From the NCBI GenBank assembly GCA_017478185.1, contig JAFVEA010000009.1, forward strand, positions 261,264 through 325,263: 64,000 nucleotides of DNA, read 5' to 3'. The stretch is from Clostridia bacterium. GTDB lineage: Bacteria; Bacillota; Clostridia; Christensenellales; UBA1242. The position numbers were made by a program, and so were the translations under genes. The notes below the pieces were generated by a model. The model searched no databases and had not been told where the DNA came from. It saw only the letters and a list, made by a program, of their open reading frames with translations. Of the stretch, positions 1-64,000 are shown piece by piece. Numbering within the stretch: position 1 is the first letter of the stretch; each line of letters opens with the position of its first letter.

Positions 1-14
1 TGATAAATATTCCA

Positions 15-215
15 TTATTTTTCCTCCTCGGTAAAAAGTTTATATAATTCATCCATATTTATATAATAATCGTTTTTAATGCGAACATTTGTTAAAATAC
101 CAGCTCTTAAAAGATGATACATTTGTAAAGAACTAAAATAACTATTTATTCTTTTATTTATTCTTTTAATTTCTTTTACAGCATCTTTTAATTTTTTAAA
201 TCTAGGTATATACAT
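15..215 (-). CDS. small basic protein downstream of integrase, possible HTH_17/excisionase-like DNA binder
   Basis: 66-aa ORF abutting the integrase stop. The segment LLRAGILTNVRIKNDYYINMDELYKLF resembles MerR/excisionase-type HTH. No stronger signature. Confidence 0.4.
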   Translation of the reverse strand: MYIPRFKKLKDAVKEIKRINKRINSYFSSLQMYHLLRAGILTNVRIKNDYYINMDELYKLFTEEEK

Positions 216-1598
216 TTATATATTCTCCTTTATTATATTGTTGAGTGCGTTTACAGCCTGTGTTTGTGTTTCTGGCATAAAGTGGCTATAAACCTTAAGT
301 GTTACAGCAGAATCACTGTGTCCCATATATCTACTTACTGTTTGAATAGGAACATTTTGTGATAATAACATGCTGCAATAAGTGTGTCTAAGTCCATGGC
401 AAGTAACTAATCTTAAATTATTCTTTGATTCAAATTCTTTTAACCATTTATTTAAGTTTTTAGGGTCTATTGGTTCTCGGCAAAGATTTACACAAAGATA
501 ATATTTATCTGGTTTATTATCAAAATTATCATCCATAATTCTAAACCATTCTTTATATTCATTTAGTGCTTTTAAAAGATAATCAGGTATTGGAACATCT
601 CTAATTGAGGTTTTTGTTTTTGGGTCTTTTTCATAAACACCAACACTTGAATCATAGTATCTAGACCTTGTTACATGAATAATTTTTTTGTTGAAATCAA
701 TATCCGACCATTTTAGTCCGTGAACTTCACCATTACGGAGACCAGCAAACAACATAATTTTTATAGGAATAACTCTGTTTGGTTCAATTTCCTTTATTCT
801 ATCTAAAGCTTCTAAAAATGGATGTATTTCATCTAGTGATAGAACCTCTTTCTCGGTTATTGCCCGAAGTGTTCCGTTATTTCCTGTTGCTGTTACTTTT
901 GTATAGCAAACGGGGTTTTTATATATCCATTCAAATCTTATCGCTTCATTAAAGATTGTTCTTAAAATTCTGCGATATCCTTTGATTGTTGTTACTGAGT
1001 ACTGAAAAGTTGTTTTTAGTATTTCAAAATCTTTTTCAAAACTTAATTTATTCTTTTTACAAAAATTTAAAGCTTCAGACATACTCCAACTATTGTTTTT
1101 AACTTTTACTCTTAATGGAATATCAAAAGAGGCTTCTTTTTTAAGTTTGTATGTTGGATATCTCAATTTTCTTTCTTCGGCTGTTGTGTTTAAAAAGAGT
1201 TGAACATCACGGACTTTTATGTCTGAAATTGGTTTTTCATCCATATAGTGTTCTTGAAGAAAAATATTGAATTTTTCTATAACCGTTTTGGCTCTGGTGT
1301 AGTAATTTATGGACAAATTTCTTTTGATGCCAGCAAGCCATTCATTAGCAAGCTCATTAAAAGTTAAGACTCTTAAATTATCTTTTGCTTTTTCTTTTAA
1401 TAGTTCGTGTGTTTCTTCTTCAAATTTATAAGCTTCTTTTTCTACAAACTTTTTAAATTTTGCCTCAGTTAGCTTTTCTTCGTTGTGTATTCTTTTGCTT
1501 GTTATTTTGTGTTTTCCTGTTCTTAAATCCTTAAAGCTTACTCTAACATTTGCATACAAATTACCTTTCTTATCTTTTTCTATTGTATAGTAAGCCAA
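216..1598 (-). CDS. int: tyrosine recombinase / phage-type integrase (Tn916-Int-like)
   Basis: Catalytic signatures AGLRNGEV (Arg I), HGLRHTYCSMLL (box II H-x-x-R) and MGHSDSAVTLKVYSH (catalytic Tyr). TTG start preceded by GGAGGA. Confidence 0.9.
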   Translation of the reverse strand: MAYYTIEKDKKGNLYANVRVSFKDLRTGKHKITSKRIHNEEKLTEAKFKKFVEKEAYKFEEETHELLKEKAKDNLRVLTFNELANEWLAGIKRNLSINYYTRAKTVIEKFNIFLQEHYMDEKPISDIKVRDVQLFLNTTAEERKLRYPTYKLKKEASFDIPLRVKVKNNSWSMSEALNFCKKNKLSFEKDFEILKTTFQYSVTTIKGYRRILRTIFNEAIRFEWIYKNPVCYTKVTATGNNGTLRAITEKEVLSLDEIHPFLEALDRIKEIEPNRVIPIKIMLFAGLRNGEVHGLKWSDIDFNKKIIHVTRSRYYDSSVGVYEKDPKTKTSIRDVPIPDYLLKALNEYKEWFRIMDDNFDNKPDKYYLCVNLCREPIDPKNLNKWLKEFESKNNLRLVTCHGLRHTYCSMLLSQNVPIQTVSRYMGHSDSAVTLKVYSHFMPETQTQAVNALNNIIKENI

Positions 1599-1599
1599 T

Positions 1600-1779
1600 T
1601 TAATTTCCTCCTTCTATGTATTTTAACAAGCTTTCAACATCCACAAGTATTTTTGTGCCAGCGTGGAGATTTTTAATTTTATTTTCTTTGCACCAAACTC
1701 GTATTGTGTGAACAGTAACACAAGTGTCTGGGTCATTTTGCTTGATGATATCAAAAGCTTTTTTTATACTTCTAAGCAT
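1600..1779 (-). CDS. xis: excisionase-like HTH protein (59 aa, below the ORF-track cutoff)
   Basis: My own translation is MLRSIKKAFDIIKQNDPDTCVTVHTIRVWCKENKIKNLHAGTKILVDVESLLKYIEGGN. GGAGGTG SD lies 1 nt upstream of the ATG. The stop lies 1 nt before the int start, in the xis-int order typical of Tn916-like modules. Confidence 0.55.
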   Translation of the reverse strand: MLRSIKKAFDIIKQNDPDTCVTVHTIRVWCKENKIKNLHAGTKILVDVESLLKYIEGGN

Positions 1780-1849
1780 TTTACACCTCCTAAAATTTTT
1801 TCAAATAACATCAAACAAAATTTCTTTCGTTCAGTTATTTTCGTTTTGG

Positions 1850-1912
1850 ATTATAAAATGCGTTTTTGATTTTTGTTAGAAACTTTACATAAACAAAAAC
1901 CAAACAAATATG
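1850..1912 (-). promoter_or_regulatory. promoter-like element copy A (CATATTTGTTTGGTTTTTGT ... AAAGTTTCT-N22-TATAAT) facing xis-int
   Basis: The reverse complement carries the same 20-mer and the same AAAGTTTCT-N22-(-10) arrangement as 3583-3645 and 2205-2241. Confidence 0.4.
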
Positions 1913-2204
1913 GACAGTTTACGAAAAAAGATAAATTTTTCCCAAACTTAATCCAAACTATTTCAACCTCCTTTTAACCACATTGGCAACATTTGCCAAA
2001 TCAAGCAATGGGTGGGCTGTCAAAGAATTAGAAAAATTTAGCATTAGTTCTACATATCTTTTATCTTTTTCCTTTGACAGCACAAACAGGGCTTGATAAA
2101 ATATCAGCCAATAAAACAACTAAACACAAGGAGGTTGTTTTTTGTTTGGGTAGAGTATGGGTAAGTTTGGTTTTTCTATATATTAGTTTTGAAATTGTAT
2201 AGGA

Positions 2205-2241
2205 AAAGTTTCTAACAATTTTTTTAAACTCCAATTATAAT
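2205..2241 (+). promoter_or_regulatory. promoter-like element copy B (AAAGTTTCT-N22-TATAAT)
   Basis: AAAGTTTCTAACAA at 2205 and TATAAT at 2236 with a 22-nt spacing, identical to copies A and C. Confidence 0.35.
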
Positions 2242-2314
2242 GAGGTTGTAACTTTTGGAGGTTAAACATGAAAAGAAATGTTAAAAAGTTCCCACCATAG
2301 TTTTAAAATTATAT

Positions 2315-2328
2315 AGAACAAATGTTCT
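2315..2328. promoter_or_regulatory. LexA (Cheo-box)-like palindrome AGAACAAATGTTCT
   Basis: Perfect GAAC-N4-GTTC, the core of the Gram-positive SOS box, 9 nt upstream of a sigma-A type -35. Confidence 0.4.
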
Positions 2329-2336
2329 AAAAATAC

Positions 2337-2365
2337 TTGACAACCACAAATTTGTGATATATAAT
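2337..2365 (+). promoter_or_regulatory. sigma-A type promoter (TTGACA-17-TATAAT) with internal palindrome CACAAATTTGTG
   Basis: Consensus hexamers with a 17-nt spacer, reading toward the zinc-ribbon/sigma-like genes. Confidence 0.5.
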
Positions 2366-2475
2366 ATAGACAATCGTATTCCACTTACGATAAACTAATG
2401 AAAAGGGAAAAATTATGTATTTTGCAAAAAAAGTAACAAAAAAAACTTAAAAATTTAATAAAAAAGGGGGAATTT

Positions 2476-2649
2476 ATGGAAAATTGCAAACAATACAAAT
2501 TAAAATTCAAATGTCCGGTATGTTCAAACTTTATGAAAATGTTTTTACATAACAGTTCAATTTCAGGACAATGCCCAGTGTGTAAAGCGGTAATTTGTAG
2601 CAAACAAATTTCCTCAAAAGAAAAATTATTAAAAATAAAGAAAGCATAA
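2476..2649 (+). CDS. small zinc-ribbon protein (57 aa, not in ORF track)
   Basis: My own translation is MENCKQYKLKFKCPVCSNFMKMFLHNSSISGQCPVCKAVICSKQISSKEKLLKIKKA. It has two CPVC pairs and an AGGGGGA SD 5 nt upstream. The listed antisense ORF 2385-2675 looks spurious. Confidence 0.5.
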   Translation: MENCKQYKLKFKCPVCSNFMKMFLHNSSISGQCPVCKAVICSKQISSKEKLLKIKKA

Positions 2650-2845
2650 TTTAATACGAAAGCGTTTATAGGCAAAGTAAAGGTCTGGCTGAAACAGTGC
2701 CCAAGGATAAATCCTTCTCACTACCTATAAATAAGGTTCATGTATAAGGGAAAGTTCATCTTAAACCTCTATGAACAGAAGTTCCAATAATTTGGGATTT
2801 TTGTTTGTAGAGGTTTTTTTAATTAAAAAAGAAAAGGAGATAAAA

Positions 2846-3181
2846 ATGATTCAATTAGCAAGTATAAGAAAAGACTTAAAATCAATTAGATATTATTATT
2901 CAAGGAAAGAGGTTTTTGATGCTGTAACTGGAGAAGTTAATCAAAATACAATTATGGAGAAAGTTAGACTTTATAACTTTTTAATAGCAGGAGCGACACC
3001 ACAACTTTATGATGTCTATGTTTCTTTGTATGTCAAGAGTTTAACACAAGAAGGACTTGCTGAAGAACTTGGGTTTACTCCAGAATATATTCAAAAACTT
3101 AATAAAAGATTATTAAAATATCTTCAAAAGCGACTTACTGAAGAACAAGAAAAAAAGGAGGAACAGTCATGTGCAAATTAA
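2846..3181 (+). CDS. sigma-70 region-4-like / ArpU-type transcriptional regulator
   Basis: LTQEGLAEELGFTPEYIQKLNKRLLKYLQKRL is a region-4 type HTH. I moved the start to the ATG after AAGGAGA. Comparable in size to Tn916 Orf7-like and phage late regulators. Confidence 0.5.
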   Translation: MIQLASIRKDLKSIRYYYSRKEVFDAVTGEVNQNTIMEKVRLYNFLIAGATPQLYDVYVSLYVKSLTQEGLAEELGFTPEYIQKLNKRLLKYLQKRLTEEQEKKEEQSCAN

Positions 3182-3414
3182 AAGAAATGCTTTTAGGAGC
3201 AACTAATGTTTACAGAACAAAAGATTTTATTGTAAAGCAATGTATTAACATTAAATATAATAAAGAAGAGAACAATGCATTAGTCAGCAATGATACATAT
3301 ATTGCAAGAAATAAAACTCGTGATAAAGAATATCAAGAGATTTTTAAAGATAGAAAAAATCTTAACGGAAGAAGATTAAAATCATCAATGTTTGCAAGAA
3401 CTTATATAGACTAA
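3169..3414 (+). CDS. hypothetical protein
   Basis: 81-aa ORF overlapping the previous stop, followed by a terminator. Confidence 0.45.
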   Translation: MCKLKEMLLGATNVYRTKDFIVKQCINIKYNKEENNALVSNDTYIARNKTRDKEYQEIFKDRKNLNGRRLKSSMFARTYID

Positions 3415-3420
3415 AAAGAG

Positions 3421-3444
3421 ACAACCAAATTGGTTGTTTTTTTT
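3421..3444 (+). terminator. Rho-independent terminator
   Basis: ACAACCAAATTGGTTGT hairpin followed by a T-run. Confidence 0.7.
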
Positions 3445-3445
3445 G

Positions 3446-3532
3446 TTATCTCCAAAAAACGTGATTTTTGACACCCTTTTTGACACTTTTTTGGAGATAA
3501 AATTTCTAAATCTGCCACTTTTTTGGAGATAA
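3446..3532. repeat. iteron-like short repeats (TTTTTTGGAGATAA x2 direct + 1 inverted; TTTTGACAC x2)
   Basis: TTATCTCCAAAAAA at 3446, TTTTTTGGAGATAA at 3487 and 3519, TTTTTGACAC at 3465 and 3477. Confidence 0.5.
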
Positions 3533-3582
3533 GCTTATTTGGGCTAAGTATATGTAAAGTTTTGATTTGTTTAGAAATTACT

Positions 3583-3645
3583 CATATTTGTTTGGTTTTT
3601 GTAAGGATAAAGTTTCTGGTTTTTCTGCGATTCTTACTATAGAAT
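3583..3645 (+). promoter_or_regulatory. promoter-like element copy C (CATATTTGTTTGGTTTTTGT ... AAAGTTTCT-N22-TAGAAT)
   Basis: The 20-mer is identical to the reverse complement of 1893-1912. It lies upstream of the 3828-9959 operon. Confidence 0.4.
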
Positions 3646-3827
3646 GTGGGTGTAACAAAAACAAGGCAGACAGAAGAACTTGACATAACAAAGTAAGTGG
3701 CCACCTTTGTTAGAAGTTAATGGATAGTATATCTAAAAAAGACCTTTTGAATTTTGTTACAGACAACTTAATAGCTGTGTTATCGGCATATCGGACACTT
3801 TAAAAAATCTAAAAAAAGGAGACTAAA

Positions 3828-4094
3828 ATGGCAAGAGAACAATTTAGAGAAAGAAATTGGAAAGTCCCTAATAAAAGAGCAAAAGATTTCGTTGATGAAC
3901 TTCGCTCTAAAAATCATATGCACGGAGATAAAGAAGGCAAAAAGCTTACTGATTATGAAGCAGGATTCCGTAGTGGATATCTTTTGAACCAATCAGACCG
4001 TGCTGGACTTTACAAGTACATTCAAGCTATCGGAGCGGGAAAATCTAAATCCGAAGCAAAAAGACTTTCTAAGATTATTGGAAAGCACAGATAA
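3828..4094 (+). CDS. small basic hypothetical protein
   Basis: 88-aa ORF with AAGGAGA SD. Lys/Arg-rich, no TM segment. Confidence 0.55.
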   Translation: MAREQFRERNWKVPNKRAKDFVDELRSKNHMHGDKEGKKLTDYEAGFRSGYLLNQSDRAGLYKYIQAIGAGKSKSEAKRLSKIIGKHR

Positions 4095-4120
4095 TTTTTA
4101 AATAAAAAAGGAGATAAAAA

Positions 4121-4468
4121 ATGAACAAGATAAACAAAATTATGGTTGAGAGAGAACCATTCCAGAAAGATGGAAAAAACTATTTCTCATATTTTATAAA
4201 AGGAACAGTTAGAGGAAAAGACATTCGAGTTCTTATAACTCCACCAGACAAAGGTGGTTGGCAAGTTCTTGACATTGTTTTTGGAGATGCTAATGAGGCA
4301 GAACTTGAACTTAAACCTTATGAAATGAAAAATGAAGCAACAGGAGAGGTTATTAAGGGAAATTCTTTTGCTGTTAAGTCTGTTGACGAAAATGGCGAAG
4401 TTTATGAATGTAAAATTAAACCTCTAAGGTCTTCAGATAAAATGCTCTTAAATATGCTAACTAAATAA
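4121..4468 (+). CDS. hypothetical protein, candidate ssDNA-binding (gene-V position) / DUF961-like
   Basis: 115-aa ORF with AAGGAGA SD. Beta-rich, small, and placed before the structural genes. The function is inferred from position only. Confidence 0.3.
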   Translation: MNKINKIMVEREPFQKDGKNYFSYFIKGTVRGKDIRVLITPPDKGGWQVLDIVFGDANEAELELKPYEMKNEATGEVIKGNSFAVKSVDENGEVYECKIKPLRSSDKMLLNMLTK

Positions 4469-4477
4469 TTCAAATAA

Positions 4478-4508
4478 GGCATAGGTGAGTTTGCCTATGC
4501 CTTGTTTT
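4478..4508 (+). terminator. hairpin / attenuating terminator
   Basis: GGCATAGG-N8-CCTATGCC followed by TTGTTTT. Confidence 0.55.
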
Positions 4509-4532
4509 CTATTTTGAAAAAAGGAGGAAAAA

Positions 4533-6602
4533 ATGGCAATTACTGATTTTATTGTTGGTGCAGTTATTGGATTAGTTGTAGCTTTAATTGTCGTTCTCAT
4601 TCTTCAAAACACAGTGTTAAAAGGAAAAAACATGGCTCTTTTGTATGCTATTATGTTTATTCTTTTTGCTGTTGCTGGTGGATTTATTCAGAAATCAACT
4701 TTTTCAAAAGTTGAAGCTGCTGGTTATACGCCAACGCCTCAGGAGCAAATAAAAGATGTTACTGATGCTATTGGTGATAACTGGAAAAACACAAATGGTG
4801 GTTTTACTTTTGAACAAATTCAAAAAGCTCAAGAAGATAGTGAAGCGCCTTTTCATGATGACCAAATAATTAATCTTACTTGTTATGATTTTGGTTCATA
4901 TATTGTCTTTGGTTTTAAAGATGGTAGTAAATACCAAAATATGCTTTTCTATAAATCTAATGATGGGCTAATTTTGGATGGAATAATTAACAAACATATT
5001 GCGATACCAGGTGTGAAATGGTTTTTGGCTTATGATTTAAACACTTTTAAGTGGATTGACCATCAAGACCATGAACCAACTTACGAAAAAAATCACCACT
5101 GGCTTTGGGGTGATTATGACACACTTTGTTCAATGTCTAGAAGCATTCCACAATTCCTAGAATATAGTGGTTATGCACTAACAAACAAAGATGAAACATT
5201 TAAGTATTGCTTTAAAAACATTGCTAATCTTACAGGTAAAAATGCAACTTCATATTTTATTAAGTTTGGAGATGTTGAGTTAATTGGAACGAATGCAACT
5301 GGATATACAAAAATAAATGGTTTTTACAACTATTTATATGAACAAATCAAAGGTGAGCAATATAACACAACAAAACTTATTGATGGTTCGCAATGTTTGT
5401 GTTTGCCAATTCCACAGGACTTACAAAGGAATTATCCAATAAGTCCAAGTAAGAAAGCTGAATATGGTAACAAAGATTATTATGGTGTTTATCGACTAAA
5501 CATTGCAGTTAATCTTAGTTTCAAACAGGGTAGTAATTCACTTACTTCAACTGTTAAGAATGAAGAATATGTTAACACTTTAAAGAACGATAGAAATTAT
5601 CAAGAACAAGTTGCTGTTGAAAAAATAACACCAGCAACAATATATTCAAAGCTAGATCTATCTTTTGTGGATGAAAGACAAAGTGATTTATCACAAGTTG
5701 ATTTACTACAAAATCCAGTTAAAATCACATTCACTTGCTCAGATAGCAGTCAAACAAAGGTTGTATTGATTGATAATATTGCAAAACTTAATAGTGGACT
5801 TACACTTTTATTATCTAAAAATGTTACATGGAATTATTTGATTGAAAGTGAAAAGCTGATTTTTGATAATTTCAGAGGCTCATTTACGATAAAAAGTGAT
5901 GTAACTAATATGTCTATGTCTTATTATTATCTAAACAATTATACTATTGCATCTGTTGGGTTAAATCCAGTAGGCACAATAGACACAAGTGAGATTGATT
6001 TACTCAATAATCCAGTAAAGATTATTCTTTCAAATGATGACCACACTTATCAATTTAGTTTTGATAGTAACAGTGATTTGAATGTATATAAGAATTTGCT
6101 TGTTGAAATGGGAACATATAACTACACAATTCTTTCTAAACAACTAATTTTTGCAAGTGTTACTGGAACTCTTACAATCACAACAACAGATAAAGTAATG
6201 CTCTTTAATTATACACTTGGAGTTAAAGAAGCATTAAGTTTTAATGTTTCACTATATAAATACAGCACAACAAACAATCAATTCTATTTGTATAGTGATG
6301 CATCAAATGTAACTCTTATTAGAGATACATTATCAAGTGCAAAAATTTATGTTGTAAACTGTGTTATTTACGATAATGATGGTCGTATTATGGAGAACTT
6401 TAATCATACTCATCAAAGTACTGGAACTTGTTCTGCTAGTTGGAATGCGAGTCATTTAGTTGCTGGGCAAACATATACTCTTCAACTTAGATTCACAGAC
6501 CAAAACGATTCTACGAAAACATATTTATCTGATATAACAACATTTACATTTCAAAACAATTACGGGTATAGGGTAACTTATACTGCAACAAGAAATAATT
6601 AA
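4533..6602 (+). CDS. large membrane-anchored protein (two N-terminal hydrophobic helices, beta-rich ectodomain); candidate adsorption/minor coat protein
   Basis: 689 aa. The N-terminus is MAITDFIVGAVIGLVVALIVVLILQ followed by MALLYAIMFILFAVAGGFI. No recognisable catalytic motif. Confidence 0.6.
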   Translation: MAITDFIVGAVIGLVVALIVVLILQNTVLKGKNMALLYAIMFILFAVAGGFIQKSTFSKVEAAGYTPTPQEQIKDVTDAIGDNWKNTNGGFTFEQIQKAQEDSEAPFHDDQIINLTCYDFGSYIVFGFKDGSKYQNMLFYKSNDGLILDGIINKHIAIPGVKWFLAYDLNTFKWIDHQDHEPTYEKNHHWLWGDYDTLCSMSRSIPQFLEYSGYALTNKDETFKYCFKNIANLTGKNATSYFIKFGDVELIGTNATGYTKINGFYNYLYEQIKGEQYNTTKLIDGSQCLCLPIPQDLQRNYPISPSKKAEYGNKDYYGVYRLNIAVNLSFKQGSNSLTSTVKNEEYVNTLKNDRNYQEQVAVEKITPATIYSKLDLSFVDERQSDLSQVDLLQNPVKITFTCSDSSQTKVVLIDNIAKLNSGLTLLLSKNVTWNYLIESEKLIFDNFRGSFTIKSDVTNMSMSYYYLNNYTIASVGLNPVGTIDTSEIDLLNNPVKIILSNDDHTYQFSFDSNSDLNVYKNLLVEMGTYNYTILSKQLIFASVTGTLTITTTDKVMLFNYTLGVKEALSFNVSLYKYSTTNNQFYLYSDASNVTLIRDTLSSAKIYVVNCVIYDNDGRIMENFNHTHQSTGTCSASWNASHLVAGQTYTLQLRFTDQNDSTKTYLSDITTFTFQNNYGYRVTYTATRNN

Positions 6603-6616
6603 AAGGAGAAAAATAA

Positions 6617-7825
6617 ATGGATACAGTTAAAAATGTATTTTTAAGTATTGGATGTGTGGCTTTTGCTTTTGTTGTAGCTCTTTGTGTTTTAATGTGTGTT
6701 CCTTCAACAAGAACTGGGATATACAGAATGCTTAATGTTGCATCAATAGGTGAGCAAACACAAATTGCAGATGAAAAAACAGAGCTTTACATTCAAACAC
6801 AAACATATAGAGTTCAGCTTGAAAGTTTGAATCAAGAAAAATCAAGAATTGAACGGGAGCTTGAACGTTTGCAAGAAGATTATGATGAAGGTGTTGCTAT
6901 GCTTGCTGAATATCAAACAACAATAACAAATCTTAATCAGGAGCTTGCAGATGCAAACAATGATAACAATAACTTGCAAAATCAAATTGTAGGGCTTAAT
7001 GTTAGTATTCAAAATCTAAACAACCAAATTGATGGTTATGTTTCACAAATTGATACACTTAACAATGACCTTAATGATTTAAATGTTCAATATGATTCTT
7101 TATATTCTCAATTAGAGTTTATAACTCAACAAAAAGAGGATTTAATTAGTCAAAATACTATTCTTTCAAATGAGGTTTCTCATTTAAATAATCATATTGT
7201 TGGTTTAAATAATTCAATTTTTGACCTTGAGAATAGAATTCAAACTCAAAATGATAGAATTATGTCTTTAGAGGACACAATTTCAGTACTCAATATGGAG
7301 ATTCAAGACTTGAATGAACAACTTTGGCAATATCAAAGTGAACCATTAGTTATAACAAGACATGATGAATTTAATGTTTTGTGTGCAAGTCGTGTTGAAA
7401 ATGAATTACCTTGTTGGGATGCTGCTAATTCTTTTGATGTTGAGGATGAGTTCGTTAGAACTGGTTATCAAATCAAAAATGAATGGCTTAGTAAATATTC
7501 TTTATTAAATGAGAGCATTCAACACAGTTTTGAGCTTGGTTATAATCCTATTTTGCAATATTATGTGTCTGTTGTCGCAAGCTCAGGAAATTACAAAGCA
7601 GACGAGGATGTTTTCGTTCTTGAAAGAAGATTTGAACCAGAATACACATTCTCTGTTGATGGAGCAATCGATGATGAGGTTATGAGTATTGAAGATTTCG
7701 AAAATGCTTTAGTAGATGATTGCAATTATTTATTTACTGTTGAAATTGCAAATAGTTGGAATTATGAAACAGGTAGAGTGGCTAATTTGAGTGTTCATGT
7801 TAGGGTTTATACAGAGTGGCAATAA
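6617..7825 (+). CDS. N-terminally anchored coiled-coil protein
   Basis: 402 aa. TM segment VFLSIGCVAFAFVVALCVLMCV, then about 200 aa of N/Q/L/E heptad-like sequence and a globular C-terminus. Confidence 0.6.
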   Translation: MDTVKNVFLSIGCVAFAFVVALCVLMCVPSTRTGIYRMLNVASIGEQTQIADEKTELYIQTQTYRVQLESLNQEKSRIERELERLQEDYDEGVAMLAEYQTTITNLNQELADANNDNNNLQNQIVGLNVSIQNLNNQIDGYVSQIDTLNNDLNDLNVQYDSLYSQLEFITQQKEDLISQNTILSNEVSHLNNHIVGLNNSIFDLENRIQTQNDRIMSLEDTISVLNMEIQDLNEQLWQYQSEPLVITRHDEFNVLCASRVENELPCWDAANSFDVEDEFVRTGYQIKNEWLSKYSLLNESIQHSFELGYNPILQYYVSVVASSGNYKADEDVFVLERRFEPEYTFSVDGAIDDEVMSIEDFENALVDDCNYLFTVEIANSWNYETGRVANLSVHVRVYTEWQ

Positions 7826-8649
7826 CTATAATATTTGCACCACCAAGAACTGGTAAAACTTCATTTATGTCTTATTTGCTTAATTGTTATGCTTTTGATA
7901 AAGAAAGAAACAAGAGTATGCGTCAGGAAATTCAGCAGAAAAATCAAAATGGTTTTAAGCTTAGCATTCCAAAGCACTGTGTTTCTGCGAATTATAATTT
8001 AACTTTTTCAAAATTTGGTTATAGTAAAAGGCATAACAGATTGATAAATCCATTTAAGTTGGGTTTTAAGAATGATTTTGTGAAAACTCATTTTAATTAC
8101 CCATATGAAGTTATTGGAATTACTGAAGCCCAAAAATACTTAAATAGTAGAATGGCCATGTATTTTCCAGAGTGGCAGTCCAGGTGGTATGAACAACATG
8201 GACATAATCATTTAGAGATTTTATTAGACACTCAAAGACCGAATTTAATTGATGTGAATATTCGAGAAATTTCACAATTTATTGAAATACTTAACTTAAA
8301 AATATGTTATAACAAGTTTGGAAAGATTAGTAAAATGAAATGGACTATTAGGAAAATTGATAATTCAAGTCTATTTGAGAAATATATGTCTAGTGGCAAG
8401 AAAGATAAAAGTTGTTATAAACAAGAAACTGTTGTTGCTCATTTTGATGTTTTCTCAATTTACTCAAGTGAATGTTGTAAACCAAAGTTTTATGACGGAC
8501 ATTTTGAAGAAGATTTTGATATTCAAGAAAGCAAAACAACAGAAGAAAGCTTTTTAGGGTTTGTTAAATTCTTAGATGAGTTCGATGATGAAATGCCGGA
8601 AGGATTTTATCAGCCTAAAACTGTAAAGAAGAAGAAAGATGAACTATAA
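7816..8649 (+). CDS. Zot-like (filamentous-phage pI-type) P-loop NTPase
   Basis: Walker A APPRTGKTS, Walker-B-like VIGITEAQ, and the Zot-family block HGHNHLEILLDTQRPNLIDVNIRE (compare HRH-G-D-TQ). Overlaps the upstream stop. No TM helix seen. Confidence 0.7.
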   Translation: MAITIIFAPPRTGKTSFMSYLLNCYAFDKERNKSMRQEIQQKNQNGFKLSIPKHCVSANYNLTFSKFGYSKRHNRLINPFKLGFKNDFVKTHFNYPYEVIGITEAQKYLNSRMAMYFPEWQSRWYEQHGHNHLEILLDTQRPNLIDVNIREISQFIEILNLKICYNKFGKISKMKWTIRKIDNSSLFEKYMSSGKKDKSCYKQETVVAHFDVFSIYSSECCKPKFYDGHFEEDFDIQESKTTEESFLGFVKFLDEFDDEMPEGFYQPKTVKKKKDEL

Positions 8650-8938
8650 CAAGAATAAACTTATCAACATAACCCTAGACAAGTATTATGAAACTTTTTC
8701 ACACACACTAGATACATATGATTTTGTACCAGAAAAGTACAATACAAAAGTATGTAAATATATTTTTAAGAATATGAAAAAATCCTTTAAGAAGATTGAT
8801 AAGGAAGATAGGATTTATCAGCGAATGCTTAAGCGTAAAGAAAAAGAAAAGCAAAAAGCATTAAAGCCAAAGCAAAGTTTCTTCCAAAGATTATTTAAAA
8901 GAAATAATCAAACAAATTCTAATTTAAAGGAGGATTAA
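8639..8938 (+). CDS. hypothetical basic protein
   Basis: 99-aa ORF overlapping the Zot-like stop. Lys-rich C-terminus. Confidence 0.5.
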   Translation: MNYNKNKLINITLDKYYETFSHTLDTYDFVPEKYNTKVCKYIFKNMKKSFKKIDKEDRIYQRMLKRKEKEKQKALKPKQSFFQRLFKRNNQTNSNLKED

Positions 8939-8939
8939 A

Positions 8940-17796: not shown

Positions 17797-18087
17797 TTAA
17801 TCTAGTTCTTTAAACCAGATGTAGTAGTGTATTGGTATTTCTTTTGTTGTTATTCTATCTTTATCGTCTTTTAGTTCTAATTCAGCCCAATATTCATAAT
17901 TACCTGAGTATGAACCATCTTCTTTTTTGAAGCAGTATTTGCTTATGTCTTCAAAAGCTTTGATAAATGAGTTACCAGTTTTTGAACTTATTGAAGATAT
18001 AAATAGAGTATCTTCTGCAACATAGCCAATACCTTTTTGTTTTTCTTTTGTTTTTGATTTAGTTATTGAGTAAGCAACTGTTTTCAT
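17797..18087 (-). CDS. hypothetical protein (96 aa)
   Basis: I moved the start to the ATG behind AAGGAGGA. Preceded by a long hairpin that includes this SD. Confidence 0.5.
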   Translation of the reverse strand: MKTVAYSITKSKTKEKQKGIGYVAEDTLFISSISSKTGNSFIKAFEDISKYCFKKEDGSYSGNYEYWAELELKDDKDRITTKEIPIHYYIWFKELD

Positions 18088-18096
18088 AAATAAAAT

Positions 18097-18260
18097 CCTC
18101 CTTGCCTTTTTGGCAGCAAAAACACAATAGTTATGCTGGATTTTTTGCAAAGGTTTGCCTTTGGACACGAATTTAAGGTTTTATTTTAGTGTTTTTAATG
18201 AGTGCCTTTGCAAAATAAGACAAATAACTATATAAGAGCCAAGACAAAAAGGTAAGGAGG
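18097..18260. repeat. long imperfect inverted repeat (about 165-nt hairpin), paralog of 24805-25028
   Basis: Arm CCTCCTTGCCTTTTTGGC...ATAGTTAT...TTTTGCAAAGG versus reverse complement of the other arm CCTCCTTACCTTTTTGTC...ATAGTTAT...TTTTGCAAAGG. Confidence 0.65.
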
Positions 18261-18322
18261 CAGCCAATCCAGAAAACAGTTGTTTATACAAAAAACTTTT
18301 TTGTTATAAAGTTGTTGGTATT

Positions 18323-19207
18323 CTATTTTTTATCTTCGCTAAATCTATGTATTTTTGTTTTTCTTGATTTCTGCGTTCCACGAGCATAGACTATTTCTGG
18401 ATAACCAAACCCTACAATTAAACCTGTGTAATGATCTTTTGGAATATTAAGTAATTCCCTTGCTTCTGGAACAAGTTCGTTTAGGACTTCACTTGAATAG
18501 GACATTATTATTGTTCCAAGACCAAATGAATTGGCGAGTATGTCAAAATATGCTGTTGCGATGTTACAATTGTTTTTACTATCCTCCGCCCACTTTCCCA
18601 CACATTTTTCATGCGCAATAAATAGGTGTGGAGCCCCACAAAATAAAAGGTCTCCATTGCGGACAGTTTTTTCAGATTCTTTCATCTTTTTATAATAAAA
18701 ATCGCTAAAACTATGAGTGTATATATGCTGATGAGCGAGTTCATCCATTTTTGTATAAGCTATTTTTTGAATCTGTTTAACTCTTTCTTTGTCGTCGATA
18801 ACAGTGTATTCAGTGTTGCAAGCATTTCCACCAGTTGGTGCATTCTCGAGTGCTGATAAAATTTTATCTATAATTTCTGGCTCAACATTTTTGTCCAAAA
18901 ATCTTCTGCAAGACCTACGGTATTTAATCAATCTCTCCATTTGTTCGCCAAGATTTTTGTCCGGTGGTAAGCAAGAATTTTCTGGCTTTTTGTTAAAAAT
19001 TGAAATGGCACCCACAGGGCAAACAGCAAGACAATGTTCACATCTCCAGCAACCACGCCAGCCAAATCTTTCAAAAGGCTTTATTGATGGATAGCCCTGT
19101 GCATCTATTTCAATAACCATCCCAGAGCAGACATTACGACATTTCCCACACTTTATACATTTAGTTTTATCTACAATAAAATTACATCTATTTGATATAT
19201 CTTCCAT
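18323..19207 (-). CDS. ferredoxin-domain (2x[4Fe-4S]) nitroreductase-family protein
   Basis: CIKCGKCRNVC and CEHCLAVCP clusters followed by a nitroreductase-like domain (RRSCRRF). Confidence 0.75.
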   Translation of the reverse strand: MEDISNRCNFIVDKTKCIKCGKCRNVCSGMVIEIDAQGYPSIKPFERFGWRGCWRCEHCLAVCPVGAISIFNKKPENSCLPPDKNLGEQMERLIKYRRSCRRFLDKNVEPEIIDKILSALENAPTGGNACNTEYTVIDDKERVKQIQKIAYTKMDELAHQHIYTHSFSDFYYKKMKESEKTVRNGDLLFCGAPHLFIAHEKCVGKWAEDSKNNCNIATAYFDILANSFGLGTIIMSYSSEVLNELVPEARELLNIPKDHYTGLIVGFGYPEIVYARGTQKSRKTKIHRFSEDKK

Positions 19208-19210
19208 AAA

Positions 19211-20161
19211 TTACTCCATTGTTACAATAATTTTTCCATCAACACCTTTTTCTTGTGCTTTGAGTGCTTCTTTTATTTCACTAAACTTAAAGTTTACCCC
19301 AATAAAAGGCTTAATTTTTGCGTTATCTAAAAGTTTAAAAATATTGTCTATATCTTTCTGTGTTGGATAATTTGAGAAAAATCCAGTTAAGTATGTTCCA
19401 TTTGGAATTTCTTTTATTGGATCAAAATCATTAAGAGCAAAAACTCCACCAAGAATACCAGTATTGCAACAAACTCCACCTTTGTTTAGACATTGTAAAC
19501 TATCTCGGAGTGTTTTTGGACCAATAAGTTCAAGAATTTTATCTGTTTTAATGTGCTCATCAAGCTTTCCTTTATTATCTAAAAGACATTCGGCACCAAG
19601 GTCCGTGACAAAGTGCATTTTTTCTTTTTTGTGTGTTGTGCCAATAACTTTTGCTCCAACTGCTTTTGCAAGTTGAATGGCTGCATAGCCAAGAGCACAA
19701 GTTGCTCCACGAATAAGCAAAGTTTCTCCTTTTTTTAATTGTAAGCACTCAAAAAGAGAGCCATAAGCAGTGAAAAATGTTTCTGGAATAGCTGGCAAAT
19801 ACTTATTTTCCATTTTTGAATTTATATGGAAAACATTTTTAACTGGAAGTAGAGCATATTCTTCATAACTTCCATTAAAGTTTCTACCCATTCCGCCCAT
19901 AAGAGCGCAAACCTTGTCTCCAATCCTAAAATCATCATCTAAACTTTGTTCAATAATTCCCACACATTCTATTCCTGGAACTATTGGTTTTTGTATATAA
20001 TCTTCTTGAATTTCATTTTTTCTAAGTATTAGTTCAGAGTGATTAAGACCAAACCCCAAAACTTTAACAACGACCCAGCCTTTTTTTGCTTTTGGCTTTT
20101 CAATTTCAGATAAAAATATATCATCACTATTTGTGATTTTTGTTAGCACCACTGCTTTCAT
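19211..20161 (-). CDS. MDR-family zinc-type alcohol dehydrogenase / quinone oxidoreductase
   Basis: GLNHSE, GIECVG, and the nucleotide-binding IRGATCALGYAAIQLAK. Confidence 0.8.
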   Translation of the reverse strand: MKAVVLTKITNSDDIFLSEIEKPKAKKGWVVVKVLGFGLNHSELILRKNEIQEDYIQKPIVPGIECVGIIEQSLDDDFRIGDKVCALMGGMGRNFNGSYEEYALLPVKNVFHINSKMENKYLPAIPETFFTAYGSLFECLQLKKGETLLIRGATCALGYAAIQLAKAVGAKVIGTTHKKEKMHFVTDLGAECLLDNKGKLDEHIKTDKILELIGPKTLRDSLQCLNKGGVCCNTGILGGVFALNDFDPIKEIPNGTYLTGFFSNYPTQKDIDNIFKLLDNAKIKPFIGVNFKFSEIKEALKAQEKGVDGKIIVTME

Positions 20162-20223
20162 ATTTCTTCTCCTTTATATGATAATATTTTATCATAAAAA
20201 TCAAAAATTGTCATATTTTAAAA

Positions 20224-20262
20224 CAAAAAAACCGAGGCAAAGATTTTACTCTCTACCTCGGC
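20224..20262 (-). terminator. terminator of the 24740-20277 operon
   Basis: On the minus strand CCGAGG-N18-CCTCGG is followed by a T-run. Confidence 0.5.
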
Positions 20263-20276
20263 ATGTAGTTCTATTC

Positions 20277-20537
20277 TTAAAATTCTAATTTGGAGCTTTC
20301 AATTCCAATGAGAAGTCCTGTTTTAAAACCATTTACATATTTTTCACAAGCAAAGTTATCTAATTTTTCACCATATAATTGAATATATTGTTCAAAGATG
20401 TCTTTTTGGTTTTCATTTAAGAAACTTTTTATTAGTTCATAAAGTTCATTTTCTTTTGGATTTTGATTTAACATTGCTTTTGATTTTCTTGATATTTCAT
20501 CTATGTTTCCATAATAAAGTTCTTCAATTATATTCAT
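20277..20537 (-). CDS. hypothetical protein
   Basis: 86-aa ORF overlapping the upstream stop. Confidence 0.5.
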   Translation of the reverse strand: MNIIEELYYGNIDEISRKSKAMLNQNPKENELYELIKSFLNENQKDIFEQYIQLYGEKLDNFACEKYVNGFKTGLLIGIESSKLEF

Positions 20538-20854
20538 AGGATTGCTCCTTTATCTGGTATATAAATTTTATCTGCAACTTTTATCGCTTTATAGTTTTTT
20601 CCATCTATAATTTGTTCAGTATATTCTGGTTTTCCATCTGTGTTTGCTCTTAGGAAAATGCTTTCATTATCTTCTTTTGCTGGCTCAATGTTAATATCAA
20701 TCATATTTTCAAGTCTGCCGACTTCGATAATATCAACATCTTTCTTGATTAAGTATGAGCTAAATTCCCATAGTTTTTCAAATTTTCCATTTGAATCTAC
20801 TATAAAGCAAACATCATCTTCTTTATAATATCCGGTTATTCTGTAGTAATTCAT
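20534..20854 (-). CDS. hypothetical protein
   Basis: 106-aa ORF in an operon with the PcfJ-like gene. Confidence 0.5.
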   Translation of the reverse strand: MNYYRITGYYKEDDVCFIVDSNGKFEKLWEFSSYLIKKDVDIIEVGRLENMIDINIEPAKEDNESIFLRANTDGKPEYTEQIIDGKNYKAIKVADKIYIPDKGAIL

Positions 20855-20865
20855 TTTTTATCTCC

Positions 20866-22188
20866 TTATATTGTTATTTGTTTTATTTGATTATTTGCGT
20901 AGGGCAGCCAAATTTTGTTTATATATTCAAGTATCTGTTCATTTGGCTGTGAGTTGTGTATTGCATAACATTGCAGTATTTTGTGTGTTTTTGGGTCATA
21001 TTCTATTGTTACAAGAGGAATTGTTGGTTGTTCTTTTAACCTTACAAAGAATATTAAACTTTCTTCGTTTACAAATTTCTTATCATAACCCATATGACCA
21101 ACACAGTGATGAAGAGCTTCACCTTCTTTTGTGAGTTCTTTTGGAGAATGTGCAATCAAAGTTATATAGTTTTCATTTAACTTTCGTTGCATAATCTTAT
21201 ATTTATCTGCAATGATTTTAAAGTTTTTGCAAAATTGTTTCATTTGTTTTTTATCTTCTTCCATTTTTTTGTTATGATATTCTTCAGTTCTAATATTGTG
21301 CCAATAACTTAAATCATGGGGCATAAGGTTTTTAGGTAAACTCATATCAAGTCCAAGATATTCACAAGCTGTTAGATAGTCATCATAAACCTCTTCATAC
21401 ATATTTAGTTTTGTTATGTATTTATAAAACTTTTCCACATTTCCACAAAAAGCAGTTTTTATATGTGTATAACAAGGTTTTTTCATAAAAGGTCTTAAAA
21501 AATATTCAAACTTTTGAATTTCCATTAAGTTTCGATTTTCTTTATATGCTTTCATTATTGCAGAAATATAATACGAATAGTTGCTTAACTCATTTGAATG
21601 GTTAATAATCCATTTTCTAAACTTTTTATCTTTTGCAAGCTTATTAAGTATTGTTTTAGACATACAATATTTTTCTAATCCAAGTTTTAATAGATATTCT
21701 GCTTGAGGATATTTTTCATACATTCTCAAATATTTTAATTCGTTGGTAAATTCTAGTGATGTAACTTGGCTATATTTGTATTTCTCTATTTTTAAAGCAA
21801 GTTCTGGATTTATGTTTGTTATATATGGTATAAAGAAATATTTATCATCAGCATAACCCCAGTCATCACTTTCAAACCAAGTTTGATATTTTGATAATCC
21901 TTCAGCATACCACCCAACAGAATATCCAGCAATTTGTGTGAATTTTATATCTTTAACATAACAAATCTTTCCATTATCGCAATGGATTACAACTTGTTTG
22001 CAATACCATTTGTTGTATTTGTTTTTAACAGCAACAGTTATTTGCATTAAGTGTTTTTTCCAAATAGCAAAGTAGTTATAAAATCTAACACGATTAAATT
22101 TGTCTTTGTGGTGTTTTTTATCTATACTTTTTATCTTTTTTATGATATATTTTGGAATAGGTTTAATTATTGTTTCATCAACTTTCAT
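20866..22188 (-). CDS. PcfJ-like protein
   Basis: C-terminal EGEALHHCVGHMGYDKKFVNEESLIFFVR matches the PcfJ HCVG signature. Follows a PcfK-like gene, as in conjugative elements. Confidence 0.65.
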   Translation of the reverse strand: MKVDETIIKPIPKYIIKKIKSIDKKHHKDKFNRVRFYNYFAIWKKHLMQITVAVKNKYNKWYCKQVVIHCDNGKICYVKDIKFTQIAGYSVGWYAEGLSKYQTWFESDDWGYADDKYFFIPYITNINPELALKIEKYKYSQVTSLEFTNELKYLRMYEKYPQAEYLLKLGLEKYCMSKTILNKLAKDKKFRKWIINHSNELSNYSYYISAIMKAYKENRNLMEIQKFEYFLRPFMKKPCYTHIKTAFCGNVEKFYKYITKLNMYEEVYDDYLTACEYLGLDMSLPKNLMPHDLSYWHNIRTEEYHNKKMEEDKKQMKQFCKNFKIIADKYKIMQRKLNENYITLIAHSPKELTKEGEALHHCVGHMGYDKKFVNEESLIFFVRLKEQPTIPLVTIEYDPKTHKILQCYAIHNSQPNEQILEYINKIWLPYANNQIKQITI

Positions 22189-22198
22189 TTTTATCTCC

Positions 22199-23014
22199 TT
22201 ATAATATTTTTAAGTTATTGTCTAATAGTTTTTGAAGAATATCTATTTTTGTATTTTCAAGTTCAGTTTTTCTTTTTTCATAAATAGTTTCATTGTTATC
22301 TTCAAGGACAAGAAGGGTAGATTGTTTTTGAAGTGTTTCAAAATATTTGTCTTTAAGATGAATAGGGAAGCCAGCAAGTTTCACTGGTTCAACAAAGCCA
22401 AAGTCTTTTGATGTTAAAACAAGATTTAGTATGCTTGAAATCTTTTCAGCATTGTTATCATAAGCTTCATAAAAATCTCCAAGTTTAATAAGAGTTATTT
22501 TATCTGAGTTTTCATCTTGTGTTTTGGCATATAATTTGTAATAATCTGGAATTTTTTCTTCAGCTTGTTTTAGTTCTTCATTTATTTTTGGCTTATCTAA
22601 GTCCATGAAATCAAAAAGTGTTTGTTGAGGTGTTTGTTTTTTAACTTCAACTTTAGGTTCAATCTTTGGAGCAACCTTTGGTTTTGGCTTTTCTTCTTCG
22701 TAGATACTGCCATCAAGATTATAAAGTGTTCCAATAATCGAATCTTCTTCAAAGTAGTGTATCGCCCAACCAAAAACAGTTGAATCTTCTATGCAAGCAT
22801 AACTTGCTCCTTTTTCTGCAAGTTTCTTAGCTTCATTATTTGCATATTGGAAAAATCCAGTTAAATTTTTCTTATTAACAAGTTCTTTTTTGTTTTTTGT
22901 GGTTTTCACACCCAAATTTATCTTATTTGCAAGATTTTCACTAGCATTTTTTTGCAAATAATCTTTTATTATTTCTTGTTCTTTGTTTTTTGTTTCCAAA
23001 TTTAATTCAATCAT
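22199..23014 (-). CDS. PcfK-like (AcrIIA9-family) N-domain fused to a MutS domain-I-like C-domain
   Basis: N-terminal IIKDYLQKNA...STVFGWAIHYFEEDSI resembles PcfK/AcrIIA9. C-terminal ITLIKLGDFYEAYDNNAEKISSILNLVLTSKD...LAGFPIHLKDKYFETLQKQSTLLVLED aligns with the E. coli MutS mismatch-binding domain (GDFYE ... MAGIPYHAVENYL). Confidence 0.55.
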   Translation of the reverse strand: MIELNLETKNKEQEIIKDYLQKNASENLANKINLGVKTTKNKKELVNKKNLTGFFQYANNEAKKLAEKGASYACIEDSTVFGWAIHYFEEDSIIGTLYNLDGSIYEEEKPKPKVAPKIEPKVEVKKQTPQQTLFDFMDLDKPKINEELKQAEEKIPDYYKLYAKTQDENSDKITLIKLGDFYEAYDNNAEKISSILNLVLTSKDFGFVEPVKLAGFPIHLKDKYFETLQKQSTLLVLEDNNETIYEKRKTELENTKIDILQKLLDNNLKIL

Positions 23015-23041
23015 AATAATTCCTTTTAATAAAAAGAAGCC

Positions 23042-23260
23042 CTAAAAAGGACATCTTCTTAATAATCTTTTTACTTCTGATTTTCTCATTTTGAAGATAG
23101 TAAAATGTGGATTTTTAACAATTCGCAGTGTTTTTCTGTTTTTAATAGTTTTGTTTTTCAAATTTTCTTTTTCAAAACAAGCAAGCTGATAATCATTTGT
23201 GGTTATGTATTTATGATATTTGTTTGCACTTTGTTTTTGGTAACATAATTTATAGTTCAT
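23042..23260 (-). CDS. hypothetical basic protein (72 aa)
   Basis: ATG overlaps the upstream stop (TAATG) behind AAGGAGGA. This is shorter than the listed 93-aa ORF. Confidence 0.45.
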   Translation of the reverse strand: MNYKLCYQKQSANKYHKYITTNDYQLACFEKENLKNKTIKNRKTLRIVKNPHFTIFKMRKSEVKRLLRRCPF

Positions 23261-23676
23261 TATGCAGTCCTCCTTATTCCACCACCAAAACTTTGAATTC
23301 CAATAGTTCCAAATTCGCTGCAATCATCACAAGTTTTGTTCCAGACATATGCAAAAGCATAAAAATTTGATTTATTTTGTTGTTCAAGTAGAGTATCCCA
23401 TTCTTCTGGATAATCTGTTACAATTAAAAAATCATAACATTCACCAAATTCAGTGAACTCATGTGTTATTGCATAAACTGTGCAATTATAAGTTTCTTCA
23501 ATTTGTTTTTGCTTTTCTAATAATTCTTCATCTTGATAAGTCCAAAATCCAGCAAATTGCTTATAAAAGCAAGTGTCATTTTCTTTCTCAAAACCTTCTA
23601 TATAAGGTTTGTAAATATCTAATTGTTTTAAAAGCTCAATGGCTTTTTCTTTTCTTTGTTCTATATTAGTGTTCAT
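23260..23676 (-). CDS. hypothetical acidic protein
   Basis: 138 aa, Glu/Asp-rich. Confidence 0.5.
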   Translation of the reverse strand: MNTNIEQRKEKAIELLKQLDIYKPYIEGFEKENDTCFYKQFAGFWTYQDEELLEKQKQIEETYNCTVYAITHEFTEFGECYDFLIVTDYPEEWDTLLEQQNKSNFYAFAYVWNKTCDDCSEFGTIGIQSFGGGIRRTA

Positions 23677-23691
23677 TTTTTAATCTCCTTT

Positions 23692-24309
23692 TTATAACAT
23701 AGTTTCTTGCCAAGGGTCTATAAAATTACAGTCTCTTTTTGTAAATCCCTTTAATGCTAGTGTTGTTTTTAAATTATTATCGTCAAATGATATTTCATCA
23801 AAAGCCCAAATTCCAACTTGTTCTTTATTTATTCCATAATAATCTCCACCACCATATTCGTTCCCAATGGCTGTTAGTAGTGAAAGAGGATGCATACACC
23901 ATTCTTTAATACTATTTGTTTCAATATATTCTTGCATATTCAAATATTCTTGTTTTGTCCAGTTTATAAGTAGCATCTTGCTGGTTTCAAATTGTTTTAA
24001 AATAAGTGATTTTTCTTTTCTGTTCCAAGCAATTTCGTGTAGCTTATATGCTTGTTTCAAACTTAAGTTTGGGTTGTGTATATCTTTAATGTCTATTTGG
24101 TTTACATAATCACCAACCCAAGCAACTTTCATAGGATTTTTATAAATAATGTTTGAAAAACTTTCCATAGTATAATTGCCAATCCAACTATGTTCAGTAA
24201 GTTTTGCTAGCATATATTCTGGTTTGCTGGCTTGATTTGTTTTGATTGATCTATCGTAAACAGTGTATTTTCTATCTTTGTATGTTAAAATGTTATAATA
24301 TTGTCCCAT
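23692..24309 (-). CDS. hypothetical protein
   Basis: 205-aa ORF with AAGGAAG SD. Confidence 0.5.
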   Translation of the reverse strand: MGQYYNILTYKDRKYTVYDRSIKTNQASKPEYMLAKLTEHSWIGNYTMESFSNIIYKNPMKVAWVGDYVNQIDIKDIHNPNLSLKQAYKLHEIAWNRKEKSLILKQFETSKMLLINWTKQEYLNMQEYIETNSIKEWCMHPLSLLTAIGNEYGGGDYYGINKEQVGIWAFDEISFDDNNLKTTLALKGFTKRDCNFIDPWQETML

Positions 24310-24326
24310 ATTTTTACTTCCTTTTA

Positions 24327-24740
24327 TTAATATCTTTTTAAAGCTTTTTGTAGTCCATGTTTTAGATTTTTGTGTTTTTCAATTTCTTCCATTGTTAAAT
24401 CAAGAGCATCTAGTGTTTCATCAAGTGAATAGGTGATACAGTATTCGTGGTTAGCTAATTCATCTCTAAACATTTGATAAATATAACCATTTCCAGTTTT
24501 GTCATTATCAATTTCTTGTTGATGCTCTTGTTTGTGCCTTTTAAAAGTGTTCATAACCCAATCATAATCACTTTTTTTGATGTAACAGCCACTACCTATG
24601 GTACAAATAGCTTGTAAATTGTCTTTTTCTAAACCAAATTTTTCCATCATTTCATCAAATTGTTTATCGCTATAAGCAAAACCCAATGGCAGTTCATTAA
24701 CTTCCTTTTGATGTTTTTGTCTTAGTTCATAGTAATTCAT
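24327..24740 (-). CDS. hypothetical protein (first gene of the operon)
   Basis: 137-aa ORF with AAAGGAGA SD. Preceded by a mini-ORF and a long hairpin. Confidence 0.5.
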   Translation of the reverse strand: MNYYELRQKHQKEVNELPLGFAYSDKQFDEMMEKFGLEKDNLQAICTIGSGCYIKKSDYDWVMNTFKRHKQEHQQEIDNDKTGNGYIYQMFRDELANHEYCITYSLDETLDALDLTMEEIEKHKNLKHGLQKALKRY

Positions 24741-24804
24741 AATTTTTCTCCTTTTCTATTAATAATATTTTTAAAACCAAAAAGCGTTAAAAAACATAAA
24801 TCAC

Positions 24805-25028
24805 CTCCTTTTGGGCTTTTTGGCAAGGAAACAAAAAGTCATAGTTCGGCTATTTGTTTTTGTGATTTAAAGTTTAGGGTAGGAGTCAATGAAAAAGAAA
24901 AAATATTATTATAAATAAAGAAAAAGACCAGGTTAAAAACCTAGTCTTTAAAAAGTGTATTAAAATATTTTTTCCGTTTACTCCTACGAGAAATATGACA
25001 AACTGTTTCCCAAAAAGCCCAAAAGGAG
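24805..25028. repeat. long imperfect inverted repeat (about 224-nt hairpin)
   Basis: The outer arms are a perfect 19-nt repeat, CTCCTTTTGGGCTTTTTGG / CCAAAAAGCCCAAAAGGAG. Inner matches are GAAACA, GTCATA, GTAGGAGT and GAAAAAATATT, with an apical hairpin AAAGACCAGG-N7-CCTAGTCTTT. Confidence 0.7.
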
Positions 25029-25119
25029 AACATAAAACTTATTTGTTTTTTATGTGAAAATGAAGACAAAATACTATTTTTTTGTTATAATGTGAGTGAT
25101 AATATAAAGGAGTTTTGAG

Positions 25120-25704
25120 TTGATTAAGGCTTTTATTAAGGAAATTCGAGAATCTTTGGATAAAGAAATGTATATGTCGGCTTTAACGTTGACACTGATT
25201 TTGCCTGATATGTGTGGTCAAGTTGAATATTCAGGTGAAAAGCCTAAAGAAAGGTATATAAAATGGTTTGATAATTTTGTGGCTTCTAGTATGAGACATC
25301 GGTATGATGATGATAAAATCCCTTATGTAAGTGGGCAAATTGCCTGGGATTTAAGAAATAATGTAATACATGGTGGTGATCCAGATGTAAATAGTAAGGA
25401 AAGTGATATACAAGATTTTAAACTTTTAGTTCAAGAAAAAGGAAGATCGGCTTATGCGGGAACTAGTACATGTGTAATGACTAAAATTATAAATGGGCAA
25501 GAGATTGTGGAACATAGATCGATTACTATAGCCCTGAGAGATTTTTGTAATACAGTTTGTTGCTGTGTTAATGCGTACTATAAAAAAAATATAGATAAAT
25601 TCACTTTTAAGTATAAGGTTGTAAATATAGATGATATGTCGGCAAAACTGATGGTTGGTGTTAAAAGAGAGGTGTATAAAAAGGATGAAGAAAATGAAGG
25701 ATGA
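25120..25704 (+). CDS. HEPN-motif protein (194 aa)
   Basis: AWDLRNNVIHGGDP contains Rx4H. Predicted to be helical. TTG start. Confidence 0.4.
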   Translation: MIKAFIKEIRESLDKEMYMSALTLTLILPDMCGQVEYSGEKPKERYIKWFDNFVASSMRHRYDDDKIPYVSGQIAWDLRNNVIHGGDPDVNSKESDIQDFKLLVQEKGRSAYAGTSTCVMTKIINGQEIVEHRSITIALRDFCNTVCCCVNAYYKKNIDKFTFKYKVVNIDDMSAKLMVGVKREVYKKDEENEG

Positions 25705-26968
25705 GATAAAATGTGGTAAAAAAGATGAAAATCTTTTTACTTGGATTAATGGAAAAGTTCAAAGTATTCAAAAAAAATGGCTTGTGATTTTGTTATCAAT
25801 TGTAATTAATCTGCTGATGTGTTTTTTATTGGCTGGATTTTATTTTTTGCCATTTATTAATTATAAATCTTTAGCTTTAAAAATAATTTTTGGGGTTATT
25901 TGGATATTTGGAGCTGTGTGTATGGCACTTATATATTTCTTTAATAAGAAATCGGATAAAGAGCATTTATTGGCTCATATTATAACAACAATATTTTTTG
26001 TTATAACTTTTGGTTTAATTTTTGTTCATAATAATATATTTTCATTTGGAACAATCTCTTCAGTTCTAACAATAATATTGTTTATCTTTTTTCTATTAAT
26101 TGGGGTCATTAGTTTATTAGTTGTTGCTAAAAATGATAAAAAGATATTTATTCAAGCATTAATACTGTTTGTGGTAGGCTTTTTGTTGTTTTGCTTTTTT
26201 TATGGTGCATTAATAAACACTTCAGTTGATGAGAGTATTAGAAAGTATATAGCTATTGCTAGCTTTTTTGCTTTGGTTGCATTAATACTTGGATTTTACA
26301 TGAACTATTTATTTAAATCGGATAAATATAGGTATACTTACATTTTCTCAGGGTTGTTTTTGGGGATAATCGTTATTTTATTTTTTATTTCTTGGATTAT
26401 ACATTATTTTGATAATAGTATTTCAATTATGGGAGTGTTTGTTCAGTTTTTTGCTTCGGCTATAGCTGGAGGATTAACAGTTTTTGGTGTTGCCTTAACT
26501 ATTAAGAATGGTGAAAAAGAAAGAAAATATGAAGAAAAAAATAAAATTAAGCCATATTTAAAAAATTTTTATATGACAAATTCAGATATAGATAATGTTA
26601 CTAATAAAAGTATAGAAATAAATAAAAACAAGAATTATAAGAAACAATCGTTTAAGATGTATCTACAAAATATAAGTGATGCAATAGCTATTATAAATGG
26701 ATTAGTTATTTATAATGAATACTATACTATTGGTAATATTGTATTGGAAAAGAATGCTAAAGTCCGAATAGATGTTGATTATTTTAAGGAAAAAATTGAA
26801 ATTTTGAAAGAAATAAAAATTATTGCATCTGATATACAGGAGAATTATTATGAGTTTGATATGTTATCTGACAATATTTGTGAAAAATCCCAATGTGAAA
26901 ATATTTCAATAGGTTTACCCGTTGAAATAAAAAATGCTGATGCATTAATAAATAAAAAAATCAACTAA
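25655..26968 (+). CDS. polytopic membrane protein (about 9-10 TM) with soluble C-terminal domain
   Basis: Successive hydrophobic helices between residues 40 and 290, then a 150-aa hydrophilic tail. An alternative start at 25685 (MKKMKDE) overlaps the upstream gene. Confidence 0.6.
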   Translation: MVLKERCIKRMKKMKDEIKCGKKDENLFTWINGKVQSIQKKWLVILLSIVINLLMCFLLAGFYFLPFINYKSLALKIIFGVIWIFGAVCMALIYFFNKKSDKEHLLAHIITTIFFVITFGLIFVHNNIFSFGTISSVLTIILFIFFLLIGVISLLVVAKNDKKIFIQALILFVVGFLLFCFFYGALINTSVDESIRKYIAIASFFALVALILGFYMNYLFKSDKYRYTYIFSGLFLGIIVILFFISWIIHYFDNSISIMGVFVQFFASAIAGGLTVFGVALTIKNGEKERKYEEKNKIKPYLKNFYMTNSDIDNVTNKSIEINKNKNYKKQSFKMYLQNISDAIAIINGLVIYNEYYTIGNIVLEKNAKVRIDVDYFKEKIEILKEIKIIASDIQENYYEFDMLSDNICEKSQCENISIGLPVEIKNADALINKKIN

Positions 26969-26986
26969 GGATTATTTTTGTAATGT

Positions 26987-27018
26987 AAAAGCCCACCTGA
27001 AATAGGTGAGCTTTTTAT
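26987..27018 (+). terminator. Rho-independent terminator
   Basis: GCCCACCT-N5-AGGTGAGC followed by TTTTT. Confidence 0.55.
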
Positions 27019-27020
27019 TT

Positions 27021-27096
27021 TGGAGCTAGCGATCGGACTTGAACCGACGACCTCCTCGTTACCAACGAGGTGCACTACCGACTGTGCTACGCTAGC
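27021..27096 (-). tRNA. tRNA-Thr (anticodon GGT), CCA encoded
   Basis: Manual cloverleaf: GCTAGCG/CGCTAGC acceptor, anticodon arm CCTCG-TTGGTAA-CGAGG, T-arm GTCGG-TTCAAGT-CCGAT. Confidence 0.85.
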
Positions 27097-27180
27097 ATAT
27101 TTTATTAAAAATAGGGTATGGATTTTAGTAAATTTTAACTTTCATTTTGTTGAATAATTTTTGTCTCTTTCAATAAATTT

Positions 27181-27212
27181 TTGTACTTTTTTGTACTTTT
27201 TTTTGTACTTTC
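27181..27212. repeat. three direct TTGTACTTT(T/C) repeats
   Basis: Copies at 27181, 27191 and 27203, between the intact tRNA-Thr and the truncated copies. Confidence 0.6.
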
Positions 27213-27304
27213 TCAAAAATGGCCTTTTTGGGCATTCTTTGGAAGTGCCTTAAAATAAGGCTTTTTTCATGCGCCGCGTTAAATTATTTTCATTTGCGAT
27301 CTTC

Positions 27305-27500
27305 CTTACCAAGGTGGTGCTCTACCCCTGAGCCACAGTAGCATACGATAAAAATATTAAATTGTGAAAGTTAGACCTAGTGGCTTACCAAGGTGGTGCT
27401 CTACCCCTGAGCCACAGTAGCATACGATAAAAATATTAAGTTGTGAAAGTTAGACCTAATGGCTTACCAAGGTGGTGCTCTACCCCTGAGCCACAGTAGC
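27305..27500 (-). repeat. three tandem 79-bp units, each containing the 5' ~38 nt of a second tRNA-Thr(GGT)-type gene truncated in the anticodon loop
   Basis: The reverse complement is GCTACTGTGGCTCAGGGGTAGAGCACCACCTTGGTAAG at 27342-27305, 27421-27384 and 27500-27463. No matching 3' half follows any copy. Confidence 0.8.
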
Positions 27501-27805
27501 ATAATAAATTATAAATTTATATTTTTATCTTAGGTCGCTTTTATATGATAATATAAAAGAATAAAAAAGTCAATTATATTTTAATTATTTAATACTTTTG
27601 AATTAATAAGTGTGAAAATTTGCGAAAAATTTTAAAAAGTTTTTATAAATAAAATACTTTTTAGTTGATATATTTCTTGTTTTTTTAATATAATCCTTCT
27701 AATGCGACTAAAAGTATGATTATGGATGTTAAAATTATATAAAACATAAAGAGATAAGTCAAGAGAAAGAAAAAAGGGCAGCGATTGCCCTTTTTTGCAT
27801 GGTCT

Positions 27806-28687
27806 TTATTTTTTCTGTTTCTTTTCTCTTTCGATAAGTCTTAATAAATATTTTCCATAATCTGATTTTGATTGTTTTTTAATGAGATTTTCAAGACCTA
27901 TTTTATCGATAAATCCTTGTTTAAAAGCTATTTCTTCAATACATCCAACATAGTGTGATGTGGCCTGCTGAACGGCATCAATATAAATAGATGCTCTTAA
28001 AATAGACTTATGAGTTCCAACATCCATCCAAACAACATCGTTGTCCATTTCATTAAGCTTTATTTGCTTTCTTTTTATGTATTCATTAATAACGCTTGTT
28101 ATCTCAAGTTCGCCACGCTCGGATGGCTTAACATTTTTTGCAATCTCACTAACAGTGTGGTCAAAAAAATATAAACCAGTTATTGCTAAGTCTGATTTTG
28201 GATTTTGTGGTTTTTCTTCAACCTCAACAACTTTATCTCCACTTAAAACAGCAACCCCAAAGCGTTCTGGGTCTGCAACATGATATCCATAAATCTCAGC
28301 GCCTTTTGTGAGCTTTGCGCTGTTTTTTAATTGTTTAACAAGGCTGTTTCCATTATAAAGGTTATCTCCTAAAATTAAACAAACACTATCATCACCAATA
28401 AACTTTTCTCCAATAATAAAAGCATCGGCAATTCCTCTTTGAACTTTTTGAACCTCAAAGCTTAAATTTATTCCAAGAGCGCTTCCATCTCCTAAAAGCA
28501 TTTTATATTTATGCAAATCTTTTTCGCTGCATATAATTAAAATATCCTTTATACCCGCTTGCATAAGAGTTGAAAGTGGGTAATATATCATTGGTTTATC
28601 ATAAACAGGGAGTAGGGGCTTGCTTATAGCTAGAGTTAGGGGAGCGAGCCTTGTTCCATTTCCTGCGGTTAAAATTATTCCTTTCAT
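27806..28687 (-). CDS. rfbA: glucose-1-phosphate thymidylyltransferase
   Basis: MKGIILTAGNGTRLAPLT and overall RmlA-like sequence. Confidence 0.9.
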   Translation of the reverse strand: MKGIILTAGNGTRLAPLTLAISKPLLPVYDKPMIYYPLSTLMQAGIKDILIICSEKDLHKYKMLLGDGSALGINLSFEVQKVQRGIADAFIIGEKFIGDDSVCLILGDNLYNGNSLVKQLKNSAKLTKGAEIYGYHVADPERFGVAVLSGDKVVEVEEKPQNPKSDLAITGLYFFDHTVSEIAKNVKPSERGELEITSVINEYIKRKQIKLNEMDNDVVWMDVGTHKSILRASIYIDAVQQATSHYVGCIEEIAFKQGFIDKIGLENLIKKQSKSDYGKYLLRLIEREKKQKK

Positions 28688-28953
28688 TTGTGTTTCTCCT
28701 TTTAAAATTATTTTAATTTATTTTTTAAAAATAGTCAATCAAAAAGCTAAAATAATAATTTAAAATTGATTATTATTTAGGTTTTAAAATAATATAAAAA
28801 AACACTTTAAAAAAGTGTTTTTAAAAAGTATATTTATTTTAGAACGAATAATTGCACAAATAGATATATGCCCGCAATGGCACAAACAATTGTTTCAGTC
28901 ATAATTTTTTACCTCTTTTAACGATTTTATTATACCATAAAATTATAAAAAAG

Positions 28954-29697
28954 TCAATATGTGCGTTTATAGTCTATGTTGGCTTTTTTTGCTTGTTCAT
29001 ATTCTTTGTAGTGATTTATCTTATAAGTTTTGCCGTCTTTAACAAAGTTTGAGCCAGTTTGGTGAAATGAAAAACTCACATTTTGCCTTACGCATTGTTC
29101 TTTTAGTGACAACACCCAATCAAAGTTGCAAACTCTGGCGTTATCATAACTTTCGCCACCAACCAAAACTCTTTCTATTTGTCCAGAACTTAAATATTCT
29201 TCAATATCAATGGGCTCCAAAATAGGGGCGATAAAAATTTCTTTATGTTTTATGGGAAGACTTAAAAGTATGGGCACTCTTTTGTCTGCTAAAATTTGGT
29301 TTTCAACAGAAACTGCAATAGAAACATTATCATATCCATGGCTCCAGTCTTTCGGAACGCTTTGCAAAAATCTGTTTAGTCTTTTGGTTGGAATCAAAAA
29401 ATGTAAATCGGGGCGCTTACGGATTATATCCCAGGCATCTTGTCTCCACAAGTCTGCTTCTTCAATAAAAAAATCAGAGGTAAAACAAGTGGCAACCTCA
29501 CTTCCAGAAGGAATTGTGTATTGCCTATTTCTGTTTAACCTTATTGGCATATTAAAGTTTGTGATATTCCGACTAACAATATTAGAGTCCTTTTTAAACT
29601 GCTTGTCTAAATATTCCACATAACAGTTTTGGCAACCGGGGCTAACTTTATGGCAACCGTGCCACGGACTCCACATAAAACTTTTTTTTTCTTCCAT
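28954..29697 (-). CDS. DUF5131 (phage Gp37/Gp68-like) family protein
   Basis: WSPWHGCHKVSPGCQNCY N-terminal signature. Start moved to MEEKK. Confidence 0.65.
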   Translation of the reverse strand: MEEKKSFMWSPWHGCHKVSPGCQNCYVEYLDKQFKKDSNIVSRNITNFNMPIRLNRNRQYTIPSGSEVATCFTSDFFIEEADLWRQDAWDIIRKRPDLHFLIPTKRLNRFLQSVPKDWSHGYDNVSIAVSVENQILADKRVPILLSLPIKHKEIFIAPILEPIDIEEYLSSGQIERVLVGGESYDNARVCNFDWVLSLKEQCVRQNVSFSFHQTGSNFVKDGKTYKINHYKEYEQAKKANIDYKRTY

Positions 29698-29826
29698 ATG
29701 CTTTATTATACCACATAAAAAATGCAAAATAAAGACCTATTTTTAATTTTTTTTGATTTTATGTGGGCAAAATAATTTTACACTTTTTCACATTTATTGC
29801 TTTAAAAGTTATAAAAAATATACGCT

Positions 29827-30279
29827 TTATAGCTCTTTTTTCATTTTTATATCATAAGAGCCAGAGCAAAAATGTCTTTCATATTCTACAAAACCTCGTT
29901 TTTGCCACATTTTTATGGCATCCTTGAAGTCTAAATTTGAGATTAAGTTTAAGTGTTTAATATTTAAAGATTTTAAGTCTTTTAAAACCATATCATATAT
30001 TTTTGAGTTTAGCTTTTTCCCTTGATAACTTTTTAGAGTGTAGAACAAGCAAAGTTCAGCTTTAGCATCATCCAAAATTTTATATCCGCCACAGCAAACT
30101 GGGTTGTTATCATTTAAAATTATATATAATTTGTTTTTAGAATTTTCAAAACAAGAAAAATCAAGCTCTTGATAATATTTTAGCCAAACATCATCGTGGT
30201 TAAAGTCCTCAACAGCCACTTTTATAATCATATTTCTTAAACTTTCTGTATCATTTTTGTTAAACGTCCTATATTCCAT
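29827..30279 (-). CDS. GNAT-family N-acetyltransferase
   Basis: 150 aa with an acetyl-CoA-binding-like YQGKKLNSKIYD. Confidence 0.6.
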   Translation of the reverse strand: MEYRTFNKNDTESLRNMIIKVAVEDFNHDDVWLKYYQELDFSCFENSKNKLYIILNDNNPVCCGGYKILDDAKAELCLFYTLKSYQGKKLNSKIYDMVLKDLKSLNIKHLNLISNLDFKDAIKMWQKRGFVEYERHFCSGSYDIKMKKEL

Positions 30280-30437
30280 AAAAATACCTCTTTGATATAA
30301 ATTTAAGCAAAGCTTTTTAAAAAGTCAACAAAAACAAAATATAATTTTTAAATAAAAGCATTATTGTTTTTATTGCAAAAAAGCAAAATTTGTGCTATTA
30401 TGAACTTAGTTAAATATTTTTTATTTAATTAAACTAT

Positions 30438-30525
30438 GGACAGATGGTCGAGTGGTTTAAGGCACACGCTTGGAAAGCGTGCGATGTGAAAGCATCCGGA
30501 GGTTCGAATCCTCTTCTGTCCGCCA
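30438..30525 (+). tRNA. tRNA-Ser (anticodon GGA)
   Basis: Class II tRNA with a long variable arm, anticodon arm CACGC-TTGGAAA-GCGTG, CCA encoded. Confidence 0.85.
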
Positions 30526-30737
30526 ATAAAATTCAGCTAAGGCAAAGAGGATTCGAACCCAAGGGTTCCCACCGCAAACGATGTTTGCTTTCTGGCCGGG
30601 TGAAGCCTTTGGCGTTCACCCCGCTTTAGCTAAAACAGCCCACTGGGCTGTATTTTTAACGCAAAGCGCCTCTTCTGTCCGCCAGTAAAGTTAAGCTAAG
30701 GCGAGGAGGATTCGAACCCAAGGGTTCCCACCGCAAA
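30510..30737 (+). repeat. direct ~69-nt duplication of the tRNA-Ser 3' end plus downstream sequence
   Basis: CCTCTTCTGTCCGCCA...GCTAAGGC.A.GAGGATTCGAACCCAAGGGTTCCCACCGCAAA at 30510-30578 and 30669-30737. Confidence 0.75.
30635..30657 (+). terminator. Rho-independent terminator inside the duplicated interval
   Basis: ACAGCCC-ACT-GGGCTGT followed by ATTTTT. Confidence 0.6.
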
Positions 30738-30802
30738 TTTTGTTTATCAACAAAAATAATAATAGTATTTTTGCTTATTTTTGTTTTTAGGAGGAAATAT
30801 AA

Positions 30803-31486
30803 ATGTTAATTGAAAATGAAATATTTTTAAGATGTGACAAAGAAGATATCGTTAATGGAGTGGTTACCATTCCAGAAGGTGTTTTAGAGATTGGAGAAAA
30901 TGTTTTTAGAGAGCGAGAAGATATACAAAAAGTTGTTTTGCCAGAAGGAATGAAAAAAATAGGATTTTTTTCTTTTTATAGATGCAAAAATTTAACTGAA
31001 ATAAATTTGCCAGAGAGCATTAGAGAAATTGAGCCGGTTGCTTTTTCGGGGTGTGGAAAGTTAAAAAACATTAAGTTACCCAAAAATTTAAAGAGCTTGG
31101 GTGATAGCAGTTTTGACTGCACTGCAATAGAGCAAATTGAAGTTCCAAATGTTAACGTTATTTTAGAAGGAACTTTTGCTGGTTGCAAAAATTTAAAGGA
31201 AGTAAAACTTAACGATAATATAGAAGATATTTGCTTTTCTGCGTTTGTGGGTTGTGAAAAATTGGAATCAATTAAATTTCCAGAAAATTTAAAAAAGATT
31301 GAATTTCAAGCATTTAAGGAGTGTAAAAGCTTAACAAAAATTAAAATCCCAAAAAATGTGCAAGAAATTGAATATGAAGCCTTTGCTGATTGCACAAATT
31401 TAACAAAAATAATAATACCCAAAAATGTTAAAATTGGAGAAGATTGTTTTAAGAATTGCCAAATATCATCTTATGAGGAATATTAG
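30803..31486 (+). CDS. BspA-type leucine-rich-repeat protein (no signal peptide)
   Basis: Repeated I-x-I/L-P-x-x-V/L-x-x-I-x-x-x-A-F-x-x-C-x-x-L units. Confidence 0.75.
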   Translation: MLIENEIFLRCDKEDIVNGVVTIPEGVLEIGENVFREREDIQKVVLPEGMKKIGFFSFYRCKNLTEINLPESIREIEPVAFSGCGKLKNIKLPKNLKSLGDSSFDCTAIEQIEVPNVNVILEGTFAGCKNLKEVKLNDNIEDICFSAFVGCEKLESIKFPENLKKIEFQAFKECKSLTKIKIPKNVQEIEYEAFADCTNLTKIIIPKNVKIGEDCFKNCQISSYEEY

Positions 31487-31623
31487 TTTTAAAAATTTAT
31501 ATGTTTTAAAGAAAGTTGTTTTTATAATGAAACCTTAGTCCAATACAAGTTATTTAGGATTGGGGTTTTTATTTTTTTGTATAAATAATTTCTTTTTGTT
31601 AATTATTTTTATTGGAGGTAAAA

Positions 31624-32865
31624 ATGAATCCATTAAATGTTAAAACAAAAGATATAAATGATTATTTTTTGAGTTTAGAAAAATCTTATCCAAAAGCGTA
31701 TAACAAGAAAAAAACTGGGCCATACACAAAATGCAGGGTAATACTCATGAATGGTGCGGAATATGAATCTGTGTGGTTTATGCATCAATTTGCTAGGCAT
31801 TGTGATAATGATGAAATTTTGGAAGCACTTTCTATCGTTAGAAAACAAGAACAACAACAGCAAAAAAGGATTGCCTGTTTAAAGCCAATAAATGAAAGTA
31901 TTTTAGAAACAACAATCGCTTATGAACAACTAGCGGTTGATTTAACAGCGTGTCTTGCTAAATACGAAAAAGATGAAAACATTAAAAAAGCATTGGATTT
32001 TGCTCTTCTTGAAGATTTTGACCACTTATACAGGTTTTCAAATCTTTTAAAAATTGATAAAAATATTGATGCAAAAACGCTTGTTGGGGGATTTACAGAA
32101 ATAACGCCCGCAAGACCCACAATTTCAGAGCATAGATATCCAACGCAAGATTTAAAAAAGCATATGGATGCAAAAAAATCTAATTTATATTCAAAACTTG
32201 TTGCGGGGATTATTACTGCTGCAGAACAACAAACGATGAATTATTATATGAATATTGCAGAGTGGTATAAAAATGATTTGGGCAGAAAGTTATATAGTGA
32301 AATTGCGATGATTGAAGAAGAACATGTTTCTCAATATGAAAGTTTAAAAGACCCAAATTGCACTTGGCTTGAACAATGGGTTTTGCATGAATACACTGAA
32401 TGCTATTTGTATTATAGTGCAATGCAAACAGAAACAGATGAATATATTAAAAAAATATGGACAGAACACTTTGATATGGAATGTGCACATTTAAAAATTG
32501 CTTGTTCTCTTCTTGAAAAATTTGAAAAAAAATCTTATTCAAGTGTTGTTGGCAATGGGGACTTTCCGGAGCCACTTAATCTTGGCACAAACAAAGAATA
32601 TATTCGTGAAGTTCTTAAAAACACAGTTTCAAACACAACTTTAAACAAAACATATTTAAATATTTGTGATTTACCAAAAAATAATTTGTTTGAGTTTTAT
32701 CAAAATGCTGTTGTGGATGAAAAAACAACGCCAAGCCACTTGGTGATTGAAAAATCTATTGATATGTTTAAAAAAGATTATAGATATGAAGACTCCCCAA
32801 ATCCTATCAAAGAACTGCAAAATAGAAAAATAGATAACACAACTTTGGGAAGAAAATGCAAATAG
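31624..32865 (+). CDS. ferritin-like/di-iron-motif protein
   Basis: Paired E...ExxH-like motifs (LEDFDHLY, EEEHVSQY). Start moved behind GGAGG. Confidence 0.4.
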   Translation: MNPLNVKTKDINDYFLSLEKSYPKAYNKKKTGPYTKCRVILMNGAEYESVWFMHQFARHCDNDEILEALSIVRKQEQQQQKRIACLKPINESILETTIAYEQLAVDLTACLAKYEKDENIKKALDFALLEDFDHLYRFSNLLKIDKNIDAKTLVGGFTEITPARPTISEHRYPTQDLKKHMDAKKSNLYSKLVAGIITAAEQQTMNYYMNIAEWYKNDLGRKLYSEIAMIEEEHVSQYESLKDPNCTWLEQWVLHEYTECYLYYSAMQTETDEYIKKIWTEHFDMECAHLKIACSLLEKFEKKSYSSVVGNGDFPEPLNLGTNKEYIREVLKNTVSNTTLNKTYLNICDLPKNNLFEFYQNAVVDEKTTPSHLVIEKSIDMFKKDYRYEDSPNPIKELQNRKIDNTTLGRKCK

Positions 32866-32966
32866 TATAAATTAAATATATAACAAACTTTAAAAAATGT
32901 TTTACATTGATGTAAAATTTAGGGGTGATGTTATGAAAAGTATGGTTTTTAAATAAGAGCTTTTTT

Positions 32967-33221
32967 GAGATTCTCACGTCGGCTACTAAAGTGCCTCCTT
33001 AAGAATGCCTTGAGGCGAAAGCCGAAAGTTTGGTGCTGCGCTGCCCGCTTTGAACTGATTTTTAAATCGCCAATCTAGCAATGTTACACTTTTAACAAAA
33101 GCAATATGAGATTCTCACGCTTCGTGCCTCTGGCACTACGCTCAGAATGACACATCACCACTAGTCATTGCGAGCGAAGCGTGGCAATCTCTATTTTTTT
33201 CATACAATTTATAACATCACC
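32967..33221. repeat. dispersed composite palindromic repeat, copy R1
   Basis: Modules GAGATTCTCACG-hairpin-CTCAGAATGAC, GTCATTGCGAGCGAAGCGTGGCAATCTCT, AATGCCTTGAGGCGAAAGCCGAAAG, and terminal TTCATACAATTTATAACATCACC. Confidence 0.75.
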
Positions 33222-33374
33222 TTTCAATGAACAAAAATTAGTGGAAACAAGCTTGTTTGTTTTTATGAGTTTTGTGAAATTGATTGAATTTTGCAAAAAT
33301 TCAAACTTCGGAGCAGGTTCAAGTCATTTTTTATAAAATAAAAAATCCATAATTCATTCGAATTATGGACTGCT

Positions 33375-33450
33375 TGGCTCCTCAAGCAGGACTTGAACCT
33401 GCGACCTGCCGGTTAACAGCCGGATGCTCTACCAACTGAGCTATTGAGGA
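33375..33450 (-). tRNA. tRNA-Asn (anticodon GTT)
   Basis: Cloverleaf with anticodon arm TCCGG-CTGTTAA-CCGGC, CCA encoded. A terminator hairpin lies at 33343-33372. Confidence 0.85.
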
Positions 33451-33631
33451 ATAAGTTGGTAGTTTAAAAAAAACTATATAAATCCCAAACGGATTATGAA
33501 AGTATTTTAGCAGATTTTTTTTAAAGTGTCAATAAAAAATAGATATATTTATAAAAAATTTTTATTAAAGCCATAAAATAACCTTTACTTTTTTTAAAAA
33601 ACTAGTTATACTTAAAAGAAAAGGGAAGACT

Positions 33632-34213
33632 ATGGAAAAATTTAAGAGTAAAATTGGAACAATAACATTTTTGTTGTTCTTGATTATTGGATTTGTTGAT
33701 TTAATTTTGTTAATGCTTTGGGGAATTTATGATATCTGGATTCCGTTTTTGGTTTACACCATACTTTTTATAATTTTTGTTATTCCGCCATATTTTTTCA
33801 CATCATATTCATTAACAAAAGATTATTTAGAGATAAATTGTTTGTGGATTGCAATAAAAAAGAAGATTAAATATGAAGATATAGTTTCAGTAACTCCTTG
33901 CAATTGCTCTAAGATTTCAGCAAAACTTTGCAGTGAATGCATAAGAGTTGTTTATATAAAAAGAGGCAAAACAAAAGAAATTTTTATATCTCCAGCAATG
34001 TATGACCGCTTTGTTAACTTTTTAACAGACAATGTTTTGAGCAGTGTGGTTATAAATGATAGTGGTGAAGAAAAATCCACTTTTAATGAAGACGCAAAAC
34101 AAAAACAAATAAAAGCAGAAAAGCTTAAAGCAGATAAAAAAGTTGTGCTAAAAAACAAGCAAGATATTAAACAAAAAACACGAAAAACAGTGAAAAAGAA
34201 AACAATAAAATAA
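33632..34213 (+). CDS. membrane protein with Lys-rich C-terminal tail
   Basis: Two N-terminal TM helices. Confidence 0.55.
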   Translation: MEKFKSKIGTITFLLFLIIGFVDLILLMLWGIYDIWIPFLVYTILFIIFVIPPYFFTSYSLTKDYLEINCLWIAIKKKIKYEDIVSVTPCNCSKISAKLCSECIRVVYIKRGKTKEIFISPAMYDRFVNFLTDNVLSSVVINDSGEEKSTFNEDAKQKQIKAEKLKADKKVVLKNKQDIKQKTRKTVKKKTIK

Positions 34214-34307
34214 TAGTTTAAGTGTTAAAAAACAGAGAAATAGAAAGTATTTTTCTGTTTTTTTTATTTATTTTTTAACTACCCCTATTGACTCAGGTGC
34301 GGGGGAG

Positions 34308-34380
34308 TGGTATTATGACACCGATAACACAACAATTATAGAAAAAGTTGTTTCTGCTTAAAAAATGTTTAAATTTCGGG
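34308..34380 (+). pseudogene. orphan 3'-terminal fragment of an LRR-lipoprotein paralog
   Basis: A 73-nt stretch identical to 36141-36213, the last 17 codons plus stop and 3' UTR of the gene ending at 36194. Confidence 0.7.
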
Positions 34381-34559
34381 ATACTAGTTTAATTATTAAA
34401 CAAAATTAGATAAAAAATAAGAAAAGATAAATTTTTATCAAATATTTGTCGCCAATTTGTTATGAAAAACTCATAAAAAGTTATTTATAAGAATTTTTTA
34501 TATGCCAAAAACTTTGCTAAAAAATAGCAAAGTTTTTTTAAATTTTTTGCTTTCAGTTA

Positions 34560-34591
34560 TTGACACTAGGGGGGGGGGGTAATGGTATAAT
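34560..34591 (+). promoter_or_regulatory. promoter with an 11-G homopolymer in the spacer (TTGACA - 20 nt - TGgTATAAT)
   Basis: TTGACACTAG(11)TAATGGTATAAT. G-run at 34569-34579. Confidence 0.6.
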
Positions 34592-34655
34592 AAAAATGGC
34601 TGTTAAAAATGGGCTTAGCAGCAAAAAATAATAAAAAAGGAAAAAGGTGAAAAGA

Positions 34656-36194
34656 ATGAACAAAACAAAACATTTAAAAACATTGTTTTTGTCTGTTGTT
34701 TTTATGGTTGTAATATTTTTTTGTGGCTTTGTTTTTTCAGCTTGTGACAACAATCCAAAAGACGACACGCAAACAATAGATAACACACAACAAACAACAG
34801 ATGATGAGCAAACAAAAGACGACACACAAACAACAGATGATGAGCAAACAGTTTACACAATAACTTTTGAAACGGATTCTGGAAGCGCTTGTGAGCAATT
34901 AAGCGTAAATAGTGGCCAGTCTTTAAATGAAGCAAATTTAAGTTTGCAAACACCAGAAAAAACTGGTTACACTTTTGCTGGGTGGTTTGTTGATAGCGAA
35001 AAAACTCAAGAATTTAATTTAAACATAAAAATAACACAAAACCAAACACTTTATGCAAAGTGGGATGTTAATCAATATACAATAACTTACATTTCAAATA
35101 TTGCAGGCGAAGAATTTACTAACACAATAACTCAAGATTATGGAACAGTTATAGATATTCCCGATTCACCTAAAGAAGGTTATATGTTTGGGGGATGGTA
35201 TGCAGATAAAAGTTTTAAACTTAGTTTAGTAAACAAAACAATGCCAGCAGACAACCTAACACTTTATGCAAATTGGGTTGATGATAACTTAGATTACATA
35301 TACAAAGATGGTTATTATCGTTATTATGAGGTTAAAGTTAATGAAACGCATCAAAATTGCACATCAGTAACAATTCCGAGCACATATATGGGGTTTCCAA
35401 TAATAGCAATATGTGATGATGCATTTAAAGATTGTTCTAGTTTAACAAGTATAACAATTCCAGATAGTGTGAGAATGATTGGTGAATCTGCATTTTTGAA
35501 CTGTAGTTCTTTAACAAGTATAGTTATCCCAAGTGATGTAAGTAAGATATGTGATGCAACCTTTGCTTATTGTAACAGCTTGACAAGCATAACCATTCCA
35601 AATAGTGTTACTAGAATTGGAAATTATGCGTTTAATGATTGCAGGGGTTTAACAAATATAACAATTCCAAGTAGTGTAACAAGTATAGACAATGATGCGT
35701 TTAGTGGTTGTAGTGATTTGAAAAGTATAACTTTTGCCGAGGGTTCTAAGCTAACAACAATTGGTCAGAGAGCTTTTGAAGTTTGCACAAGTTTAACAAG
35801 TATAACAATTCCAACTAGTGTAACAACGATAGACCGGCTTGCATTTTATGGCAGTGGCTTAGAAAGCATAACTTTTGCCGAGGGTTCTAAACTAACAACA
35901 ATTGGTCAGAGCGCTTTTGAAGCTTGCACAAGTTTGACAAGCATAACCCTTCCAGCAAGTGTAACCAGTATAGGCGATAGAGCATTTTATAATTGCTCTA
36001 ATTTAGAAAAAGTTTATTACACTGGAACAGAAACTCAAAAAGCAAACATAAATATAGATGAGCGTAACACTCCTTTAACCAATGCCACATGGTATTACTT
36101 CACAGAAAATGGAGCAGATGAAACAGCAGCTGGAAATTGGTGGTATTATGACACCGATAACACAACAATTATAGAAAAAGTTGTTTCTGCTTAA
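34656..36194 (+). CDS. surface lipoprotein with T/D/Q-rich linker, Listeria-Bacteroides (Flg_new) repeats and BspA-type LRRs
   Basis: Lipobox VFSAC. YTITFETDSG...GYTFAGWF repeats, then LTSITIP-x-SV-x-x-I-x-x-x-AF LRR units. Confidence 0.8.
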   Translation: MNKTKHLKTLFLSVVFMVVIFFCGFVFSACDNNPKDDTQTIDNTQQTTDDEQTKDDTQTTDDEQTVYTITFETDSGSACEQLSVNSGQSLNEANLSLQTPEKTGYTFAGWFVDSEKTQEFNLNIKITQNQTLYAKWDVNQYTITYISNIAGEEFTNTITQDYGTVIDIPDSPKEGYMFGGWYADKSFKLSLVNKTMPADNLTLYANWVDDNLDYIYKDGYYRYYEVKVNETHQNCTSVTIPSTYMGFPIIAICDDAFKDCSSLTSITIPDSVRMIGESAFLNCSSLTSIVIPSDVSKICDATFAYCNSLTSITIPNSVTRIGNYAFNDCRGLTNITIPSSVTSIDNDAFSGCSDLKSITFAEGSKLTTIGQRAFEVCTSLTSITIPTSVTTIDRLAFYGSGLESITFAEGSKLTTIGQSAFEACTSLTSITLPASVTSIGDRAFYNCSNLEKVYYTGTETQKANINIDERNTPLTNATWYYFTENGADETAAGNWWYYDTDNTTIIEKVVSA

Positions 36195-36275
36195 AAAATG
36201 TTTTTAAAATGAAAAGGTTTATTGCAATTTAAATAACTTTATGATATACTCTAAAAGATAAAAGGGTGTTAGATT

Positions 36276-37553
36276 ATGTTATTTGAAGATATGAACTTAA
36301 ACGAAGAAATAAAAAAAGTTTTAAAACAAAAAAATTTTAAAGAAGCAACAGAAATTCAGCAAAAAGCAATTCCAATTATTCAGTCTGGAGGAGATGTTGT
36401 TGGGCTTTCGCAAACGGGGACTGGAAAAACTCTTGCTTTTGTTTTGCCGATGCTAGAAAAAATTGAAAAAGATAATTTTTCAGTTCAAGCCCTTATTTTG
36501 TGCCCAACAAGAGAACTGGCTGGACAAATAAAACAAGAGGTGAAAGAATATTCTCTTTATTTAAACTATGTTTCAGTTTTAGCCGTTTATGGTGGAGCAG
36601 ACATAAAACAGCAGATTTTTTCATTAAAAAGAAGACCAAAAATAATTGTTGGAACGCCAGGCAGGGTTTTAGACCACATAAAAAGGCATACATTAAAGCT
36701 TCAGAATGTTAAAATGCTTGTTTTGGATGAGGCTGATGAAATGTTTAATATGGGTTTTAGGAATGATATAATTAATATTATACAAAAAACGCCAGAAAAC
36801 AGGCAAACACTTTTGTTTAGCGCAACAATGAATGAAGAAGTGTTAAATATTTCAAAAGATTATATGCTCTCGCCTCAAATTATTCGTGTTGGCGGAGAAA
36901 ATAAGGCAATAGAAAGCGTTAAACAAACTTATTTTTTGGTTCCAAAAGATAAGAAAAAGAAAGCTCTTCATTCACTGTTAAAAGAGATTGAAAGAGGCAG
37001 AACATTAATTTTTTGCAACACAAAAAATATGGTTGGAGTGGTTCAATCTTATTTGGGAAAAATGGGCTATAGAGTGGCTGTTTTGCATGGAGATATGCCC
37101 CAATCACAACGCACAAACGTTATGAGGGAATATAAAAGTGGAAAAGTGGAAATTTTGATAACAACCGATGTTTCAGCAAGGGGAATTGATGTTAATGATG
37201 TTTTGCATGTTGTTAACTATGATTTGCCTCAAAACTTGGAATATTATATCCACAGAATAGGCCGAACAGGAAGAGCTGGAAAAACTGGCTATGCTTGGAC
37301 AATTTTAAATAGTGAAGACCAGCAAAAAAAGCTAAAGCAAATTGAAAAGCTAACAAAATCAAAAATAGAGTATCAAAGGCTACAACTTGCAAATATTGAT
37401 GAAATACAAGAAGAAAACAATTTTAAAGGGCAAGAAAAATCAAAAAGTGGCGCAAGAAAAGGCAAATTTAATAAAAAATTTTCAAAAAATTCAAACATCC
37501 AGAAAAAAGTGGATAACAAAAACGCAAAACCACGAAAAAGAATATATTTTTAA
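36276..37553 (+). CDS. DEAD-box ATP-dependent RNA helicase
   Basis: GLSQTGTGKT, DEAD (VLDEADEM), SAT, HRIGRTGRAG, and a basic C-terminal tail. Confidence 0.9.
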   Translation: MLFEDMNLNEEIKKVLKQKNFKEATEIQQKAIPIIQSGGDVVGLSQTGTGKTLAFVLPMLEKIEKDNFSVQALILCPTRELAGQIKQEVKEYSLYLNYVSVLAVYGGADIKQQIFSLKRRPKIIVGTPGRVLDHIKRHTLKLQNVKMLVLDEADEMFNMGFRNDIINIIQKTPENRQTLLFSATMNEEVLNISKDYMLSPQIIRVGGENKAIESVKQTYFLVPKDKKKKALHSLLKEIERGRTLIFCNTKNMVGVVQSYLGKMGYRVAVLHGDMPQSQRTNVMREYKSGKVEILITTDVSARGIDVNDVLHVVNYDLPQNLEYYIHRIGRTGRAGKTGYAWTILNSEDQQKKLKQIEKLTKSKIEYQRLQLANIDEIQEENNFKGQEKSKSGARKGKFNKKFSKNSNIQKKVDNKNAKPRKRIYF

Positions 37554-37572
37554 TAAATAAAATCACAAAAAA

Positions 37573-37601
37573 AGACGTAGCAAAAAGCTACGTCTTTTTT
37601 T
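37573..37601 (+). terminator. Rho-independent terminator
   Basis: AGACGTAGC-AAAAA-GCTACGTCT followed by a T-run. Confidence 0.75.
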
Positions 37602-37729
37602 ACTGGTGTTATTTTTAGCGGAAATGTTTGTTGTTTTTGGTAGCAAAGTTATTTTTGTTCATTCTTAAGGAAGCAAGAGGCTTGTTCACCTCACACCATA
37701 CCAAGAGAAAAGATTTGTTTTTATCTTTA

Positions 37730-38060
37730 TCATTCTGAGGAGGCACGATGTGCCGACGTGAGAATCTCTTGCCGTGCGCGAGAGTCTCAAGTTTTTTATG
37801 CAAAGAGATTGCCACAGCCCTAAAGGGCTTCGCAAAGACAAAGAGAAAGCGCCAAACAGTTGAGATTGCCACGCAAGGTAAAACCTTGCTCGCAATGCCT
37901 TGAGGCGAAAGCCGAAAGCTTGGCGCTGAACCTCTCACTTTGAGCCACTTTTTTAAGCGCCAAACAGAGAATAAACCGAAGCCCTCCCAAAAACAGGCAA
38001 AGTGTCATTCTGAGCAAAACTTGTTTTGCGTGAGAATCTCTTACAGTGCGCGAGAATCAC
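37730..38060. repeat. dispersed composite palindromic repeat, copy R2 (largest)
   Basis: Two CATTCTGAG-hairpin-CGTGAGAATCTC units, two AGAGATTGCCAC-hairpin-TCGCAA(T/A)G units, and AATGCCTTGAGGCGAAAGCCGAAAG. Confidence 0.75.
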
Positions 38061-38136
38061 ATTTTTTCTGCTATCGTTTTTTATTTCATCCCCAAAAAAC
38101 TTAATAAAAAAATTTTAGAAAAGTGCTTAAAATTAT

Positions 38137-38167
38137 TTGACTAGGGGGGGGGGTATTATGTTAAAAT
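38137..38167 (+). promoter_or_regulatory. promoter with a 10-G homopolymer in the spacer (TTGACT - 19 nt - TGtTAAAAT)
   Basis: TTGACTAG(10)TATTATGTTAAAAT. G-run at 38144-38153. Confidence 0.55.
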
Positions 38168-38216
38168 AAACACGAAAGTATGAAATTGGTCATACATAAG
38201 AACGGGGGGAAATTTT

Positions 38217-39113
38217 ATGACAAAATTAAAATCTTTAAATTATTTGTGGCTTTTATTAATTATTCCAATTATGTTTTTGTTTGTTGGTTGTGGCACAGAC
38301 AACAGCAAATCACAGCTAAACCAAACAGCAACTTGCCAAACTCAAACTGAAAGTGCCTACACATCCGAAGGCGCAGGCGAGGCTTACACCGCAAAAGTAA
38401 CAACAGATGAAACAAGCGGAGAAGTTTCAAACAACTTTTCAAAAGGCTATCGCATGACAATGAAAATGAATATGCTTGGCAGTATTGAAATGAATGCTAT
38501 TTTTGTTGATAACAATATGGCAATAAAAATGAAAATGGATATGGATTTAAGTGCTTTTGGTGATTTAACATCAGATGAGGCAAGTGCTGAAGATACATCA
38601 GCAGAAATATATATGTGGAAAAAAGATAACACATTATATATGAGTTCTGAAGGAAAGGATGAAAAAGGAAACACTCAAAAAACTTCTGTAAAATACACTA
38701 TGACAGCAGAACAATTGGAAGGATTTTTAAAATCTTCTAAAGTTCGAGCTTATTCAGTTGCAGATGTTTTAGATTGTGTAAAAAACATAGATAATGAAAA
38801 TATCACAATAAAAGTAGCTGGAGAAAATAGCTTTAAAATAGAGTTTAGGGGTTTGGGTTTAGATGCATTTGATTTATTTGATCCAATGGAACAAGCGGCT
38901 GTGCCAATGGATGCTGAGCAAACTTTTGCTGCAGATATTTATGTTAACTTTAACTCAAACAAAACAATAAACTCAATAAAAGCGGTTTATAATATGACTA
39001 GTGGAGAAACAACAACAACCGTGTTTGAACTTACAATGAGTGAATATAATGGTTCAATCACATTCCCAAAAGATTCAGACTTTAGCGCAGCTGATCCTAA
39101 CACTTTGGCTTAA
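38217..39113 (+). CDS. lipoprotein, function unknown
   Basis: Signal peptide plus lipobox LFVGC. Confidence 0.75.
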   Translation: MTKLKSLNYLWLLLIIPIMFLFVGCGTDNSKSQLNQTATCQTQTESAYTSEGAGEAYTAKVTTDETSGEVSNNFSKGYRMTMKMNMLGSIEMNAIFVDNNMAIKMKMDMDLSAFGDLTSDEASAEDTSAEIYMWKKDNTLYMSSEGKDEKGNTQKTSVKYTMTAEQLEGFLKSSKVRAYSVADVLDCVKNIDNENITIKVAGENSFKIEFRGLGLDAFDLFDPMEQAAVPMDAEQTFAADIYVNFNSNKTINSIKAVYNMTSGETTTTVFELTMSEYNGSITFPKDSDFSAADPNTLA

Positions 39114-39135
39114 ACATAAAAAATAATTGGAAAAA

Positions 39136-39170
39136 CAAAAAATAGATGTAATTTTACATCTATTTTTTGT
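39136..39170. terminator. bidirectional terminator
   Basis: AATAGATGTA-ATTT-TACATCTATT flanked by A- and T-runs. Confidence 0.6.
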
Positions 39171-39648
39171 TTTTAGCAAGAAGGATTGTTCTTAAAACAA
39201 AGCTTATAACAATTGAAATTAAATATAAAACAAGCCAAAAACTGCTCCAAACGCTGGAATCATTTAGAATAGAAAATCCATTTGCAATTATTGAATAAAA
39301 AATAAAAACAAACAACAAAATTGCCAAACAACTAAAAACATATCTAGTGATTCTAAAAGCGTATTTATTTCCGTTTTTTATTTCATAAAGCGTAAAAGTT
39401 AAATCCAAAACACCAACAACAAACAAAACAGCAACAATAAAATAAATCACCCACAGCCCACCAAAAATTTTAACGAACACAGGAACAATCATTAAAATTG
39501 GTGCGGAAAAAATGTTTAGAAGATAGGCTATAAAACCGCCCGTAAAAAGTTTTGTGCACATTTGCCCCAAAAAAACAGATAATGCGCTTAAAATTGTTAA
39601 AATAGACAAAACTATTGCAAACACATTTGAAACATATTCTTTTTTCAT
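39160..39648 (-). CDS. membrane protein (about 5 TM)
   Basis: Start moved to MKKEY behind AAGGAGCA. Mostly hydrophobic helices. Confidence 0.6.
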   Translation of the reverse strand: MKKEYVSNVFAIVLSILTILSALSVFLGQMCTKLFTGGFIAYLLNIFSAPILMIVPVFVKIFGGLWVIYFIVAVLFVVGVLDLTFTLYEIKNGNKYAFRITRYVFSCLAILLFVFIFYSIIANGFSILNDSSVWSSFWLVLYLISIVISFVLRTILLAKNKK

Positions 39649-39774
39649 TTTTTGCTCCTTATTATTTTGTAAGTATAACATATAACACAAAATATGACAA
39701 ATCAAAAAGTGTAAAACTTTTTAAAATATTGCTTGATTTTTAAAACATTTTGTTTTATAATGTATACTAGGTTT

Positions 39775-39857
39775 GCGGATGTGGCGAAATTGGTAGACGC
39801 GCTAGACTTAGGATCTAGTGGGAGACCATGGGGGTTCGAGTCCCTTCATCCGCACCA
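39775..39857 (+). tRNA. tRNA-Leu (anticodon TAG)
   Basis: Class II tRNA, anticodon arm CTAGA-CTTAGGA-TCTAG, CCA encoded. Confidence 0.85.
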
Positions 39858-40078
39858 GAAGTAGATAAAATCGAACAAAAAAAGTTCGATTTTTTGTTTA
39901 AAAAATAACGAGTGAGGGACTCGAACGGGCACGAAAGAAAAGTTGCCAGTGGCAAGTTTTCAGTGCCCCGGCCTGAAAGCGAAGTAAAGAGGAAAAAGAA
40001 ATCAAAAAGAATAGATAGAGCATAAAGGCAAAACAACTCAAAAAGCTCATAGCGGTGGGAGCCCTTCATCCGCACCAG
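39841..40078 (+). repeat. 18-nt direct repeat of the tRNA-Leu 3' end flanking a ~200-bp insert
   Basis: CCCTTCATCCGCACCAG at 39842-39858 and 40062-40078. Confidence 0.7.
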
Positions 40079-40427
40079 TAAAAGACTAAATTAAGCATAA
40101 AAGCAAAAAGTGTTTGATTTAGTTTTTTTATATAAAAGGCTTATTCATTGAGTTAATTGTTGATTTCTTTTTGAAAATAGTATATAATATTTATACAATA
40201 GTTTTAAAAAAGTTTTTTATAATAGCAAAAAATATAAAAAAAGAATAAAAGCACCCAAAAAGAAAGAATTGTGTTTGTAAATAATCCTAAATTTGCTGCT
40301 GCTTTTTAAAAAGACTTGTTAAAAGACAAAAAATGTTTAAAAAACTTGCAAAATAAAAAAATTTTTGATAAAAAAAGCAAAACTATTTAATTTTGATAAA
40401 AGTTTATAAAAAAAGGAGAATTATTAT

Positions 40428-41270
40428 ATGAAAAATATTAAATTAAACAATGGAGTTGAAATACCCTCAGTTGGTATTGGAACATTCACAATGAGCCCAG
40501 AAGATGCTGAAGATGCTGTTTATAATGCTCTTAAAAACGGATATAGACTAATTGACACTGCAAATGCTTATGTTAATGAAAGAGCTGTTGGCAGGGCTAT
40601 AAAAAGAAGTAAGGTTCAAAGAGAAAAAATTTTTGTAAGTAGCAAACTTTGGCCTACTGAATACACAAATCCAAATGCGGTTGATGAAACGCTTGAAAGA
40701 CTTGGCCTTGATTATATTGATATGCTCTTTTTGCATCAACCAGCTGGAGATTGGAAAGCTGGATACAAACAATTAGAAAAAGCATATAAGCAAGGAAAAA
40801 TTAAATCTATTGCAATTTCTAATTTTGAAGGAAAGTATATTGATGAACTTTTGAAAATTTGTGAAATCGTGCCACAATGTATTCAAGTTGAATGCCATCC
40901 ATATTTTCCACAAACTGAACTTAGAAAAGTTACAGAGCCAAAAGATATAAAAATTATGGCTTGGTATCCACTTGGACACGGTGATAAATCGCTTATGAAA
41001 GAGCCAATCTTTATTCAGCTTGCAGAAAAATATGGCAAGAGTTCTGCTCAAATAATCTTGAAATGGCACACTCAAATGGGATTTATAGTTATTCCAGGAG
41101 CAAGAAGTGAAGAGCACATAAAACAAAACATTGACCTATTTGATTTTGAACTTACAAAAGATGAGATGCAAGAAATTGCAAAACTTAACAAAAACACAAG
41201 ATATTATAATGGTGGAGAAAAAGAACTTTTGCAATATGCTATGTGGCAACCAACTTATGAAACAAAATAA
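40428..41270 (+). CDS. aldo/keto reductase
   Basis: GIGTF, LIDTANAY, FLHQP and IPGARSEEHIKQN motifs. Confidence 0.85.
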   Translation: MKNIKLNNGVEIPSVGIGTFTMSPEDAEDAVYNALKNGYRLIDTANAYVNERAVGRAIKRSKVQREKIFVSSKLWPTEYTNPNAVDETLERLGLDYIDMLFLHQPAGDWKAGYKQLEKAYKQGKIKSIAISNFEGKYIDELLKICEIVPQCIQVECHPYFPQTELRKVTEPKDIKIMAWYPLGHGDKSLMKEPIFIQLAEKYGKSSAQIILKWHTQMGFIVIPGARSEEHIKQNIDLFDFELTKDEMQEIAKLNKNTRYYNGGEKELLQYAMWQPTYETK

Positions 41271-41599
41271 CCAAAAGAGACGCATTTAGAAGTAAGTCAC
41301 TTTAATATTTATGACCTAACTCCATCTGTTGGCTAATCATTTGAATATGTTGTTCCATTCTTTAAAAAAACTTATAAAATAAAGAGAAAATATGATTTAG
41401 TGGAATTAATAAGTTATATTAATTGATGAAATTTATGCAATTTAGATAAAAATATAAATATAAAAAAAGACGCAAAAGAGCATATTAACAAAAATGTGAT
41501 TAATTTGTGTGAGAATTGTAATAATATTGTGCTTAGTGAAGATGAATATTGTCCATATTGCGACAAAAAGTTAAAATAAAAATATAAATAAAATTTTAC

Positions 41600-41634
41600 A
41601 AAAAAAGCTTAAACATATTGTTTAAGCTTTTTTC
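41600..41634. terminator. terminator downstream of the tRNA cluster
   Basis: AGCTTAAAC-ATATT-GTTTAAGCT with flanking A/T runs. Confidence 0.6.
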
Positions 41635-41635
41635 T

Positions 41636-41711
41636 TGGTGACCCACGCGCGGATCGAACGCGCGACAACTTGATTAAAAGTCAAGTGCTCTACCTACTGA
41701 GCTAGTGGGTC
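41636..41711 (-). tRNA. tRNA-Lys (anticodon TTT)
   Basis: Anticodon arm CTTGA-CTTTTAA-TCAAG, CCA encoded. Confidence 0.85.
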
Positions 41712-41770
41712 ATATGGCGTTTGGAAATTTTTCCATAACGCATTTAATTAATCTTTTTTATAAAAGATGT

Positions 41771-41845
41771 TGGCAGGGGTGGCTGGATTTGAACCAACGC
41801 ATGCAAGAGTCAAAGTCTTGTGCCTTACCGCTTGGCTACACCCCT
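41771..41845 (-). tRNA. tRNA-Gln (anticodon TTG)
   Basis: Anticodon arm CAAGA-CTTTGAC-TCTTG, CCA encoded. Confidence 0.85.
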
Positions 41846-42001
41846 AAGATGAAGCACAGTTTAAAGACTTGAGTTCGTGGTCTCTTGCAATGCGTTAGTG
41901 CATGCAAGGAATCTTTTTTTGCTACGCTCAAAAAGATGTAAATTTTTTGATTAGTCAACCAAATCTGCGAGCGCATTTGTTTCCTAATCTCTAAATTTGG
42001 G

Positions 42002-42037
42002 CAAAGTCTTGTGCTTATGCCGCTTGGCTACACCCCT
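42002..42037 (-). pseudogene. truncated 5' half of tRNA-Gln(TTG)
   Basis: CAAAGTCTTGTGCTTATGCCGCTTGGCTACACCCCT versus CAAAGTCTTGTGCCTTACCGCTTGGCTACACCCCT in the intact gene. Similarity starts in the anticodon loop. Confidence 0.7.
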
Positions 42038-42074
42038 AAATCAGTATAGTTTTCAGACTTTACTGTCGGTCATA

Positions 42075-42149
42075 TGGCAGGGGTGGAAGGATTTGAACCC
42101 TCGAATGCTTGAGTCAGAGTCAAGTGCCTTACCGCTTGGCGACGCCCCT
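42075..42149 (-). tRNA. tRNA-Gln (anticodon CTG)
   Basis: Anticodon arm CTTGA-CTCTGAC-TCAAG. Confidence 0.85.
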
Positions 42150-42153
42150 TTGG

Positions 42154-42230
42154 TGGGGTGAAAGGTGGGACTCGAACCCACGACCTCCTGGGCCACAACC
42201 AGGCGCTCTACCAGCTAAGCTACATCCACC
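42154..42230 (-). tRNA. tRNA-His (anticodon GTG) with encoded G-1
   Basis: Anticodon arm CCTGG-TTGTGGC-CCAGG. An extra 5' G pairs with discriminator C. Confidence 0.85.
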
Positions 42231-42251
42231 ATAAGTGGGGCCTACCCCTAT

Positions 42252-42328
42252 TGGTGCGCCTGGAGGGACTCGAACCCCCGACCTACGCCTTAGAAGGGCG
42301 TTGCTCTATCCAGTTGAGCTACAGGCGC
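42252..42328 (-). tRNA. tRNA-Arg (anticodon TCT)
   Basis: Anticodon arm ACGCC-CTTCTAA-GGCGT. Confidence 0.85.
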
Positions 42329-42367
42329 AAATGTGGGAGATTGATTTTTCTATATTCTGCAATATAG

Positions 42368-42441
<74 letters not shown>

Positions 42442-42499
42442 ATATTTTTTATAGATACTAATAAAGTTTATCATATTGTGAAGGGGTTGTCAAGTGTAA

Positions 42500-42847
42500 A
42501 AACAAAAATTTTATAAAATAAAAATTTTTTTCAATAGCCGTTGGCATTGAGCGCTATTAGCGCTGTTTTTACACTTGGCTACTTTGCAACGCTTAAAAAA
42601 ATGTAAACGCTTTTTTAAGCTTATGCTTGTAGTGCAAGGGAAGGTTTTTGGGGATGGAATAAGTTTTGGAACCTTTTATAGGGGTTAAATGAATTAAGAG
42701 CTAACAAAAATTTTATAAAATAAAAATTTTTTTCAATAACCAGTGGCATAGCACTAAGCTTTCGGCTGTCGCCTCAAGCTATTACGAGGAGCTTTAGGGC
42801 TGATGCAATCTCTATTTGATTTGTTTCATACAATTTATAACACCACC
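42500..42847. repeat. tandem ~200-bp duplication containing palindromic-repeat modules, copy R3
   Basis: ACAAAAATTTTATAAAATAAAAATTTTTTTCAATA at 42502 and 42704. Ends with GCAATCTCTA...TTTCATACAATTTATAACACCACC. Confidence 0.7.
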
Positions 42848-42956
42848 TTAAAACAAATAGGTTAGCAAAAATTTTATAAAATTTATTCAAATTGTTGTAA
42901 ATTTTGTTTTTATATGCTATTCTAATTCTAGAAATATTTTTTTGTTTGGAGGATTT

Positions 42957-43925
42957 ATGGCTGATTATGAGTTTAATAAATTTACAAACGAGTTTAACAA
43001 AACAAATATTATAAATGATGAAAATATATTAAAATCAAAATTTTTTGAGCAAGAAACCAACAAAAATCAAAATTTTGTTAAAGAAAAGAAAAAGAAAAAT
43101 TTTTTATTCTCAAAATTTGTGATATTGCTAGCTTTAACTGCTGTTGTGCAAACAGTTTTTTATATTCCAATTTTTAGTGATATATTTTCGCCGTCACCGC
43201 CGTCACAAGTTTCAACTCCAACCGTTTCAATTTTTCCTAATTATACTTTTAATTCAGTTGTTGAAACAGACAAAAATTTAACTTTTTCATTAACAATTGA
43301 AAATGCAGATTTAGAAAATGAAAATTATTTTTTATATTTAGTAAAAAAAGAAGATGCTAGCGATAAATATTTAAATTCAATACCAATTGAAGTTAGAGAA
43401 AGTGATCGCATAAAAATAACAAATCAAACAAACGTATATAGTTTTCAAAAATATATAACGCCTTTAGGCAGTTTTTATGTAATTCCAGAAACTGATTATA
43501 TGATAATTGTTGCAAAAAATGATGAAATAGTTCAAACAAAAAGTGTTAAAACTGCTTCAAAAATATATTTTAGTGACGTAAATGTATTTTTTGAAAATGA
43601 AAAAATAAATATAAAATTAAAAGCGGATAGTTCATTTAAAGGTTTTGGAACACTGTTAATTCAAGTAAAAAATTTAACTGATTCAACATGGGGGCCACAA
43701 AATAACGGTGTTGACAAAACAACTGGAGTAGAAGACAATTTGGCGGGAGATAAATATAATTTTTCAGTTACAAAAAGCTCAGTTGACCAATATTTTGAAC
43801 TAAAAATTTATTGCATAACAACCGATTCAGAAAAAATTGCCTTACCAGACAGTATAATTTGTGATGACACATATTATTATTTAATTTACACTTATGACAA
43901 ACCATTAATTTTAAAAGGAGAATAA
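42957..43925 (+). CDS. membrane-anchored hypothetical protein
   Basis: A single TM helix (FVILLALTAVVQTVFYIPIF) followed by a beta-rich domain. Confidence 0.55.
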   Translation: MADYEFNKFTNEFNKTNIINDENILKSKFFEQETNKNQNFVKEKKKKNFLFSKFVILLALTAVVQTVFYIPIFSDIFSPSPPSQVSTPTVSIFPNYTFNSVVETDKNLTFSLTIENADLENENYFLYLVKKEDASDKYLNSIPIEVRESDRIKITNQTNVYSFQKYITPLGSFYVIPETDYMIIVAKNDEIVQTKSVKTASKIYFSDVNVFFENEKINIKLKADSSFKGFGTLLIQVKNLTDSTWGPQNNGVDKTTGVEDNLAGDKYNFSVTKSSVDQYFELKIYCITTDSEKIALPDSIICDDTYYYLIYTYDKPLILKGE

Positions 43926-43928
43926 AAA

Positions 43929-44867
43929 ATGGAAGCAAGAAAAACAAATCATATGGTTTTAAAATTAGTTATTCATTATTTAATTTTGCTGTTAATAACA
44001 GCGGCAGCAATTGTTGCGTTTTTTTATAGAGGAGATATAGACAGTTTTTTTGCAAAAAAATTAACAGGAGTTGAAATTGTTGATGTTATTTTAAATCAAA
44101 TTCCACTTGTTATTAAATCAATTCAGTTAATTATTATTGCAATTTTGCTTAATTTATTGTTAAAAGGAATATCAAAAATAGGTTTTGGGTTAACCGACAA
44201 AACAAAAACTATTATAAATATGATTTTAAGTTTGTTAAAATGGATTATAATAATTGCAACAATTTTGCTTATTTTATCTGTTTTTGGAGTTAACACCACA
44301 ACGCTTTTGGCTGGTGCTGGAATTGTTGCTTTAATCATTGGGCTAGGAGCGCAAAGTTTAATTTCAGATATTTTGGCTGGAATATTTATTGTTTTTGAAG
44401 GTAAGTATGTTGTTGGGGATATTGTTGTTATTGATGGTTGGAGAGGAAAAATAACAAGCATTGGCATCAGAACAACTGAACTTCAAGATATTGGTGGAAA
44501 TATAAAAATTATAAATAATAGTGAAATAAAAAGTGTTATAAATCAAACAAAATTTCAGTCTGTTGCATTGTGTTCTATAAATGTTTCATCTGCTGAAAAG
44601 TTAACAAAAGTTGAAGAAATAATAAAGAACAATTTGCCTCAAATAAGAAAAAATATTCCAGCAATAACAGAAGATATTTCTTATAAAGGAGTTCAAAGCA
44701 TAACAGACACAACAACTGAGCTTTTGTTTGGAGCGCAGTGTTATGAAGAAGATTTATATCAAGTTCAAAGAGATTTGCAAAGAGAATTAAAACTATTGTT
44801 AGATAACAACAAGATAGAATGTTTTGCGCCACCAACATATGTGATAGATGAAAAGAAAAACAAATAA
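43929..44867 (+). CDS. MscS-family mechanosensitive channel
   Basis: LGAQSLISDILAGIFIVFEGKYVVGDIVVIDGWRGKITSIGIRTTEL. Confidence 0.85.
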   Translation: MEARKTNHMVLKLVIHYLILLLITAAAIVAFFYRGDIDSFFAKKLTGVEIVDVILNQIPLVIKSIQLIIIAILLNLLLKGISKIGFGLTDKTKTIINMILSLLKWIIIIATILLILSVFGVNTTTLLAGAGIVALIIGLGAQSLISDILAGIFIVFEGKYVVGDIVVIDGWRGKITSIGIRTTELQDIGGNIKIINNSEIKSVINQTKFQSVALCSINVSSAEKLTKVEEIIKNNLPQIRKNIPAITEDISYKGVQSITDTTTELLFGAQCYEEDLYQVQRDLQRELKLLLDNNKIECFAPPTYVIDEKKNK

Positions 44868-45119
44868 AAAACATTAAATTTGCAAAAAACAATCTATTTT
44901 CACATTTTTACACTATTTTTTAAGGTTAAATTTTGCATTTGTTTAATTATTTTACAAAAATAGTCACAGTTTAAAAGAATTGCGTTATTGTTTGGTTTTT
45001 GGATATAGTGAAGAAAACTAAAAAGCAATTCTTTTTTGCGTTATAAAAAGTTAAAAGTTTGTTTGACTTAATGCTTTATTATTTTGTATAATTATATAAA
45101 TTTAATTTGGAGGAAAATT

Positions 45120-45641
45120 ATGAATAAAAAATTAGTTGTGTTTTTTTCGCATCGAGGAGAAACTTATTTCCCAGGTGGGTATAAAAATGTTATAAAAGGA
45201 AATGCCAGCATAATTGCAGATAAAGCTAGAGCGTTATTAAAAGCTGATATGTTTGAAATTAGGGCAAAGGATGATTATCCAGAAGGCTATGATGAATGCT
45301 GTAAAAGAGCAAAAGAAGAACAAAAGAAGAATGTTCTTCCAGAGCTTTTGGGTTATATGCCATCACTTGATGGTTATGAGGATATTATTTTAATATATCC
45401 TTGTTGGTGGGGAACAATGCCACAACCAGTTTTCACATTTTTAAATCACTATGATTTTTCAGATAAAAATATATATCCAATTTGCACGCACGAGGGAAGT
45501 GGTATGGGAAATAGTGAAACAGACTTAAGCAAAACTTGTGAATTTGCAAATATTTTTGCTGGGCTTGCAATTCAAGGGAGCACATCACTAGAATGTGATA
45601 AAAAACTTGAAAAATGGTTAAAAGTTAATCAACTTATTTAA
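45120..45641 (+). CDS. flavodoxin-like protein
   Basis: MNKKLVVFFSHRGETY start and CWWGTMP. Start moved behind GGAGGA. Confidence 0.7.
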   Translation: MNKKLVVFFSHRGETYFPGGYKNVIKGNASIIADKARALLKADMFEIRAKDDYPEGYDECCKRAKEEQKKNVLPELLGYMPSLDGYEDIILIYPCWWGTMPQPVFTFLNHYDFSDKNIYPICTHEGSGMGNSETDLSKTCEFANIFAGLAIQGSTSLECDKKLEKWLKVNQLI

Positions 45642-45655
45642 TTTGGGAGAAAAAG

Positions 45656-46108
45656 ATGCGTAGATTCATAGAAGTTTTAGATGAATTTAAAAAATATGAC
45701 AAAAAGGAAGTATCTCTTCCAAAAAGAGCCACCACTCATTCTGCTGGCTATGATTTTGTTTCACCAATAGATGCTGTTATAGAACCAAAAAGTTCAAAGC
45801 TTATTTGGACGAATATAAAAGCTCAGTTTGAAGAAGATGAAGTTTTGCTTTTGTGTGTTACAAGTGGAATGGGCAAAAAAGGAATTATGCTTGCAAACAA
45901 CATAGGAGTTATAGATTGCGATTATTATTCAAACAGCTCAAACGATGGGAATATTGGATTTAATTTATATAACTATTTTGATGAGCCATATTTAATAAAA
46001 AGCGGAGATAAAATAGGGCAAGGCATATTTACAAAATTTTTAAAAGTTTGTGATGAAGAAGAAATAAAAAACAAAAGAAACGGTGGTTTTGGTTCAACTG
46101 TGAAGTGA
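45656..46108 (+). CDS. dut: dUTP diphosphatase
   Basis: HSAGYDF, GVIDCDY and NGGFGST motifs. Confidence 0.85.
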   Translation: MRRFIEVLDEFKKYDKKEVSLPKRATTHSAGYDFVSPIDAVIEPKSSKLIWTNIKAQFEEDEVLLLCVTSGMGKKGIMLANNIGVIDCDYYSNSSNDGNIGFNLYNYFDEPYLIKSGDKIGQGIFTKFLKVCDEEEIKNKRNGGFGSTVK

Positions 46109-46214
46109 TAATTTTTGTTTTTAGCATAAAAATCATTATTTTTTGTGGTTAGTTATAAATTTTTAAAGTGTTAAAAAGCTTTTTAATAAAATTTTTTAGC
46201 ATTGGAGCTTTATT

Positions 46215-47393
46215 ATGGAAATAGACAAAGAAGATTTAAAAAGAGAAATATTTAGTTTAATTGATGAAAACAAAATTAACAAAATAATTGTTAGTAATCC
46301 TTTATCAAAAAACAACAAATTTAAAAAAATTGTTATAGAAAACAAATTAAATCATTATTTAGAGTGCGCAATAACAGAAAAGCAATCTTTTTCAAAAAAT
46401 TTATCAACAAAAGAAATTAAGGATAAAATTTTTTTGTATAAAAATGAATTTAAGCAATATAATTTTTTTACAAATGAATTTGAATATATGATAAAAATTT
46501 CTAAAAAAGAAAAGATGTTTTTAACAAAAACCAAAACAGAAAAAGAATTAACAATAGCAAATTCTAGCAACAACAGAATGAAAAATTATATCTTAAAAGA
46601 AGGCGAAATTATCCCACCACTAATTGATATGGGAGTTTATACAAAAGACGGAAAAATTATAAATTCGATGTATGACAAATATAGGCAAATAAACAGATTT
46701 ATTGAACTTGTTGATGACTATATTAAAAAAAGTGATATAAAAAAGATAAATATAATTGATTTTGGGTGCGGAAAGTCTTATTTAACTTTTGTTGTGTATT
46801 ATTATTTTAAAACAATAAAAAATATTGATGTTAACATAATTGGTTTGGATTTAAAAGAAGATGTTATAAAAAAATGTAACGAAACAGCAAAAAAATATGG
46901 TTATAAAAATCTTAAATTTGAGCTTGGGGACATAAATGGGTATAAACCAAGATTTGATACTGATATGATAATAACTCTTCATGCGTGTGACACCGCCACA
47001 GATTATGCGTTATATAATGCCATAAAATGGAATGTTAAAATGATTTTTTCAGTTCCGTGTTGCCAACACGAAATAAATAGTCAAATAGAATCAAAAAATT
47101 TGCCAATCATAACGCGATATGGGTTAATAAAAGAAAGGATTTCATCTGATTTCACCGATATAATTAGATGCAATTTGTTAAAAGTGATGGGTTATAATGT
47201 TGATATGATAGAATTTATTGGCTTTGAGCATACTCCAAAAAATATATTAATTAGAGCAAATTTAACCAAAATTCCTTTAAGTGTTAGAAAAAAATATTTA
47301 AAAGAAGTTGTAGATTTAAAAACATTTTTTAATTTTGAGCAAACGCTATACAATTTGTTAAGAAATTCTTTTGAAAATATAAATAAGTGTTAA
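46215..47393 (+). CDS. class I SAM-dependent methyltransferase
   Basis: IIDFGCGKSYLTF (motif I) and LDLKEDV (motif II). Confidence 0.75.
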   Translation: MEIDKEDLKREIFSLIDENKINKIIVSNPLSKNNKFKKIVIENKLNHYLECAITEKQSFSKNLSTKEIKDKIFLYKNEFKQYNFFTNEFEYMIKISKKEKMFLTKTKTEKELTIANSSNNRMKNYILKEGEIIPPLIDMGVYTKDGKIINSMYDKYRQINRFIELVDDYIKKSDIKKINIIDFGCGKSYLTFVVYYYFKTIKNIDVNIIGLDLKEDVIKKCNETAKKYGYKNLKFELGDINGYKPRFDTDMIITLHACDTATDYALYNAIKWNVKMIFSVPCCQHEINSQIESKNLPIITRYGLIKERISSDFTDIIRCNLLKVMGYNVDMIEFIGFEHTPKNILIRANLTKIPLSVRKKYLKEVVDLKTFFNFEQTLYNLLRNSFENINKC

Positions 47394-47426
47394 AAAGTTG
47401 ATGAAAAAGTTTTTATACAAAAATTA

Positions 47427-47545
47427 GTGGCGTTATAAATTGTATGAAATAAGTAAGATAGAGATTGCCACACTTTTCTTGCAATGCCTTGATATGGCAG
47501 CCGAAAGGCATTCTGAGGAGACACATTGTGCCGATGTGAAAATTT
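47427..47545. repeat. dispersed composite palindromic repeat, copy R4 (inverted orientation)
   Basis: GGCGTTATAAATTGTATGAAA, AGAGATTGCCAC...TTGCAATGCC and CATTCTGAGG...GATGTGAAAAT. Confidence 0.7.
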
Positions 47546-47675
47546 CAAAAAGCTTTTATTTAAATATACTTTTAATAATGTCACCCCAAAAATTAATAAA
47601 TTTTATTTAAAAAATGCTGTTTTAAGTTGATTTTATTTAAAATTTTAGGTATGATTATAAAAAATGGAGGGAAAT

Positions 47676-48398
47676 ATGGCTAACAGTTCTTTGGATTTTA
47701 AAGCGTTTGGAATTAAAGACAATTTGCAAAAACTTGTGAAAAGAACTAGCATTTTGGAGATAATAACTGGTTTTTATATGATAGTTTTGTCTTTGTGTGT
47801 TTTTCTTGTTTTGGTGGCTATTTACAGTCCTTTAAAAAATGATATATTTAATTTTTTTGGGTTTAAAGAAACATCATCTGTTGTTTTGGGGACTTCGTTT
47901 ACTATTCTTTTTGCTGTTATTGGGGCAATGTATTTGGTGGTTGGAACGGTTAGCTTGGTTTCAGGATTAAAAACAAAATCTTATGCAAACAACCCAGTAA
48001 CTTTAATAGAAGGCAAAAAACAATATATAACTTTGGCAATTTCATATATGGTGTTTATGGTTTTAATGATTTTGTCTGTGTATTTTTTTATTGTATTTCC
48101 TTTTATATTGTTTATTTTTCTTGTGATTATAGGGTTGCTTCTTATATTAACTTTAATATTTTTTAAATTTTTAGCAATAAAAAATGTTCCAAACAAAGTG
48201 GAAGTTTTAAATGTTGAAACATTATCAGACGACAAAAAAGAAGCGATTTTGCTAAATTCAAACAATCTTGATGAGGTAAAAAAAGAAATTGAGCCTAAAA
48301 AAGAAAAAGTTTGCGAAAAATGTAAGGCAAAAATGCCTATGTCTGCAAAAAAATGCCCATCTTGTGGCGAGCTTGTAAAAAAAGTTAAAAATAAATAA
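47676..48398 (+). CDS. membrane protein with C-terminal zinc ribbon
   Basis: Four TM helices. CEKCKAKMPMSAKKCPSCGE at the C-terminus. Confidence 0.6.
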   Translation: MANSSLDFKAFGIKDNLQKLVKRTSILEIITGFYMIVLSLCVFLVLVAIYSPLKNDIFNFFGFKETSSVVLGTSFTILFAVIGAMYLVVGTVSLVSGLKTKSYANNPVTLIEGKKQYITLAISYMVFMVLMILSVYFFIVFPFILFIFLVIIGLLLILTLIFFKFLAIKNVPNKVEVLNVETLSDDKKEAILLNSNNLDEVKKEIEPKKEKVCEKCKAKMPMSAKKCPSCGELVKKVKNK

Positions 48399-48494
48399 AA
48401 AAATAATTACAAAAAGTGTTAAAATATGTTGTTTTAGCACTTTTTTAAAAGTTTTGATATTGACATAGCTTGTGTTTTGTGTTAAAATTTTCTT

Positions 48495-49667
48495 ATGGAG
48501 TTGAGAAAAATGGAAAAAATAACAGAAAACCAAGATTTTTTGTCACCATATATTTTTAGAAAGCTAAAGAGAATAGAAAGAAACAAACCTTGGAGCAAAT
48601 CATATTGGCTTAATATTGGTGATGAAAAATATATGTTTAAATATGATGAACGCGCTGAAAGCAATGCACAAAAATTATATAGTGAAATAATAATTTCAAA
48701 ATTATGTGAAAAATTTGATGTTCCTTGTGTTAAATATATTCATGCAGTTAACGAGAGTTTTTTTAATAGCACAAATGGAGTTATGGTTAAAAGTTTTTTA
48801 AAAAATGATGAACAAGAAATTTCGTTTAAAAAGTTGAGATATTATGAAGAGTTGAAAAAAATCAAAGATTTGATTTTGCCAATACAAGTTATATATGCCA
48901 ACTTTTCACCAATTTGTTTTGCTCGAGGAGAGTTTCTCATAGAAGATAGAGTTAGACAACTTTTAAATGAGCAAGACCCAAGGCATAAAAGGCTTTTAAA
49001 AATGGAAAAAGATTTTTTAAACAGACACAAAAAAGAATTAACAGAGTTTGCTGAAAAAGATTATTTCGAAAAAAATGTTACAATTCAAACTCACATTGAT
49101 AGAGCTAAAGAATATTGTGATAAATATGGATATAAAATTGAAGGGAACTTAAAACTTCAACTTCAAAAAATTGCCATTATAGACAATATCACAAGGCAAA
49201 CAGATAGGCAAGAGGAAAATATGAGTTTGATTTTAAATCCTCAAACAAAAACTGCTAGGCTTGCACCTTTGTTTGACAACGGAAACACTTTTGGATTTGC
49301 TGAAAAGGTTAGGCCGGGTGAATATCCTTATTGTTCACGCCAATATATTGAATTAACAGAAAGTGACTACAAAGAAATGGCAGACAAAACAACAGAAATT
49401 GGCGCTTTTTATGAAAAAGTTAAAAATTTTCAAGATGAAGATTTAAACGGTTTTTTAGAGCAATTAAAAATTGAAGCAAAAATTTCTAGAGATAACAACA
49501 AAAAATATTTTAAAGATGAAAGTTTATCCGCTAAAAGTTGTGATAAATATGTTGATGATGTTAAAGGTTATTACAAACGTGGAATTGACTTTTTAGAAAA
49601 TAATATAAAAAAATATGGCGGTTTAAGCAATAATTTGCCTGATGAAGAAAATAAGATAAATTTTTAA
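48495..49667 (+). CDS. HipA-like kinase-fold protein (putative)
   Basis: ITRQTDRQEENMSLI...ARLAPLFDNGNTFG resembles the HipA_C catalytic and activation loops (D-x-H-x-x-N ... aP-x-yD). Confidence 0.4.
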   Translation: MELRKMEKITENQDFLSPYIFRKLKRIERNKPWSKSYWLNIGDEKYMFKYDERAESNAQKLYSEIIISKLCEKFDVPCVKYIHAVNESFFNSTNGVMVKSFLKNDEQEISFKKLRYYEELKKIKDLILPIQVIYANFSPICFARGEFLIEDRVRQLLNEQDPRHKRLLKMEKDFLNRHKKELTEFAEKDYFEKNVTIQTHIDRAKEYCDKYGYKIEGNLKLQLQKIAIIDNITRQTDRQEENMSLILNPQTKTARLAPLFDNGNTFGFAEKVRPGEYPYCSRQYIELTESDYKEMADKTTEIGAFYEKVKNFQDEDLNGFLEQLKIEAKISRDNNKKYFKDESLSAKSCDKYVDDVKGYYKRGIDFLENNIKKYGGLSNNLPDEENKINF

Positions 49668-49802
49668 AACGAACAAAATTTTTTAATAAAAAACACTTTA
49701 ATTTTTGAGTAAAGTGTTTTTTTATTGTTTTTTGGTTTTTTGTTTGACTATTTTTTTTATAAAAGTTAAAATATCTATAAAAAATGAAAAAGGAGTTTTT
49801 TT

Positions 49803-51089
49803 ATGGCTATTCAACTCACAAAAGAACAAAAAGAAATTTTGAATGGTTCAAAAGGTGAAACAATGGCAAAAGTTTTAAAAACAATGGTTATGTATGGTGA
49901 AACTTTTGGTGCAAAAAAGCTTGTTCCAGTAACATCAAAATATAATCACTTGGTAACATCTTTTGGATTAAAAGCTTTAGGGCCAGTTTATGACCTTATG
50001 AACAAGCTTATTGAAACAGGAGCAAAATCTGGGCAACAATTTTCTGTTGACCCAAGACCACTAGACAAAAATGTTCCAGCAAACTTTTTGCAAAAACTTA
50101 TTTTTAACAAATTTATGTATTCTAAACAAGAATTTTATGAAAAGCAACTAGAAGCTTTGGGGCTTATGAACAAAGATGCTTTCACTTGCACTGCTTATAT
50201 GACCGAAGTTGGCAACAAGCCACAAAAAGGAGATGTTTTAAGCTGGTCTGAGTCTTCAGCTGTTGTTTATGCAAACAGTGTTTTGGGAGCAAGATGTAAC
50301 CGAAATTCAGGTATTATAGATTTAATGGGTTCAGTTGTTGGATTTGTTCCTTATTTTGGACTTTTAACCGATGAGGGCAGAAAGGCTAAGTGGATTGTTA
50401 AAATTGAAACATCAAAAAAGCCAGAAGCACAGCTTTTGGGTTCAGCAATAGGAATGAAAGTTATGGAAGATGTTCCTTATGTTATTGGCCTTGATAAATG
50501 GCTTGGCAAAAAACTTGATGAAGAAACCTGTTCATACCTAAAAGATTTTGGTGCAGCAACAGCATCAAATGGAGCTGTTGGGCTTTATCACATAGACAAG
50601 TTAACCCCAGAAGCAAAAGAATTTAAAACAAGCTTAATTGAAAAGGGTGCAAAAGAATATGTTATTGATGACGAAGAATTAGAAAGAGTTAAAAATTCTT
50701 ATCCAGTTGTTTGGAAAAACAAAAACGCAAAACCAAAACTTTGTTTTATGGGTTGCCCACATATGTCTCTTGAGCAACTTATTTCTTGGACAAAAAAATT
50801 GGATGCAGCATTAAAGTCTGTTAACAGAAAAAAGGTATATATAAAAACAGTGTTCACAGCTTCGCCTGGAGTTGTTAAAGAATTTGAAAAAACAGGGTAT
50901 GCACCAATGCTTAAAAATATGGGGGTTATTGTTTCATCAATTTGTCCTCTAATGTATATGAACAACCCACTTTGTTCAAAAATGCCAGTTATAACTTCAT
51001 CAAACAAACTTCGAACCTACACAACAGCAAGATATTATACAGATGATGAAATTTTATCTCAAATAACAAAAGGAGGAACAGCTATATGA
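49803..51089 (+). CDS. aconitase X catalytic subunit (DUF521)
   Basis: 428 aa AcnX-like, overlapping the DUF126 partner. Confidence 0.7.
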   Translation: MAIQLTKEQKEILNGSKGETMAKVLKTMVMYGETFGAKKLVPVTSKYNHLVTSFGLKALGPVYDLMNKLIETGAKSGQQFSVDPRPLDKNVPANFLQKLIFNKFMYSKQEFYEKQLEALGLMNKDAFTCTAYMTEVGNKPQKGDVLSWSESSAVVYANSVLGARCNRNSGIIDLMGSVVGFVPYFGLLTDEGRKAKWIVKIETSKKPEAQLLGSAIGMKVMEDVPYVIGLDKWLGKKLDEETCSYLKDFGAATASNGAVGLYHIDKLTPEAKEFKTSLIEKGAKEYVIDDEELERVKNSYPVVWKNKNAKPKLCFMGCPHMSLEQLISWTKKLDAALKSVNRKKVYIKTVFTASPGVVKEFEKTGYAPMLKNMGVIVSSICPLMYMNNPLCSKMPVITSSNKLRTYTTARYYTDDEILSQITKGGTAI

Positions 51090-51529
51090 AAAAATTTAAA
51101 GGAAGAGTGGTAACTCCTGGGCAGGTTTCAGCAAAAGCCTTAGTTAGCCACGGAGGATTAAACACCTTGGCATCTTTTCAAAAAGCGCTTCAGTTTGGAG
51201 ATAAAAAAGCAACTTGTGGCGACCAAAACAACAAAGATTTATACGGCAAACAAATGGCGGGCAAAGCATTATGCCTTCCGCAAACAATTGGTTCAACAAC
51301 TGGAGGGCTTGTTTTGTATTGTGCTTGTGCAATGAAAAGGCAACCAGCGTGTTTGCTTTTTAGCAAGCCTATAGACTCACTCGCAGCAGCTGGCGCAATT
51401 TTGGCCGAAGTTTGGCTTGATGATGTTAAAATGCCAGTTATAGATAGCCTAGGAGAAGAGTTTTTAAATTATGTTAAGGATGATATGACAATAACTATAA
51501 AAGAAAATGGAGTTGTTGAGGTTGAATAG
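51086..51529 (+). CDS. aconitase X swivel-domain subunit (DUF126)
   Basis: 147 aa with GRVVTPG...GSTTGG. ATGA overlap with the large subunit. Confidence 0.7.
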   Translation: MKKFKGRVVTPGQVSAKALVSHGGLNTLASFQKALQFGDKKATCGDQNNKDLYGKQMAGKALCLPQTIGSTTGGLVLYCACAMKRQPACLLFSKPIDSLAAAGAILAEVWLDDVKMPVIDSLGEEFLNYVKDDMTITIKENGVVEVE

Positions 51530-51550
51530 CTTTTATATTAAAACAAATAA

Positions 51551-51581
51551 AGAGTGTAAGCGTGGCATACACTCTTTTTTA
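51551..51581 (+). terminator. Rho-independent terminator
   Basis: AGAGTGTA-N9-TACACTCT followed by a T-run. Confidence 0.7.
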
Positions 51582-51754
51582 AATTCAATTTATTTGTATG
51601 ATTGTTTTTTGAAGTATAATTATATCAACTTATATAGGACAAACATAAATTTTAATAATATTATAAATTTATTTTAAAAATTTTTTCAAATTTTGATACA
51701 GAATAATATTTTTTATGTTATAATGAACTTATAATATTGAGAAGAGGAATGTAA

Positions 51755-53602
51755 GTGCGCTATATTGGTAATAAATCAAAAGTTTTGAATGAGATTGATA
51801 ATATAATTTATAAGAAAGGACTAAACAAGAAGGGTCTTACTTTTTTTGATGCATTTACTGGTACGGCCACAGTTGCACATCATTATAAAAGTAAATATCA
51901 TTTACTTGCTAATGATAATTTATATTTCTCCTATATAATAGCAGAAGCTAAACTTAATTCTAAATCTAATATGTTTAAAAAACTTGGTTTTGATCCTTTT
52001 GATTATTTTAATAAAGTTGATACATCTGAATGTGTTGGATTTATTACCAAAAATTTTGCTCCAGTTTTGTCTGATAGAATGTATTTTAGTGATGAAAATG
52101 CTAGGTTTATTGATTTTATTAGACAAACAATAAATGATTGGTATACAGCTGATAAAATTACAGAAAACGAAAAATACTTTTTAATAGCTTCATTGATTGA
52201 ATCTGTTTCAAAAGTTGCAAATGTTGCTGGGGTTTATGGTTCATTTCTAAAGACATGGGATCCTAGAGCTGTAAAAAGAATGATTTATATACCTATTGAT
52301 ACAGAGCCATATGTTGATGATTTGGCAGAAATATACAATGATGATATACTAAATGTTATTAAAAAAGTTAAAGGTGATATTTTATACTTAGACCCACCAT
52401 ATACAAAAAATCAATATTCATCTCAGTATCACTTATTAGAAACTATTGCTTTATATGATAATCCAATTCTTAAAGGTAAAACTGGGGCAAGAGATATGCG
52501 TATGTATACCTCTGACTTTTCTCGTGAAGGTAATGTTCATATAGCTTTTGAAGAATTGATTGCAAATGCTAATTTTAAATATATAATATTAAGTTATAGT
52601 TCAGATGGAATAATGTCTAAAGAGTATATTGAAAGTATATTTAAAAGGTATGGAAAAAAAGAAACTTTCGAGTTTGTTAAATTTTCGTACAGACAATACA
52701 AAAATAGCAAAGCGGAAGATAAAACTGATCATTGTGAATATTTGTTTTATATAGAAAAAGATTTTAATCCTAAATATGCTTCTCCACTAAATTTTATTGG
52801 AGGGAAACATGATATGATAGATTTTTTGAAAAGTTATATGCCTAAGAAAATTGATACTTTTTATGATTTATTTGCGGGCGGGTTTAATGTTGGAATAAAT
52901 GTGAGTGCTGATAAAATTGTTTATAATGATATTAATTTTAAAGTTAGAGAACTATTAGAATATATTACAAACGCAGATATGAAAGATTTTTATAAATATA
53001 TTTCATCAACAATAGTTAAATTTGGATTAAAAAATGAAGATAAAGAATCATATATTAAATTGAGAGATAAATATAATAACACTCCAATTGACAAAAGAGA
53101 TTGTAGGGATTTATTCCTATTAATTATGTATGGATTTCAACAGCAAATACGATTCAATAGTAAATTAGATTATAATAACCCTGTTGGACAAGCAGGATTT
53201 AATGATAAGGTACTAGATAAATTAATATCCTTTGCTAGGATTACAAAGCAGAAAAAAGTGTTTTATTATTCAGAAGATTATGAACGCTTTTTGGATTATA
53301 TAACCAAAGAAGATTTTGTTTACATTGATCCACCATATTTAATAACTCTTGGCAGTTATAATGACGGCAAACGCGGTTTTAATGGTTGGAACGAAAAAGA
53401 AGAATTGAGATTGCTAAAATTTTTAGATTGTCTAAATAAAAGACATATAAAATTTATGTTATCAAATGTTTTAACACATAAAGACAAAACTAATAAAATT
53501 CTTAAAGAATGGATAGAAAACAATAATTTCACAATAATTAAATATGATAGGAAAGCTCGTGGCAATAGAGCGGAAATAATTGTTTTAAATTATGAGGTGT
53601 AA
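51755..53602 (+). CDS. tandem two-domain Dam-like (D12-class) N6-adenine DNA methyltransferase
   Basis: RYIGNKSK plus FDAFTGT and ILYLDPPY in the N-half. LNFIGGKHD, FYDLFAGG and FVYIDPPY in the C-half. GTG start. Confidence 0.8.
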   Translation: MRYIGNKSKVLNEIDNIIYKKGLNKKGLTFFDAFTGTATVAHHYKSKYHLLANDNLYFSYIIAEAKLNSKSNMFKKLGFDPFDYFNKVDTSECVGFITKNFAPVLSDRMYFSDENARFIDFIRQTINDWYTADKITENEKYFLIASLIESVSKVANVAGVYGSFLKTWDPRAVKRMIYIPIDTEPYVDDLAEIYNDDILNVIKKVKGDILYLDPPYTKNQYSSQYHLLETIALYDNPILKGKTGARDMRMYTSDFSREGNVHIAFEELIANANFKYIILSYSSDGIMSKEYIESIFKRYGKKETFEFVKFSYRQYKNSKAEDKTDHCEYLFYIEKDFNPKYASPLNFIGGKHDMIDFLKSYMPKKIDTFYDLFAGGFNVGINVSADKIVYNDINFKVRELLEYITNADMKDFYKYISSTIVKFGLKNEDKESYIKLRDKYNNTPIDKRDCRDLFLLIMYGFQQQIRFNSKLDYNNPVGQAGFNDKVLDKLISFARITKQKKVFYYSEDYERFLDYITKEDFVYIDPPYLITLGSYNDGKRGFNGWNEKEELRLLKFLDCLNKRHIKFMLSNVLTHKDKTNKILKEWIENNNFTIIKYDRKARGNRAEIIVLNYEV

Positions 53603-53603
53603 T

Positions 53604-54734
53604 ATGAAGATTCTTGTAAAAAAAAGATATAAAGCAGAATTGAATGTTGATGTTATAAAGCGTGTATTATCTTATTTAAATTTAAATGAATCATTTGAAA
53701 TTCAATATGTTCGTGGGGATGGCAGAAATCTTGTAATTGAAACAGATTCATGTAAATATTATGTTATTGTGAGTCGTGAAACTGCAGATGCAAGAAATGC
53801 TTTTTTAGCACAATATATTTCTACTGTATTAAGTCAATATATTGAAGATTTAACAATAAAACGAAAGGAACTTAATATCTTTTTATTGGATACAAGTGAC
53901 AAGGCGAAAACTGATTTTATAATTGATACATATCGTGTTGCTAAAACTTTAGGAATAAATATTCTTAATGAAAGTGATTTAGGATTATCAACTATTCAAC
54001 CATATAATTCATTTATTGATTGGAAAAATGCACGAGTTAATCGACAACAATACAATTCAGCAAATCAATCATCCTATGCAATGGAAGATGAGGATGAATA
54101 CACGATTTTTGGTAAGTTATATGGTGCAAATGGTAAAGAGTCAGCTTTTTTAGCATGTCAACTTGCAGAAATAGCAAGGAAAGAGAATAAAAAATTAAAT
54201 TTTGTACAAGTTAAAGAACATGGGACAGAAACAATATCAGGTACTGATAAAAAATTATTAGAACATTATGGTGTCAATGTTTCTGAAGGTTCAATAGTTT
54301 TAAAAGATAAGCAAGTAAGAGATAGGTCAACATGTAGAAAACAAGATGAGTTTAAGTTTAATTTGCTTGAAAAATATGGAAAGAAAAAATGTTATTTGTG
54401 TGGTTGTGACATAGAATCTAATATTATTGCTTCTCACATACATAGAATAACAGATATTGATAATTCCAATATTCCAGACGATGAGAAAAGAAGGCAGGCT
54501 GTTGACGGAAATAATGGGTTATGGTTGTGTGCTAATCATGATAAAATGTTTGAATATGGTATAATAACTTTCAATAGGAATGGAGAACTTGTTATCAATC
54601 CAACATTGAAAGAAAATCAAATAGAATTTATCAAATATATAACTCAAGTTCTTAAAATACAAGATATTCATCTAACTGATGAATTTTTACGATATTTAAT
54701 GATTCATAATAAAAGGGTGAAATTAGGATTATGA
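53604..54734 (+). CDS. HNH-motif restriction endonuclease
   Basis: CYLCGC...ASHIHRI...NGLWLCANHDKMFEYG is a beta-beta-alpha-Me/HNH motif. Starts 2 nt after the methylase stop. Confidence 0.65.
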   Translation: MKILVKKRYKAELNVDVIKRVLSYLNLNESFEIQYVRGDGRNLVIETDSCKYYVIVSRETADARNAFLAQYISTVLSQYIEDLTIKRKELNIFLLDTSDKAKTDFIIDTYRVAKTLGINILNESDLGLSTIQPYNSFIDWKNARVNRQQYNSANQSSYAMEDEDEYTIFGKLYGANGKESAFLACQLAEIARKENKKLNFVQVKEHGTETISGTDKKLLEHYGVNVSEGSIVLKDKQVRDRSTCRKQDEFKFNLLEKYGKKKCYLCGCDIESNIIASHIHRITDIDNSNIPDDEKRRQAVDGNNGLWLCANHDKMFEYGIITFNRNGELVINPTLKENQIEFIKYITQVLKIQDIHLTDEFLRYLMIHNKRVKLGL

Positions 54735-54940
54735 TAAAAATGGTTTAGTAAATGGCTAAGCCATTTTTGTTGCAAGTTTCAAAATTTTCAATTTTTTCTT
54801 TTTTGGAATATTATATTTATTGCCAAAATTATTAAAAAATTTTTAAAAAATGCCAAAATGCCCAATATGAAAGCACATTCAAAAAAGTCAAGTTTTTTTT
54901 GTAAATTTTTTTAAGTTTGTATAGTTTGCACAAAAATTGA

Positions 54941-54989
54941 ACACTATATGTTGTGTTTACAATTTTTCTGTTGACACAATATGTTGGGG
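54941..54989. promoter_or_regulatory. two NrdR boxes
   Basis: ACACTATATGTTGTGT (54941) and ACACAATATGTTGGGG (54974), 33 nt apart. The second overlaps the -35. Confidence 0.65.
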
Positions 54990-54999
54990 TTGATATACT
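54971..54999 (+). promoter_or_regulatory. nrdDG promoter TTGACA-17-TATACT
   Basis: Hexamers at 54971 and 54994. Confidence 0.55.
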
Positions 55000-55049
55000 A
55001 GAAGCGTCACACTAAAAGTTTTGGTGATATTAAATTTGGAGGATGAAAA

Positions 55050-57365
55050 ATGATTACGCAAATAATTAAGAGAGACGGAAGAGTTGATAAGTTTGATGTT
55101 ACAAAGATTGAGAATGCAATAATAAAAGCAATGAATGCAATTGGCAGAGAAGAATTAAACGATTGCAAAAAGATTTCAAAAATTGTTGAGATTGAAATTG
55201 AAACAAAATTTGCAGATAGCATTCCAGATGTTGAGTCTATTCAAGACCTTGTTGAAGAAGTTTTGATGCAAAATGGCTATAAAGATGTTGCAAAAGAATA
55301 TATTTTGTATAGAGCAAAGCGTTCAAAAGCAAGAGATATGAACACCAGTTTGATGAAAATTTATGATGAAATAACATCAAAAGATGCTGAAGAAAGTGAC
55401 TGCAAAAGAGAAAATGCCAATGTTGACGGTGACACGGCAATGGGAACAATGCTTAAGTTTGGCTCTGAGGGGGCAAAAGATTATTTCACAAAATATGTTT
55501 TAAAGCCAGAGCAAGCAAAAGCACACAGCTCAGGAGATATTCATATTCACGACTTTGATTTCTACACATTAACAGAAACTTGTTGCCAGATTGACATTTT
55601 AAAACTTTTTAAAGGCGGTTTTTCAACAGGACACGGATTTTTGCGTGAACCAAATGATATAAGAACATATTCAGCTTTGGCGTGCATAGCAATTCAAGCA
55701 AACCAAAATGACCAACATGGTGGGCAAAGCATACCAAACTTTGACTATGGTCTAGCCCCTGGGATTGTTAAAACATATAAGAAAAATTATATTTCAAACT
55801 TTTCAAAAGCGTATGAGCTTGTTGCGGGTGGAAACTTAGGTTTAAAAGAAATGAAAACAATATTTTCAAATCTTGAAGAAAATCAAAAAGTGTTCCCAAA
55901 ACTTGTTCAAGATGATGAATTTGACAAAGAAGAGAAAAAAGCTTTTGCAGGCATAGCTGACACTGAATTTAACAAAATCAAAGCTTTTGCAAGAAAGTAT
56001 GCCGAACTTGAAACAGATAGAGATTGTTTTCAAGCAATGGAAGCTTTTGTTCACAACCTAAACACAATGCACTCAAGAGCAGGCGCACAAGTTCCATTTT
56101 CGTCAGTTAACTTTGGAACAGACACAAGCCCAGAAGGCAGAATGGTAACAAAAAATATGCTTCTTGCTGTTGAGGCAGGTTTGGGCCATGGCGAAACACC
56201 AATTTTCCCTATTAGCATATTTAGAATAAAAGAAGGCATCAACTATAATGAGGGCGATAAAAACTATGACTTATTTAAGCTTGCCATAAGAGTTAGTGCA
56301 AAAAGATTGTTTCCAAACTTCTCATTTATTGATGCGCCATACAACTTAAAATATTATAAACCTGGCCACCCAGAAACAGAAGTTTCATATATGGGTTGCC
56401 GAACAAGAGTTTTGGGCAATGTTTATGACCCAACAAGAGAAATCACTTTTGGGCGTGGAAATTTGAGTTTTACAAGCATAAATTTGCCTCGATTGGCTAT
56501 TGAAGCTCACCACGATTTAGACAAGTTTTTTGGCAGTTTAAACGCCGAAATGGAACTTGTTTGCCGTCAACTTTTGGATAGATTTGAAATTCAAAGCAAA
56601 AAGAAGGCAAAAAACTATCCATTTTTGATGGGTCAGCACGTTTGGATTGATTCTGAAAAATTAAAACCAAATGATGAGGTTGGTGAAGTTTTAAAGCATG
56701 GAACACTTTCTATTGGCTTTATTGGGCTTGCTGAAACGCTGGTGGCTCTTATTGGAAAACACCACGGAGAAAGCGAAGAAGCTCAAAAATTAGGACTTAA
56801 AATTATTGGATTTATGCGTGACTACCTAGACAAAAAATCACAAGAAACAAAACTTAATTTCACCCTTTTGGCAACCCCAGCTGAAGGACTTTCAGGCAGA
56901 TTTGTAAGGCTTGACAAGAAAAAATATGGAAAGCTTGCTGGAATAACAGATAGAGATTATTACACAAACTCTTTCCATATTCCGGTTTATTACAAAATCA
57001 GCGCTTTTGACAAAATAAAGCTTGAAGCTCCTTATCACGCACTAACAAACGCAGGGCACATAACTTATGTTGAGCTTGACGGCGACACAACAACCAACTT
57101 ACAAGCTTTTGAAAAAATCATTAGATGTATGAAAGAAAGCGGAATTGGTTATGGTTCTGTTAACCACCCAGTTGACCGTGACCCAGTTTGTGGCTATAGC
57201 GGAATTATAGGCAAAACCTGTCCAAAATGCGGAAGAAGTGACGGCTCTGACGGGATTAAATTTGAACGCATTAGAAGAATAACAGGATATTTGGTTGGAA
57301 CGCTTGAAAGATTTAATGACGCCAAAAAAGCTGAAGAAAAAGATAGGGTTAAACATAATGTCTAA
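55050..57365 (+). CDS. nrdD: anaerobic ribonucleoside-triphosphate reductase
   Basis: N-terminal ATP-cone, C-terminal CPKCG zinc site, and the glycyl-radical motif RRITGYLVG. Confidence 0.92.
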   Translation: MITQIIKRDGRVDKFDVTKIENAIIKAMNAIGREELNDCKKISKIVEIEIETKFADSIPDVESIQDLVEEVLMQNGYKDVAKEYILYRAKRSKARDMNTSLMKIYDEITSKDAEESDCKRENANVDGDTAMGTMLKFGSEGAKDYFTKYVLKPEQAKAHSSGDIHIHDFDFYTLTETCCQIDILKLFKGGFSTGHGFLREPNDIRTYSALACIAIQANQNDQHGGQSIPNFDYGLAPGIVKTYKKNYISNFSKAYELVAGGNLGLKEMKTIFSNLEENQKVFPKLVQDDEFDKEEKKAFAGIADTEFNKIKAFARKYAELETDRDCFQAMEAFVHNLNTMHSRAGAQVPFSSVNFGTDTSPEGRMVTKNMLLAVEAGLGHGETPIFPISIFRIKEGINYNEGDKNYDLFKLAIRVSAKRLFPNFSFIDAPYNLKYYKPGHPETEVSYMGCRTRVLGNVYDPTREITFGRGNLSFTSINLPRLAIEAHHDLDKFFGSLNAEMELVCRQLLDRFEIQSKKKAKNYPFLMGQHVWIDSEKLKPNDEVGEVLKHGTLSIGFIGLAETLVALIGKHHGESEEAQKLGLKIIGFMRDYLDKKSQETKLNFTLLATPAEGLSGRFVRLDKKKYGKLAGITDRDYYTNSFHIPVYYKISAFDKIKLEAPYHALTNAGHITYVELDGDTTTNLQAFEKIIRCMKESGIGYGSVNHPVDRDPVCGYSGIIGKTCPKCGRSDGSDGIKFERIRRITGYLVGTLERFNDAKKAEEKDRVKHNV

Positions 57366-57864
57366 AATAAGAGTTGCAGGCTTTGTTAACGATTCCATAA
57401 CTGACGGCCCAGGGATTAGGTTCACTTTGTTCACGCAAGGTTGCCCAAGGCGTTGCCCTGAGTGCCATAATCCTCAAACTCAGCCACTTGAGGGCGGAAA
57501 AATTTATGATAGCGAAGAGATATTTAAAAAAATAAAGCAAAATCCACTTTTAGATGGTGTAACTTTTAGTGGAGGAGAGCCAATGATTCAGGCAGAAAGC
57601 TTGTTGCCCTTGGCAAAACAAATAAAAAGCTGTGGATTAAATTTGTTTTGCTACACAGGCTATGTTTTTGAAGAGCTTAAAAATGTTAAGTTTTCTGATG
57701 AGCTTTTAAAATATGTTGATGTGTTGATTGATGGCCCATACATAAAAGAAAAAAGGGACTATACTCTAAAATTTAAAGGTTCAACAAACCAAAGAATAAT
57801 AGATGTTCAAAAAACATTAAAATCAGGCAAAATTTCAATTATTTTGGATGATGAATGGAATTAG
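57358..57864 (+). CDS. nrdG: anaerobic RNR activating protein (radical SAM)
   Basis: GCPRRCPECHN CX3CX2C cluster. The start overlaps the nrdD stop. Confidence 0.88.
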   Translation: MSKIRVAGFVNDSITDGPGIRFTLFTQGCPRRCPECHNPQTQPLEGGKIYDSEEIFKKIKQNPLLDGVTFSGGEPMIQAESLLPLAKQIKSCGLNLFCYTGYVFEELKNVKFSDELLKYVDVLIDGPYIKEKRDYTLKFKGSTNQRIIDVQKTLKSGKISIILDDEWN

Positions 57865-57870
57865 TTTGAA

Positions 57871-57898
57871 AAGAGCATAAAACAATGCTCTTTTTTTG
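57871..57898 (+). terminator. Rho-independent terminator
   Basis: AAGAGCAT-N6-ATGCTCTT followed by a T-run. Confidence 0.75.
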
Positions 57899-57984
57899 TT
57901 TTTTTGAAGATATTTATTAAAATTTTTCATATAATTTTATAAACAACAAAAATAACAAAATATTTATTTTTAAGCGTTTAAATA

Positions 57985-58013
57985 TTGACTTTTGTTCTTT
58001 TTTAAGGTATAAT
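57985..58013 (+). promoter_or_regulatory. consensus sigma-A promoter TTGACT-17-TATAAT
   Basis: About 170 nt upstream of tRNA-Leu(CAG). Confidence 0.6.
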
Positions 58014-58057
58014 AGCCTCGCACTCACTTTAAAAGTGCAAGTGGATTTTTAATAGTT

Positions 58058-58184
58058 AAAAAACAAACAAAATTTGGGTTGTTTAAACAAAAATTTGGTT
58101 GTTTAAAAAAATTTAAACAAAATTGGATTGTTTAAACAAATTTAAACAAAAATTTGGTTGTTTAAAAAAATTAAACAAAAATTT
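58058..58184 (+). repeat. four to five tandem palindromic units TTTAAACAAAAATTTGGTTGTTTAAA
   Basis: Units near 58064, 58085, 58112, 58141 and a partial one at 58171 that runs into the tRNA 5' end. Confidence 0.75.
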
Positions 58185-58269
58185 GTCGAAGTGGCGAAAC
58201 TGGCAGACGCGCCAGATTCAGGGTCTGGTGGAGCAATCCGTATGAGTTCAAATCTCATCTTCGACACCA
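58185..58269 (+). tRNA. tRNA-Leu (anticodon CAG)
   Basis: Class II tRNA, anticodon arm CCAGA-TTCAGGG-TCTGG, CCA encoded. Confidence 0.85.
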
Positions 58270-58343
58270 CTATATAAAGATATAAATAAAATTTTATTAA
58301 AATTGTTTAAAAAATTTTATAACAATTTTTAAGGAGAGATAAA

Positions 58344-59168
58344 ATGTATGTTCAAAACAATTTACAAAAGCCAATAAAATCTCGAAAAAGAGCGATAATA
58401 AGAGATGTTATTGAGCTTCCAACGTATGATGAAAATGATGAGGATGCGCATGCGTTTAATAGTGATGGTAAGCTTATATACGATTATTGGCATGATGATA
58501 ATTATGTAAGAAAAAATGGCCGTTGGGTGTTGAAAGATCCAATGAAGGATTCAAGATATTTGTTATCAAAAAAAGAACGAGATGGCAGAATGAAATTAGA
58601 ACAGGATGTTTATGAAACATCTCTTAATAGTTTTGGGCAGCTTAATGAAAAAAGATATTTTTTAGCAGTAGAAAGGTTTCAAAAAAGAGAAGACAGACAA
58701 CGTGAACTGCGAAGAGAATTGGTTCAAAAGCTTCAAGAAAGAGAAGAGAGAATTGCTGAAGAAGAGGACATACTTAATCCTAAATATAAATTAAAAGATC
58801 ATAAGTTGATATTAGCTCATAAAGAGCCCGAATCAGAAGAAGGGTTAGCCAACATATACGATAGAAAGGAATTAATTAGAAAAGAATTTGAGTTTTTTGA
58901 AGATTGCATTGATAATTATGGCGTTTTGGATGAAGTAAGACTTAAATGGGGATTGGAAAAATTTGATAAACAATATGATGAATATATGTGGGAGTCGCTT
59001 AAGATTTGGGTTAGACATCAACAAAAAGAGCGAAAACAAGAAACACCAACAAAAAAAGAACCACAAAAACCTTTAAAAACAAAAGAGAAAGTTATAATCA
59101 CTCAAAAACAACATATCGAATCATCAAAAGAAAACCAAAAACTGGAAGCAGTTTTGGTGAATAGTTAA
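58344..59168 (+). CDS. highly charged hypothetical protein
   Basis: 274 aa, Lys/Glu/Arg-rich. Confidence 0.55.
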   Translation: MYVQNNLQKPIKSRKRAIIRDVIELPTYDENDEDAHAFNSDGKLIYDYWHDDNYVRKNGRWVLKDPMKDSRYLLSKKERDGRMKLEQDVYETSLNSFGQLNEKRYFLAVERFQKREDRQRELRRELVQKLQEREERIAEEEDILNPKYKLKDHKLILAHKEPESEEGLANIYDRKELIRKEFEFFEDCIDNYGVLDEVRLKWGLEKFDKQYDEYMWESLKIWVRHQQKERKQETPTKKEPQKPLKTKEKVIITQKQHIESSKENQKLEAVLVNS

Positions 59169-59215
59169 CAAAATTCTCTGGAAAGCATAAACTACTTAAA
59201 ATTAAGGAGGAATTT

Positions 59216-60334
59216 ATGGCTTATAACAATCCAGAGAATTTTTTAATTGCAGGAAATGATGAACACGGAATAAATCCACCAACGCCAGGCAAAAGAACAC
59301 CAATAATGCCATACATAAATAGATCTATTTATGAAAATGAATTTAATTATTGGGCAAAAAACTGTTTTTTGGCTGATTGCTTAAGGATTGGATTTTTTGT
59401 GTTAGATGTAAAGCCAAACAGGCAAGATTTGTCTATTTCGGCAAGAGTAAATTTAATAAATAGGGCAATGCCCACACTTGTTTACACATTTGCTTATAAT
59501 GCAGCGGCAGACGGAAACAATTTTAGCAGTGCAAACGGCATAGAAACCTTTTATTCGCCTCTAAACGATTATGCAAATGAGTCTAAAACGCTGGCAACAG
59601 AAGTTTATAATGAAGTTTTAAGTGCAACAGGCAGAAATGGCAGAGGTGTTAAAACTTTGGATGTGGCACTACTTAGTGCAGTTAGGGTGCCAGCTGGGCT
59701 GATTGAGGCAGGGTTTATGACAAATTTTGAAGAAGCAAAATTGATGCTTGACCCAGATTATACCAAAGCGGTTGGCACAGCAACAGCAAAAGCGGTAAGT
59801 GAGTTTTTGAATGTTTTATACACCCCTATTGAAAATGAAAATTTCACAACACTAAGAAGGGGAGATAGTGGAAGACTTGTTAGATATTTGCAATTTAAGT
59901 TAAAAATTATGGGGTATAATGTTGGCTCTGTTGACGGCATCTTTGGCGCAAACACTCAAAATGCAGTTATTGCTTTTCAGCAAGCAAACAATCTTTTGGC
60001 AGACGGAATTGTTGGGCCAAAAACTTGGAATAGCTTAAACAACTTAAATCCAGAAAACAGAATTCTAAAAATTGGCAGTATTGGAACAGAAGTTTCTTAC
60101 CTTCAAAAAAAGCTATATTCAAAATTATATCCAGTTGGAACAATTGACGGCATATTTGGGCAAAACACAGAAAAAGCTGTGAAAGCTTTTCAAACTGAAA
60201 ATGGGCTAACACCAGACGGCATTGTTGGGCCAAAAACTTGGAGTGCCTTAAAAGACAACAAAACTTCACGCCCATTTCCAGTAAGTTCACAAGAAAAACC
60301 TGATTTTCCATTTTTTAAACCACAACAAAAATAA
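59216..60334 (+). CDS. N-acetylmuramoyl-L-alanine amidase (Amidase_3) with two PG_binding_1 domains
   Basis: Amidase_3-like N-domain. Two repeats of DGIFG-x-NT-x-x-AV-x-AFQ-x-x-N-x-L-x-x-DGIVGPKTW. Confidence 0.8.
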   Translation: MAYNNPENFLIAGNDEHGINPPTPGKRTPIMPYINRSIYENEFNYWAKNCFLADCLRIGFFVLDVKPNRQDLSISARVNLINRAMPTLVYTFAYNAAADGNNFSSANGIETFYSPLNDYANESKTLATEVYNEVLSATGRNGRGVKTLDVALLSAVRVPAGLIEAGFMTNFEEAKLMLDPDYTKAVGTATAKAVSEFLNVLYTPIENENFTTLRRGDSGRLVRYLQFKLKIMGYNVGSVDGIFGANTQNAVIAFQQANNLLADGIVGPKTWNSLNNLNPENRILKIGSIGTEVSYLQKKLYSKLYPVGTIDGIFGQNTEKAVKAFQTENGLTPDGIVGPKTWSALKDNKTSRPFPVSSQEKPDFPFFKPQQK

Positions 60335-60351
60335 AAGAGCAGTTAGCTCTT

Positions 60352-60813
60352 TTATTTTTTGGTGTTTTCCAAATATGGCACCAGTTCATTAACGCTGTCT
60401 TCTTCAACTTTTTTTAAATCTCTGGCAAGTTTTAAAATATCACCTTTGGCATCTTTGCAGTCTGCTAAGCTTTTTATCATATTAATTGTTCCCATAAAAT
60501 GACCCAAAATCATCATTTCAGCAATATGCCTTGTTTCATCATTAAACAGTGTGGACATCTTTATGCTAAGCCACATTTTCCCCTTTTTTAAAGCACTGTT
60601 TGGCTTTATGGTTATTTCATATTGCTTTGCTAACTCTTTTGTTCTTTTTGTGATTTCAACAAATCTTTGTTTTTGCTCTTTTAGTGTTTTTATGAGTTCA
60701 TCGCTTTCAGCTTCGGGCAAAATATCATTTATTGCAACAATTCCAATTTCGCTGTTATGCAAAACGCTTTGCAAGAGGTCGGTGTCTGGCCGTGTTTCTT
60801 TTTTGATTTCCAT
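60352..60813 (-). CDS. hypothetical helical protein
   Basis: 153-aa ORF with GGAGAAA SD. Confidence 0.55.
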   Translation of the reverse strand: MEIKKETRPDTDLLQSVLHNSEIGIVAINDILPEAESDELIKTLKEQKQRFVEITKRTKELAKQYEITIKPNSALKKGKMWLSIKMSTLFNDETRHIAEMMILGHFMGTINMIKSLADCKDAKGDILKLARDLKKVEEDSVNELVPYLENTKK

Positions 60814-60879
60814 AATTTTTCTCCTTTTTTGATAGTTTGTTTAATTTGTTATAATTTATACATAAAATAAAAATTTCTA

Positions 60880-60908
60880 TTGCTTTTTTTATTTTCTTAT
60901 GTTATACT
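60880..60908 (+). promoter_or_regulatory. promoter TTGCTT-17-TATACT of the rplU operon
   Basis: Hexamers at 60880 and 60903. Confidence 0.45.
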
Positions 60909-60914
60909 TAACAC

Positions 60915-60985
60915 CGTATCCGCATAGGTAAGGCACCAAATATTGCAATTTTGCAAAGCCTATATTTAGCGAGATTGGATAGAGG
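60915..60985 (+). ncRNA. structured 5' leader, possible L21-leader-type ribosomal autoregulatory element
   Basis: ATAGG...CCTAT and AGGC...GCCT pairings enclose the TTGCA-ATTT-TGCAA hairpin just upstream of rplU. The assignment is by position only. Confidence 0.3.
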
Positions 60986-60996
60986 AGGTTAAAAAT

Positions 60997-61305
60997 ATGT
61001 ATGCAATTATAGCAACTGGTGGAAAGCAATACAAAGTTCAAGTTGGAGAAGAACTAACTGTTGAAAAGTTAAATGCTGAAGTTGGAGCAAAAGTTGAATT
61101 TGATGCACTATTTGTTAGTGATGACAAAAACATTCAAGTTGGAACACCTGCAGTTAGTGGAACAAAAGTTGTTGCTGAGGTTGTTGAGCACGGAAAAGGT
61201 GAAAAGTTAAACATTTTTGTTTACAAAAAGAAGAACACTCACCACAAAGCTCAAGGACATCGTCAACCATATAGCAAAATAAAAATAATTTCTATTGGAA
61301 AATAA
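60997..61305 (+). CDS. rplU: 50S ribosomal protein L21
   Basis: MYAIIATGGKQYKVQVGE. Confidence 0.95.
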   Translation: MYAIIATGGKQYKVQVGEELTVEKLNAEVGAKVEFDALFVSDDKNIQVGTPAVSGTKVVAEVVEHGKGEKLNIFVYKKKNTHHKAQGHRQPYSKIKIISIGK

Positions 61306-61307
61306 TT

Positions 61308-61646
61308 ATGACAAAAATAAAAATAACAAAAAAACAAAATGATTTTGTTAGCGTTGTTTGTGACGGGCACACTGGTTATGGTGTGGAAGGAGAAGACATT
61401 GTTTGCAGTGCTGTTTCAAGCATTGTTCAAACATGTGCTTTAGGGCTTTTGATGGTGGCTTATATAAACGTTGAAATCAAAAGAGATGACGCAAAAGGTT
61501 ATTTTGAAATGAATATTCCACAAAATTTAAGTGAACAAGAAAAGCATGACGCAAATTTGCTTATTGGCACAATGCTTTGCGGACTTAATGATTTAAGAGA
61601 GGAATATAGTGATTTTATAGAATTGGAGGTGCAAAATGTTTATTAA
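61308..61646 (+). CDS. prp: ribosomal-processing cysteine protease Prp
   Basis: DGHTGYG...DIVCSAVS, located between rplU and rpmA. Confidence 0.85.
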
Positions 61647-61920
61647 CATTCAATTATTTGCCCACAAAAAAGGACAAGGTAGTTCTAAGAACGGTCGTGA
61701 TAGTATTGCTAAACGTTTGGGCGTTAAAAGAAGTGATGGAACTTTTGTTAACGCAGGTGAAATTTTAGTTAGACAAAAAGGAACAAAATACCACCCAGGC
61801 AACAATGTTGGTCTTGGAAAAGACTACACACTATTTGCGCTAATTAGTGGACAAGTTAAGTTTGAAACAAAAAGAGACAACAAAAAAGTTGTTAGTGTTT
61901 ATGAAAAAACACAAAAATAA
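61636..61920 (+). CDS. rpmA: 50S ribosomal protein L27 with cleavable N-terminal extension
   Basis: [23 protein letters not shown]. Firmicute-type propeptide before HKKG. Confidence 0.93.
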
Positions 61921-61927
61921 TATAACA

Positions 61928-61961
61928 AAAGACTTAAAAATTTTGATTTAAGTCTTTTTTG
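61928..61961 (+). terminator. Rho-independent terminator
   Basis: GACTTAAA-N8-TTTAAGTC followed by a T-run. Confidence 0.7.
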
Positions 61962-62016
61962 TTTTGATTTTTTGTTTTATTGTGTTACAATATTTAAAAG
62001 TTTTGGGGGTATAAAT

Positions 62017-62877
62017 ATGAAGAATGATTTACACATAAGAACAAATATTTCAGCCAGTTCAAACAAAGAAATGAATTGGGAAAAAGTGCTTTTAATGGCT
62101 CAAGAAAACAAACTTGAGCGTATTGCAATAACTGATTTTGATACATGTTTGTTTTCAGTTATAAGAAAAATTGTTTCACCAACAAAATATTTTAGTGGTG
62201 AAATCATTGATGGAATGGAGTGTGATGTTTGTTATGATGGCATTACTTTTGAATTGCTTGCATACAATTTTGATGTGGAAAAAACTTTTGAGTGGTCTAA
62301 AAAAATTTATGGAACATTAGAAACCAGACAAAACAAATTAAAAGAGTTGTTAATTAAAAAATTAAATAAAACCAAACTTGCTCAAAATAAAATAAAAGCT
62401 TTTGATGCAAAAAATGAGTTTGCTCATAATTATGTTTATGAGTTAATTAACAACAATTCAAACAAAGATTTTCTTAGTCAATATGAAATCAAAAACAGTT
62501 CAGATTTTTATCGCCAAAGCACGAGCAATATGGATTTTCCTCTTTATGTTAACACAGGGGTTATTTGGCCTGAGCCTAAAGAGGTTATAAACTTTATTCA
62601 TTCAGTTGGTGGAATTGTTGTTTTGGCTCATCCATACAAATATAAAAATAAAATTGATGCGCAAAACCTTTTGTTATTTGCAAAAGAAAACAATATAGAC
62701 GGCATTGAAGTTTATCATCCAAGCCACAGCTTAGAAGAGATAGACAAATTATTAAAATTTGCAAAAGAGAATAAGATGATAATAACAGGTGGAAGCAATT
62801 TTAACGGAAAAGAATATAACACAATGGGCATAAAAAATATAGACAAAAATGAGAAAGAAATATCTATAAAGAAATAA
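62017..62877 (+). CDS. PHP-domain metal-dependent phosphoesterase
   Basis: DLHIRTNIS, VLAHP and EVYHPSH motifs. Start moved to MKNDLH. Confidence 0.65.
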   Translation: MKNDLHIRTNISASSNKEMNWEKVLLMAQENKLERIAITDFDTCLFSVIRKIVSPTKYFSGEIIDGMECDVCYDGITFELLAYNFDVEKTFEWSKKIYGTLETRQNKLKELLIKKLNKTKLAQNKIKAFDAKNEFAHNYVYELINNNSNKDFLSQYEIKNSSDFYRQSTSNMDFPLYVNTGVIWPEPKEVINFIHSVGGIVVLAHPYKYKNKIDAQNLLLFAKENNIDGIEVYHPSHSLEEIDKLLKFAKENKMIITGGSNFNGKEYNTMGIKNIDKNEKEISIKK

Positions 62878-62887
62878 GAGGTGAAAT

Positions 62888-63358
62888 ATGGAAAGCAAAT
62901 TTAATCCGTTTGAAAAATTGAATAATGAGTGGGCTTTGGTAACCGCTGGAGATAAGAAAAAGTTTAATAGTATGACAATTTCTTGGGGTGGCTTTGGAGT
63001 TTTGTGGTTTAAAAATGTTATAACAATTTATTTAAGACCGCAAAGATATACTTTAGAATTTTTAAATAAAAATGATATTTTCACAGTTAGTTTTTTTGAT
63101 GAAAAATATAAAAAAGATTTAGGTGTTTTAGGCAGTAAGTCTGGAAGAGATTGTGATAAATTAAGTTTAACAAACTTAACTCCAAAATTTTTAAAACAAG
63201 GCATAACTTATAATGAAGCATCAAAAACTTATGTTTTGAAAAAGATTTATCAAAATCAGTTTAATGAAAAAAACATACCTAATGAAATAAAGAATAAGTT
63301 TTATAACGGAGAACAGCCACACATAATGATTATAGGTGAAATTTTAGAGGTTATATAA
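62888..63358 (+). CDS. flavin-reductase-like (FMN-binding split-barrel) protein
   Basis: NSMTISWGGFGVLW is typical of this family. Confidence 0.6.
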   Translation: MESKFNPFEKLNNEWALVTAGDKKKFNSMTISWGGFGVLWFKNVITIYLRPQRYTLEFLNKNDIFTVSFFDEKYKKDLGVLGSKSGRDCDKLSLTNLTPKFLKQGITYNEASKTYVLKKIYQNQFNEKNIPNEIKNKFYNGEQPHIMIIGEILEVI

Positions 63359-63457
63359 AAATATATTATTGCAAAATAATGAATTAAAAATTGTAAAAAT
63401 AATTAATTTTAATAGTATTTTATTAGAAATAGCTTTATTTATAGAAGGAGAATTTTT

Positions 63458-64000
63458 ATGAAAACAAATTTATGGGAAAATTATGAAAACGAAAAAGGGA
63501 AAGAAGTTGAAGACTTTTGCAAAAGTTATAAAGAATTTTTAAGCAACAACAAAACAGAGCGAGAATGCACGAGCTTTGCCGTTAAAATGGCAGAGAAAAA
63601 TGGATTTAAGCCACTAGAAAAACTAATAAAAGAAAACAAAAAATTAAATGCAGGCGACAAAGTTTATGCTGTTAATATGGATAAGAATGTTGTTTTGTTT
63701 GTGGTTGGGAAAAGGCCTTTTTCAGAAGGTTTAAACATTGTTGGAGCTCATATAGATTCTCCAAGGCTTGATTTAAAGGCAAAGCCTCTTTATGAATGCC
63801 AAGGGTTTTGTTTGTTAGACACGCATTATTATGGTGGAATAAAAAAATACCAGTGGACGGCTTGCCCATTAGCACTTCACGGAGTTGTTATCAAAAAAGA
63901 CGGAACAAAGCTTGATTTTGTGGTTGGAGAAAATGACGACTGCGTTGTTGGGATTTCAGACCTTTTGCCACATCTAGAGCGTGGAGAAAAGAAAGAAAAT
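63458..64000 (+). CDS. M18-family aminopeptidase (5' part; runs off the window)
   Basis: My own translation is MKTNLWENYE...IVGAHIDSPRLDLKAKPL...YYGGIKKYQW. AAGGAGA SD. No stop before position 64000. Confidence 0.75.
   Translation, partial: MKTNLWENYENEKGKEVEDFCKSYKEFLSNNKTERECTSFAVKMAEKNGFKPLEKLIKENKKLNAGDKVYAVNMDKNVVLFVVGKRPFSEGLNIVGAHIDSPRLDLKAKPLYECQGFCLLDTHYYGGIKKYQWTACPLALHGVVIKKDGTKLDFVVGENDDCVVGISDLLPHLERGEKKEN

Follow-up and report, generated by a model that had tools for sequence, protein, structure and literature searches.

A conserved hairpin-led operon encoding PcfJ and a PcfK-MutS domain I fusion in a probable inovirus-like prophage of gut Clostridia

What is the role of a run of eight small minus-strand genes, two of them PcfJ-like and PcfK-like, that lies between a terminator and a long hairpin in a 64,000-nucleotide stretch of DNA (hereafter the window) from a Clostridia bacterium? 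The original prediction took this block for a mobile element's accessory operon, either a conjugative remnant or the leading region of a mobilisable element, with candidate anti-defence functions. Comparison with 39 related loci in gut Clostridia MAGs (PcfJ 44-48% identical) supported the mobile-element accessory operon and revealed a different kind of host element. All eight open reading frames (b1 to b8, 20277-24740) were confirmed, with stop/start overlaps of 4 nt (b2/b1) and 1 nt (b6/b5) and remaining intergenic spacings of 11-28 nt, as was the terminator 3' of the block:

24771-24797, minus strand: vestigial 8-codon ORF (MFFNAFWF) with its own GGAGG, occupying the place of the relatives' first gene in the operon
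24327-24740, minus strand: b8, 137 aa, DUF7659 (PF24692, 158.5 bits), in only 2 related loci
23692-24309, minus strand: b7, 205 aa, homologues in 5 related loci
23260-23676, minus strand: b6, 138 aa, acidic (pI 4.4, net charge -13)
23042-23260, minus strand: b5, 72 aa, basic (pI 10.2), homologues in 10 loci
22199-23014, minus strand: b4, 271 aa, PcfK-like plus MutS domain I
20866-22188, minus strand: b3, 440 aa, PcfJ-domain protein (PF14284, 98 bits)
20534-20854, minus strand: b2, 106 aa, acidic, kept immediately 3' of PcfJ in 29 loci
20277-20537, minus strand: b1, 86 aa, DUF6809 (Pfam, 50.6 bits), in 4 related loci
20262-20231, minus strand: intrinsic-terminator-like stem-loop 3' of b1, 13 pairs and a T run

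The block is a conserved accessory operon in related gut Clostridia loci. Syntenic homologues of b2 to b7 (not of b8 or b1) in many of the 39 loci counter the reading of these genes as chance ORFs, and the kept order was a g17797-like gene, F4, b6 paralogues, variable genes, PcfK-MutS domain I, PcfJ and b2. Mid-operon gene content varies between loci and includes small acidic proteins and expanded paralogues, and b1 was missing from a variant contig in run X4. The small acidic proteins that had been pointed out include b6, the block's most conserved protein, which frequently occurs as 2-4 paralogues per locus; it had 2,394 homologous clusters, the best 120 of which, as listed, matched at 61-83% identity and carried no Pfam domain or name. 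For b5 the ATG at 23260 was preferred, in agreement with the gene caller on the public contigs. Weak PHROG matches (phrog_3156 and phrog_35050) were obtained for b7, and PDB and PADLOC searches gave no match to it.

Analysis of the rest of the window revealed the backbone and cargo of the element in which the block resides:

216-1598, minus strand: tyrosine integrase (Pfam PF00589)
1600-1779, minus strand: Xis/HTH-like small gene, adjoining the integrase
4121-8938, plus strand: morphogenesis-like module (115-aa, 689-aa, 402-aa, Zot/pI-like ATPase and 99-aa proteins)
7816-8649, plus strand: Zot/pI-like P-loop ATPase (phrog_197 'Zot-like toxin', E 3.7e-7; PDB 2r2a, E 8.8e-4)
8940-9959, plus strand: rolling-circle Rep (PF23343, REP_ORF2-G2P)
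9950-10170, plus strand: hairpin pair H1, directly after Rep (-76 kcal/mol, z = -12.5)
10257-15087, plus strand: AbiTii and type III R-M (Mod/Res), defence cargo separating Rep from the block (Pfam, PADLOC)
18323-19207, minus strand: ferredoxin-nitroreductase, cargo 3' of the block on the same strand
19211-20161, minus strand: Zn-dependent dehydrogenase, cargo 3' of the block on the same strand

The integrase, Xis-like gene, Rep, Zot-like ATPase and membrane-anchored proteins (the 689-aa and 402-aa proteins have hydrophobic N-terminal anchors) therefore place the block in an integrated, ssDNA-replicating, inovirus-like element. This element is integrative, replicates by rolling circle and is probably a prophage of the filamentous-phage (inovirus) type in an uncultured gut Clostridia bacterium. 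Neither a major coat protein nor att repeats were found, and F12, the putative ATPase of the relatives, gave no significant Zot match. Host genes were met only past the integrase, sporulation genes starting about 0.5-1 kb left of the window (flank read in L045). H1 comprises the strongest hairpins of the whole window, and the same two hairpins lie beside Rep in 6 relatives; the second bears an invariant ACTTGTATCAAGACAAGCACACGCC and is a putative origin. The block was convergent with Rep in the window and in all seven related loci with Rep in reach, Rep being absent within 10 kb in many related loci. The dehydrogenase and nitroreductase cargo was found neither in the relatives nor in the X4 variant. 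The original prediction had made no mention of the integrase, Rep or Zot-like ATPase.

The PcfJ-domain protein carries the predicted HHCVGH motif at residues 360-365, of which H361, C362, V363 and G364 were invariant across 32 homologues. Its fold was predicted with confidence (AF2 pLDDT 91.4), had no match in the PDB (best E 0.16) and in BFVD matched only PcfJ-like proteins of tailed phages. Counts of 301 plasmids and 81 phage records with PcfJ make it an accessory gene general to mobile genetic elements. The PcfK-like assignment of b4, which contains the domain of AcrIIA9, held at a score barely above the cut-off (PF14058, 31.3 bits; cut-off 27), and a fusion had been overlooked: b4 joins PcfK to MutS domain I, with an N-terminal PcfK-like domain, a disordered linker and a C-terminal, mismatch-binding MutS domain I (PF01624, 47.9 bits) that includes a GDFYE motif. 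A PDB sequence search matched b4 to residues about 13-102 of Taq and E. coli MutS, and Foldseek placed its AF2 model (pLDDT 79.5) on MutS domain I with an rmsd of 1.2-1.5 A. GDF[YF]E was invariant across 28 b4 homologues, and the Phe-X-Glu motif is kept. Among 2,443 homologues, all 120 listed contained PF01624 and most contained PF14058 too.

The block has PF14284 and PF14058 in common with PcfJ/PcfK of pCF10 and of Bacteroidota conjugative transposons and with AcrIIA9, and, as in pCF10-type systems, its mobile element has the PcfK gene directly upstream of PcfJ. In contrast to those systems, its PcfK is fused to MutS domain I, a fusion found in metagenomes and in none of the 72,556 PLSDB plasmids, and its PcfJ is just 23-29% identical to plasmid PcfJ.

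An anti-defence or establishment role is the most attractive reading of this gene content, and we consider the block a good candidate for it. AcrIIA9 belongs to the PcfK Pfam domain, which has one validated Acr member (PMC6739104). Of the Acr and other anti-defence families suspected in the block, its proteins matched no validated one beyond this domain, so we treat 'anti-defence' as a working hypothesis. A possible, if on balance doubtful, alternative is that the block is a DNA-processing or replication-establishment module rather than a counter-defence island, acting for example in complementary-strand conversion, in shielding hairpins from host mismatch repair or in recombination, as needed by any mobile element with an ssDNA stage or with linear DNA at entry. 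The mismatch-binding MutS domain with its intact Phe-X-Glu motif, the mismatches and bulges in which the element's hairpins are rich (possible MutS-like targets) and the occurrence of PcfJ in plasmids, ICEs, tailed phages and the present element are all consistent with such a module, as is the very high conservation of b6 and the PcfJ core; the conservation of b6 is unusual for a counter-defence protein and counts against the anti-defence reading. However, no polymerase, primase, SSB or recombinase domain was found in the block, a variable mid-operon with many small proteins is more typical of counter-defence islands, and the PcfK domain includes the validated Acr.

The long hairpin predicted beyond b8 was recovered, and a second copy was found in the window:

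about 24802-25032, minus strand: hairpin leader H2, imperfect inverted repeat of ~230 nt (fold, nhmmer, covariation)
18094-18268, minus strand: hairpin leader H3, shorter, diverged second copy (fold z = -4.3)
17797-18087, minus strand: g17797, 96 aa, ATG at 18087, preceded by H3

The hairpin is a conserved, covarying operon leader and more than a block boundary. H2 folded as DNA at -51 kcal/mol, whereas shuffled sequences gave -24 +/- 3.4 (both strands had z = -8), and matched the nhmmer profile with a score of 90.6 (E 2e-26). Homologous hairpins of 230-290 nt occurred at 22 further loci, every one on the block's strand (reverse-strand scores of ~27 vs ~180) and with its 3' end 12-21 nt upstream of the first ATG. 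The consensus of 59 pairs was 81.9% paired, as against 38-48% when slid; 38 of these pairs showed compensatory changes, and the covariation score (0.323 vs 0.07-0.11) was equalled in 0 of 500 shuffles.

H2 contains a terminator-like stem-loop with a T run at its apex (24949-24923), a TTGACT box (24889-24884), a promoter-like TTAACC-N17-TATAAT site (24936-24908) and a GGAGG within its basal helix, and a further promoter-like site lies immediately upstream (25058-25029). Both the TTGAC(A/T) box and the terminator at the apex are kept among the hairpin copies, and promoter-like TTGCCT-N15-17-TAGCA(C/T) boxes are present in the 5' arm and base. No confident -10 was found at the proper distance downstream of the conserved TTGACA. 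Where a -10 would be expected, most copies have a stretch within an unpaired bulge that is confined to one arm, and this fits poorly with a sigma-70 promoter on the template strand. H3 shares a CTTTTTGGCA box with H2, the aligned stretch adding CCTCC and the start codon, and the g17797 family is in relatives the first block gene, directly behind the hairpin. Both the window and L027 have two hairpin copies before two different genes, which a regulatory leader fits better than a single origin.

We propose, at what we judge to be about an even chance, that the block is an establishment/counter-defence accessory operon of an integrated rolling-circle element, with a hairpin-embedded promoter that is probably active on ssDNA. 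When the element is single-stranded, having just entered a cell or while replicating by rolling circle, the hairpin would fold and provide a duplex promoter or priming site for host RNA polymerase, as Frpo of F-like plasmids or the sso of rolling-circle plasmids does, and operon transcription would precede or accompany complementary-strand synthesis. In the dsDNA or integrated state the same sequence would be an ordinary promoter behind an insulating terminator. The PcfK-MutS domain I fusion may bind mismatched or hairpin DNA, and acidic b6 and the variable small proteins may target incoming DNA, host defences or repair. The identity of the single strand, the ssDNA promoter activity and any anti-defence activity are inferred. 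The invariant motif of the putative origin is ACTTGTATC on the Rep strand and TCTTGATAC on the opposite strand; the latter we take to be the pC194/phiX174-type core, so the block's sense strand may be the single-stranded one, and the hairpin would then be limited to priming DNA synthesis. In the long helices of the hairpin A.C mismatches are no rarer than G.T in the sense orientation (30 vs 19), which speaks against folding of the sense strand as RNA and tilts the balance towards the Rep-sense strand.

It is unlikely, but consistent with the presence of a rolling-circle Rep, that the hairpins are sso of the element, yielding primer RNA for the complementary strand, and that their position at the block is incidental to an operon with an ordinary dsDNA promoter, whose function would then be a separate matter. 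The minus-strand origin of Ff phages, like an sso, is a large imperfect hairpin on the displaced strand, recognised by host RNA polymerase. At known sso hairpins RNA polymerase does the priming; they are active in a single orientation and have a flexible position relative to rep (PMC5703833). Like ssoA, ssoU, ssoT and ssoW, those described here are large, imperfect and orientation-dependent at a flexible distance from rep; the size of 230-290 nt matches the general sso description (ssoA has about 160 nt; PMC5703833), the hairpins kept one orientation with respect to Rep in 8/8 loci, and the basal TTGCCT-N15-17-TAGCA(C/T) boxes and apical terminator-like stem recall RSB and CS-6 (TAGCGT; PMC4598088). 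In contrast to sso and Ff origins, the hairpin is tied to the operon start, its 3' end being fixed 12-21 nt before the start codon with the RBS in the basal helix at 22 loci, and two copies precede different genes within one element. Moreover, the RSB/CS-6 arrangement is not convincing, and the separate strong hairpins beside Rep could themselves be origins.

We consider it quite unlikely that the hairpin works as RNA to repress or insulate the operon in the lysogen. Either a short 5'-arm RNA, ended at the apical terminator, would pair with the operon's mRNA leader (3' arm and RBS region), or the stem of a read-through transcript would hide the RBS and be cut by RNase III. In the basal helix the RBS (GGAG) is paired to CTCC and compensatory changes occur, which points this way, as do the promoter-like site at 25058-25029, the 5'-arm boxes (TTGCCT-N16-TAGCAT) and the apical stem-loop, which has a T run and, as in a true RNA terminator, more G.T than A.C in the sense orientation (22 vs 8). 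However, the A.C frequency of the long helices is unlike structured RNAs, the terminator between the arms means that a cis hairpin needs read-through, and no Rfam family matched.

Very improbable is the predicted conjugative or mobilisable leading region or remnant, with oriT and relaxase lost or outside the window: PcfJ and PcfK take their names from pCF10, 268 conjugative or mobilisable plasmids carry a PcfJ homologue and the HUH Rep could in principle serve as relaxase too, but the integrase, Rep and Zot-like ATPase form the backbone instead, with the block between this module and a tRNA and host genes to the left, no plasmid in PLSDB has the fusion, the suspected oriT was not found, and relaxase, T4SS and coupling-protein domains were, as predicted, lacking among 40 window ORFs scanned against Pfam and also in the 10-kb flanks of the 39 relatives (homology to window proteins, partial Pfam).

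The proposed establishment/counter-defence operon resembles the Frpo islands. Frpo/ssi single-strand promoters are known from F, from ColIb-P9 and from many conjugative elements (PMC11541004; Masai and Arai 1997), and in leading regions Frpo drives the expression of anti-defence genes (Samuel et al. 2024, PMC11541004). Shared with these islands, in layout, are a unidirectional block of small and largely uncharacterised genes including a family with a validated Acr member, an imperfect hairpin of about 250-300 nt with promoter-like boxes at its head, and an element with a single-stranded stage relative to whose replication or transfer polarity the orientation is fixed. In contrast, the present backbone comprises Rep, a Zot-like ATPase and an integrase in place of oriT, relaxase and T4SS, the block has no ssb, psiB or ardA and no identifiable -10, and its hairpin extends to the RBS and has an apical terminator.

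EGeRS1 and EGeRS2 of pLS20 are repeated structured leaders before establishment operons (PMC8708921) and are similar in layout, being >300 nt, highly structured, immediately 5' of the RBS, on a Firmicutes element and in several copies per element; the pLS20 family differs in being conjugative plasmids with unlike gene content. At EGeRS1 it is the non-template strand that is transferred, and on that ground its authors argue against an ssDNA promoter there (PMC8708921).

Inoviruses (Roux et al. 2019, PMC6813254) share the G2P-type Rep, pI/Zot-like ATPase, integrase, co-oriented membrane-anchored proteins and intergenic origin hairpins, whereas the present element is at least 26 kb with cargo, has no identified coat protein and carries an operon of 4.5-6 kb on the opposite strand. 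Ten hypothetical proteins of self-targeted P. aeruginosa inoviruses were assayed for Acr activity and none was active (PMC6813254), so a counter-defence island in an inovirus-like element would, if true, be new. The runs holding the sequence were DNA metagenomes only.

We place the eight minus-strand genes of the block (b1 to b8, numbered against transcription) as a hairpin-led accessory operon, with a putative role in establishment or counter-defence, on an integrative rolling-circle, inovirus-like element. All eight open reading frames were found where the original prediction had put them, a promoter and terminator scan backed the terminator 3′ of b1, and DNA folding backed the long hairpin upstream of b8 (−51 kcal/mol versus −24 ± 3.4 for shuffled sequences; z = −8 on both strands).

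Genes of the block with listed annotation (window positions)
20277-20537, minus strand: b1, DUF6809 (Pfam)
20866-22188, minus strand: b3, PcfJ, PF14284 (Pfam, 98.3 bits, gathering cut-off 25)
22199-23014, minus strand: b4, PcfK, PF14058 (31.3 bits, cut-off 27, residues 9-151), and MutS domain I, PF01624 (47.9 bits)
ATG at 23260, minus strand: b5, 72 aa as the best reading, with which public gene calls agree
24327-24740, minus strand: b8, DUF7659 (Pfam, 158 bits)

The expected PcfJ-like gene is b3, and the small acidic protein at 23260-23676 is b6 (pI 4.4), next to the basic b5. The assignment of a PcfK-like gene was correct as far as it went, with PF14058 above its cut-off in b4, although b4 also carries MutS domain I. 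For b2, b5, b6 and b7 the Pfam scan returned no family; across the block, PHROGs added unnamed phage families only and NCBIfam the MutS N-terminus only. Sequence searches of the PDB with b6, b7, b8 and PcfJ gave no match, nor did PADLOC (defence systems) for b6 or b7. The b6 protein has 2,394 homologous clusters, and the best 120 listed, which share 61-83% identity, had no Pfam domain or name. Of the known anti-defence genes of leading regions (ardA, acr, ssb/psiB, orphan methylases), the single trace in the block was the PcfK domain (31.3 bits), a domain also carried by AcrIIA9 (PMC6739104), and Pfam, PHROGs and NCBIfam gave no other match to a validated anti-defence family. Roux et al. found ten hypothetical proteins of self-targeted P. 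aeruginosa inoviruses to be without Acr activity (PMC6813254).

The block had been read as the first-entering part of a mobilisable element, or a remnant, while the absence of a T4SS, relaxase and coupling protein was already recognised. Pfam analysis of the 40 ORFs of the window likewise gave no relaxase, T4SS or T4CP. A conjugative leading region adjoins an oriT on an element that encodes a relaxase together with T4SS or mobilisation genes; that description does not fit the block, around which the backbone is one of integrase, Rep and a Zot-like ATPase.

Element backbone around the block (window positions)
Left end of the element: tyrosine integrase (Pfam) and a small Xis-like gene
Left of the block, plus strand: a 115-aa protein and two large proteins with N-terminal membrane anchors
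Left of the block, plus strand: 277-aa P-loop protein (PHROG 'Zot-like toxin' phrog_197, E 3.7e-7; PDB 2r2a, E 8.8e-4)
8940-9959, plus strand, left of the block: rolling-circle initiator Rep (PF23343, REP_ORF2-G2P, 40.8 bits, cut-off 27.8)
9950-10170, directly after Rep: hairpins, the strongest in the 64-kb window (−76 kcal/mol, z = −12.5)
10257-15087, between Rep and the block: AbiTii and type III R-M (Mod 11072-12880, Res 12874-15087) (Pfam, PADLOC)
15088-16845: two unnamed genes following the type III R-M genes
Same interval, from Rep to the block: HTH gene; SLOG-family gene
Between Rep and the block, minus strand, as the block: g17797 (96 aa), nitroreductase and dehydrogenase
27021-27096: tRNA-Thr, 3′ end towards the element

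The 277-aa protein contains, by eye, Walker A and LLDTQRP..ID motifs, and its PDB match, 2r2a, is presumably an N-terminal Zot domain from Neisseria. The window encodes both a pI/Zot-like morphogenesis ATPase and a gpII-type rolling-circle initiator (Rep), each a feature of inoviruses, and this context of integrase, Rep and Zot-like ATPase led us to assign the block to an integrated rolling-circle element with an inovirus-type ATPase. Comparison of the left flank (in locus L045) with the right end, together with a search for a duplicated tRNA-Thr 3′ end, gave chance 13-15-mers only in place of att repeats, and the search for a convincing coat protein with a single membrane helix gave only doubtful hydrophobic ORFs of 39-42 aa; for these reasons we call the element inovirus-like rather than a proven filamentous prophage. 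Host sporulation genes (Spo0A, SpoIVB, RecN) lie beyond the integrase, outside the window, and the remaining 37 kb of the window look chromosomal and contain no conjugation genes. Since AbiTii and the type III R-M system lie between Rep and the block, the presumed counter-defence operon and defence systems share one element.

Relatives of the block showed a similar organization. Five gut-metagenome contigs encode exactly this PcfJ, flanked by the same genes. In species-representative genomes a scan gave 39 loci whose PcfJ is 44-48% identical, almost all of them in uncultured gut Clostridia (Christensenellales, Eubacteriales, Acutalibacteraceae). When the relatives were compared by tblastn and clustering of their ORFs, a conserved operon emerged: it opens with a g17797-like gene, a family of ~75 aa and between one and four paralogues of b6, and closes with PcfK-MutS_I, PcfJ, b2 and, in some loci, b1. 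The genes in between vary and include b7, b5, several further small families, DUF7222 and, in a single locus, a methylase of the DUF4942 type. Immediately 3′ of the block, on the opposite strand, seven loci have a Rep homologue (50-66% identity), followed by a ~700-aa membrane/P-loop protein, the Zot-likeness of which was not confirmed, and membrane-anchored proteins; a homologue of the 115-aa protein of the window follows in two of the seven. This order of modules is that of the window without its cargo, the block is opposite Rep in 8/8 loci, and integrase homologues are nearby in five loci. At the DNA level, similarity of the block to plasmids and phages was limited to two short, weak matches.

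In the window, g17797 is displaced beyond a dehydrogenase/nitroreductase insert. A variant contig from one metagenome run joins b2 directly to a second hairpin (H3) and g17797 (window 18263-20548) and lacks b1, the dehydrogenase and the nitroreductase, confirming that b1 and the two redox genes are an insertion and showing hairpin-led modules being shuffled; the public runs with the sequence consist of DNA metagenome contigs only, whose joints are noisy. Three related loci (L011, at ~4650-5600; L018; L040) have an HTH-Fic/DOC gene, oriented opposite to the block, immediately 5′ of the hairpin leader of the block's first gene.

Folding of the 330 nt upstream of each g17797-like gene revealed a long hairpin in every locus (258-296 nt after trimming), and an nhmmer profile built from the trimmed hairpins of relatives detected it in the window (24805-25024, E 2e-26) as well as in 22 relatives. 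The hairpin is always on the strand of the block, with its 3′ end 12-21 nt before the first start codon, and reverse-strand nhmmer scores were about seven-fold lower. One locus (L027) has two copies, and in the window H3 (18094-18268, z = −4.3), which precedes g17797, is a second, shorter and diverged copy of the leader before b8 (H2); a CTTTTTGGCA box is common to H2 and H3, and the aligned left-hand stretch includes CCTCC and a start codon. No Rfam family matched the hairpin at gathering or relaxed thresholds, and a genome-wide pattern scan for the hairpin bases gave 5 true matches of 120, the rest being chance matches in GC-rich genomes. Directly behind H2 lies an eight-codon ORF (24771-24797, MFFNAFWF), preceded by a perfect ribosome-binding arrangement (GGAGG-N8-ATG), which is apparently what is left of a g17797-like gene that once came first in the operon.

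Covariation was assessed on an 18-sequence alignment, in which the consensus pairs number 59 and fall into seven helices; from the raw MAFFT alignment RNAalifold gave one 9-pair helix only, and the pairs were therefore taken from per-sequence folds. At the consensus pairs, 81.9% of cells were paired compared to 38-48% with the partners slid, compensatory changes occurred at 38 of the 59 pairs, and the covariation score was 0.323 compared to 0.07-0.11 for slid partners, with none of 500 shuffles reaching the observed values. The conserved features include the basal helix TTTTGCCTTTCG / CGAAAGGCAAAA, often extended by pairing of CTCC with the GGAG of the RBS; a GTAGCAC / GTGCTAC helix; a GTCAACGG / CCGTTGAC helix, by which the 3′ arm acquires a sense-oriented TTGAC(A/T) hexamer; a bulge of ~40 nt, also in the 3′ arm; and, at the apex, a GC-rich stem-loop followed by a T run.

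A DNA-level role of the hairpin in single-stranded form is favoured because of the rolling-circle backbone, the size of the hairpin, its duplex sequence boxes, the position of the terminator and the pattern of A.C and G.T pairs. Action as structured RNA is harder to reconcile with the terminator, which sits between the arms, so that an mRNA starting 3′ of it cannot hold both. Signals in the G.T versus A.C strand test were mixed between helices: in the sense orientation the apical stem had 22 G.T versus 8 A.C, as would be expected of a real RNA terminator, whereas the long-range helices had 30 A.C versus 19 G.T (10 versus 1 in helix 6), a pattern of base changes that appears unlike structured sense RNA and leans weakly to folding of the complementary, Rep-sense strand. 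Rolling-circle elements usually displace the Rep-sense strand; if that strand is displaced here, it would be the template of the block, and the orientation of a leading region would then be found as well. Because the hairpin keeps a fixed distance to the start codon, and because different genes are preceded by its two copies, we favour a function as promoter or leader over one as origin alone.

Frpo promoters precede leading-region anti-defence genes (PMC11541004), and repeated structured leaders, EGeRS1, precede the establishment operons of pLS20 (PMC8708921). A Frpo-like promoter would be a long hairpin 5′ of its genes that restores −35 and −10 elements as duplex. The leader is a long covarying hairpin with a conserved TTGAC(A/T) in a helix, but in the hairpin copies no −10 was found at consistent spacing from TTGACA, and the stretch 3′ of TTGACA, the expected −10 place, is unpaired on one arm only. 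TTAACC-N17-TATAAT, which comes closest to a promoter consensus in H2, lacks conservation among relatives and was discarded. Single-strand origin (sso) hairpins are primed by RNA polymerase and orientation-dependent (PMC5703833), and in those of ssoA type RSB forms the base while CS-6 (TAGCGT) occupies the terminal loop (PMC4598088); the hairpin bears only loose resemblances to the latter (TGCCGAAAGGCA; GTAGCAC in a stem) in a different arrangement, and its identification as an ssoA-type sso was rejected.

Two conserved hairpins also lie directly after Rep, in the window (9950-10170) and in loci L006, L008, L013, L017, L023 and L030. The second has an invariant ACTTGTATCAAGACAAGCACACGCC in the seven loci, reading TCTTGATAC on the other strand, which resembles the CTTGATA nick core of pC194 and phiX174 and would speak against displacement of the Rep-sense strand; the first often has TAGCG in its loop. 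These hairpins are probably a double-strand origin or nick site and a packaging or single-strand origin signal.

Among PcfJ homologues, H361, C362, V363 and G364 of the HHC.G motif are invariant. The PcfJ model was confident (pLDDT 91.4), yet a fold search of the PDB gave no significant match, and the matches in BFVD were PcfJ-like proteins of tailed phages only. Homologues were counted in 81 records of phages (of Enterococcus, Bacillus, Streptococcus and Listeria) and on 301 plasmids, of which 182 are mobilisable, 86 conjugative and 33 non-mobilisable, a spread that makes PcfJ a general mobile-element accessory gene rather than a marker of conjugation; IMG/VR scans gave one locus with PcfJ and none with Rep. 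The presence of PcfJ/PcfK does not imply conjugation, which corrects a likely habit of mis-annotation.

The last 90 residues of b4 align to MutS residues ~13-102 (Taq numbering), GDFYE over GDFYE, a motif invariant across 28 diverse homologues, and constitute MutS domain I with its Phe-X-Glu mismatch-recognition motif. Domain I occurs alone, the connector, core, clamp and ABC ATPase domains being absent from the 271 aa of b4. The AlphaFold model (pLDDT 79.5) has two confident domains with a disordered linker between them and superposes on MutS domain I at an rmsd of 1.2-1.5 Å (Foldseek). The PcfK-MutS_I architecture has 2,443 homologous clusters in metagenomes, with PF14058 precomputed on most homologues, and was absent from 72,556 plasmids.

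In sum, the block is analogous to leading-region islands, although the label of conjugative leading region does not fit. A bolder scenario, which we consider unlikely, is that a family of integrative, filamentous-phage-like ssDNA elements in gut Clostridia has an antisense 'zygotic' operon, the promoter of which would form solely or chiefly when the single strand folds. DNA that has just entered, or just been displaced, as a single strand would in this scenario express the conserved set of PcfJ, PcfK-MutS_I and b6 before becoming double-stranded, and the stand-alone MutS domain would shield the element's own mismatched hairpins or blind host mismatch repair or defence. Such an operon would be to phages what the leading region is to conjugative elements. 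If the favoured reading of a hairpin acting in single-stranded DNA is correct, counter-measures expressed from an entering single strand would not be peculiar to conjugative plasmids but would also be used by ssDNA phages or by integrative rolling-circle elements in an abundant, uncultured lineage of the gut. The analysis also yields testable material: a covarying DNA element of ~260 nt in 22 further loci, a very large uncharacterised family that joins PcfK to a MutS mismatch-binding domain (> 2,400 clusters), the highly conserved acidic b6 family (> 2,300 clusters), and a confident PcfJ model without a solved structural relative.

Several further features were observed elsewhere in the window. 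Two overlapping plus-strand genes lie between H2 and tRNA-Thr (25120-26968), encoding a 194-aa protein (phrog_18591) with an R-x4-H motif (RNNVIH) reminiscent of HEPN and a 437-aa protein with many membrane helices; neither had a Pfam match above threshold or a PADLOC match, and the two may form a pair of the abortive-infection type. Three tandem 79-nt units (27305-27541), ~200 nt upstream of the intact tRNA-Thr (27021-27096), each contain a minus-strand tRNA-Thr(GGT)-like sequence cut short at the anticodon loop, so that only its 5′ half is present, and may be scars of repeated integration or excision, or a tandem duplication. At 30510-30745, the 3′ end of tRNA-Ser (30438-30525) and ~60 nt of flank are repeated 159 nt downstream with 90% identity, which looks like an att-like duplication from a very small or lost insert. 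Finally, overlapping genes at 51755-54734 for a 615-aa adenine methyltransferase of the D12 class and a 380-aa protein with an HNH domain form a second, chromosomal R-M-like pair.

Follow-up and report, generated by a model that had tools for sequence, protein, structure and literature searches.

The window, i.e. the whole 64-kb stretch of DNA that was analysed, is chromosomal, has about 29% G+C and carries many tRNA genes; its bases from ~200 to ~27,000 look like an integrated element. This region comprises a tyrosine integrase gene (216-1598) accompanied by a small Xis-like ORF, a gene for a sigma-region-4-like protein (2771-3181) and, on the + strand, genes for a Zot-type P-loop protein (7816-8649; phrog_197, E=4e-7) and for an HUH Rep protein of the G2P type (8940-9959; PF23343), followed on the same strand by a defence cargo (10257-15087) of AbiTii and a type III restriction-modification pair (N6_N4 methylase and ResIII helicase). 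In a related locus, L136, the equivalent region encodes a DpnII system, Mrr, GmrSD and an AAA_15 protein. A tRNA-Thr gene is located at 27021-27096, and no att repeat was found, the longest match between the tRNA-Thr region and the integrase end being 9 nt. That a Zot-like protein adjoins the G2P-type HUH Rep may point to a module for ssDNA transfer that is inovirus-like or of some other, unknown kind. The large proteins encoded next to Zot and Rep (689 and 402 aa) matched no family, the 402-aa protein yielding only weak coiled-coil matches, and locus L097 has unrelated genes at this place.

On the - strand, opposite to that of the Rep gene, runs a conserved gene island. Its first intact gene encodes a DUF7659 protein (24327-24740) and has its own SD (24748-24753); the remainder of the island (20277-24309) consists of two or three unknown genes, a gene for a PcfK-like protein fused to MutS domain I (22199-23014), a PcfJ gene (20866-22188), a 106-aa gene (family F7) and a DUF6809 gene. 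The fusion of PcfK with the mismatch-binding MutS domain I, also present in the related loci L081 and L095, is an unusual domain combination for an anti-restriction island. Between the conserved island and a downstream gene of family F8, zinc-dehydrogenase and Fe-S nitroreductase genes are located (18323-20161, - strand), which are not found at this place in L081.

The hairpin resides in a 379-bp intergenic region between the DUF7659 gene on one side and a divergent gene for a 194-aa protein, p194 (25120-25704), on the other. Here, an inverted repeat that is perfect over 19 nt (22 nt at 95%), with its arms at 24805-24823 and 25010-25028, closes a bulged hairpin of 224 nt; the arm sequence has only two matches in the window, compared to 0.03 expected. 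Folded as ssDNA, the 224-nt unit reaches -46.4 kcal/mol on the - strand and -47.0 kcal/mol on the + strand (z = -9.1 and -7.6, respectively), values that were equalled in none of 200 shuffles, and the folds show further helices inside the hairpin and, at its apex, a stem-loop of 12 bp (24923-24949). Accordingly, both the perfect outer repeat and the long bulged stem-loop with inner matching blocks and an apical hairpin, on which the original prediction was based, are real features of this locus. Towards the chromosome, the hairpin is followed by a variable cargo slot at the edge of the element (25120-26968, + strand), which holds p194 (phrog_18591) and p437 and extends to a chromosomal NTP-transferase gene; in L081 the same slot (725-5629) is occupied by genes for an SLFN-like helicase and a MazG-like protein and by two unannotated ORFs.

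A family of related hairpins in gut Clostridia

The closest relative of the window is the metagenome contig L081, in which the hairpin is nearly unchanged and the DUF7659 protein is 96% identical. In the more distant loci L084, L001 and L007, a recognisably related hairpin heads the same operon, where other genes may precede that for DUF7659. These first five sequences already displayed compensatory changes in 30 of the 70 predicted pairs. A covariance model was built from them and searched against the loci collected by then, where it yielded full-length matches in 22 loci, all of them on the operon strand and upstream of the operon; the element in the window was matched at 24799-25031 (- strand) with 212.7 bits. 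A pattern scan of metagenomes returned at least 120 matches, mostly in human-gut assemblies, and about half of the loci examined proved to be true members. The final family comprises at least 56 distinct members from Clostridia genomes and gut metagenomes, in which the hairpin is co-oriented with, and directly abuts, the genes that it heads, usually an ArdA/DUF7659/PcfK/PcfJ island. In the alignment of 56 members, 86.4% of the cells are paired, compared to 69.8% after shuffling and about 44% when the partners are slid, and 61 of the 70 pairs have changes on both sides; none of 500 shuffles reached any of the observed measures. As the alignment was fitted to the structure of the model, these pair counts lean towards the structure, while the margin is still large. 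The covariance search of other genomes that had originally been suggested with two copies from the window was productive when based on the five sequences above, and the arms do co-vary among homologs.

No related sequence turned up in Rfam or in collections of plasmids and phages: Rfam gave nothing relevant at either the gathering or an E-value threshold (best E=0.05, far below gathering), blastn (word 11) of positions 24741-25119 gave no match among 72,556 plasmids, a blastn search of a phage collection gave no match to the hairpin, and we found no description of this hairpin family in the literature. The pattern scan of IMG/VR matched a single contig, suggesting that the host elements are not typical predicted viruses. 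Nothing was learned from folding 450 nt of upstream sequence of each of 80 DUF7659 homologues or from scanning for strict self-complementarity by Smith-Waterman; the family hairpin is positioned at the head of the operon and not beside the DUF7659 gene. The hairpin belongs to a widespread, previously undescribed family found in mobile elements of gut Clostridia.

The members share a common anatomy. Read in operon sense, the element has an anti-SD (CCTCC/CTCCTT) at its 5' base and AAGGAGG at its 3' base; in most members, the AAGGAGG represents the SD of the first gene, with the gene starting 4-10 nt past the element. The 5' arm contains the nearly invariant GTAGCA..TCTCG..GT(A/C)AACGG, and the 3' arm carries the invariant CGTTGACT, followed by an insertion of ~30 nt (up to ~150 nt in L136), TGC.aC and TGCCGAAAGGCAAAA. 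In the window, the 5' outer arm (25010-25028, - strand) includes the anti-SD CTCCTT and pairs with 24805-24823 in helix 1, which co-varies, whereas the 3' outer arm (24801-24823, - strand) ends with AAGGAGGTGA, the SD of the first operon gene in the relatives, here followed by only a remnant ATG. The anti-SD/SD helix co-varies across the family and frequently contains U.G pairs.

The apex of the hairpin resembles an intrinsic terminator on the operon-sense strand. In the window, this element (24913-24949, - strand) is composed of the 12-bp stem-loop, identified by a terminator scan at 24949-24923, and a T-run with the tail TTCTTTATTT. All 12 pairs of the apical helix co-vary in the family, and among its non-Watson-Crick cells in the non-redundant set, 56 G.T on the sense strand stand against 7 A.C. 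This G.T excess is the signature of an RNA hairpin and argues for a working terminator. In the other helices, the corresponding counts of G.T and A.C are 31/22, 15/28, 4/15, 17/5 and 9/5, so that the asymmetry in the main stems is mixed and the long stems do not appear RNA-like. Since the apical terminator precedes the 3' arm, a sense transcript would be expected to end before the 3' arm is made.

The genes headed by the hairpins form a mosaic island with a core of DUF7659, PcfK-like and PcfJ genes, and most of the other gene families have no Pfam match. ArdA is encoded in 8 of the 22 loci analysed first, and an orphan N6 methylase in three. Two co-oriented hairpins occur within one island in L022, L006 and L159. 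The window also has a second hairpin (18092-18261, - strand), which is short and degenerate and was matched by the covariance model with an E-value of about 0.1 only; it is of the same design, with an outer stem formed by CCTCCTTGCCTTTTT and AAAAAGGTAAGGAGG and, on the + strand, a degenerate TTTGCA-16-TATATA that resembles a promoter. This second hairpin directly precedes and heads the F8-family gene (17797-about 18087, - strand), a gene that comes first behind the hairpin in relatives and the true start of which is probably an ATG near 18087 rather than the GTG at 18168. Mini hairpins of ~185 nt are located between the genes for Rep and a serine recombinase in L194 (198-384, - strand) and L183 (5318-5502, + strand), indicating that the module is also used ahead of recombinase genes.

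The original prediction had regarded the hairpin in front of the DUF7659 gene as the second of a pair. The supposed first copy (about 1966-2139, + strand) had no match to the covariance model of the family at E<=1 and folds less stably (z = -4.3), and was therefore rejected as a homologue. It is a different bulged hairpin, flanked by the xis/int genes on one side and the sigma-like gene on the other, and its 3' arm contains a consensus TTGACA-17-TAAAAT on the + strand. A hairpin in a similar place is present in L097 at about 8206-8450.

A further proposal concerned a mini-ORF on the - strand (ATG TTT TTT AAC GCT TTT TGG TTT TAA, encoding MFFNAFWF; 24797-24771), which indeed lies behind AAGGAGGTGA as described. 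Its distance to the SD of the operon had been given as 24 nt; from its stop codon to the SD of the DUF7659 gene (AAGGAG, 24753-24748) there are 17-19 nt. A role of the Phe/Trp-rich peptide as a leader that controls expression by ribosome stalling would require a conserved uORF with conserved stalling residues, and this reading fails, as the mini-ORF is not conserved. A 2-nt deletion reduces it to MF* in L081, next to the gene for the 96% identical DUF7659 protein, and the mini-ORF is absent from the members beyond these two, in which the same SD and ATG open a real first gene. Thus, the mini-ORF of the window is most likely a relic start, the stump that remained after loss of the original first gene or genes.

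The promoter motif in the stem

Across the 56 members, the 5' arm carries a typical Gram-positive sigma-A promoter motif on the strand antisense to the operon, i.e. on the template strand. It consists of an A/T-rich upstream tract, a -35 region TT(G/T)ACT, a spacer of 16 nt (47/56) or 17 nt (9/56) and an extended -10 region, in which TG is present in 56/56 and is followed by T (51), A (56; A-11), C (53), R, A (46) and T (42 of the 56). The corresponding motif in the window, on the + strand, comprises TTTACT at 24977-24982 and TG-a-CAAACT at 24996-25004 (TG at 24996-24997, CAAACT at 24999-25004), compared to the family consensus TG-c-TACRAT; the -10 region of the window is thus weaker than that of the family. 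In duplex DNA this promoter, which by its sequence is intact, points outward and away from the operon, whereas in a folded template strand it would face into the operon. The gene upstream of the hairpin was scored in 39 cases and is divergent in 18, including p194 at 25120 in the window; in 12 cases the hairpin is preceded by the 3' end of a co-directional gene, and in nine there is no neighbour.

In the operon-sense 3' arm, the complement of the invariant TTGACT (24884-24889 in the window, - strand) would serve as the template side of the -35 duplex once the + strand is folded, and its TTGAC is kept beyond the need for pairing, with G at the third position in 39 of 42 members versus 55% on the other arm. 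From this TTGAC to its own '-10' partner there are 42-64 nt, so that it cannot be part of a linear promoter. A sense promoter starting from the invariant TTGACT was likewise considered and rejected: neither A-11 nor T-7 is present in the hexamers that follow it at 16-18 nt, and the TGC partner is the one 42-64 nt away. Another candidate, the sigma-70-like TTAACC-17-TATAAT at 24936-24908, was dismissed, as among L081, L084, L001 and L007 the TATAAT is retained solely in the near-identical L081.

The stem is imperfect at the -10 region. While A-11 itself is invariant, about half of the members have a mismatch opposite to it (pair 52-470); in the fold of the window + strand, A-11 to -8 (25000-25003) are unpaired within a 4x4 internal loop. 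The helix ends at the -10 region and is followed by an internal loop where the start site would fall. By sequence and fold, the stem hence reconstitutes -35 and -10 regions at promoter spacing with imperfections at -10, and by geometry and gene content the folded strand is the template of the downstream establishment and anti-defence genes. Transcription from the folded strand would be predicted to start past the terminator and the anti-SD, at 20-30 nt ahead of the SD; in the window, this zone of the putative transcript 5' end is 24817-24826 (- strand). In 34 of 42 members, the fold of the template strand is more stable than that of the sense strand when computed with DNA parameters. The difference in fold energy is partly an artefact of composition, as shuffles alone give -1.4 kcal/mol; after correction it amounts to -1.8 kcal/mol (p=0.003, the members not being independent), which may be taken as weak support for folding of the template strand.

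A possible promoter for the single-stranded state

Taken together, the best-supported reading, which we consider about evenly probable (roughly 0.5), is that the hairpin is an Frpo-like ssDNA promoter module with a built-in lock for the dsDNA state, formed by the terminator and the anti-SD clamp. Frpo/ssi ssDNA promoters serve as precedent (PMC9849209, PMC11541004, PMC12672017). It might be envisioned that the element becomes single-stranded after rolling-circle mobilisation by its HUH Rep, upon conjugative or phage-like entry, and that the operon template strand (the + strand of the window) folds. The folded 3' arm would then supply the non-template strand with the -35 region (TTTACT), the 16-nt spacer, the TG and the -10 region, with A-11 in the small internal loop, while the folded 5' arm would act as template, including the complement of the invariant TTGACT. 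Host RNA polymerase with sigma-A could start about 20-30 nt before the SD and run from the loop to the base into the anti-restriction/establishment operon, and the same RNA could also prime synthesis of the complementary strand. In the dsDNA state, the element would be without a sense promoter, the apical terminator would block read-through from upstream, and the anti-SD of any read-through RNA would pair with the SD, so that the operon would be off. The direction from the loop to the base into the genes is the geometry of Frpo (PMC9849209), and ardA is located behind repeated, co-oriented folded promoters in ColIb-P9 and F (PMC6294495, PMC12672017). Several features speak against an ssDNA promoter: unlike what is reported for Frpo, the promoter looks intact in the duplex and might simply serve the divergent neighbours, the -10 region of the window is weaker than the consensus, the wobble asymmetry of the main stems is mixed, and the template arm carries a bulge of ~30 nt, or up to ~150 nt, inside the spacer, which polymerase would have to tolerate.

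The original prediction, an Frpo/ssi-like ssDNA promoter in front of anti-defence genes, is thus upheld in part. The stems co-vary, a sigma-A -35 and extended -10 region lies on the template strand with its -10 mismatched or looped, and the operons of relatives encode ArdA and an orphan methylase. Conversely, homology to Frpo/ssi at the sequence level is lacking, the setting is an integrative Rep (HUH) element instead of the leading region of a plasmid, and the strand of the hairpins with respect to Rep varies. The Rep genes are about 50% identical between loci, and in seven loci (the window, L095, L097, L152, L146, L161 and L209) Rep and the hairpin operon are encoded on opposite strands. In three others (L183, L194 and L136), hairpins on the Rep strand head genes for sigma-like proteins, Rep and serine recombinases; L136 has hairpins on both strands, and in L204 two seem to be arranged back to back. 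In known rolling-circle systems, the mobilised strand has the polarity of Rep. If this applied here, the mobilised strand in the seven loci would be the template strand of the operon, as an ssDNA promoter needs. However, with seven loci against three, the orientation of Rep cannot fix the transferred strand, and no single transferred strand could serve every copy when some hairpins are on the Rep strand and others are not.

The latter arrangement would be explained if the hairpin were instead a control region of duplex DNA, in which the promoter drives the divergent neighbour or an antisense or regulatory RNA, the hairpin insulates at the RNA level by termination and SD sequestration, and the operon is activated otherwise, e.g. 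by antitermination or by the sigma-like protein of the element. The promoter is complete in the duplex form, the 18 divergent genes among the 39 upstream neighbours (p194 at 25120 being one of them) are in a position to be served by it, the apical helix has wobble pairs of the RNA type and the anti-SD/SD helix is rich in U.G, sigma-region-4-like proteins are encoded by the element, and a structured blocker of read-through has a precedent in EGeRS1 of pLS20 (PMC8708921). We nevertheless regard such a control region, the main rival, as unlikely. It gives no account of why a promoter arm of ~100 nt pairs with the distal arm (61/70 pairs co-varying), why TTGAC is invariant on the arm without the promoter or why the partner of A-11 is systematically mismatched, and it is these three features, i.e. 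promoter-arm covariation, invariant TTGAC and the mismatch at A-11, that favour the ssDNA promoter over an outward promoter. In addition, it is the 3' end of a co-directional gene that the promoter faces in 12 of the 39 cases, and internal copies are located between co-directional genes; the apical terminator keeps the two arms from sharing one RNA, the main stems have no G.U excess, and a conserved sense promoter was not seen in the family. A leader RNA acting in cis as riboregulator or attenuator, transcribed from an upstream sense promoter and possibly equipped with the Phe/Trp stalling mini-ORF, would fit a long structured region immediately 5' of genes with terminator and SD sequestration, as well as the position of the mini-ORF of the window behind a strong SD. 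Several observations tell against it: the mini-ORF is MF* in L081 and absent elsewhere, Rfam has no match, A.C is as frequent as G.U in the main stems, the apical terminator precedes the 3' arm, and the invariant TG-n-TAC with its fixed 16/17 spacing on the opposite strand would have no role in an RNA. We therefore consider a leader RNA highly improbable.

A folded promoter might also function solely as a single-strand origin (sso/minus-strand origin), at which polymerase would make a primer for the complementary strand while the position in front of genes is incidental. The host element has a G2P-type HUH Rep, RNA-polymerase-dependent sso and M13-type origins are folded promoters (PMC4595007), and Frpo is described as promoter and primer site in PMC12672017, which cites Masai and Arai. 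As the sole function this is decidedly improbable in our view, given that the promoter runs from loop to base and would send its RNA out into the genes, that the structure incorporates the SD of the first gene in nearly all members and the anti-SD co-varies with this SD, that several copies exist per element, each heading a gene set, and that the family consensus contains no conserved ssoA-type CS-6 (TAGCGT), nor did blastn find a match in 72,556 plasmids. It may, however, coexist with a function as ssDNA promoter.

Relation to known systems

When compared with the Frpo/ssi elements of IncF and IncI1 plasmids (Frpo1/2 of F, ssi of ColIb-P9, classes 1-3 of pESBL), the family is similar in that an imperfect hairpin of 200-300 nt rebuilds -35 and -10 regions in its stem, is located upstream of and co-oriented with establishment and anti-restriction genes (ardA, methylases), is repeated in one orientation per island and has a possible dual role as primer site. 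It differs in having no sequence similarity to them (by blastn against the 72,556 plasmids and by Rfam), in its Clostridia rather than proteobacterial hosts with an extended -10 (TGn) in Gram-positive style, and in its location on integrative Rep (HUH) elements instead of the leading regions of conjugative plasmids. Moreover, its promoter is intact but inverted in the duplex, whereas Frpo is reported to be inactive in dsDNA, an apical terminator and an anti-SD/SD clamp are added, and its polarity to the transferred strand is not uniform, as judged by Rep (seven loci versus three). Similarly, the sso elements of rolling-circle plasmids and ICEs (ssoA/ssoT/ssoU/ssoW; sso1 of ICEBs1) and the minus-strand origin of Ff phages are, as predicted for the family, folded ssDNA that serves as promoter for host polymerase; they are orientation-specific and tied to elements with an HUH Rep or relaxase. 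In contrast to sso, the family lacks an RSB/CS-6 consensus, with TAGCG being only sporadic (e.g. in L084), has the SD of a gene within the structure and several copies per element, and its promoter is predicted to fire from loop to base into genes and not to make a short primer inside the hairpin. The third system, EGeRS1 of pLS20-family plasmids in Bacillus, is likewise a conserved structured region of Gram-positive bacteria in front of the RBS of an establishment gene (ardC), has no detectable sense sigma-A promoter in dsDNA and blocks upstream read-through in an orientation-dependent manner, as would be predicted for the family. However, EGeRS1 has 2-3 times the length of the hairpin and is GC-rich and multi-branched, a promoter within its fold was not found by the authors, the T-strand of pLS20 is the non-template strand, and the hairpin has no blastn similarity among plasmids.

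To our knowledge, ssDNA promoters have so far been documented only on proteobacterial IncF/IncI plasmids. Tentatively, and at somewhat less than even odds, the family might thus constitute an unrecognised class of Gram-positive (Clostridia) ssDNA promoters, in which an inverted sigma-A promoter with extended -10 is combined with a terminator and an anti-SD clamp, so that ArdA-type anti-restriction islands, and in some elements also sigma, Rep and recombinase genes, would be expressed from the entering strand and be doubly locked in the duplex. For the question of how the expression of anti-defence genes is timed in Gram-positive elements, the hairpin family offers a concrete object of study: its consensus is clear, natural variants number at least 56, and both the start of the transcript and the effects of point mutations can be predicted precisely. 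In addition, the family is a marker of poorly known integrative Rep (HUH) elements of the human gut, which carry defence cargo (restriction-modification, Abi) along with anti-restriction islands, and the covariance model can be used to find such islands and new anti-defence genes.

Two further observations were made in the course of this work. Outside the element, positions 33313-33402 of the window contain a 43-nt imperfect palindrome, the right arm of which overlaps the 3' end of a tRNA-Asn gene (33375-33450); this palindrome might represent a terminator or else an att-like trace left by a different element. In L097, a umuD/umuC-like pair (Peptidase_S24 and IMS; 8586-10474) is located beside the integrase of a related element, reminiscent of plasmids on which anti-defence islands are flanked by umuDC operons (PMC11541004).

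Follow-up and report, generated by a model that had tools for sequence, protein, structure and literature searches.

A 64,000-nucleotide stretch of DNA from a Clostridia bacterium (the window) carries an intact tRNA-Thr(GGU) gene beside three tandem 5' halves of a different one, the GCTACTG-type. We consider it very probable that a mobile element integrated in the anticodon loop of the GCTACTG-type gene, bringing its own replacement tRNA, and that the halves are leftovers of serial integration at this locus. The locus displays both junctions of the element, a short core, a cognate tRNA, an integrase and end repeats; the same architecture recurs in many relatives.

The array is constituted by the 38-mer GCTACTGTGGCTCAGGGGTAGAGCACCACCTTGGTAAG, read on the minus strand, which occurs exactly three times against zero occurrences expected by chance (100 shuffles): half A at 27463-27500 (positions 1-39 of the GCTACTG-type tRNA-Thr(GGU)), half B at 27384-27421 and half C at 27305-27342. 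TRF describes the array as 2.5 copies of period 79 with 98% matches. Each half comprises the 5' strand of the acceptor stem, the D arm, the 5' strand of the anticodon stem, the 7-nt loop TTGGTAA and one further G; neither GGTGG nor a T arm follows any of the three. Half A, whose 3' end is likewise the loop plus G, is nearest to the resident promoter. The sequence upstream of it is unique chromosomal DNA, also present in Logan contigs L005 and L006, and includes a promoter-like site, TTGACT-17-TATCAT (27545-27573, minus strand; 10 of 12 matches). Half C, with the core TTGGTAA(G) at 27305-27312, is where the chromosome joins the resident 30.5-kb element. Beyond it, 208 nt unlike the spacers of the array (27097-27304) lead to the intact, element-borne gene (27021-27096, minus strand; acceptor stem GCTAGCG), on which ARAGORN and Rfam (tRNA model, 70.6 bits) agree. 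Both the tandem halves cut at the anticodon loop and the complete gene of a different type 208 nt further on had been recognized in a preliminary description of this DNA, and both stand. The D arm and variable loop of the intact tRNA are similar to those of the element-borne tRNAs of two related loci (L018 and L024), and ARAGORN detects no second tRNA-Thr in the 64-kb window. Just beyond its 3' end, inspection of the sequence reveals a hairpin (26994-27008), probably a two-way terminator. Elsewhere in the window, six tRNA genes (Lys, Gln, Gln, His, Arg and Gly) lie on the minus strand at 41636-42441, and no fragments were noticed among them.

The cognate 3' half of the cut tRNA lies outside the window. 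It was located in L001, the same contig reaching 9.8 kb further left, at 14834-14878 (window -3279 to -3235). Oriented like the 5' halves, it has the sequence TTGGTAA-GGTGGGGGTCATGGTTCCGATTCCCATCAGTAGCTCCA, with a terminator after it. It lies 3.3 kb beyond the integrase gene, some 3.24 kb to the left of the first window position. It first surfaced as a weak match among thousands of short BLAST hits, and visual inspection and a BLAST search with the predicted 3' half then bore it out; ARAGORN and Rfam call no tRNA in the left extension. When half C and this 3' half are joined, ARAGORN recovers a 75-nt tRNA-Thr(GGT). The 3' half agrees at 37 of 38 positions with the intact tRNA of the related loci L012 and L016, the sole difference being G53T in the T stem, and about 65 nt downstream of it are homologous to the corresponding flank in these loci. 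The T in place of the conserved G53 (L001 14841-14878) is seen in three independent assemblies (L001, L002 and L003). The preliminary description had thus correctly anticipated insertion into the anticodon loop of an original tRNA-Thr and a missing 3' half left of the window near int with the order GGTGG...T arm...CAGTAGC-N-CCA, where N is T here; the uninterrupted version of the gene that it proposed to seek in related genomes is present in L012 and L016.

The two junctions read CCACC|TTGGTAAG|GAAGATCG and AAGTCGGA|TTGGTAAG|GTGG, half C running into GAAGATCG and the 3' half being preceded by AAGTCGGA. They have in common the core alone, TTGGTAA(G), an 8-bp sequence whose two copies are 30,547 bp apart; hence, the tRNA is not rebuilt, and neither ARAGORN nor Rfam calls a tRNA at either junction. 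The junction between half C and the element is also present in a Logan contig from another run (L041). The island had been thought to start immediately past the intact tRNA, at its 3' end; its actual start is the loop junction in half C at 27304/27305, and consequently both the 208-nt leader and the intact tRNA fall inside the element. The idea that the element had brought a replacement tRNA-Thr is borne out by this position of the tRNA-Thr(GGT) within the element boundaries.

The leader (27097-27304, minus strand) corresponds to the P' arm side of attP and contains three TTTTGTAC repeats at 27179-27211 (plus-strand reading). The motif TTTTGTA[CG] occurs 10 times on the plus strand of the 74-kb extended sequence, with one cluster of four 120-200 bp inside the left end of the element and, at the right end, another of three some 100-125 bp inward. 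The repeat sequence is TTTTGTAC at one end and the similar, but not identical, TTTTGTAGA at the other, and we read these clusters as putative arm-type integrase sites. Within 6.5 kb beyond the element there is just the one 3' half, from which it is assumed that earlier element bodies were deleted along with their 3' halves. An isolated 10-nt CCTTGGTAAG at L001:16832-16841, intergenic, 2 kb beyond the 3' half and with no tRNA-like flanks, is probably a chance match; it may alternatively mark a very old junction. Exact-protein look-ups with flanking genes yielded no empty-site strain, returning only the same three or four ruminant samples, and those with a readable junction carry the element or break at the repeat. 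No excised circle of the element was seen either, and the Logan contigs of further ruminant runs are too fragmentary to reach past the half.

The element body takes up window positions 1-27304 and continues leftwards beyond the window for 3,241 bp, as far as the second copy of the core. Its tyrosine integrase (216-1598, minus strand) displays a Phage_integrase domain (PF00589, 1.6e-23) together with N-terminal SAM-like domains. Directly downstream of it is an ORF of 66 aa (15-215, minus strand) with no Pfam match, possibly an excisionase on the strength of its position. The integrase gene is 3.5 kb from the attachment region. It and the replacement tRNA are encoded on one strand and are not convergent, unlike the corresponding pairs in six related loci. 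The rest of the element shows several distinct gene groups. A plus-strand run at 4533-9959 codes for a 689-aa protein of unknown affinities, a 402-aa coiled-coil protein, a Zot-like ATPase (phrog_197, 3.7e-07) and a REP_ORF2-G2P rolling-circle initiator (2.9e-10); these genes may constitute an inovirus-like module of the island. A defence cluster at 10257-15087 combines AbiTii (4.9e-24) with a type III methyltransferase (4.5e-127, PADLOC) and a type III restriction helicase subunit. The element also holds PcfJ/PcfK and other genes: beside PcfJ, the ORF at 22199-23014 shows an unusual fusion of a PcfK-like region to MutS domain I (1.8e-12). Searches for capsid, tail and terminase genes in the element gave no matches, and scans of IMG/VR with the replacement tRNA and the cut halves gave zero.

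The two spacers that separate the halves offer a view of an earlier state of the locus. Spacer 1 (27422-27462, minus strand) is the 41-nt sequence CCATTAGGTCTAACTTTCACAACTTAATATTTTTATCGTAT, and spacer 2 (27343-27383, minus strand) is the same sequence with two substitutions, such that 39 of 41 positions are identical; by comparison with relatives, each spacer has a private substitution. In three related genomes (L008, L012 and L016) this 41-nt sequence is found directly 5' of an intact GCTACTG-type tRNA, with 0-2 differences. Upstream of the leader, each of these three has in turn an older 5' half ending in TTGGTAAG, the half differing among them, and in L016 a still older, decayed leader precedes the older half. 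The 41 nt, previously described as the upstream part of a 79-bp unit, are better understood as the leader that accompanies the GCTACTG-type tRNA. This conservation in three relatives suggests that the GCTACTG-type tRNA is itself an earlier replacement gene, and it likely arrived together with its 41-nt leader. The location of a GCTACTG-type tRNA 55 nt from an integrase gene in L031 lends further support to such an origin.

To place the locus in a wider context, a 30-nt 5' half was used to scan 185,579 species, each represented by one genome. This recovered 33 loci, all from animal-gut Clostridia MAGs. Relics of a similar kind are seen in 16 of the 33 species-level genomes with this tRNA, often two or three deep: eight loci have a tRNA interrupted directly behind TTGGTAA, and in a further eight an older half or a chimeric relic lies upstream of an intact tRNA. 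Wherever the contig of a cut locus is long enough, a leader of 54-153 nt is followed by a different tRNA-Thr(GGT), itself cut or intact. The order half-leader-half-leader-gene is found in L017 and L023, and the stacks in L017, L018 and L023 are made up of halves of differing sequence. An element-borne tRNA-Thr(GGT) inside the boundaries is likewise present in L017, L023, L024, L035 and L042. Homologues of the window's integrase (25-29% identity) are found in six loci (L013, L020, L023, L024, L031 and L035), where the gene is convergent with the new tRNA and lies 0.05-2.3 kb past it, short repeats flanking that tRNA. None of the 33 loci shows two separate pattern matches in one genome. A scan of JGI metagenomes for the half-leader-half pattern returned nothing; the corresponding scan for cut halves returned a single contig, L042, with the same layout as the window.

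Several relatives show additional features around this tRNA. A 3' tRNA fragment lies about 150 nt past the intact gene in L008 (~1850-1960), and on the minus strand of L042 a 3' fragment of a third tRNA type lies about 300-340 nt past the new tRNA. In L014 (minus strand) a truncated chimeric anticodon arm, CCACC-TTGGTAA-GGCAG, is positioned about 165 nt upstream of the tRNA. L016 (1540-4400) has in common with the window a flank with an NTP-transferase and DUF5131, and has about 2.9 kb of extra sequence between the array and that gene. The extra sequence codes for a protein of 575 aa in which MBG and YDG domains are recognized; on the opposite side of the tRNA of L016 is the gene of a RES-domain protein.

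Taken with the junctions, these loci suggest the following course of events. The attachment site would be the GCTACTG-type tRNA-Thr(GGU) gene, whose 7-nt anticodon loop TTGGTAA is recombined by the tyrosine integrase. As the target shares with the element only the loop and one G, the gene would be destroyed on integration, leaving half C and the 3' half 30.5 kb apart. The complete tRNA-Thr(GGU) of the element, 208 nt inside the junction, co-oriented and behind the resident promoter, would then take over. In an earlier round, the GCTACTG-type tRNA with its 41-nt leader would have arrived by the same route, and each round would leave behind one unit of 5' half plus leader. As the new tRNA offers the same anticodon loop as the next target, halves would pile up between the old promoter and the working gene. 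In other stacks too, strong promoter-like sites precede the first half, and the short leaders have no obvious promoter; this points to transcription running through the halves, after which RNase P would release the new tRNA. We infer that the halves are transcribed only as leader and that the tRNA of the element would be needed for viability. The G53T change in the displaced 3' half means that precise excision would restore a damaged gene; this single substitution may be a sign that the host now depends on the element. On balance, we favour an open-ended relay, in which the tRNA of each element becomes the next target, such that an essential tRNA is repeatedly replaced across the clade while the 3' half decays and the host is locked in.

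An identical unit, such as those of the window, could be added by two routes. In the first, the same element would enter its own tRNA, and homologous recombination of the tandem bodies would leave an extra half and leader; in the second, the 38-bp repeats would recombine by unequal crossing-over. As to how two identical units became three, the data fit both, and the amplification of an att-site remnant, put forward in the preliminary description, is possible for this same step. A broader version of the second route, in which only the first half-leader unit is an integration scar and all further identical units arose by unequal crossing-over or replication slippage, is quite conceivable, though somewhat short of probable. 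In keeping with it, there is no difference among halves A, B and C (100% identity), and just two positions vary between the spacers; furthermore, the k-mer depth of the 41-nt repeat unitig relative to its flanks corresponds to about two copies in one sequencing run (2.1-2.4x in X1) and about three in another (2.7-3.2x in X2), as would be expected of an array that expands and contracts. Against it, each spacer departs from the leader of the relatives by a substitution of its own; in L016 the units are more decayed the further they lie from the working gene, in keeping with units being added one after another beside the gene; and the stacks with differing halves in L017, L018 and L023 are impossible by duplication.

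The number of units itself needs to be weighed against the assembly. Over 11.6 kb the window is identical to an ENA scaffold from a ruminant gut metagenome (ERZ28654714 scaffold_36; L004), which has a 100-N gap at 7114-7213, inside spacer 1 (approximately window 27438/27439): the window equals this scaffold minus the Ns, the two sides abutting with no overlap or loss. The Logan contigs from two other runs (L005 and L006) break at the repeat, inside half A. At 100% identity, run X1 has only spacer variant 1 and runs X2 and X3 only variant 2. That the variants T..C and C..T (27343-27462) each occur alone in separate sequencing runs suggests strain polymorphism in the array. It could therefore be proposed that the third copy is an assembly artefact, with two halves and one spacer per strain and the variants of co-existing strains chained together. 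The gap within spacer 1, the single variant per Logan run and the depth in X1 of just over two copies are all in line with such chaining. Yet, the piece of the scaffold to the right of the gap contains 17 nt of leader, half B, spacer 2 and half C; this is one half with leader on both sides, which requires at least three halves, and the depth in X2 also speaks for three. An artefact thus appears rather unlikely. The presence of at least two copies is certain, and a third is likely present in at least one strain.

A further alternative is that the 5' halves are retained because they are useful, either as tRNA-half decoys of an anticodon nuclease or as spare recombination sites. With a strong promoter-like site on one side and the working tRNA on the other, they are probably transcribed, and AbiTii and other defence genes are coded on the island. 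RNA runs contained only 4-6% of the search words. Nevertheless, the older halves in L008, L016, L034 and L014 have lost D-stem pairing or anticodon-stem bases, as neutral relics would, and the halves are devoid of the acceptor partner and T arm used by RNase P and RNase Z. We hence regard this as very improbable, and the suggestion that the halves act as decoys against anticodon nucleases, made before these relatives were compared, finds no support given the disabling changes. Only marginally better placed is the related proposal that the stack, which the resident promoter would express abundantly within the precursor, is kept or amplified because released 5' halves or extra loop sites act, as a nuclease sink or as alternative excision partners; the relay of successive replacements has much the higher odds. 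Finally, canonical integration at the 3' end of the intact tRNA-Thr, with the halves as unrelated debris, is extremely improbable, for although the coding region of the island begins directly after that 3' end, no repeat of it is present in the window or the 9.8-kb left extension, which assigns the 208-nt leader and the intact tRNA to the element, and what the far end holds is the 3' half belonging to the cut tRNA.

Genes for tRNAs in pieces are known from other contexts. In the split tRNA genes of Nanoarchaeota and some Crenarchaeota, which are the sole gene copies, the halves have complementary flanks and are joined in trans by the archaeal splicing endonuclease. The present case is comparable in that the halves are parted at the anticodon loop and encoded far apart; it differs in its bacterial host, the complete replacement gene and the lack of flank complementarity. 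An archaeal-type split tRNA was rejected on account of the intact tRNA and of GAAGATCGCAAATG showing no visible complementarity to the sequence upstream of the 3' half. A CRISPR array with 38-nt repeats and 41-nt spacers was also considered and rejected: the spacers, 39/41 identical, are a tRNA leader and the repeat is a tRNA 5' half.

In canonical islands, a tRNA fragment in attP restores the target gene, and the displaced fragment is a 3' fragment in 3,760 cases as against a 5' fragment in 159 (PMC4383910). The element described here resembles the islands of Islander class A, which have an anticodon-centred attP (Hudson, Lau and Williams 2015, PMC4383910), in its tyrosine integrase, the crossover in the anticodon loop and the occurrence of tandem arrays at one tRNA. 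Unlike in canonical islands, nothing is restored and both 5' and 3' fragments remain; as no intact target is regenerated at either junction, a canonical tRNA-restoring island was rejected.

The closest parallel is the tRNA-dependent lysogeny of the actinobacteriophages Fionnbharth, LeBron, Gaia and others (Guerrero-Bustamante and Hatfull, mBio 2024, PMC10865867). These have a tyrosine integrase, an attB in a tRNA gene with a core of 8-17 bp and no rebuilt tRNA, and the cognate phage tRNA is required for viable lysogens, a mechanism shown experimentally in mycobacteriophages. The present locus is similar in its tyrosine integrase, putative arm-type sites, attB in a tRNA, 8-bp core and tRNA that is not rebuilt; four of the six features of tRNA-dependent lysogeny are found here, namely the tyrosine integrase, attB in a tRNA, a short core and an element-borne cognate tRNA. 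There are also clear differences. The hosts there are Actinobacteria, whereas here the host is a low-GC gut Clostridia MAG; the target, tRNA-Thr(GGU), is absent from the targets that the paper lists; and the element has no tailed-phage genes, in contrast to the actinobacteriophages. In Fionnbharth the phage tRNA overlaps gene 37 and the region upstream has promoter activity (PMC10865867), whereas the replacement tRNA here has the orientation of the cut gene, is placed behind that gene's promoter and is 41-209 nt away from the core. PMC10865867 describes no natural stacks of relic 5' halves such as those seen here in many species, and we found no papers on such stacks in open-access text. The same authors speculated that a second plasmid copy may integrate into the vector-borne tRNA, and suggested that the phenomenon may exist outside Actinobacteria, citing prophage Lj965 (PMC10865867). 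In Lj965, from Lactobacillus johnsonii (Firmicutes), the tRNA is not rebuilt and a cognate tRNA is encoded, as cited in PMC10865867. It is a single case with no stacking reported in that text, and we liken it to the present element by citation, not by sequence.

The results place tRNA-dependent integration, so far shown in actinobacteriophages, in animal-gut Clostridia as well, and on an element that has no tailed-phage genes. They also offer natural evidence that an element-borne tRNA becomes the next attachment site, which in PMC10865867 was a speculation from plasmid colonies. At a practical level, tRNA annotation may miscount the halves, and short-read assemblers break or mis-scaffold at such arrays; moreover, as the intact tRNA is not cognate to the fragments, finders that seek a tRNA together with its cognate fragment would miss elements of this kind. 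The piles of 5' halves amount to a countable record of past integrations at one locus. With relics in about half of the related genomes, and a GCTACTG-type gene beside an integrase in L031, an annotated chromosomal tRNA-Thr(GGU) in these bacteria may often be derived from a mobile element.

Follow-up and report, generated by a model that had tools for sequence, protein, structure and literature searches.

The question raised by this locus is whether a run of 11 G residues lying between the -35 element of a promoter and its -10 could, through changes in its length, vary the expression of the surface LRR lipoprotein gene that follows it. The locus forms part of a 64,000-nt stretch of DNA (henceforth referred to as 'the window'), and the features of its two G-tract loci all lie on the + strand. 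The original prediction had described a -35 hexamer and an extended -10 element separated by 20 nt that include the 11-G run, and every coordinate and length that it gave proved correct in the sequence: the hexamer TTGACA occupies 34560-34565, the extended -10 TGgTATAAT occupies 34583-34591 (TGg at 34583-34585 and TATAAT at 34586-34591), and the 20-nt spacer (34566-34585) reads CTA-G11-TAATGG, with the G run (henceforth 'tract 1') at 34569-34579. A terminator-like hairpin with a 13-bp stem and a T tail (34507-34537) ends 22 nt 5' of the -35 hexamer and would insulate the LRR gene against read-through. Since this terminator lies directly 5' of the promoter, and since a promoter scan between tract 1 and the ATG at 34656 found nothing better or comparable, the LRR gene appears to depend on the G11 promoter, in line with the promoter context that had been claimed for it.

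The LRR gene (34656-36194) encodes 512 aa when read from the ATG at 34656, which is the most likely start (the ORF lister gives a GTG at 34647), and its SD sequence is AGGTGA (34645-34650). As expected from the original prediction, the product is a lipobox protein with BspA-type LRRs, in which a signal peptide and the lipobox FSAC are followed by an acidic TDDEQT-rich linker, two copies of Flg_new (Listeria-Bacteroides repeats) and BspA-type LRR_5 (PF13306; E = 4e-64, 214.5 bits against a gathering cut-off of 27.7). The protein matches the solved cell-surface LRR structures 4gt6, 6mlx (TpLRR) and 4cp6 (PcpA), and it shares LRR_5 with BspA-like LRR proteins such as T. pallidum TpLRR and S. pneumoniae PcpA, but differs from these in being predicted to be lipid-anchored through its lipobox and in carrying the two Flg_new copies. 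When homologues of the LRR protein were searched for, matches of a generic BspA type came up by the thousand, but no orthologue besides the 99%-identical P0005, and no close orthologue was found outside its own species cluster. A homologue with 41% identity (P0011, on contig L138) is without a G tract. In L138 itself, which derives from another low-GC organism, positions 3578-3609 hold TTGACA, 20 nt of (TAA)n and TATAAT before a Flg_new lipoprotein gene; this spacer may be a trinucleotide version of a spacer-length switch, as the loss of one unit would bring it to 17 nt. The window also encodes a second BspA-type LRR_5 protein of 227 aa (30803-31486), which has neither a signal peptide nor a G-tract promoter.

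Between the LRR promoter and the terminator of a bPH-domain gene lies a remnant of a paralogue: the 64 nt at 34307-34370 duplicate without any difference the LRR gene's 3' end and stop codon (36140-36203), and the open frame of the remnant extends slightly 5' of 34307, so that approximately the 30 last codons are represented (34270-34370). This arrangement suggests the footprint of a tandem duplication followed by a deletion, or of a cassette exchange. A candidate promoter at 34288-34316 (TTGACT-17-TATTAT) falls within this coding remnant and was dropped for that reason.

The base composition of the 64-kb window is 30% G+C (G 17%, C 13%), and tract 1 is one of just two runs of more than 6 G residues in it, the other being a G10 run at 38144-38153 (henceforth 'tract 2'); C runs nowhere reach a length of 6. 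The 10-G word GGGGGGGGGG is matched 3 times against an expectation of 0.01 from 100 dinucleotide-preserving shuffles of the window, which represents a ~300-fold excess, and both G11 and G10 are longer than the approximately 8 residues from which G/C homopolymers are held to be hypermutable. Moreover, among the 53 ORFs of at least 110 aa only two are clear lipoprotein genes, and these are exactly the two that lie behind the long G runs. The G tracts are non-random. With regard to spacing, all five clean promoters of the form TTGACN-x-TGNTANAAT in the window that have no G tract show x = 17, as against x = 20 for tract 1 and x = 19 for tract 2, and a standard promoter scan also yields promoters with 17 nt, for example 5' of the tRNA-Asn gene. 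One more match to TTGACN-x-TGNTANAAT, with 14 nt, looks like chance. The uniform 17-nt spacing of the promoters without a G tract backs the claim that slippage would move the spacer relative to a 17-nt optimum.

The second locus lies 3.6 kb from tract 1 and has the same design. Its -35 hexamer TTGACT (38137-38142) and its extended -10 TGtTAAAAT (38159-38167) enclose a 19-nt spacer (38143-38161) in which G10 is flanked by A and TATTA. The gene behind it (38217-39113), which starts 50 nt 3' of the promoter, encodes a 298-aa protein with a signal peptide and the lipobox FVGC. As the lipobox pattern [LVIF]-x-[AGS]-C is present in both proteins (...GFVFSAC/DNN in the LRR protein and ...MFLFVGC/GTD in the 298-aa protein), both are predicted lipoproteins. 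The 298-aa protein belongs to no Pfam family, and its structural model (pLDDT 56) gave only weak fold matches (TM no higher than 0.4). Three homologues of it were found at 52-56% identity, and in two of these (contigs L008 and L009) the gene lies behind dnaJ. The promoter in L008 and L009 consists of TTGACC, a 17-nt A/T spacer without G residues and TGtTAAACT, and is followed by a hairpin and by the same unusual SD sequence, GGGGGG, that precedes the 298-aa gene in the window (38204-38209). Through these orthologues the true -10 of tract 2 is recognized and the promoter assignment is fixed; a TATTAT at 38154-38159, which would leave a spacer of 11 nt, was dropped as the -10 because TGtTAAAAT is the element conserved in the orthologues. 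Since the -35 is kept at exactly 17 nt in the G-free orthologues, tract 2 is a lineage-specific replacement, by which the spacer has become too long by 2 nt.

The leader of the 298-aa gene contains a hairpin (38178-38195; GTATGA-6 nt-TCATAC) that is conserved in the orthologues, where it reads ATATGA-6 nt-TCATAT (~5955-5975 in L008/L009), its outer pair having changed in a compensatory manner; such a 5' structure may have a stabilising or a regulatory role. Rfam searches of the window detected tRNAs only and no riboswitch or leader family at either G-tract locus. Directly 5' of the tract-2 promoter lies one copy (37680-38070) of an intergenic repeat element that is also present at 32993-33073 and 47472-47507; the element is GC-richer than its surroundings, contains the internal repeats CGTGAGAATCTCTTGC...GCGCGAGA and has no Rfam match.

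Tract length was then compared among related assemblies. Exact-protein look-ups of the LRR protein (with the ATG start, with the GTG start and as P0125) gave no match, and the related contigs were obtained through neighbouring genes and the cluster member P0126. All the related contigs recovered share ~99.9% identity with the window and come from a few related datasets, probably ruminant gut metagenomes judging from the record names, so that variation is sparsely sampled. Contig L001 agrees with the window in having G11 at tract 1, and contig L133 (ERZ27256832) has G10. Over 2,050 nt, L133 differs from the window by 0 substitutions and lacks only one G and one unit of a 36-nt in-frame tandem repeat, which is present in 2.2 copies (34769-34850) in the linker after the lipobox of the LRR protein. 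As L133 is one 36-nt unit short, the surface protein varies in size; and as L133 carries tract and repeat differences without any substitution, slippage-type changes outnumber substitutions at the tract-1 locus. A third difference affects the A run at 34650-34653, between the SD sequence and the ATG, which is A4 in the window and A3 in L001. We thus found three slippage-type polymorphisms (the G run, the 36-nt repeat and the A run) on almost substitution-free haplotypes. The length of tract 1, whose constancy the original prediction had named as a refuting result, therefore does not appear to be invariant, although G10 and G11 were both read from the consensus of short-read assemblies, in which homopolymers are prone to error, and their difference is as such suggestive of a real polymorphism, not decisive. 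Tract 2 was G10 in six of six assemblies, representing at least five samples. The contigs of four other assemblies either start (L001, L133) or end (L134, L135) at 34500-34550, where the terminator hairpin lies and no more than 70 nt 5' of tract 1, which could reflect poor read-through or a drop in coverage, heterogeneity of the tract or structural variation. A scan of JGI metagenomes with a pattern specific to both loci (G run of at least 5) gave only two unrelated chance matches.

To place the two loci in a wider context, we scanned the GTDB species-representative genomes for the pattern TTGAC-N2-5-G>=8-N3-12-TGNTAWAAT. The scan returned at least 129 promoters of the G-tract design in at least 119 stretches, compared to a chance expectation of a few tens for the whole collection (an estimate that assumes uniform base composition). 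Approximately half of the matches listed are from gut MAGs of 24-32% G+C labelled Bacilli or Clostridia, the hosts of which are rabbit, human, mouse, chicken and goat; the matches listed also include isolate genomes, for example Treponema ruminis RU1 and C. jejuni, and do not include the window's own species. Several of the MAGs among the matches listed hold multiple loci, some with tandem paralogues that each have their own tract. In the low-GC loci among the matches listed, 62 of the 69 G runs of at least 7 fit the strict pattern, and of the remaining seven, which the scan pattern had not selected, six lie in a TTGAC-Gn-TGnTAnnAT context. An N-terminal hydrophobic segment is encoded by 48 of the 55 ORFs downstream of the low-GC tracts (87%), compared to 63 of the 219 other ORFs of those loci (Fisher p = 1e-15), and by 30 of 60 downstream ORFs compared to 110 of 520 others in the higher-GC loci, again among the matches listed. 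A Pfam sample of the downstream ORFs among the matches listed contained LRR/DUF285, Flg_new and prepilin-type N-termini, and many ORFs without a family. Overall, the presence of the same design at a second lipoprotein gene, the G-free orthologues with 17 nt and the recurrence in gut MAGs strengthen the proposal that the design is that of a surface-antigen switch.

Differences in tract length were also evident within this collection. Locus L121 contains tracts of G11, G10 and G10 on identical flanks and a further G11 copy with a one-base flank difference, loci L017 (G9) and L020 (G11) have identical promoter flanks in the same MAG, and locus L081 is G11 where its relatives are G10. In one promoter family, G10 was found in 9 of 10 copies across five MAGs, and the modal state in the low-GC MAGs among the matches listed is G10 with a 20-nt spacer (35 of 63). 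Variants of G5-G7 were not found in the low-GC loci fetched, the originating scan pattern having demanded a G run of at least 8. Three loci from Hadza gut Bacilli MAGs (L121, L103 and L075) are arrays of 2-4 tandem paralogues, which are ~450 aa in length, have an N-terminal anchor (MVKIMELKKYKDNNYKR...) and match no Pfam family, and every one of which lies behind the same promoter, TTGACAGTC-G10/11-TATCTGTTATAAT; these arrays look like a multigene family of variable surface proteins.

We propose, at a probability of roughly 70%, that the two loci of the window have classical SSR contingency promoters, that is, slippage-driven expression switches for surface lipoproteins. Both G tracts would be hypermutable SSRs in sigma-A-type promoters, where they separate the -35 from the extended -10, one promoter driving the BspA-type LRR/Listeria-Bacteroides-repeat protein and the other the 298-aa lipoprotein, and replication slippage would add or remove G residues and so shift the length of the spacer. 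A tract of G8 at either locus would give 17 nt, the spacing of all other strong promoters in the window, whereas the G11 and G10 states, at 20 and 19 nt, would misalign the -35 and leave only weak transcription driven by the extended -10. As spacers of 19-20 nt exceed the canonical 17 nt, the sequenced states are predicted to be low or OFF, and the population would be mostly low or OFF for each gene, with rare variants of higher expression. In the gut, such a contingency device would permit bet-hedging in the display of exposed antigens, adhesins or receptors for phage. We infer the TSS, predicted to lie ~7 nt 3' of 34591 and of 38167, the response of transcription to tract length, the rate and reversibility of switching and the selective agent. 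TGn extended -10 elements can dispense with a -35. Because an extended -10 is able to work in this way, changes in the tract might only modulate output, which may make the switch a volume control and not a strict ON/OFF device. Both promoters are 2-3 slips from the predicted optimum, which is odd for a one-step switch; it is possible that the G10 mode is set by mutational bias and that ON variants are rare, and less likely that the G tracts themselves shift the optimal spacer length.

The possibility that the tracts are prone to slippage but that the promoters run on their extended -10 elements, so that changes in tract length would have a small, graded effect and no meaningful ON/OFF consequence, deserves the most weight among the alternatives and is in our view unlikely. 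It draws on the TGn element in both promoters, on the modal 20-nt spacer in relatives, which under a strict model would make every such gene OFF, and on the porA promoter, where the effect is graded and not ON/OFF (PMC3639595); however, TTGAC is kept beside six of the seven extra G runs that lie outside the selection of the search pattern, and the -35 is retained at exactly 17 nt in the G-free orthologues, both of which argue that the -35 matters, and every other strong promoter in the window keeps 17 nt. We judge it less probable still that the tracts are static, as a regulator binding site or an element of promoter-DNA structure, with the differences in length being neutral noise or assembly error. 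Tracts of 10-11 G residues are intrinsically hypermutable in every system tested, lengths differ between copies with identical flanks (L133 and the window, L121, L017/L020), and neither a candidate regulator nor a conserved flanking operator was seen at the loci. The constancy of G10, at tract 2 in all six assemblies and in nine of the ten copies of one promoter family from five MAGs, does favour static tracts, and a fixed design of G10 and 20 nt might itself be under selection, but mutational bias is by itself able to produce a modal length, as it does in C. jejuni (PMC3401435).

That the tracts are artefacts of two-colour Illumina poly-G or of a mis-join is very improbable. The four contigs of other assemblies that begin or end no more than 70 nt 5' of tract 1 would be consistent with such an artefact, but the tracts are internal to long contigs, their flanks are unique and match in independent assemblies from several samples, both sit in a precise promoter geometry, and the same design is present at more than 100 loci, including isolate genomes. 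An intramolecular G-quadruplex was also considered and dropped, as a single G run cannot form one.

The proposed spacer-length switch has well-characterized counterparts, and the original prediction had drawn a parallel with the Mycoplasma vlp and the Neisseria and Haemophilus promoters. The parallel concerns mechanism and not lineage: TGA is a stop codon in the ORFs of the window, a peptidoglycan amidase (Amidase_3 + PG_binding) is encoded, and the best named relatives of NrdD are from Clostridia MAGs, at 77%, with Maliibacterium, Ruminococcaceae and Oscillospiraceae next at 68-69%. On these three grounds a Mollicute origin was dropped, and the host is a walled Firmicute, probably related to Clostridia, an affiliation held with low confidence as it derives from one gene. 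As a walled Firmicute with the standard genetic code, the host can be compared to Mycoplasma, Neisseria and Haemophilus in mechanism only.

The closest likeness is to Neisseria meningitidis porA (also opc and fetA), known for poly-G/poly-C phase variation of their promoters, in which a G tract of ~9-11 nt lies in the spacer between -35 and -10, slips by 1-2 nt and controls a surface protein to which antibody has access, and in which a change from 11G to 10G lowers expression and allows antibody escape (PMC3639595). In contrast to porA, the promoters in the window are Firmicute promoters with an extended -10, and tract 1 precedes an LRR lipoprotein gene and not a porin gene; G11 represents the optimal spacing in porA, whereas here it corresponds to 20 nt, 3 beyond the canonical 17; and there is no sequence homology between porA and the window loci. 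The lipoprotein genes vlp of M. hyorhinis, maa2 of M. arthritidis and vmm of M. mycoides, for which spacer-length switching is established, resemble the window loci in that repeat indels in the spacer act on lipoprotein genes (PMC2268961), and vlp further resembles them in the size variation of its coding region by in-frame tandem repeats (here the 36-nt repeat) and in having several genes that each carry their own switch. However, the repeats in vlp, maa2 and vmm are poly-A or TA and not poly-G, and the proteins of the window are unrelated to Vlp, containing LRR_5 and Flg_new instead. None of the hallmarks of a Vlp-type system (a Mollicute host, a poly-A tract and a Vlp-family protein) was found, so that the window loci are similar to it in working and are not members of it. 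Campylobacter jejuni, likewise a gut bacterium with AT-rich DNA, has few long G/C runs, nearly all of them contingency loci, and their modal lengths of 9-10 are set by mutational bias (PMC3401435); its tracts are mostly intragenic frameshift switches, unlike the promoter spacers of the window and the MAG loci. The modal tract in C. jejuni is G9, with G8 being insertion-biased and G11 deletion-biased (PMC3401435). Conversely, the poly-T tract of the M. agalactiae vpma promoter has no role in switching (PMC2268961), which indicates that a homopolymer beside a promoter is no proof of phase variation.

The mechanism that we propose is therefore already known, and what appears to be new is the lineage and the gene class, the host being a walled Firmicute and not a mycoplasma, to which the present analysis adds the second locus, the tract polymorphism and the wide recurrence in uncultured gut Firmicutes. 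The literature that our searches returned on phase variation in gut commensals centres on invertible promoters (invertons), and we found in it no SSR promoter switch for uncultured gut Firmicutes. Nearly every long G run in the low-GC loci among the matches listed is part of a promoter before a surface-protein gene, often in arrays of paralogues. That poly-G spacers may be the main device of phase variation, as yet undescribed, in many uncultured gut Firmicutes of low GC (MAGs labelled Clostridia or Bacilli) is a broader proposal that we put forward tentatively and would ourselves doubt somewhat more than we would credit it. Under this proposal, the conserved resting state (G10 with a spacer of 19-20 nt), 2-3 slips away from 17 nt, would mean either that these genomes keep a stock of surface proteins that is OFF by default and is turned ON rarely and in several steps, or that the optimal length of a G-tract spacer is non-canonical for these RNA polymerases. 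If the tracts do switch expression, surface LRR lipoproteins, proteins resembling pilins and further exposed proteins would be heterogeneous within clonal populations of many uncultured gut and rumen Firmicutes, with a bearing on escape from IgA, escape from phage and adhesion; metagenomic assemblies would show the modal state alone and would tend to break at such tracts; and, as the design is easily searchable, candidate variable surface antigens could be listed directly in organisms that are unculturable.

Further features of the window concern mobile DNA. The region 1-27000 encodes a tyrosine integrase, PcfJ/PcfK-like proteins, a MutS_I-domain fusion and a DNA methyltransferase, and the first ~27 kb of the window is probably an integrated mobile element. 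A separate Dam-family methyltransferase and an adjacent HNH protein are encoded at 51.7-54.7 kb. Tandem copies of tRNA 3' halves are present near tRNA-Thr (79 nt x 3) and beside tRNA-Ser (77 nt x 2), at 27305-27541 and 30510-30745, and look like stacked attachment sites.

Follow-up and report, generated by a model that had tools for sequence, protein, structure and literature searches.

The question raised by this locus is whether a run of ten G residues in the promoter at positions 38137-38167 makes the lipoprotein gene behind it phase-variable. The window, i.e., the whole 64-kb stretch of DNA that was analyzed (30% GC), comes from an uncultured member of the Clostridia. In the initial annotation the site was described as TTGACT, TA, G(10) and TGtTAAAAT with a 19-nt spacer, located about 50 nt upstream of the lipobox protein encoded at 38217-39113, and was paired with a promoter of the same architecture at 34560-34591. 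We refer to these as site 2 and site 1, respectively. The features of site 2 and its gene are as follows.

38137..38142, + strand: -35 hexamer TTGACT, read directly; its counterpart in the orthologous loci L167 and L168 is TTGACC
38144..38153, + strand: poly-G tract G10 inside the 19-nt spacer 38143-38161, the presumed slippage-prone element
38159..38167, + strand: extended -10 element TGtTAAAAT with a TATG '-16' motif (TAAAAT at 38162-38167, T at 38161)
38178..38195, + strand: 5′UTR hairpin/palindrome GTATGA-N6-TCATAC, with 6-7 pairs in the fold alignment against orthologues
38204..38209, + strand: Shine-Dalgarno sequence G6, 7 nt before the ATG, kept in three orthologues
38217..39113, + strand: lipoprotein gene, 298 aa, with signal peptide and LFVG|C lipobox, of unknown family
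39131..39174, both strands: terminator-like, bidirectional hairpin closing the monocistronic unit

Direct reading of the sequence confirmed the promoter elements and the 19-nt spacer, with one correction: the T of the proposed 'TA' is the last T of the -35 hexamer. A single A (38143) separates TTGACT from G10, while TATTA (38154-38158) lies between G10 and the TG dinucleotide (38159-60), giving the full string TTGACT A GGGGGGGGGG TATTA TG T TAAAAT. The G10 run (38144-53), placed between the -35 and -10 elements, exceeds the length from which a homopolymer can slip (about 8 nt). The distance to the gene was also right, as the ATG at 38217 lies 49 nt after the -10 and the protein carries the LFVG|C lipobox. 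A TATTAT immediately following the tract was considered as an alternative -10 element and rejected: it would leave a spacer of 11 nt, and the alignment of orthologues favours TAAAAT.

The lipoprotein gene can be regarded as a unit of its own, because a hairpin terminator follows it at 39131-39174. A Pfam search with the 298-aa protein returned no family, and no fold could be assigned, given an AF2 model of low confidence (pLDDT 56) and Foldseek matches with TM ≤0.36. Only 3 homologues were found among 5.8 billion proteins, all of them in rumen or gut metagenomes, and a search for RNA runs containing the gene turned up none. In the leader, the hairpin at 38178-38195 differs from its counterparts in the orthologues by one compensatory exchange between a G:C and an A:U pair, and it could serve as an mRNA stabiliser or an operator. 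Directly 5′ of the G6 ribosome-binding site, position 38203 is C in the window, whereas the four other assemblies and two Logan runs all have A there.

To what extent these hexamers are the promoter of the gene can be judged from the orthologues. Two of the three homologues could be read together with their upstream DNA (L167 and L168; 52-56% identity). Both carry TTGACC, a 17-nt AT-rich spacer (TAAAAAATTTTAAATGT) and TGtTAAACT without any poly-G, and they share the leader hairpin, the G6 ribosome-binding site and the N-terminus/gene start with the window. In place of the window G10 they have TAAAAAATTTTAA. Conservation of the orthologous hexamers at a distance of 17 nt indicates that TTGACT and TAAAAT are promoter elements and that the native spacing is 17 nt. 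By this alignment the poly-G at site 2 is a lineage-specific replacement that adds 2 nt, and a G8 tract would restore the 17-nt spacing. The same spacing is seen in the canonical promoters of tRNA genes in the window (TTGACA-17-TAAAAT and TTGATT-17-TATAAT), and a gene for an rpoD-type sigma factor is located 16 kb past the window. A metagenome scan for further alleles of site 2 returned none; its sole match was an unrelated promoter, TTGACTA-N8-TATTATGTTAAAAT, from another organism (TTGACTA-AATCAATA-TATTATGTTAAAAT), whose hexamers and flanks are those of site 2 but whose ordinary 8-nt filler gives the canonical spacing of 17 nt.

The conserved hairpin in the leader would also suit a different arrangement, in which the true promoter lies further upstream, the tract is transcribed and the G run acts within the 5′UTR on RNA stability, translation or attenuation. 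We consider this very unlikely. A promoter scan, which was limited to 16-18-nt spacers and recovered neither poly-G site, detected no alternative promoter on the + strand between the helicase terminator (37565-37603) and the ATG at 38217; from that terminator to the tract there is no promoter-like site on this strand, and the upstream region consists of a dispersed repeat. Moreover, the hexamers flanking the tract are near-consensus and conserved at 17 nt in the orthologues.

The second promoter of the pair and its gene have the following layout.

34560..34591, + strand: sister promoter (site 1), TTGACA (34560-65), CTA, G11 (34569-79), TAATGG, TATAAT (34586-91)
34656..36194, + strand: lipoprotein gene, 512 aa, with FSA|C lipobox, Listeria-Bacteroides repeats and BspA-type LRRs

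Site 1 has a 20-nt spacer and a TGg extended -10. The view that the two sites have the same architecture therefore holds for the design but not for the sequence, as site 1 carries G11, CTA and a 20-nt spacer against G10 and 19 nt at site 2, and the flanks of the two sites are without homology. The start of the 512-aa protein is ATG 34656 in public gene calls, and its gene sits 3.6 kb upstream of the site 2 gene. Pfam domains Flg_new (1.3e-25) and LRR_5 (4.4e-64) were detected in it. Relatives of this protein reach at most 54% identity, too distant for a promoter comparison; one of 80 (L197) has G8 in a promoter spacer. Both downstream products carry a signal peptide and a lipobox, which marks them as surface-exposed, and the sister protein has adhesin-type BspA-LRR and Flg_new domains in addition. 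A perfect 64-nt direct repeat is present at 34307-34370, upstream of the poly-G promoter of the BspA gene, and at 36140-36203, where it covers the 3′ end and stop of the same gene. The two copies thus bracket the site 1 promoter and gene as a unit of 1833 nt, possibly a remnant of a tandem array or of a cassette replacement, judging from this arrangement. Two public scaffolds end in the region of the repeat.

We examined how far the pairing of poly-G promoters with lipoprotein genes departs from chance. Sites 1 and 2 contain the only G runs of at least 7 nt in the 64-kb window, in which C runs of at least 6 nt are absent, and no further G or C run of at least 7 nt occurs in about 17 kb beyond both window ends of the same genome (about 81 kb in total). 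The pattern TTGAC-N0-2-TA-G8 has two matches in the window vs. 0.00 expected from 100 shuffles. A lipobox scan of all window ORFs of at least 80 aa identified only two lipoprotein genes, and both lie behind the poly-G tracts. The argument that two such promoters in front of lipoproteins are not a chance occurrence is borne out by these counts.

As runs of G are prone to error and several contigs break here, we also weighed a sequencing or assembly artefact, such as poly-G produced by two-colour Illumina chemistry. It has hardly any probability in our view. The G10 and G11 runs are internal, with good flanks on both sides, in different samples and with different assemblers at 12-20x, and the same design is found in metagenome-assembled genomes (MAGs) from many unrelated studies. 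For site 2 in particular, three different assemblers gave the same G10 in four further public assemblies, which argues against an accident of assembly.

Tract lengths were read from assembled contigs (public assemblies and Logan contigs). At site 1 the tract is G11 in the window and in L005, G12 in a contig of X1 from a co-existing variant strain with 5 SNPs, and G10 in an otherwise identical contig of X3, an allele represented by one contig of 4.7x. The site 1 tract interrupts the contigs of X2 and of the major X1 strain, and at the site 2 tract those of X2 and X3 stop on either side. Since G homopolymers are hard for Illumina sequencing, the breaks and the 4.7x contig weigh little as evidence; contig breaks at homopolymers also come from Illumina coverage and error problems. 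At site 2, all five spanning assemblies (the window and L001-L004) show G10, and these five derive from one study and apparently from one strain. The proposed variability in poly-G length is thus seen at the sister tract (G10/G11/G12), but not at the site 2 tract (G10 in 5/5 assemblies).

The initial annotation had suggested scanning for more TTGAC-N0-2-TA-G8+ sites. In 185,579 species genomes we found 79 loci matching TTGAC-N0-2-TA-G8+-N0-5-TAWT, many of them before surface proteins; the scan covered one genome per species and required G8 or more, so that G7 alleles were not returnable. About two thirds of the 79 loci come from a handful of uncultured gut MAGs. The hosts include rabbit 'Bacilli' bins (up to about 20 sites per MAG), a 'Tenericutes' bin and several Clostridia, among them the cultured Eubacterium sp. 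AF22-9. ORFs begin 50-170 nt downstream of the sites. Of the 51 downstream ORFs, 47 have a hydrophobic anchor or signal at the N-terminus, compared with 35% of all ORFs in the same loci, and these 47 open with a basic stretch followed by a hydrophobic anchor, a lipobox or a prepilin motif. Paralogous promoters that are otherwise identical differ in having G9 or G10. We found no published account of such promoters in gut Clostridia or Bacilli MAGs among the open-access papers searched.

Several further observations were made on these loci. Rabbit-gut 'Bacilli' MAGs (L088-L166, e.g., L107, L139, and L146) contain tandem arrays of genes for signal-anchored proteins of 500-770 aa, in which each gene has its own TTGACTTA-G9/10-TAWTATTA-TATAAT promoter. 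In one copy (L146 at 96) the tract is interrupted (GGGGGGAGG), possibly making it a 'locked' allele, and some of the genes preceded by poly-G promoters are prepilin-like (L106, L125). A Hadza-gut Clostridia MAG (L012) has, near nrdD at 4054-4066, a G13 run adjoining TTGACA in reverse complement; read from the opposite strand, poly-C stands beside a -35-like hexamer, and the run may be another spacer tract of a different design.

Spacer lengths in these MAGs are unusually uniform. Measured to the distal TATAAT, the spacer equals the number of G residues plus 10; 11 promoters have 19 nt and 32 have 20 nt. An allele of ON length (17-18 nt) was seen neither among the approximately 50 poly-G promoters of other MAGs nor in the window, and no G8 member of these promoter families was observed in the scan, which required G8 or more. 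A genome-wide control kept the flanks constant (TTGACTTA...TAWTATTA-TATAAT); in it, promoters with ordinary filler had a 17-nt spacer in 49/108 cases and 16-18 nt in 71/108, while with a pure-G filler it was 19 or 20 nt in 9/9. The lack of G8 members could come from promoters that are OFF by default, from a mutational equilibrium near G9-G10, or from the geometry of the G tract.

The last of these would imply that 19-20 nt is the working state, because G-tract DNA is A-like with a shorter rise or because a factor binds to it, and that the tract tunes or conditions promoter strength instead of being a switch that is ON at 17 nt and OFF when longer. The almost exclusive occurrence of 19 nt (G9) and 20 nt (G10) in unrelated MAGs, with none at 17-18 nt, points in this direction, and the constant 'G+10' suggests a preferred state. 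Nevertheless, we regard such a geometry as improbable. Poly-G tracts of Campylobacter have a mutational equilibrium near G9-G10, and the main scan, with its threshold of G8 or more, could not have returned G7 alleles. The orthologous promoter, in turn, has an ordinary 17-nt spacer, and the poly-G spacers of porA and tp0126 obey the 17-nt rule (PMC7864442).

The invariance of the site 2 G10 in five assemblies and the lack of ON-length alleles anywhere would also agree with a promoter that is fixed or decayed. The G tract would then be a hypermutable passenger with no selected role, and the gene behind the over-long spacer would be permanently weak or silent, or transcribed from the extended -10 only, an element that alone could sustain basal transcription. 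This is unlikely, in our estimate. Two independent promoters of the same design stand before the only two lipoprotein genes in 64 kb of 30%-GC DNA, and neither ORF is disrupted. Other MAGs show perfect hexamers preserved on both sides of the tract, and behind dozens of copies the gene for a surface protein is intact. Intact ORFs and kept hexamers argue against silencing, since a silenced gene would not conserve them.

A slippage-prone expression switch is the most likely reading of site 2, which would make it a new example of a known mechanism. We think it probable that the site is a slipped-strand contingency switch in a promoter spacer, of the porA / tp0126 / vlp type and assembled in a weak or OFF state. 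A sigma-A (sigma-70-type) promoter would hold the G10 homopolymer in the spacer between TTGACT and the TG-extended TGtTAAAAT, and replication slippage would shift this spacer in 1-nt steps. G8 would give the optimal 17 nt, G9 would give 18 nt, and the assembled G10, at 19 nt, would be weak or OFF; a spacer of 17 nt would be reached when site 2 loses 2 G or site 1 loses 3 G. As slippage would change the spacer length, the population would come to contain cells that differ in the level of the surface lipoprotein (a phase or 'volume' switch). Site 1 (G11, 20 nt), before the BspA-type lipoprotein gene, would be a switch with the same design but built independently. Promoters with a TG-extended -10 are less dependent on the -35 and on spacing. 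Both promoters are of this kind, and the effect may therefore be graded ('volume control') rather than ON/OFF. The model presupposes reversible slippage at the site 2 tract at high frequency (for promoters of this type, about 1e-2 to 1e-5 per generation) and transcription that depends on tract length and peaks near a 17-nt spacer, to which the 17 nt of the orthologues and of the promoters with the same flanks point indirectly. Its adaptive role would presumably be escape from host immunity or phage, or niche adaptation. As for the claim of a dedicated phase-variation mechanism, it is backed by what was observed directly: the anatomy of a promoter with a poly-G spacer, its assignment by orthology, the non-random placement, the recurrence of the design and the polymorphism of the sister tract. 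The switching and its effect on expression are the parts that we infer.

Comparable systems have been described in distant bacteria. In Neisseria meningitidis porA, the -35 and -10 elements are separated by a poly-G tract, and the level of expression depends on whether the spacer measures 17 nt (PMC7864442). Common to both cases is a sigma-70-type promoter that drives a surface-protein gene and has homopolymeric G in its spacer; the differences are that porA encodes an outer-membrane porin of a proteobacterial pathogen, that its usual tract is at or just below the optimum while the window tracts are 2-3 nt above it, and that its switching has been demonstrated, whereas at site 2 it is deduced. 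In Treponema pallidum, poly-G separates the -35 and -10 of tp0126, for which 17 nt is optimal, and the tprE/G/J promoters are permissive only at 8 G or fewer, most cells carrying longer, poorly active lengths (PMC7864442). Like sites 1 and 2, tp0126 and tprE/G/J/L have poly-G (7-12 nt) in promoters of surface proteins, and both the 17 nt reached with G8 and the over-long assembled state of site 2 match this system. T. pallidum is, however, a spirochaete, and at 53% GC its genome makes G runs less unlikely. Several of its tpr tracts overlap the -10 while the window tracts are in the spacer, and its length heterogeneity and reporter effects have been measured. Finally, the Mycoplasma lipoprotein genes vlp, maa2 and vmm are switched ON and OFF by indels in repeats of the -35/-10 spacer (PMC2268961). 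M. hyorhinis vlp, M. arthritidis maa2 and M. mycoides vmm resemble the present case in belonging to low-GC, host-associated, Firmicutes-derived bacteria and in controlling lipoprotein genes; vlp is a multigene family (PMC2268961), and the families of the gut 'Bacilli/Tenericutes' MAGs look analogous. In contrast, the Mycoplasma tracts are poly-A or TA repeats, the proteins are unrelated, and the organism studied here belongs to the Clostridia and uses the standard genetic code, which fits since long ORFs run throughout the window.

A phasevarion is a regulon driven by a phase-variable DNA methyltransferase, whose mod or hsdS gene bears simple sequence repeats or is invertible. The term had been applied to the set of poly-G promoters, and here it is a misnomer. 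The methyltransferase ORFs of the window (11072-15087 and 51755-53602) contain no homopolymer of at least 7 nt and no multi-copy short repeat within the window, and the likeness is limited to several genes varying in phase, whereas each gene here has its own cis switch. 'Phasome' or contingency loci would be the fitting terms.

To our knowledge, multi-locus repeat-driven phase variation has been recognized almost exclusively in pathogens (Neisseria, Haemophilus, Campylobacter, Helicobacter, Treponema, and Mycoplasma). According to a 2025 review, this apparent restriction is an open question and possibly a result of database bias (PMC11868660). The wider pattern in gut Firmicutes is the more interesting lead and bears on this question (PMC11868660). 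Tentatively, and with less than even confidence, we suggest a widespread, undescribed class of poly-G spacers (TTGAC-N1-3-G9-12-N6-8-TATAAT, 19-21 nt) that would serve uncultured low-GC gut Firmicutes as their main contingency system acting at many loci. As part of the same tentative reading, its hosts would be Clostridia and RF39-like Bacilli/'Tenericutes'; in these commensals, large families of surface proteins, lipoproteins and pilins would be under its control, possibly with a default-OFF state that is unusual, or with a geometry specific to the G tract. If these tracts are indeed switches, gut commensals vary their surface by the cheap means that pathogens employ, and consensus metagenome assemblies would hide this diversity and tend to break contigs at these sites.

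All assemblies and runs with the locus are ruminant gut metagenomes. NrdD of the window showed at best 86% identity to uncultured Clostridia MAGs from reindeer and cattle and about 70% to Christensenellales. The 298-aa lipoprotein had no relative in the 185,579 species genomes, which indicates that the species is absent from that collection.

Directly upstream of site 2, at 37615-38063, the intergenic DNA contains GC-rich, modular dispersed repeats, which were also found at 32970-33190 (inverted) and 47472-47507; examples of the modules are GTCATTCTGAG..hairpin..CGTGAGAATCTC and AGAGATTGCCAC..GCTCGCAATG. An Rfam search of the region upstream of site 2 returned no family and only sub-threshold chance matches around the terminator. 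Contigs fork at these repeats, and a Logan word depth of 140-330 vs. about 20 in the flanks points to some 10-15 copies per genome. Invertible promoters are flanked by inverted repeats and come with a recombinase; the only recombinase gene in the window, for a tyrosine recombinase (216-1598), is 36 kb from site 2. Partial tRNA copies are present as a 79-nt unit repeated 2.5 times beside tRNA-Thr (27305-27503) and as a 77-nt repeat beside tRNA-Ser (30510-30586 and 30669-30745). By their sequence they look like att scars of integrated elements, and in their surroundings lie the tyrosine recombinase gene (216-1598) and methyltransferase genes (11072-15087, and a Dam-like one at 51755-53602).
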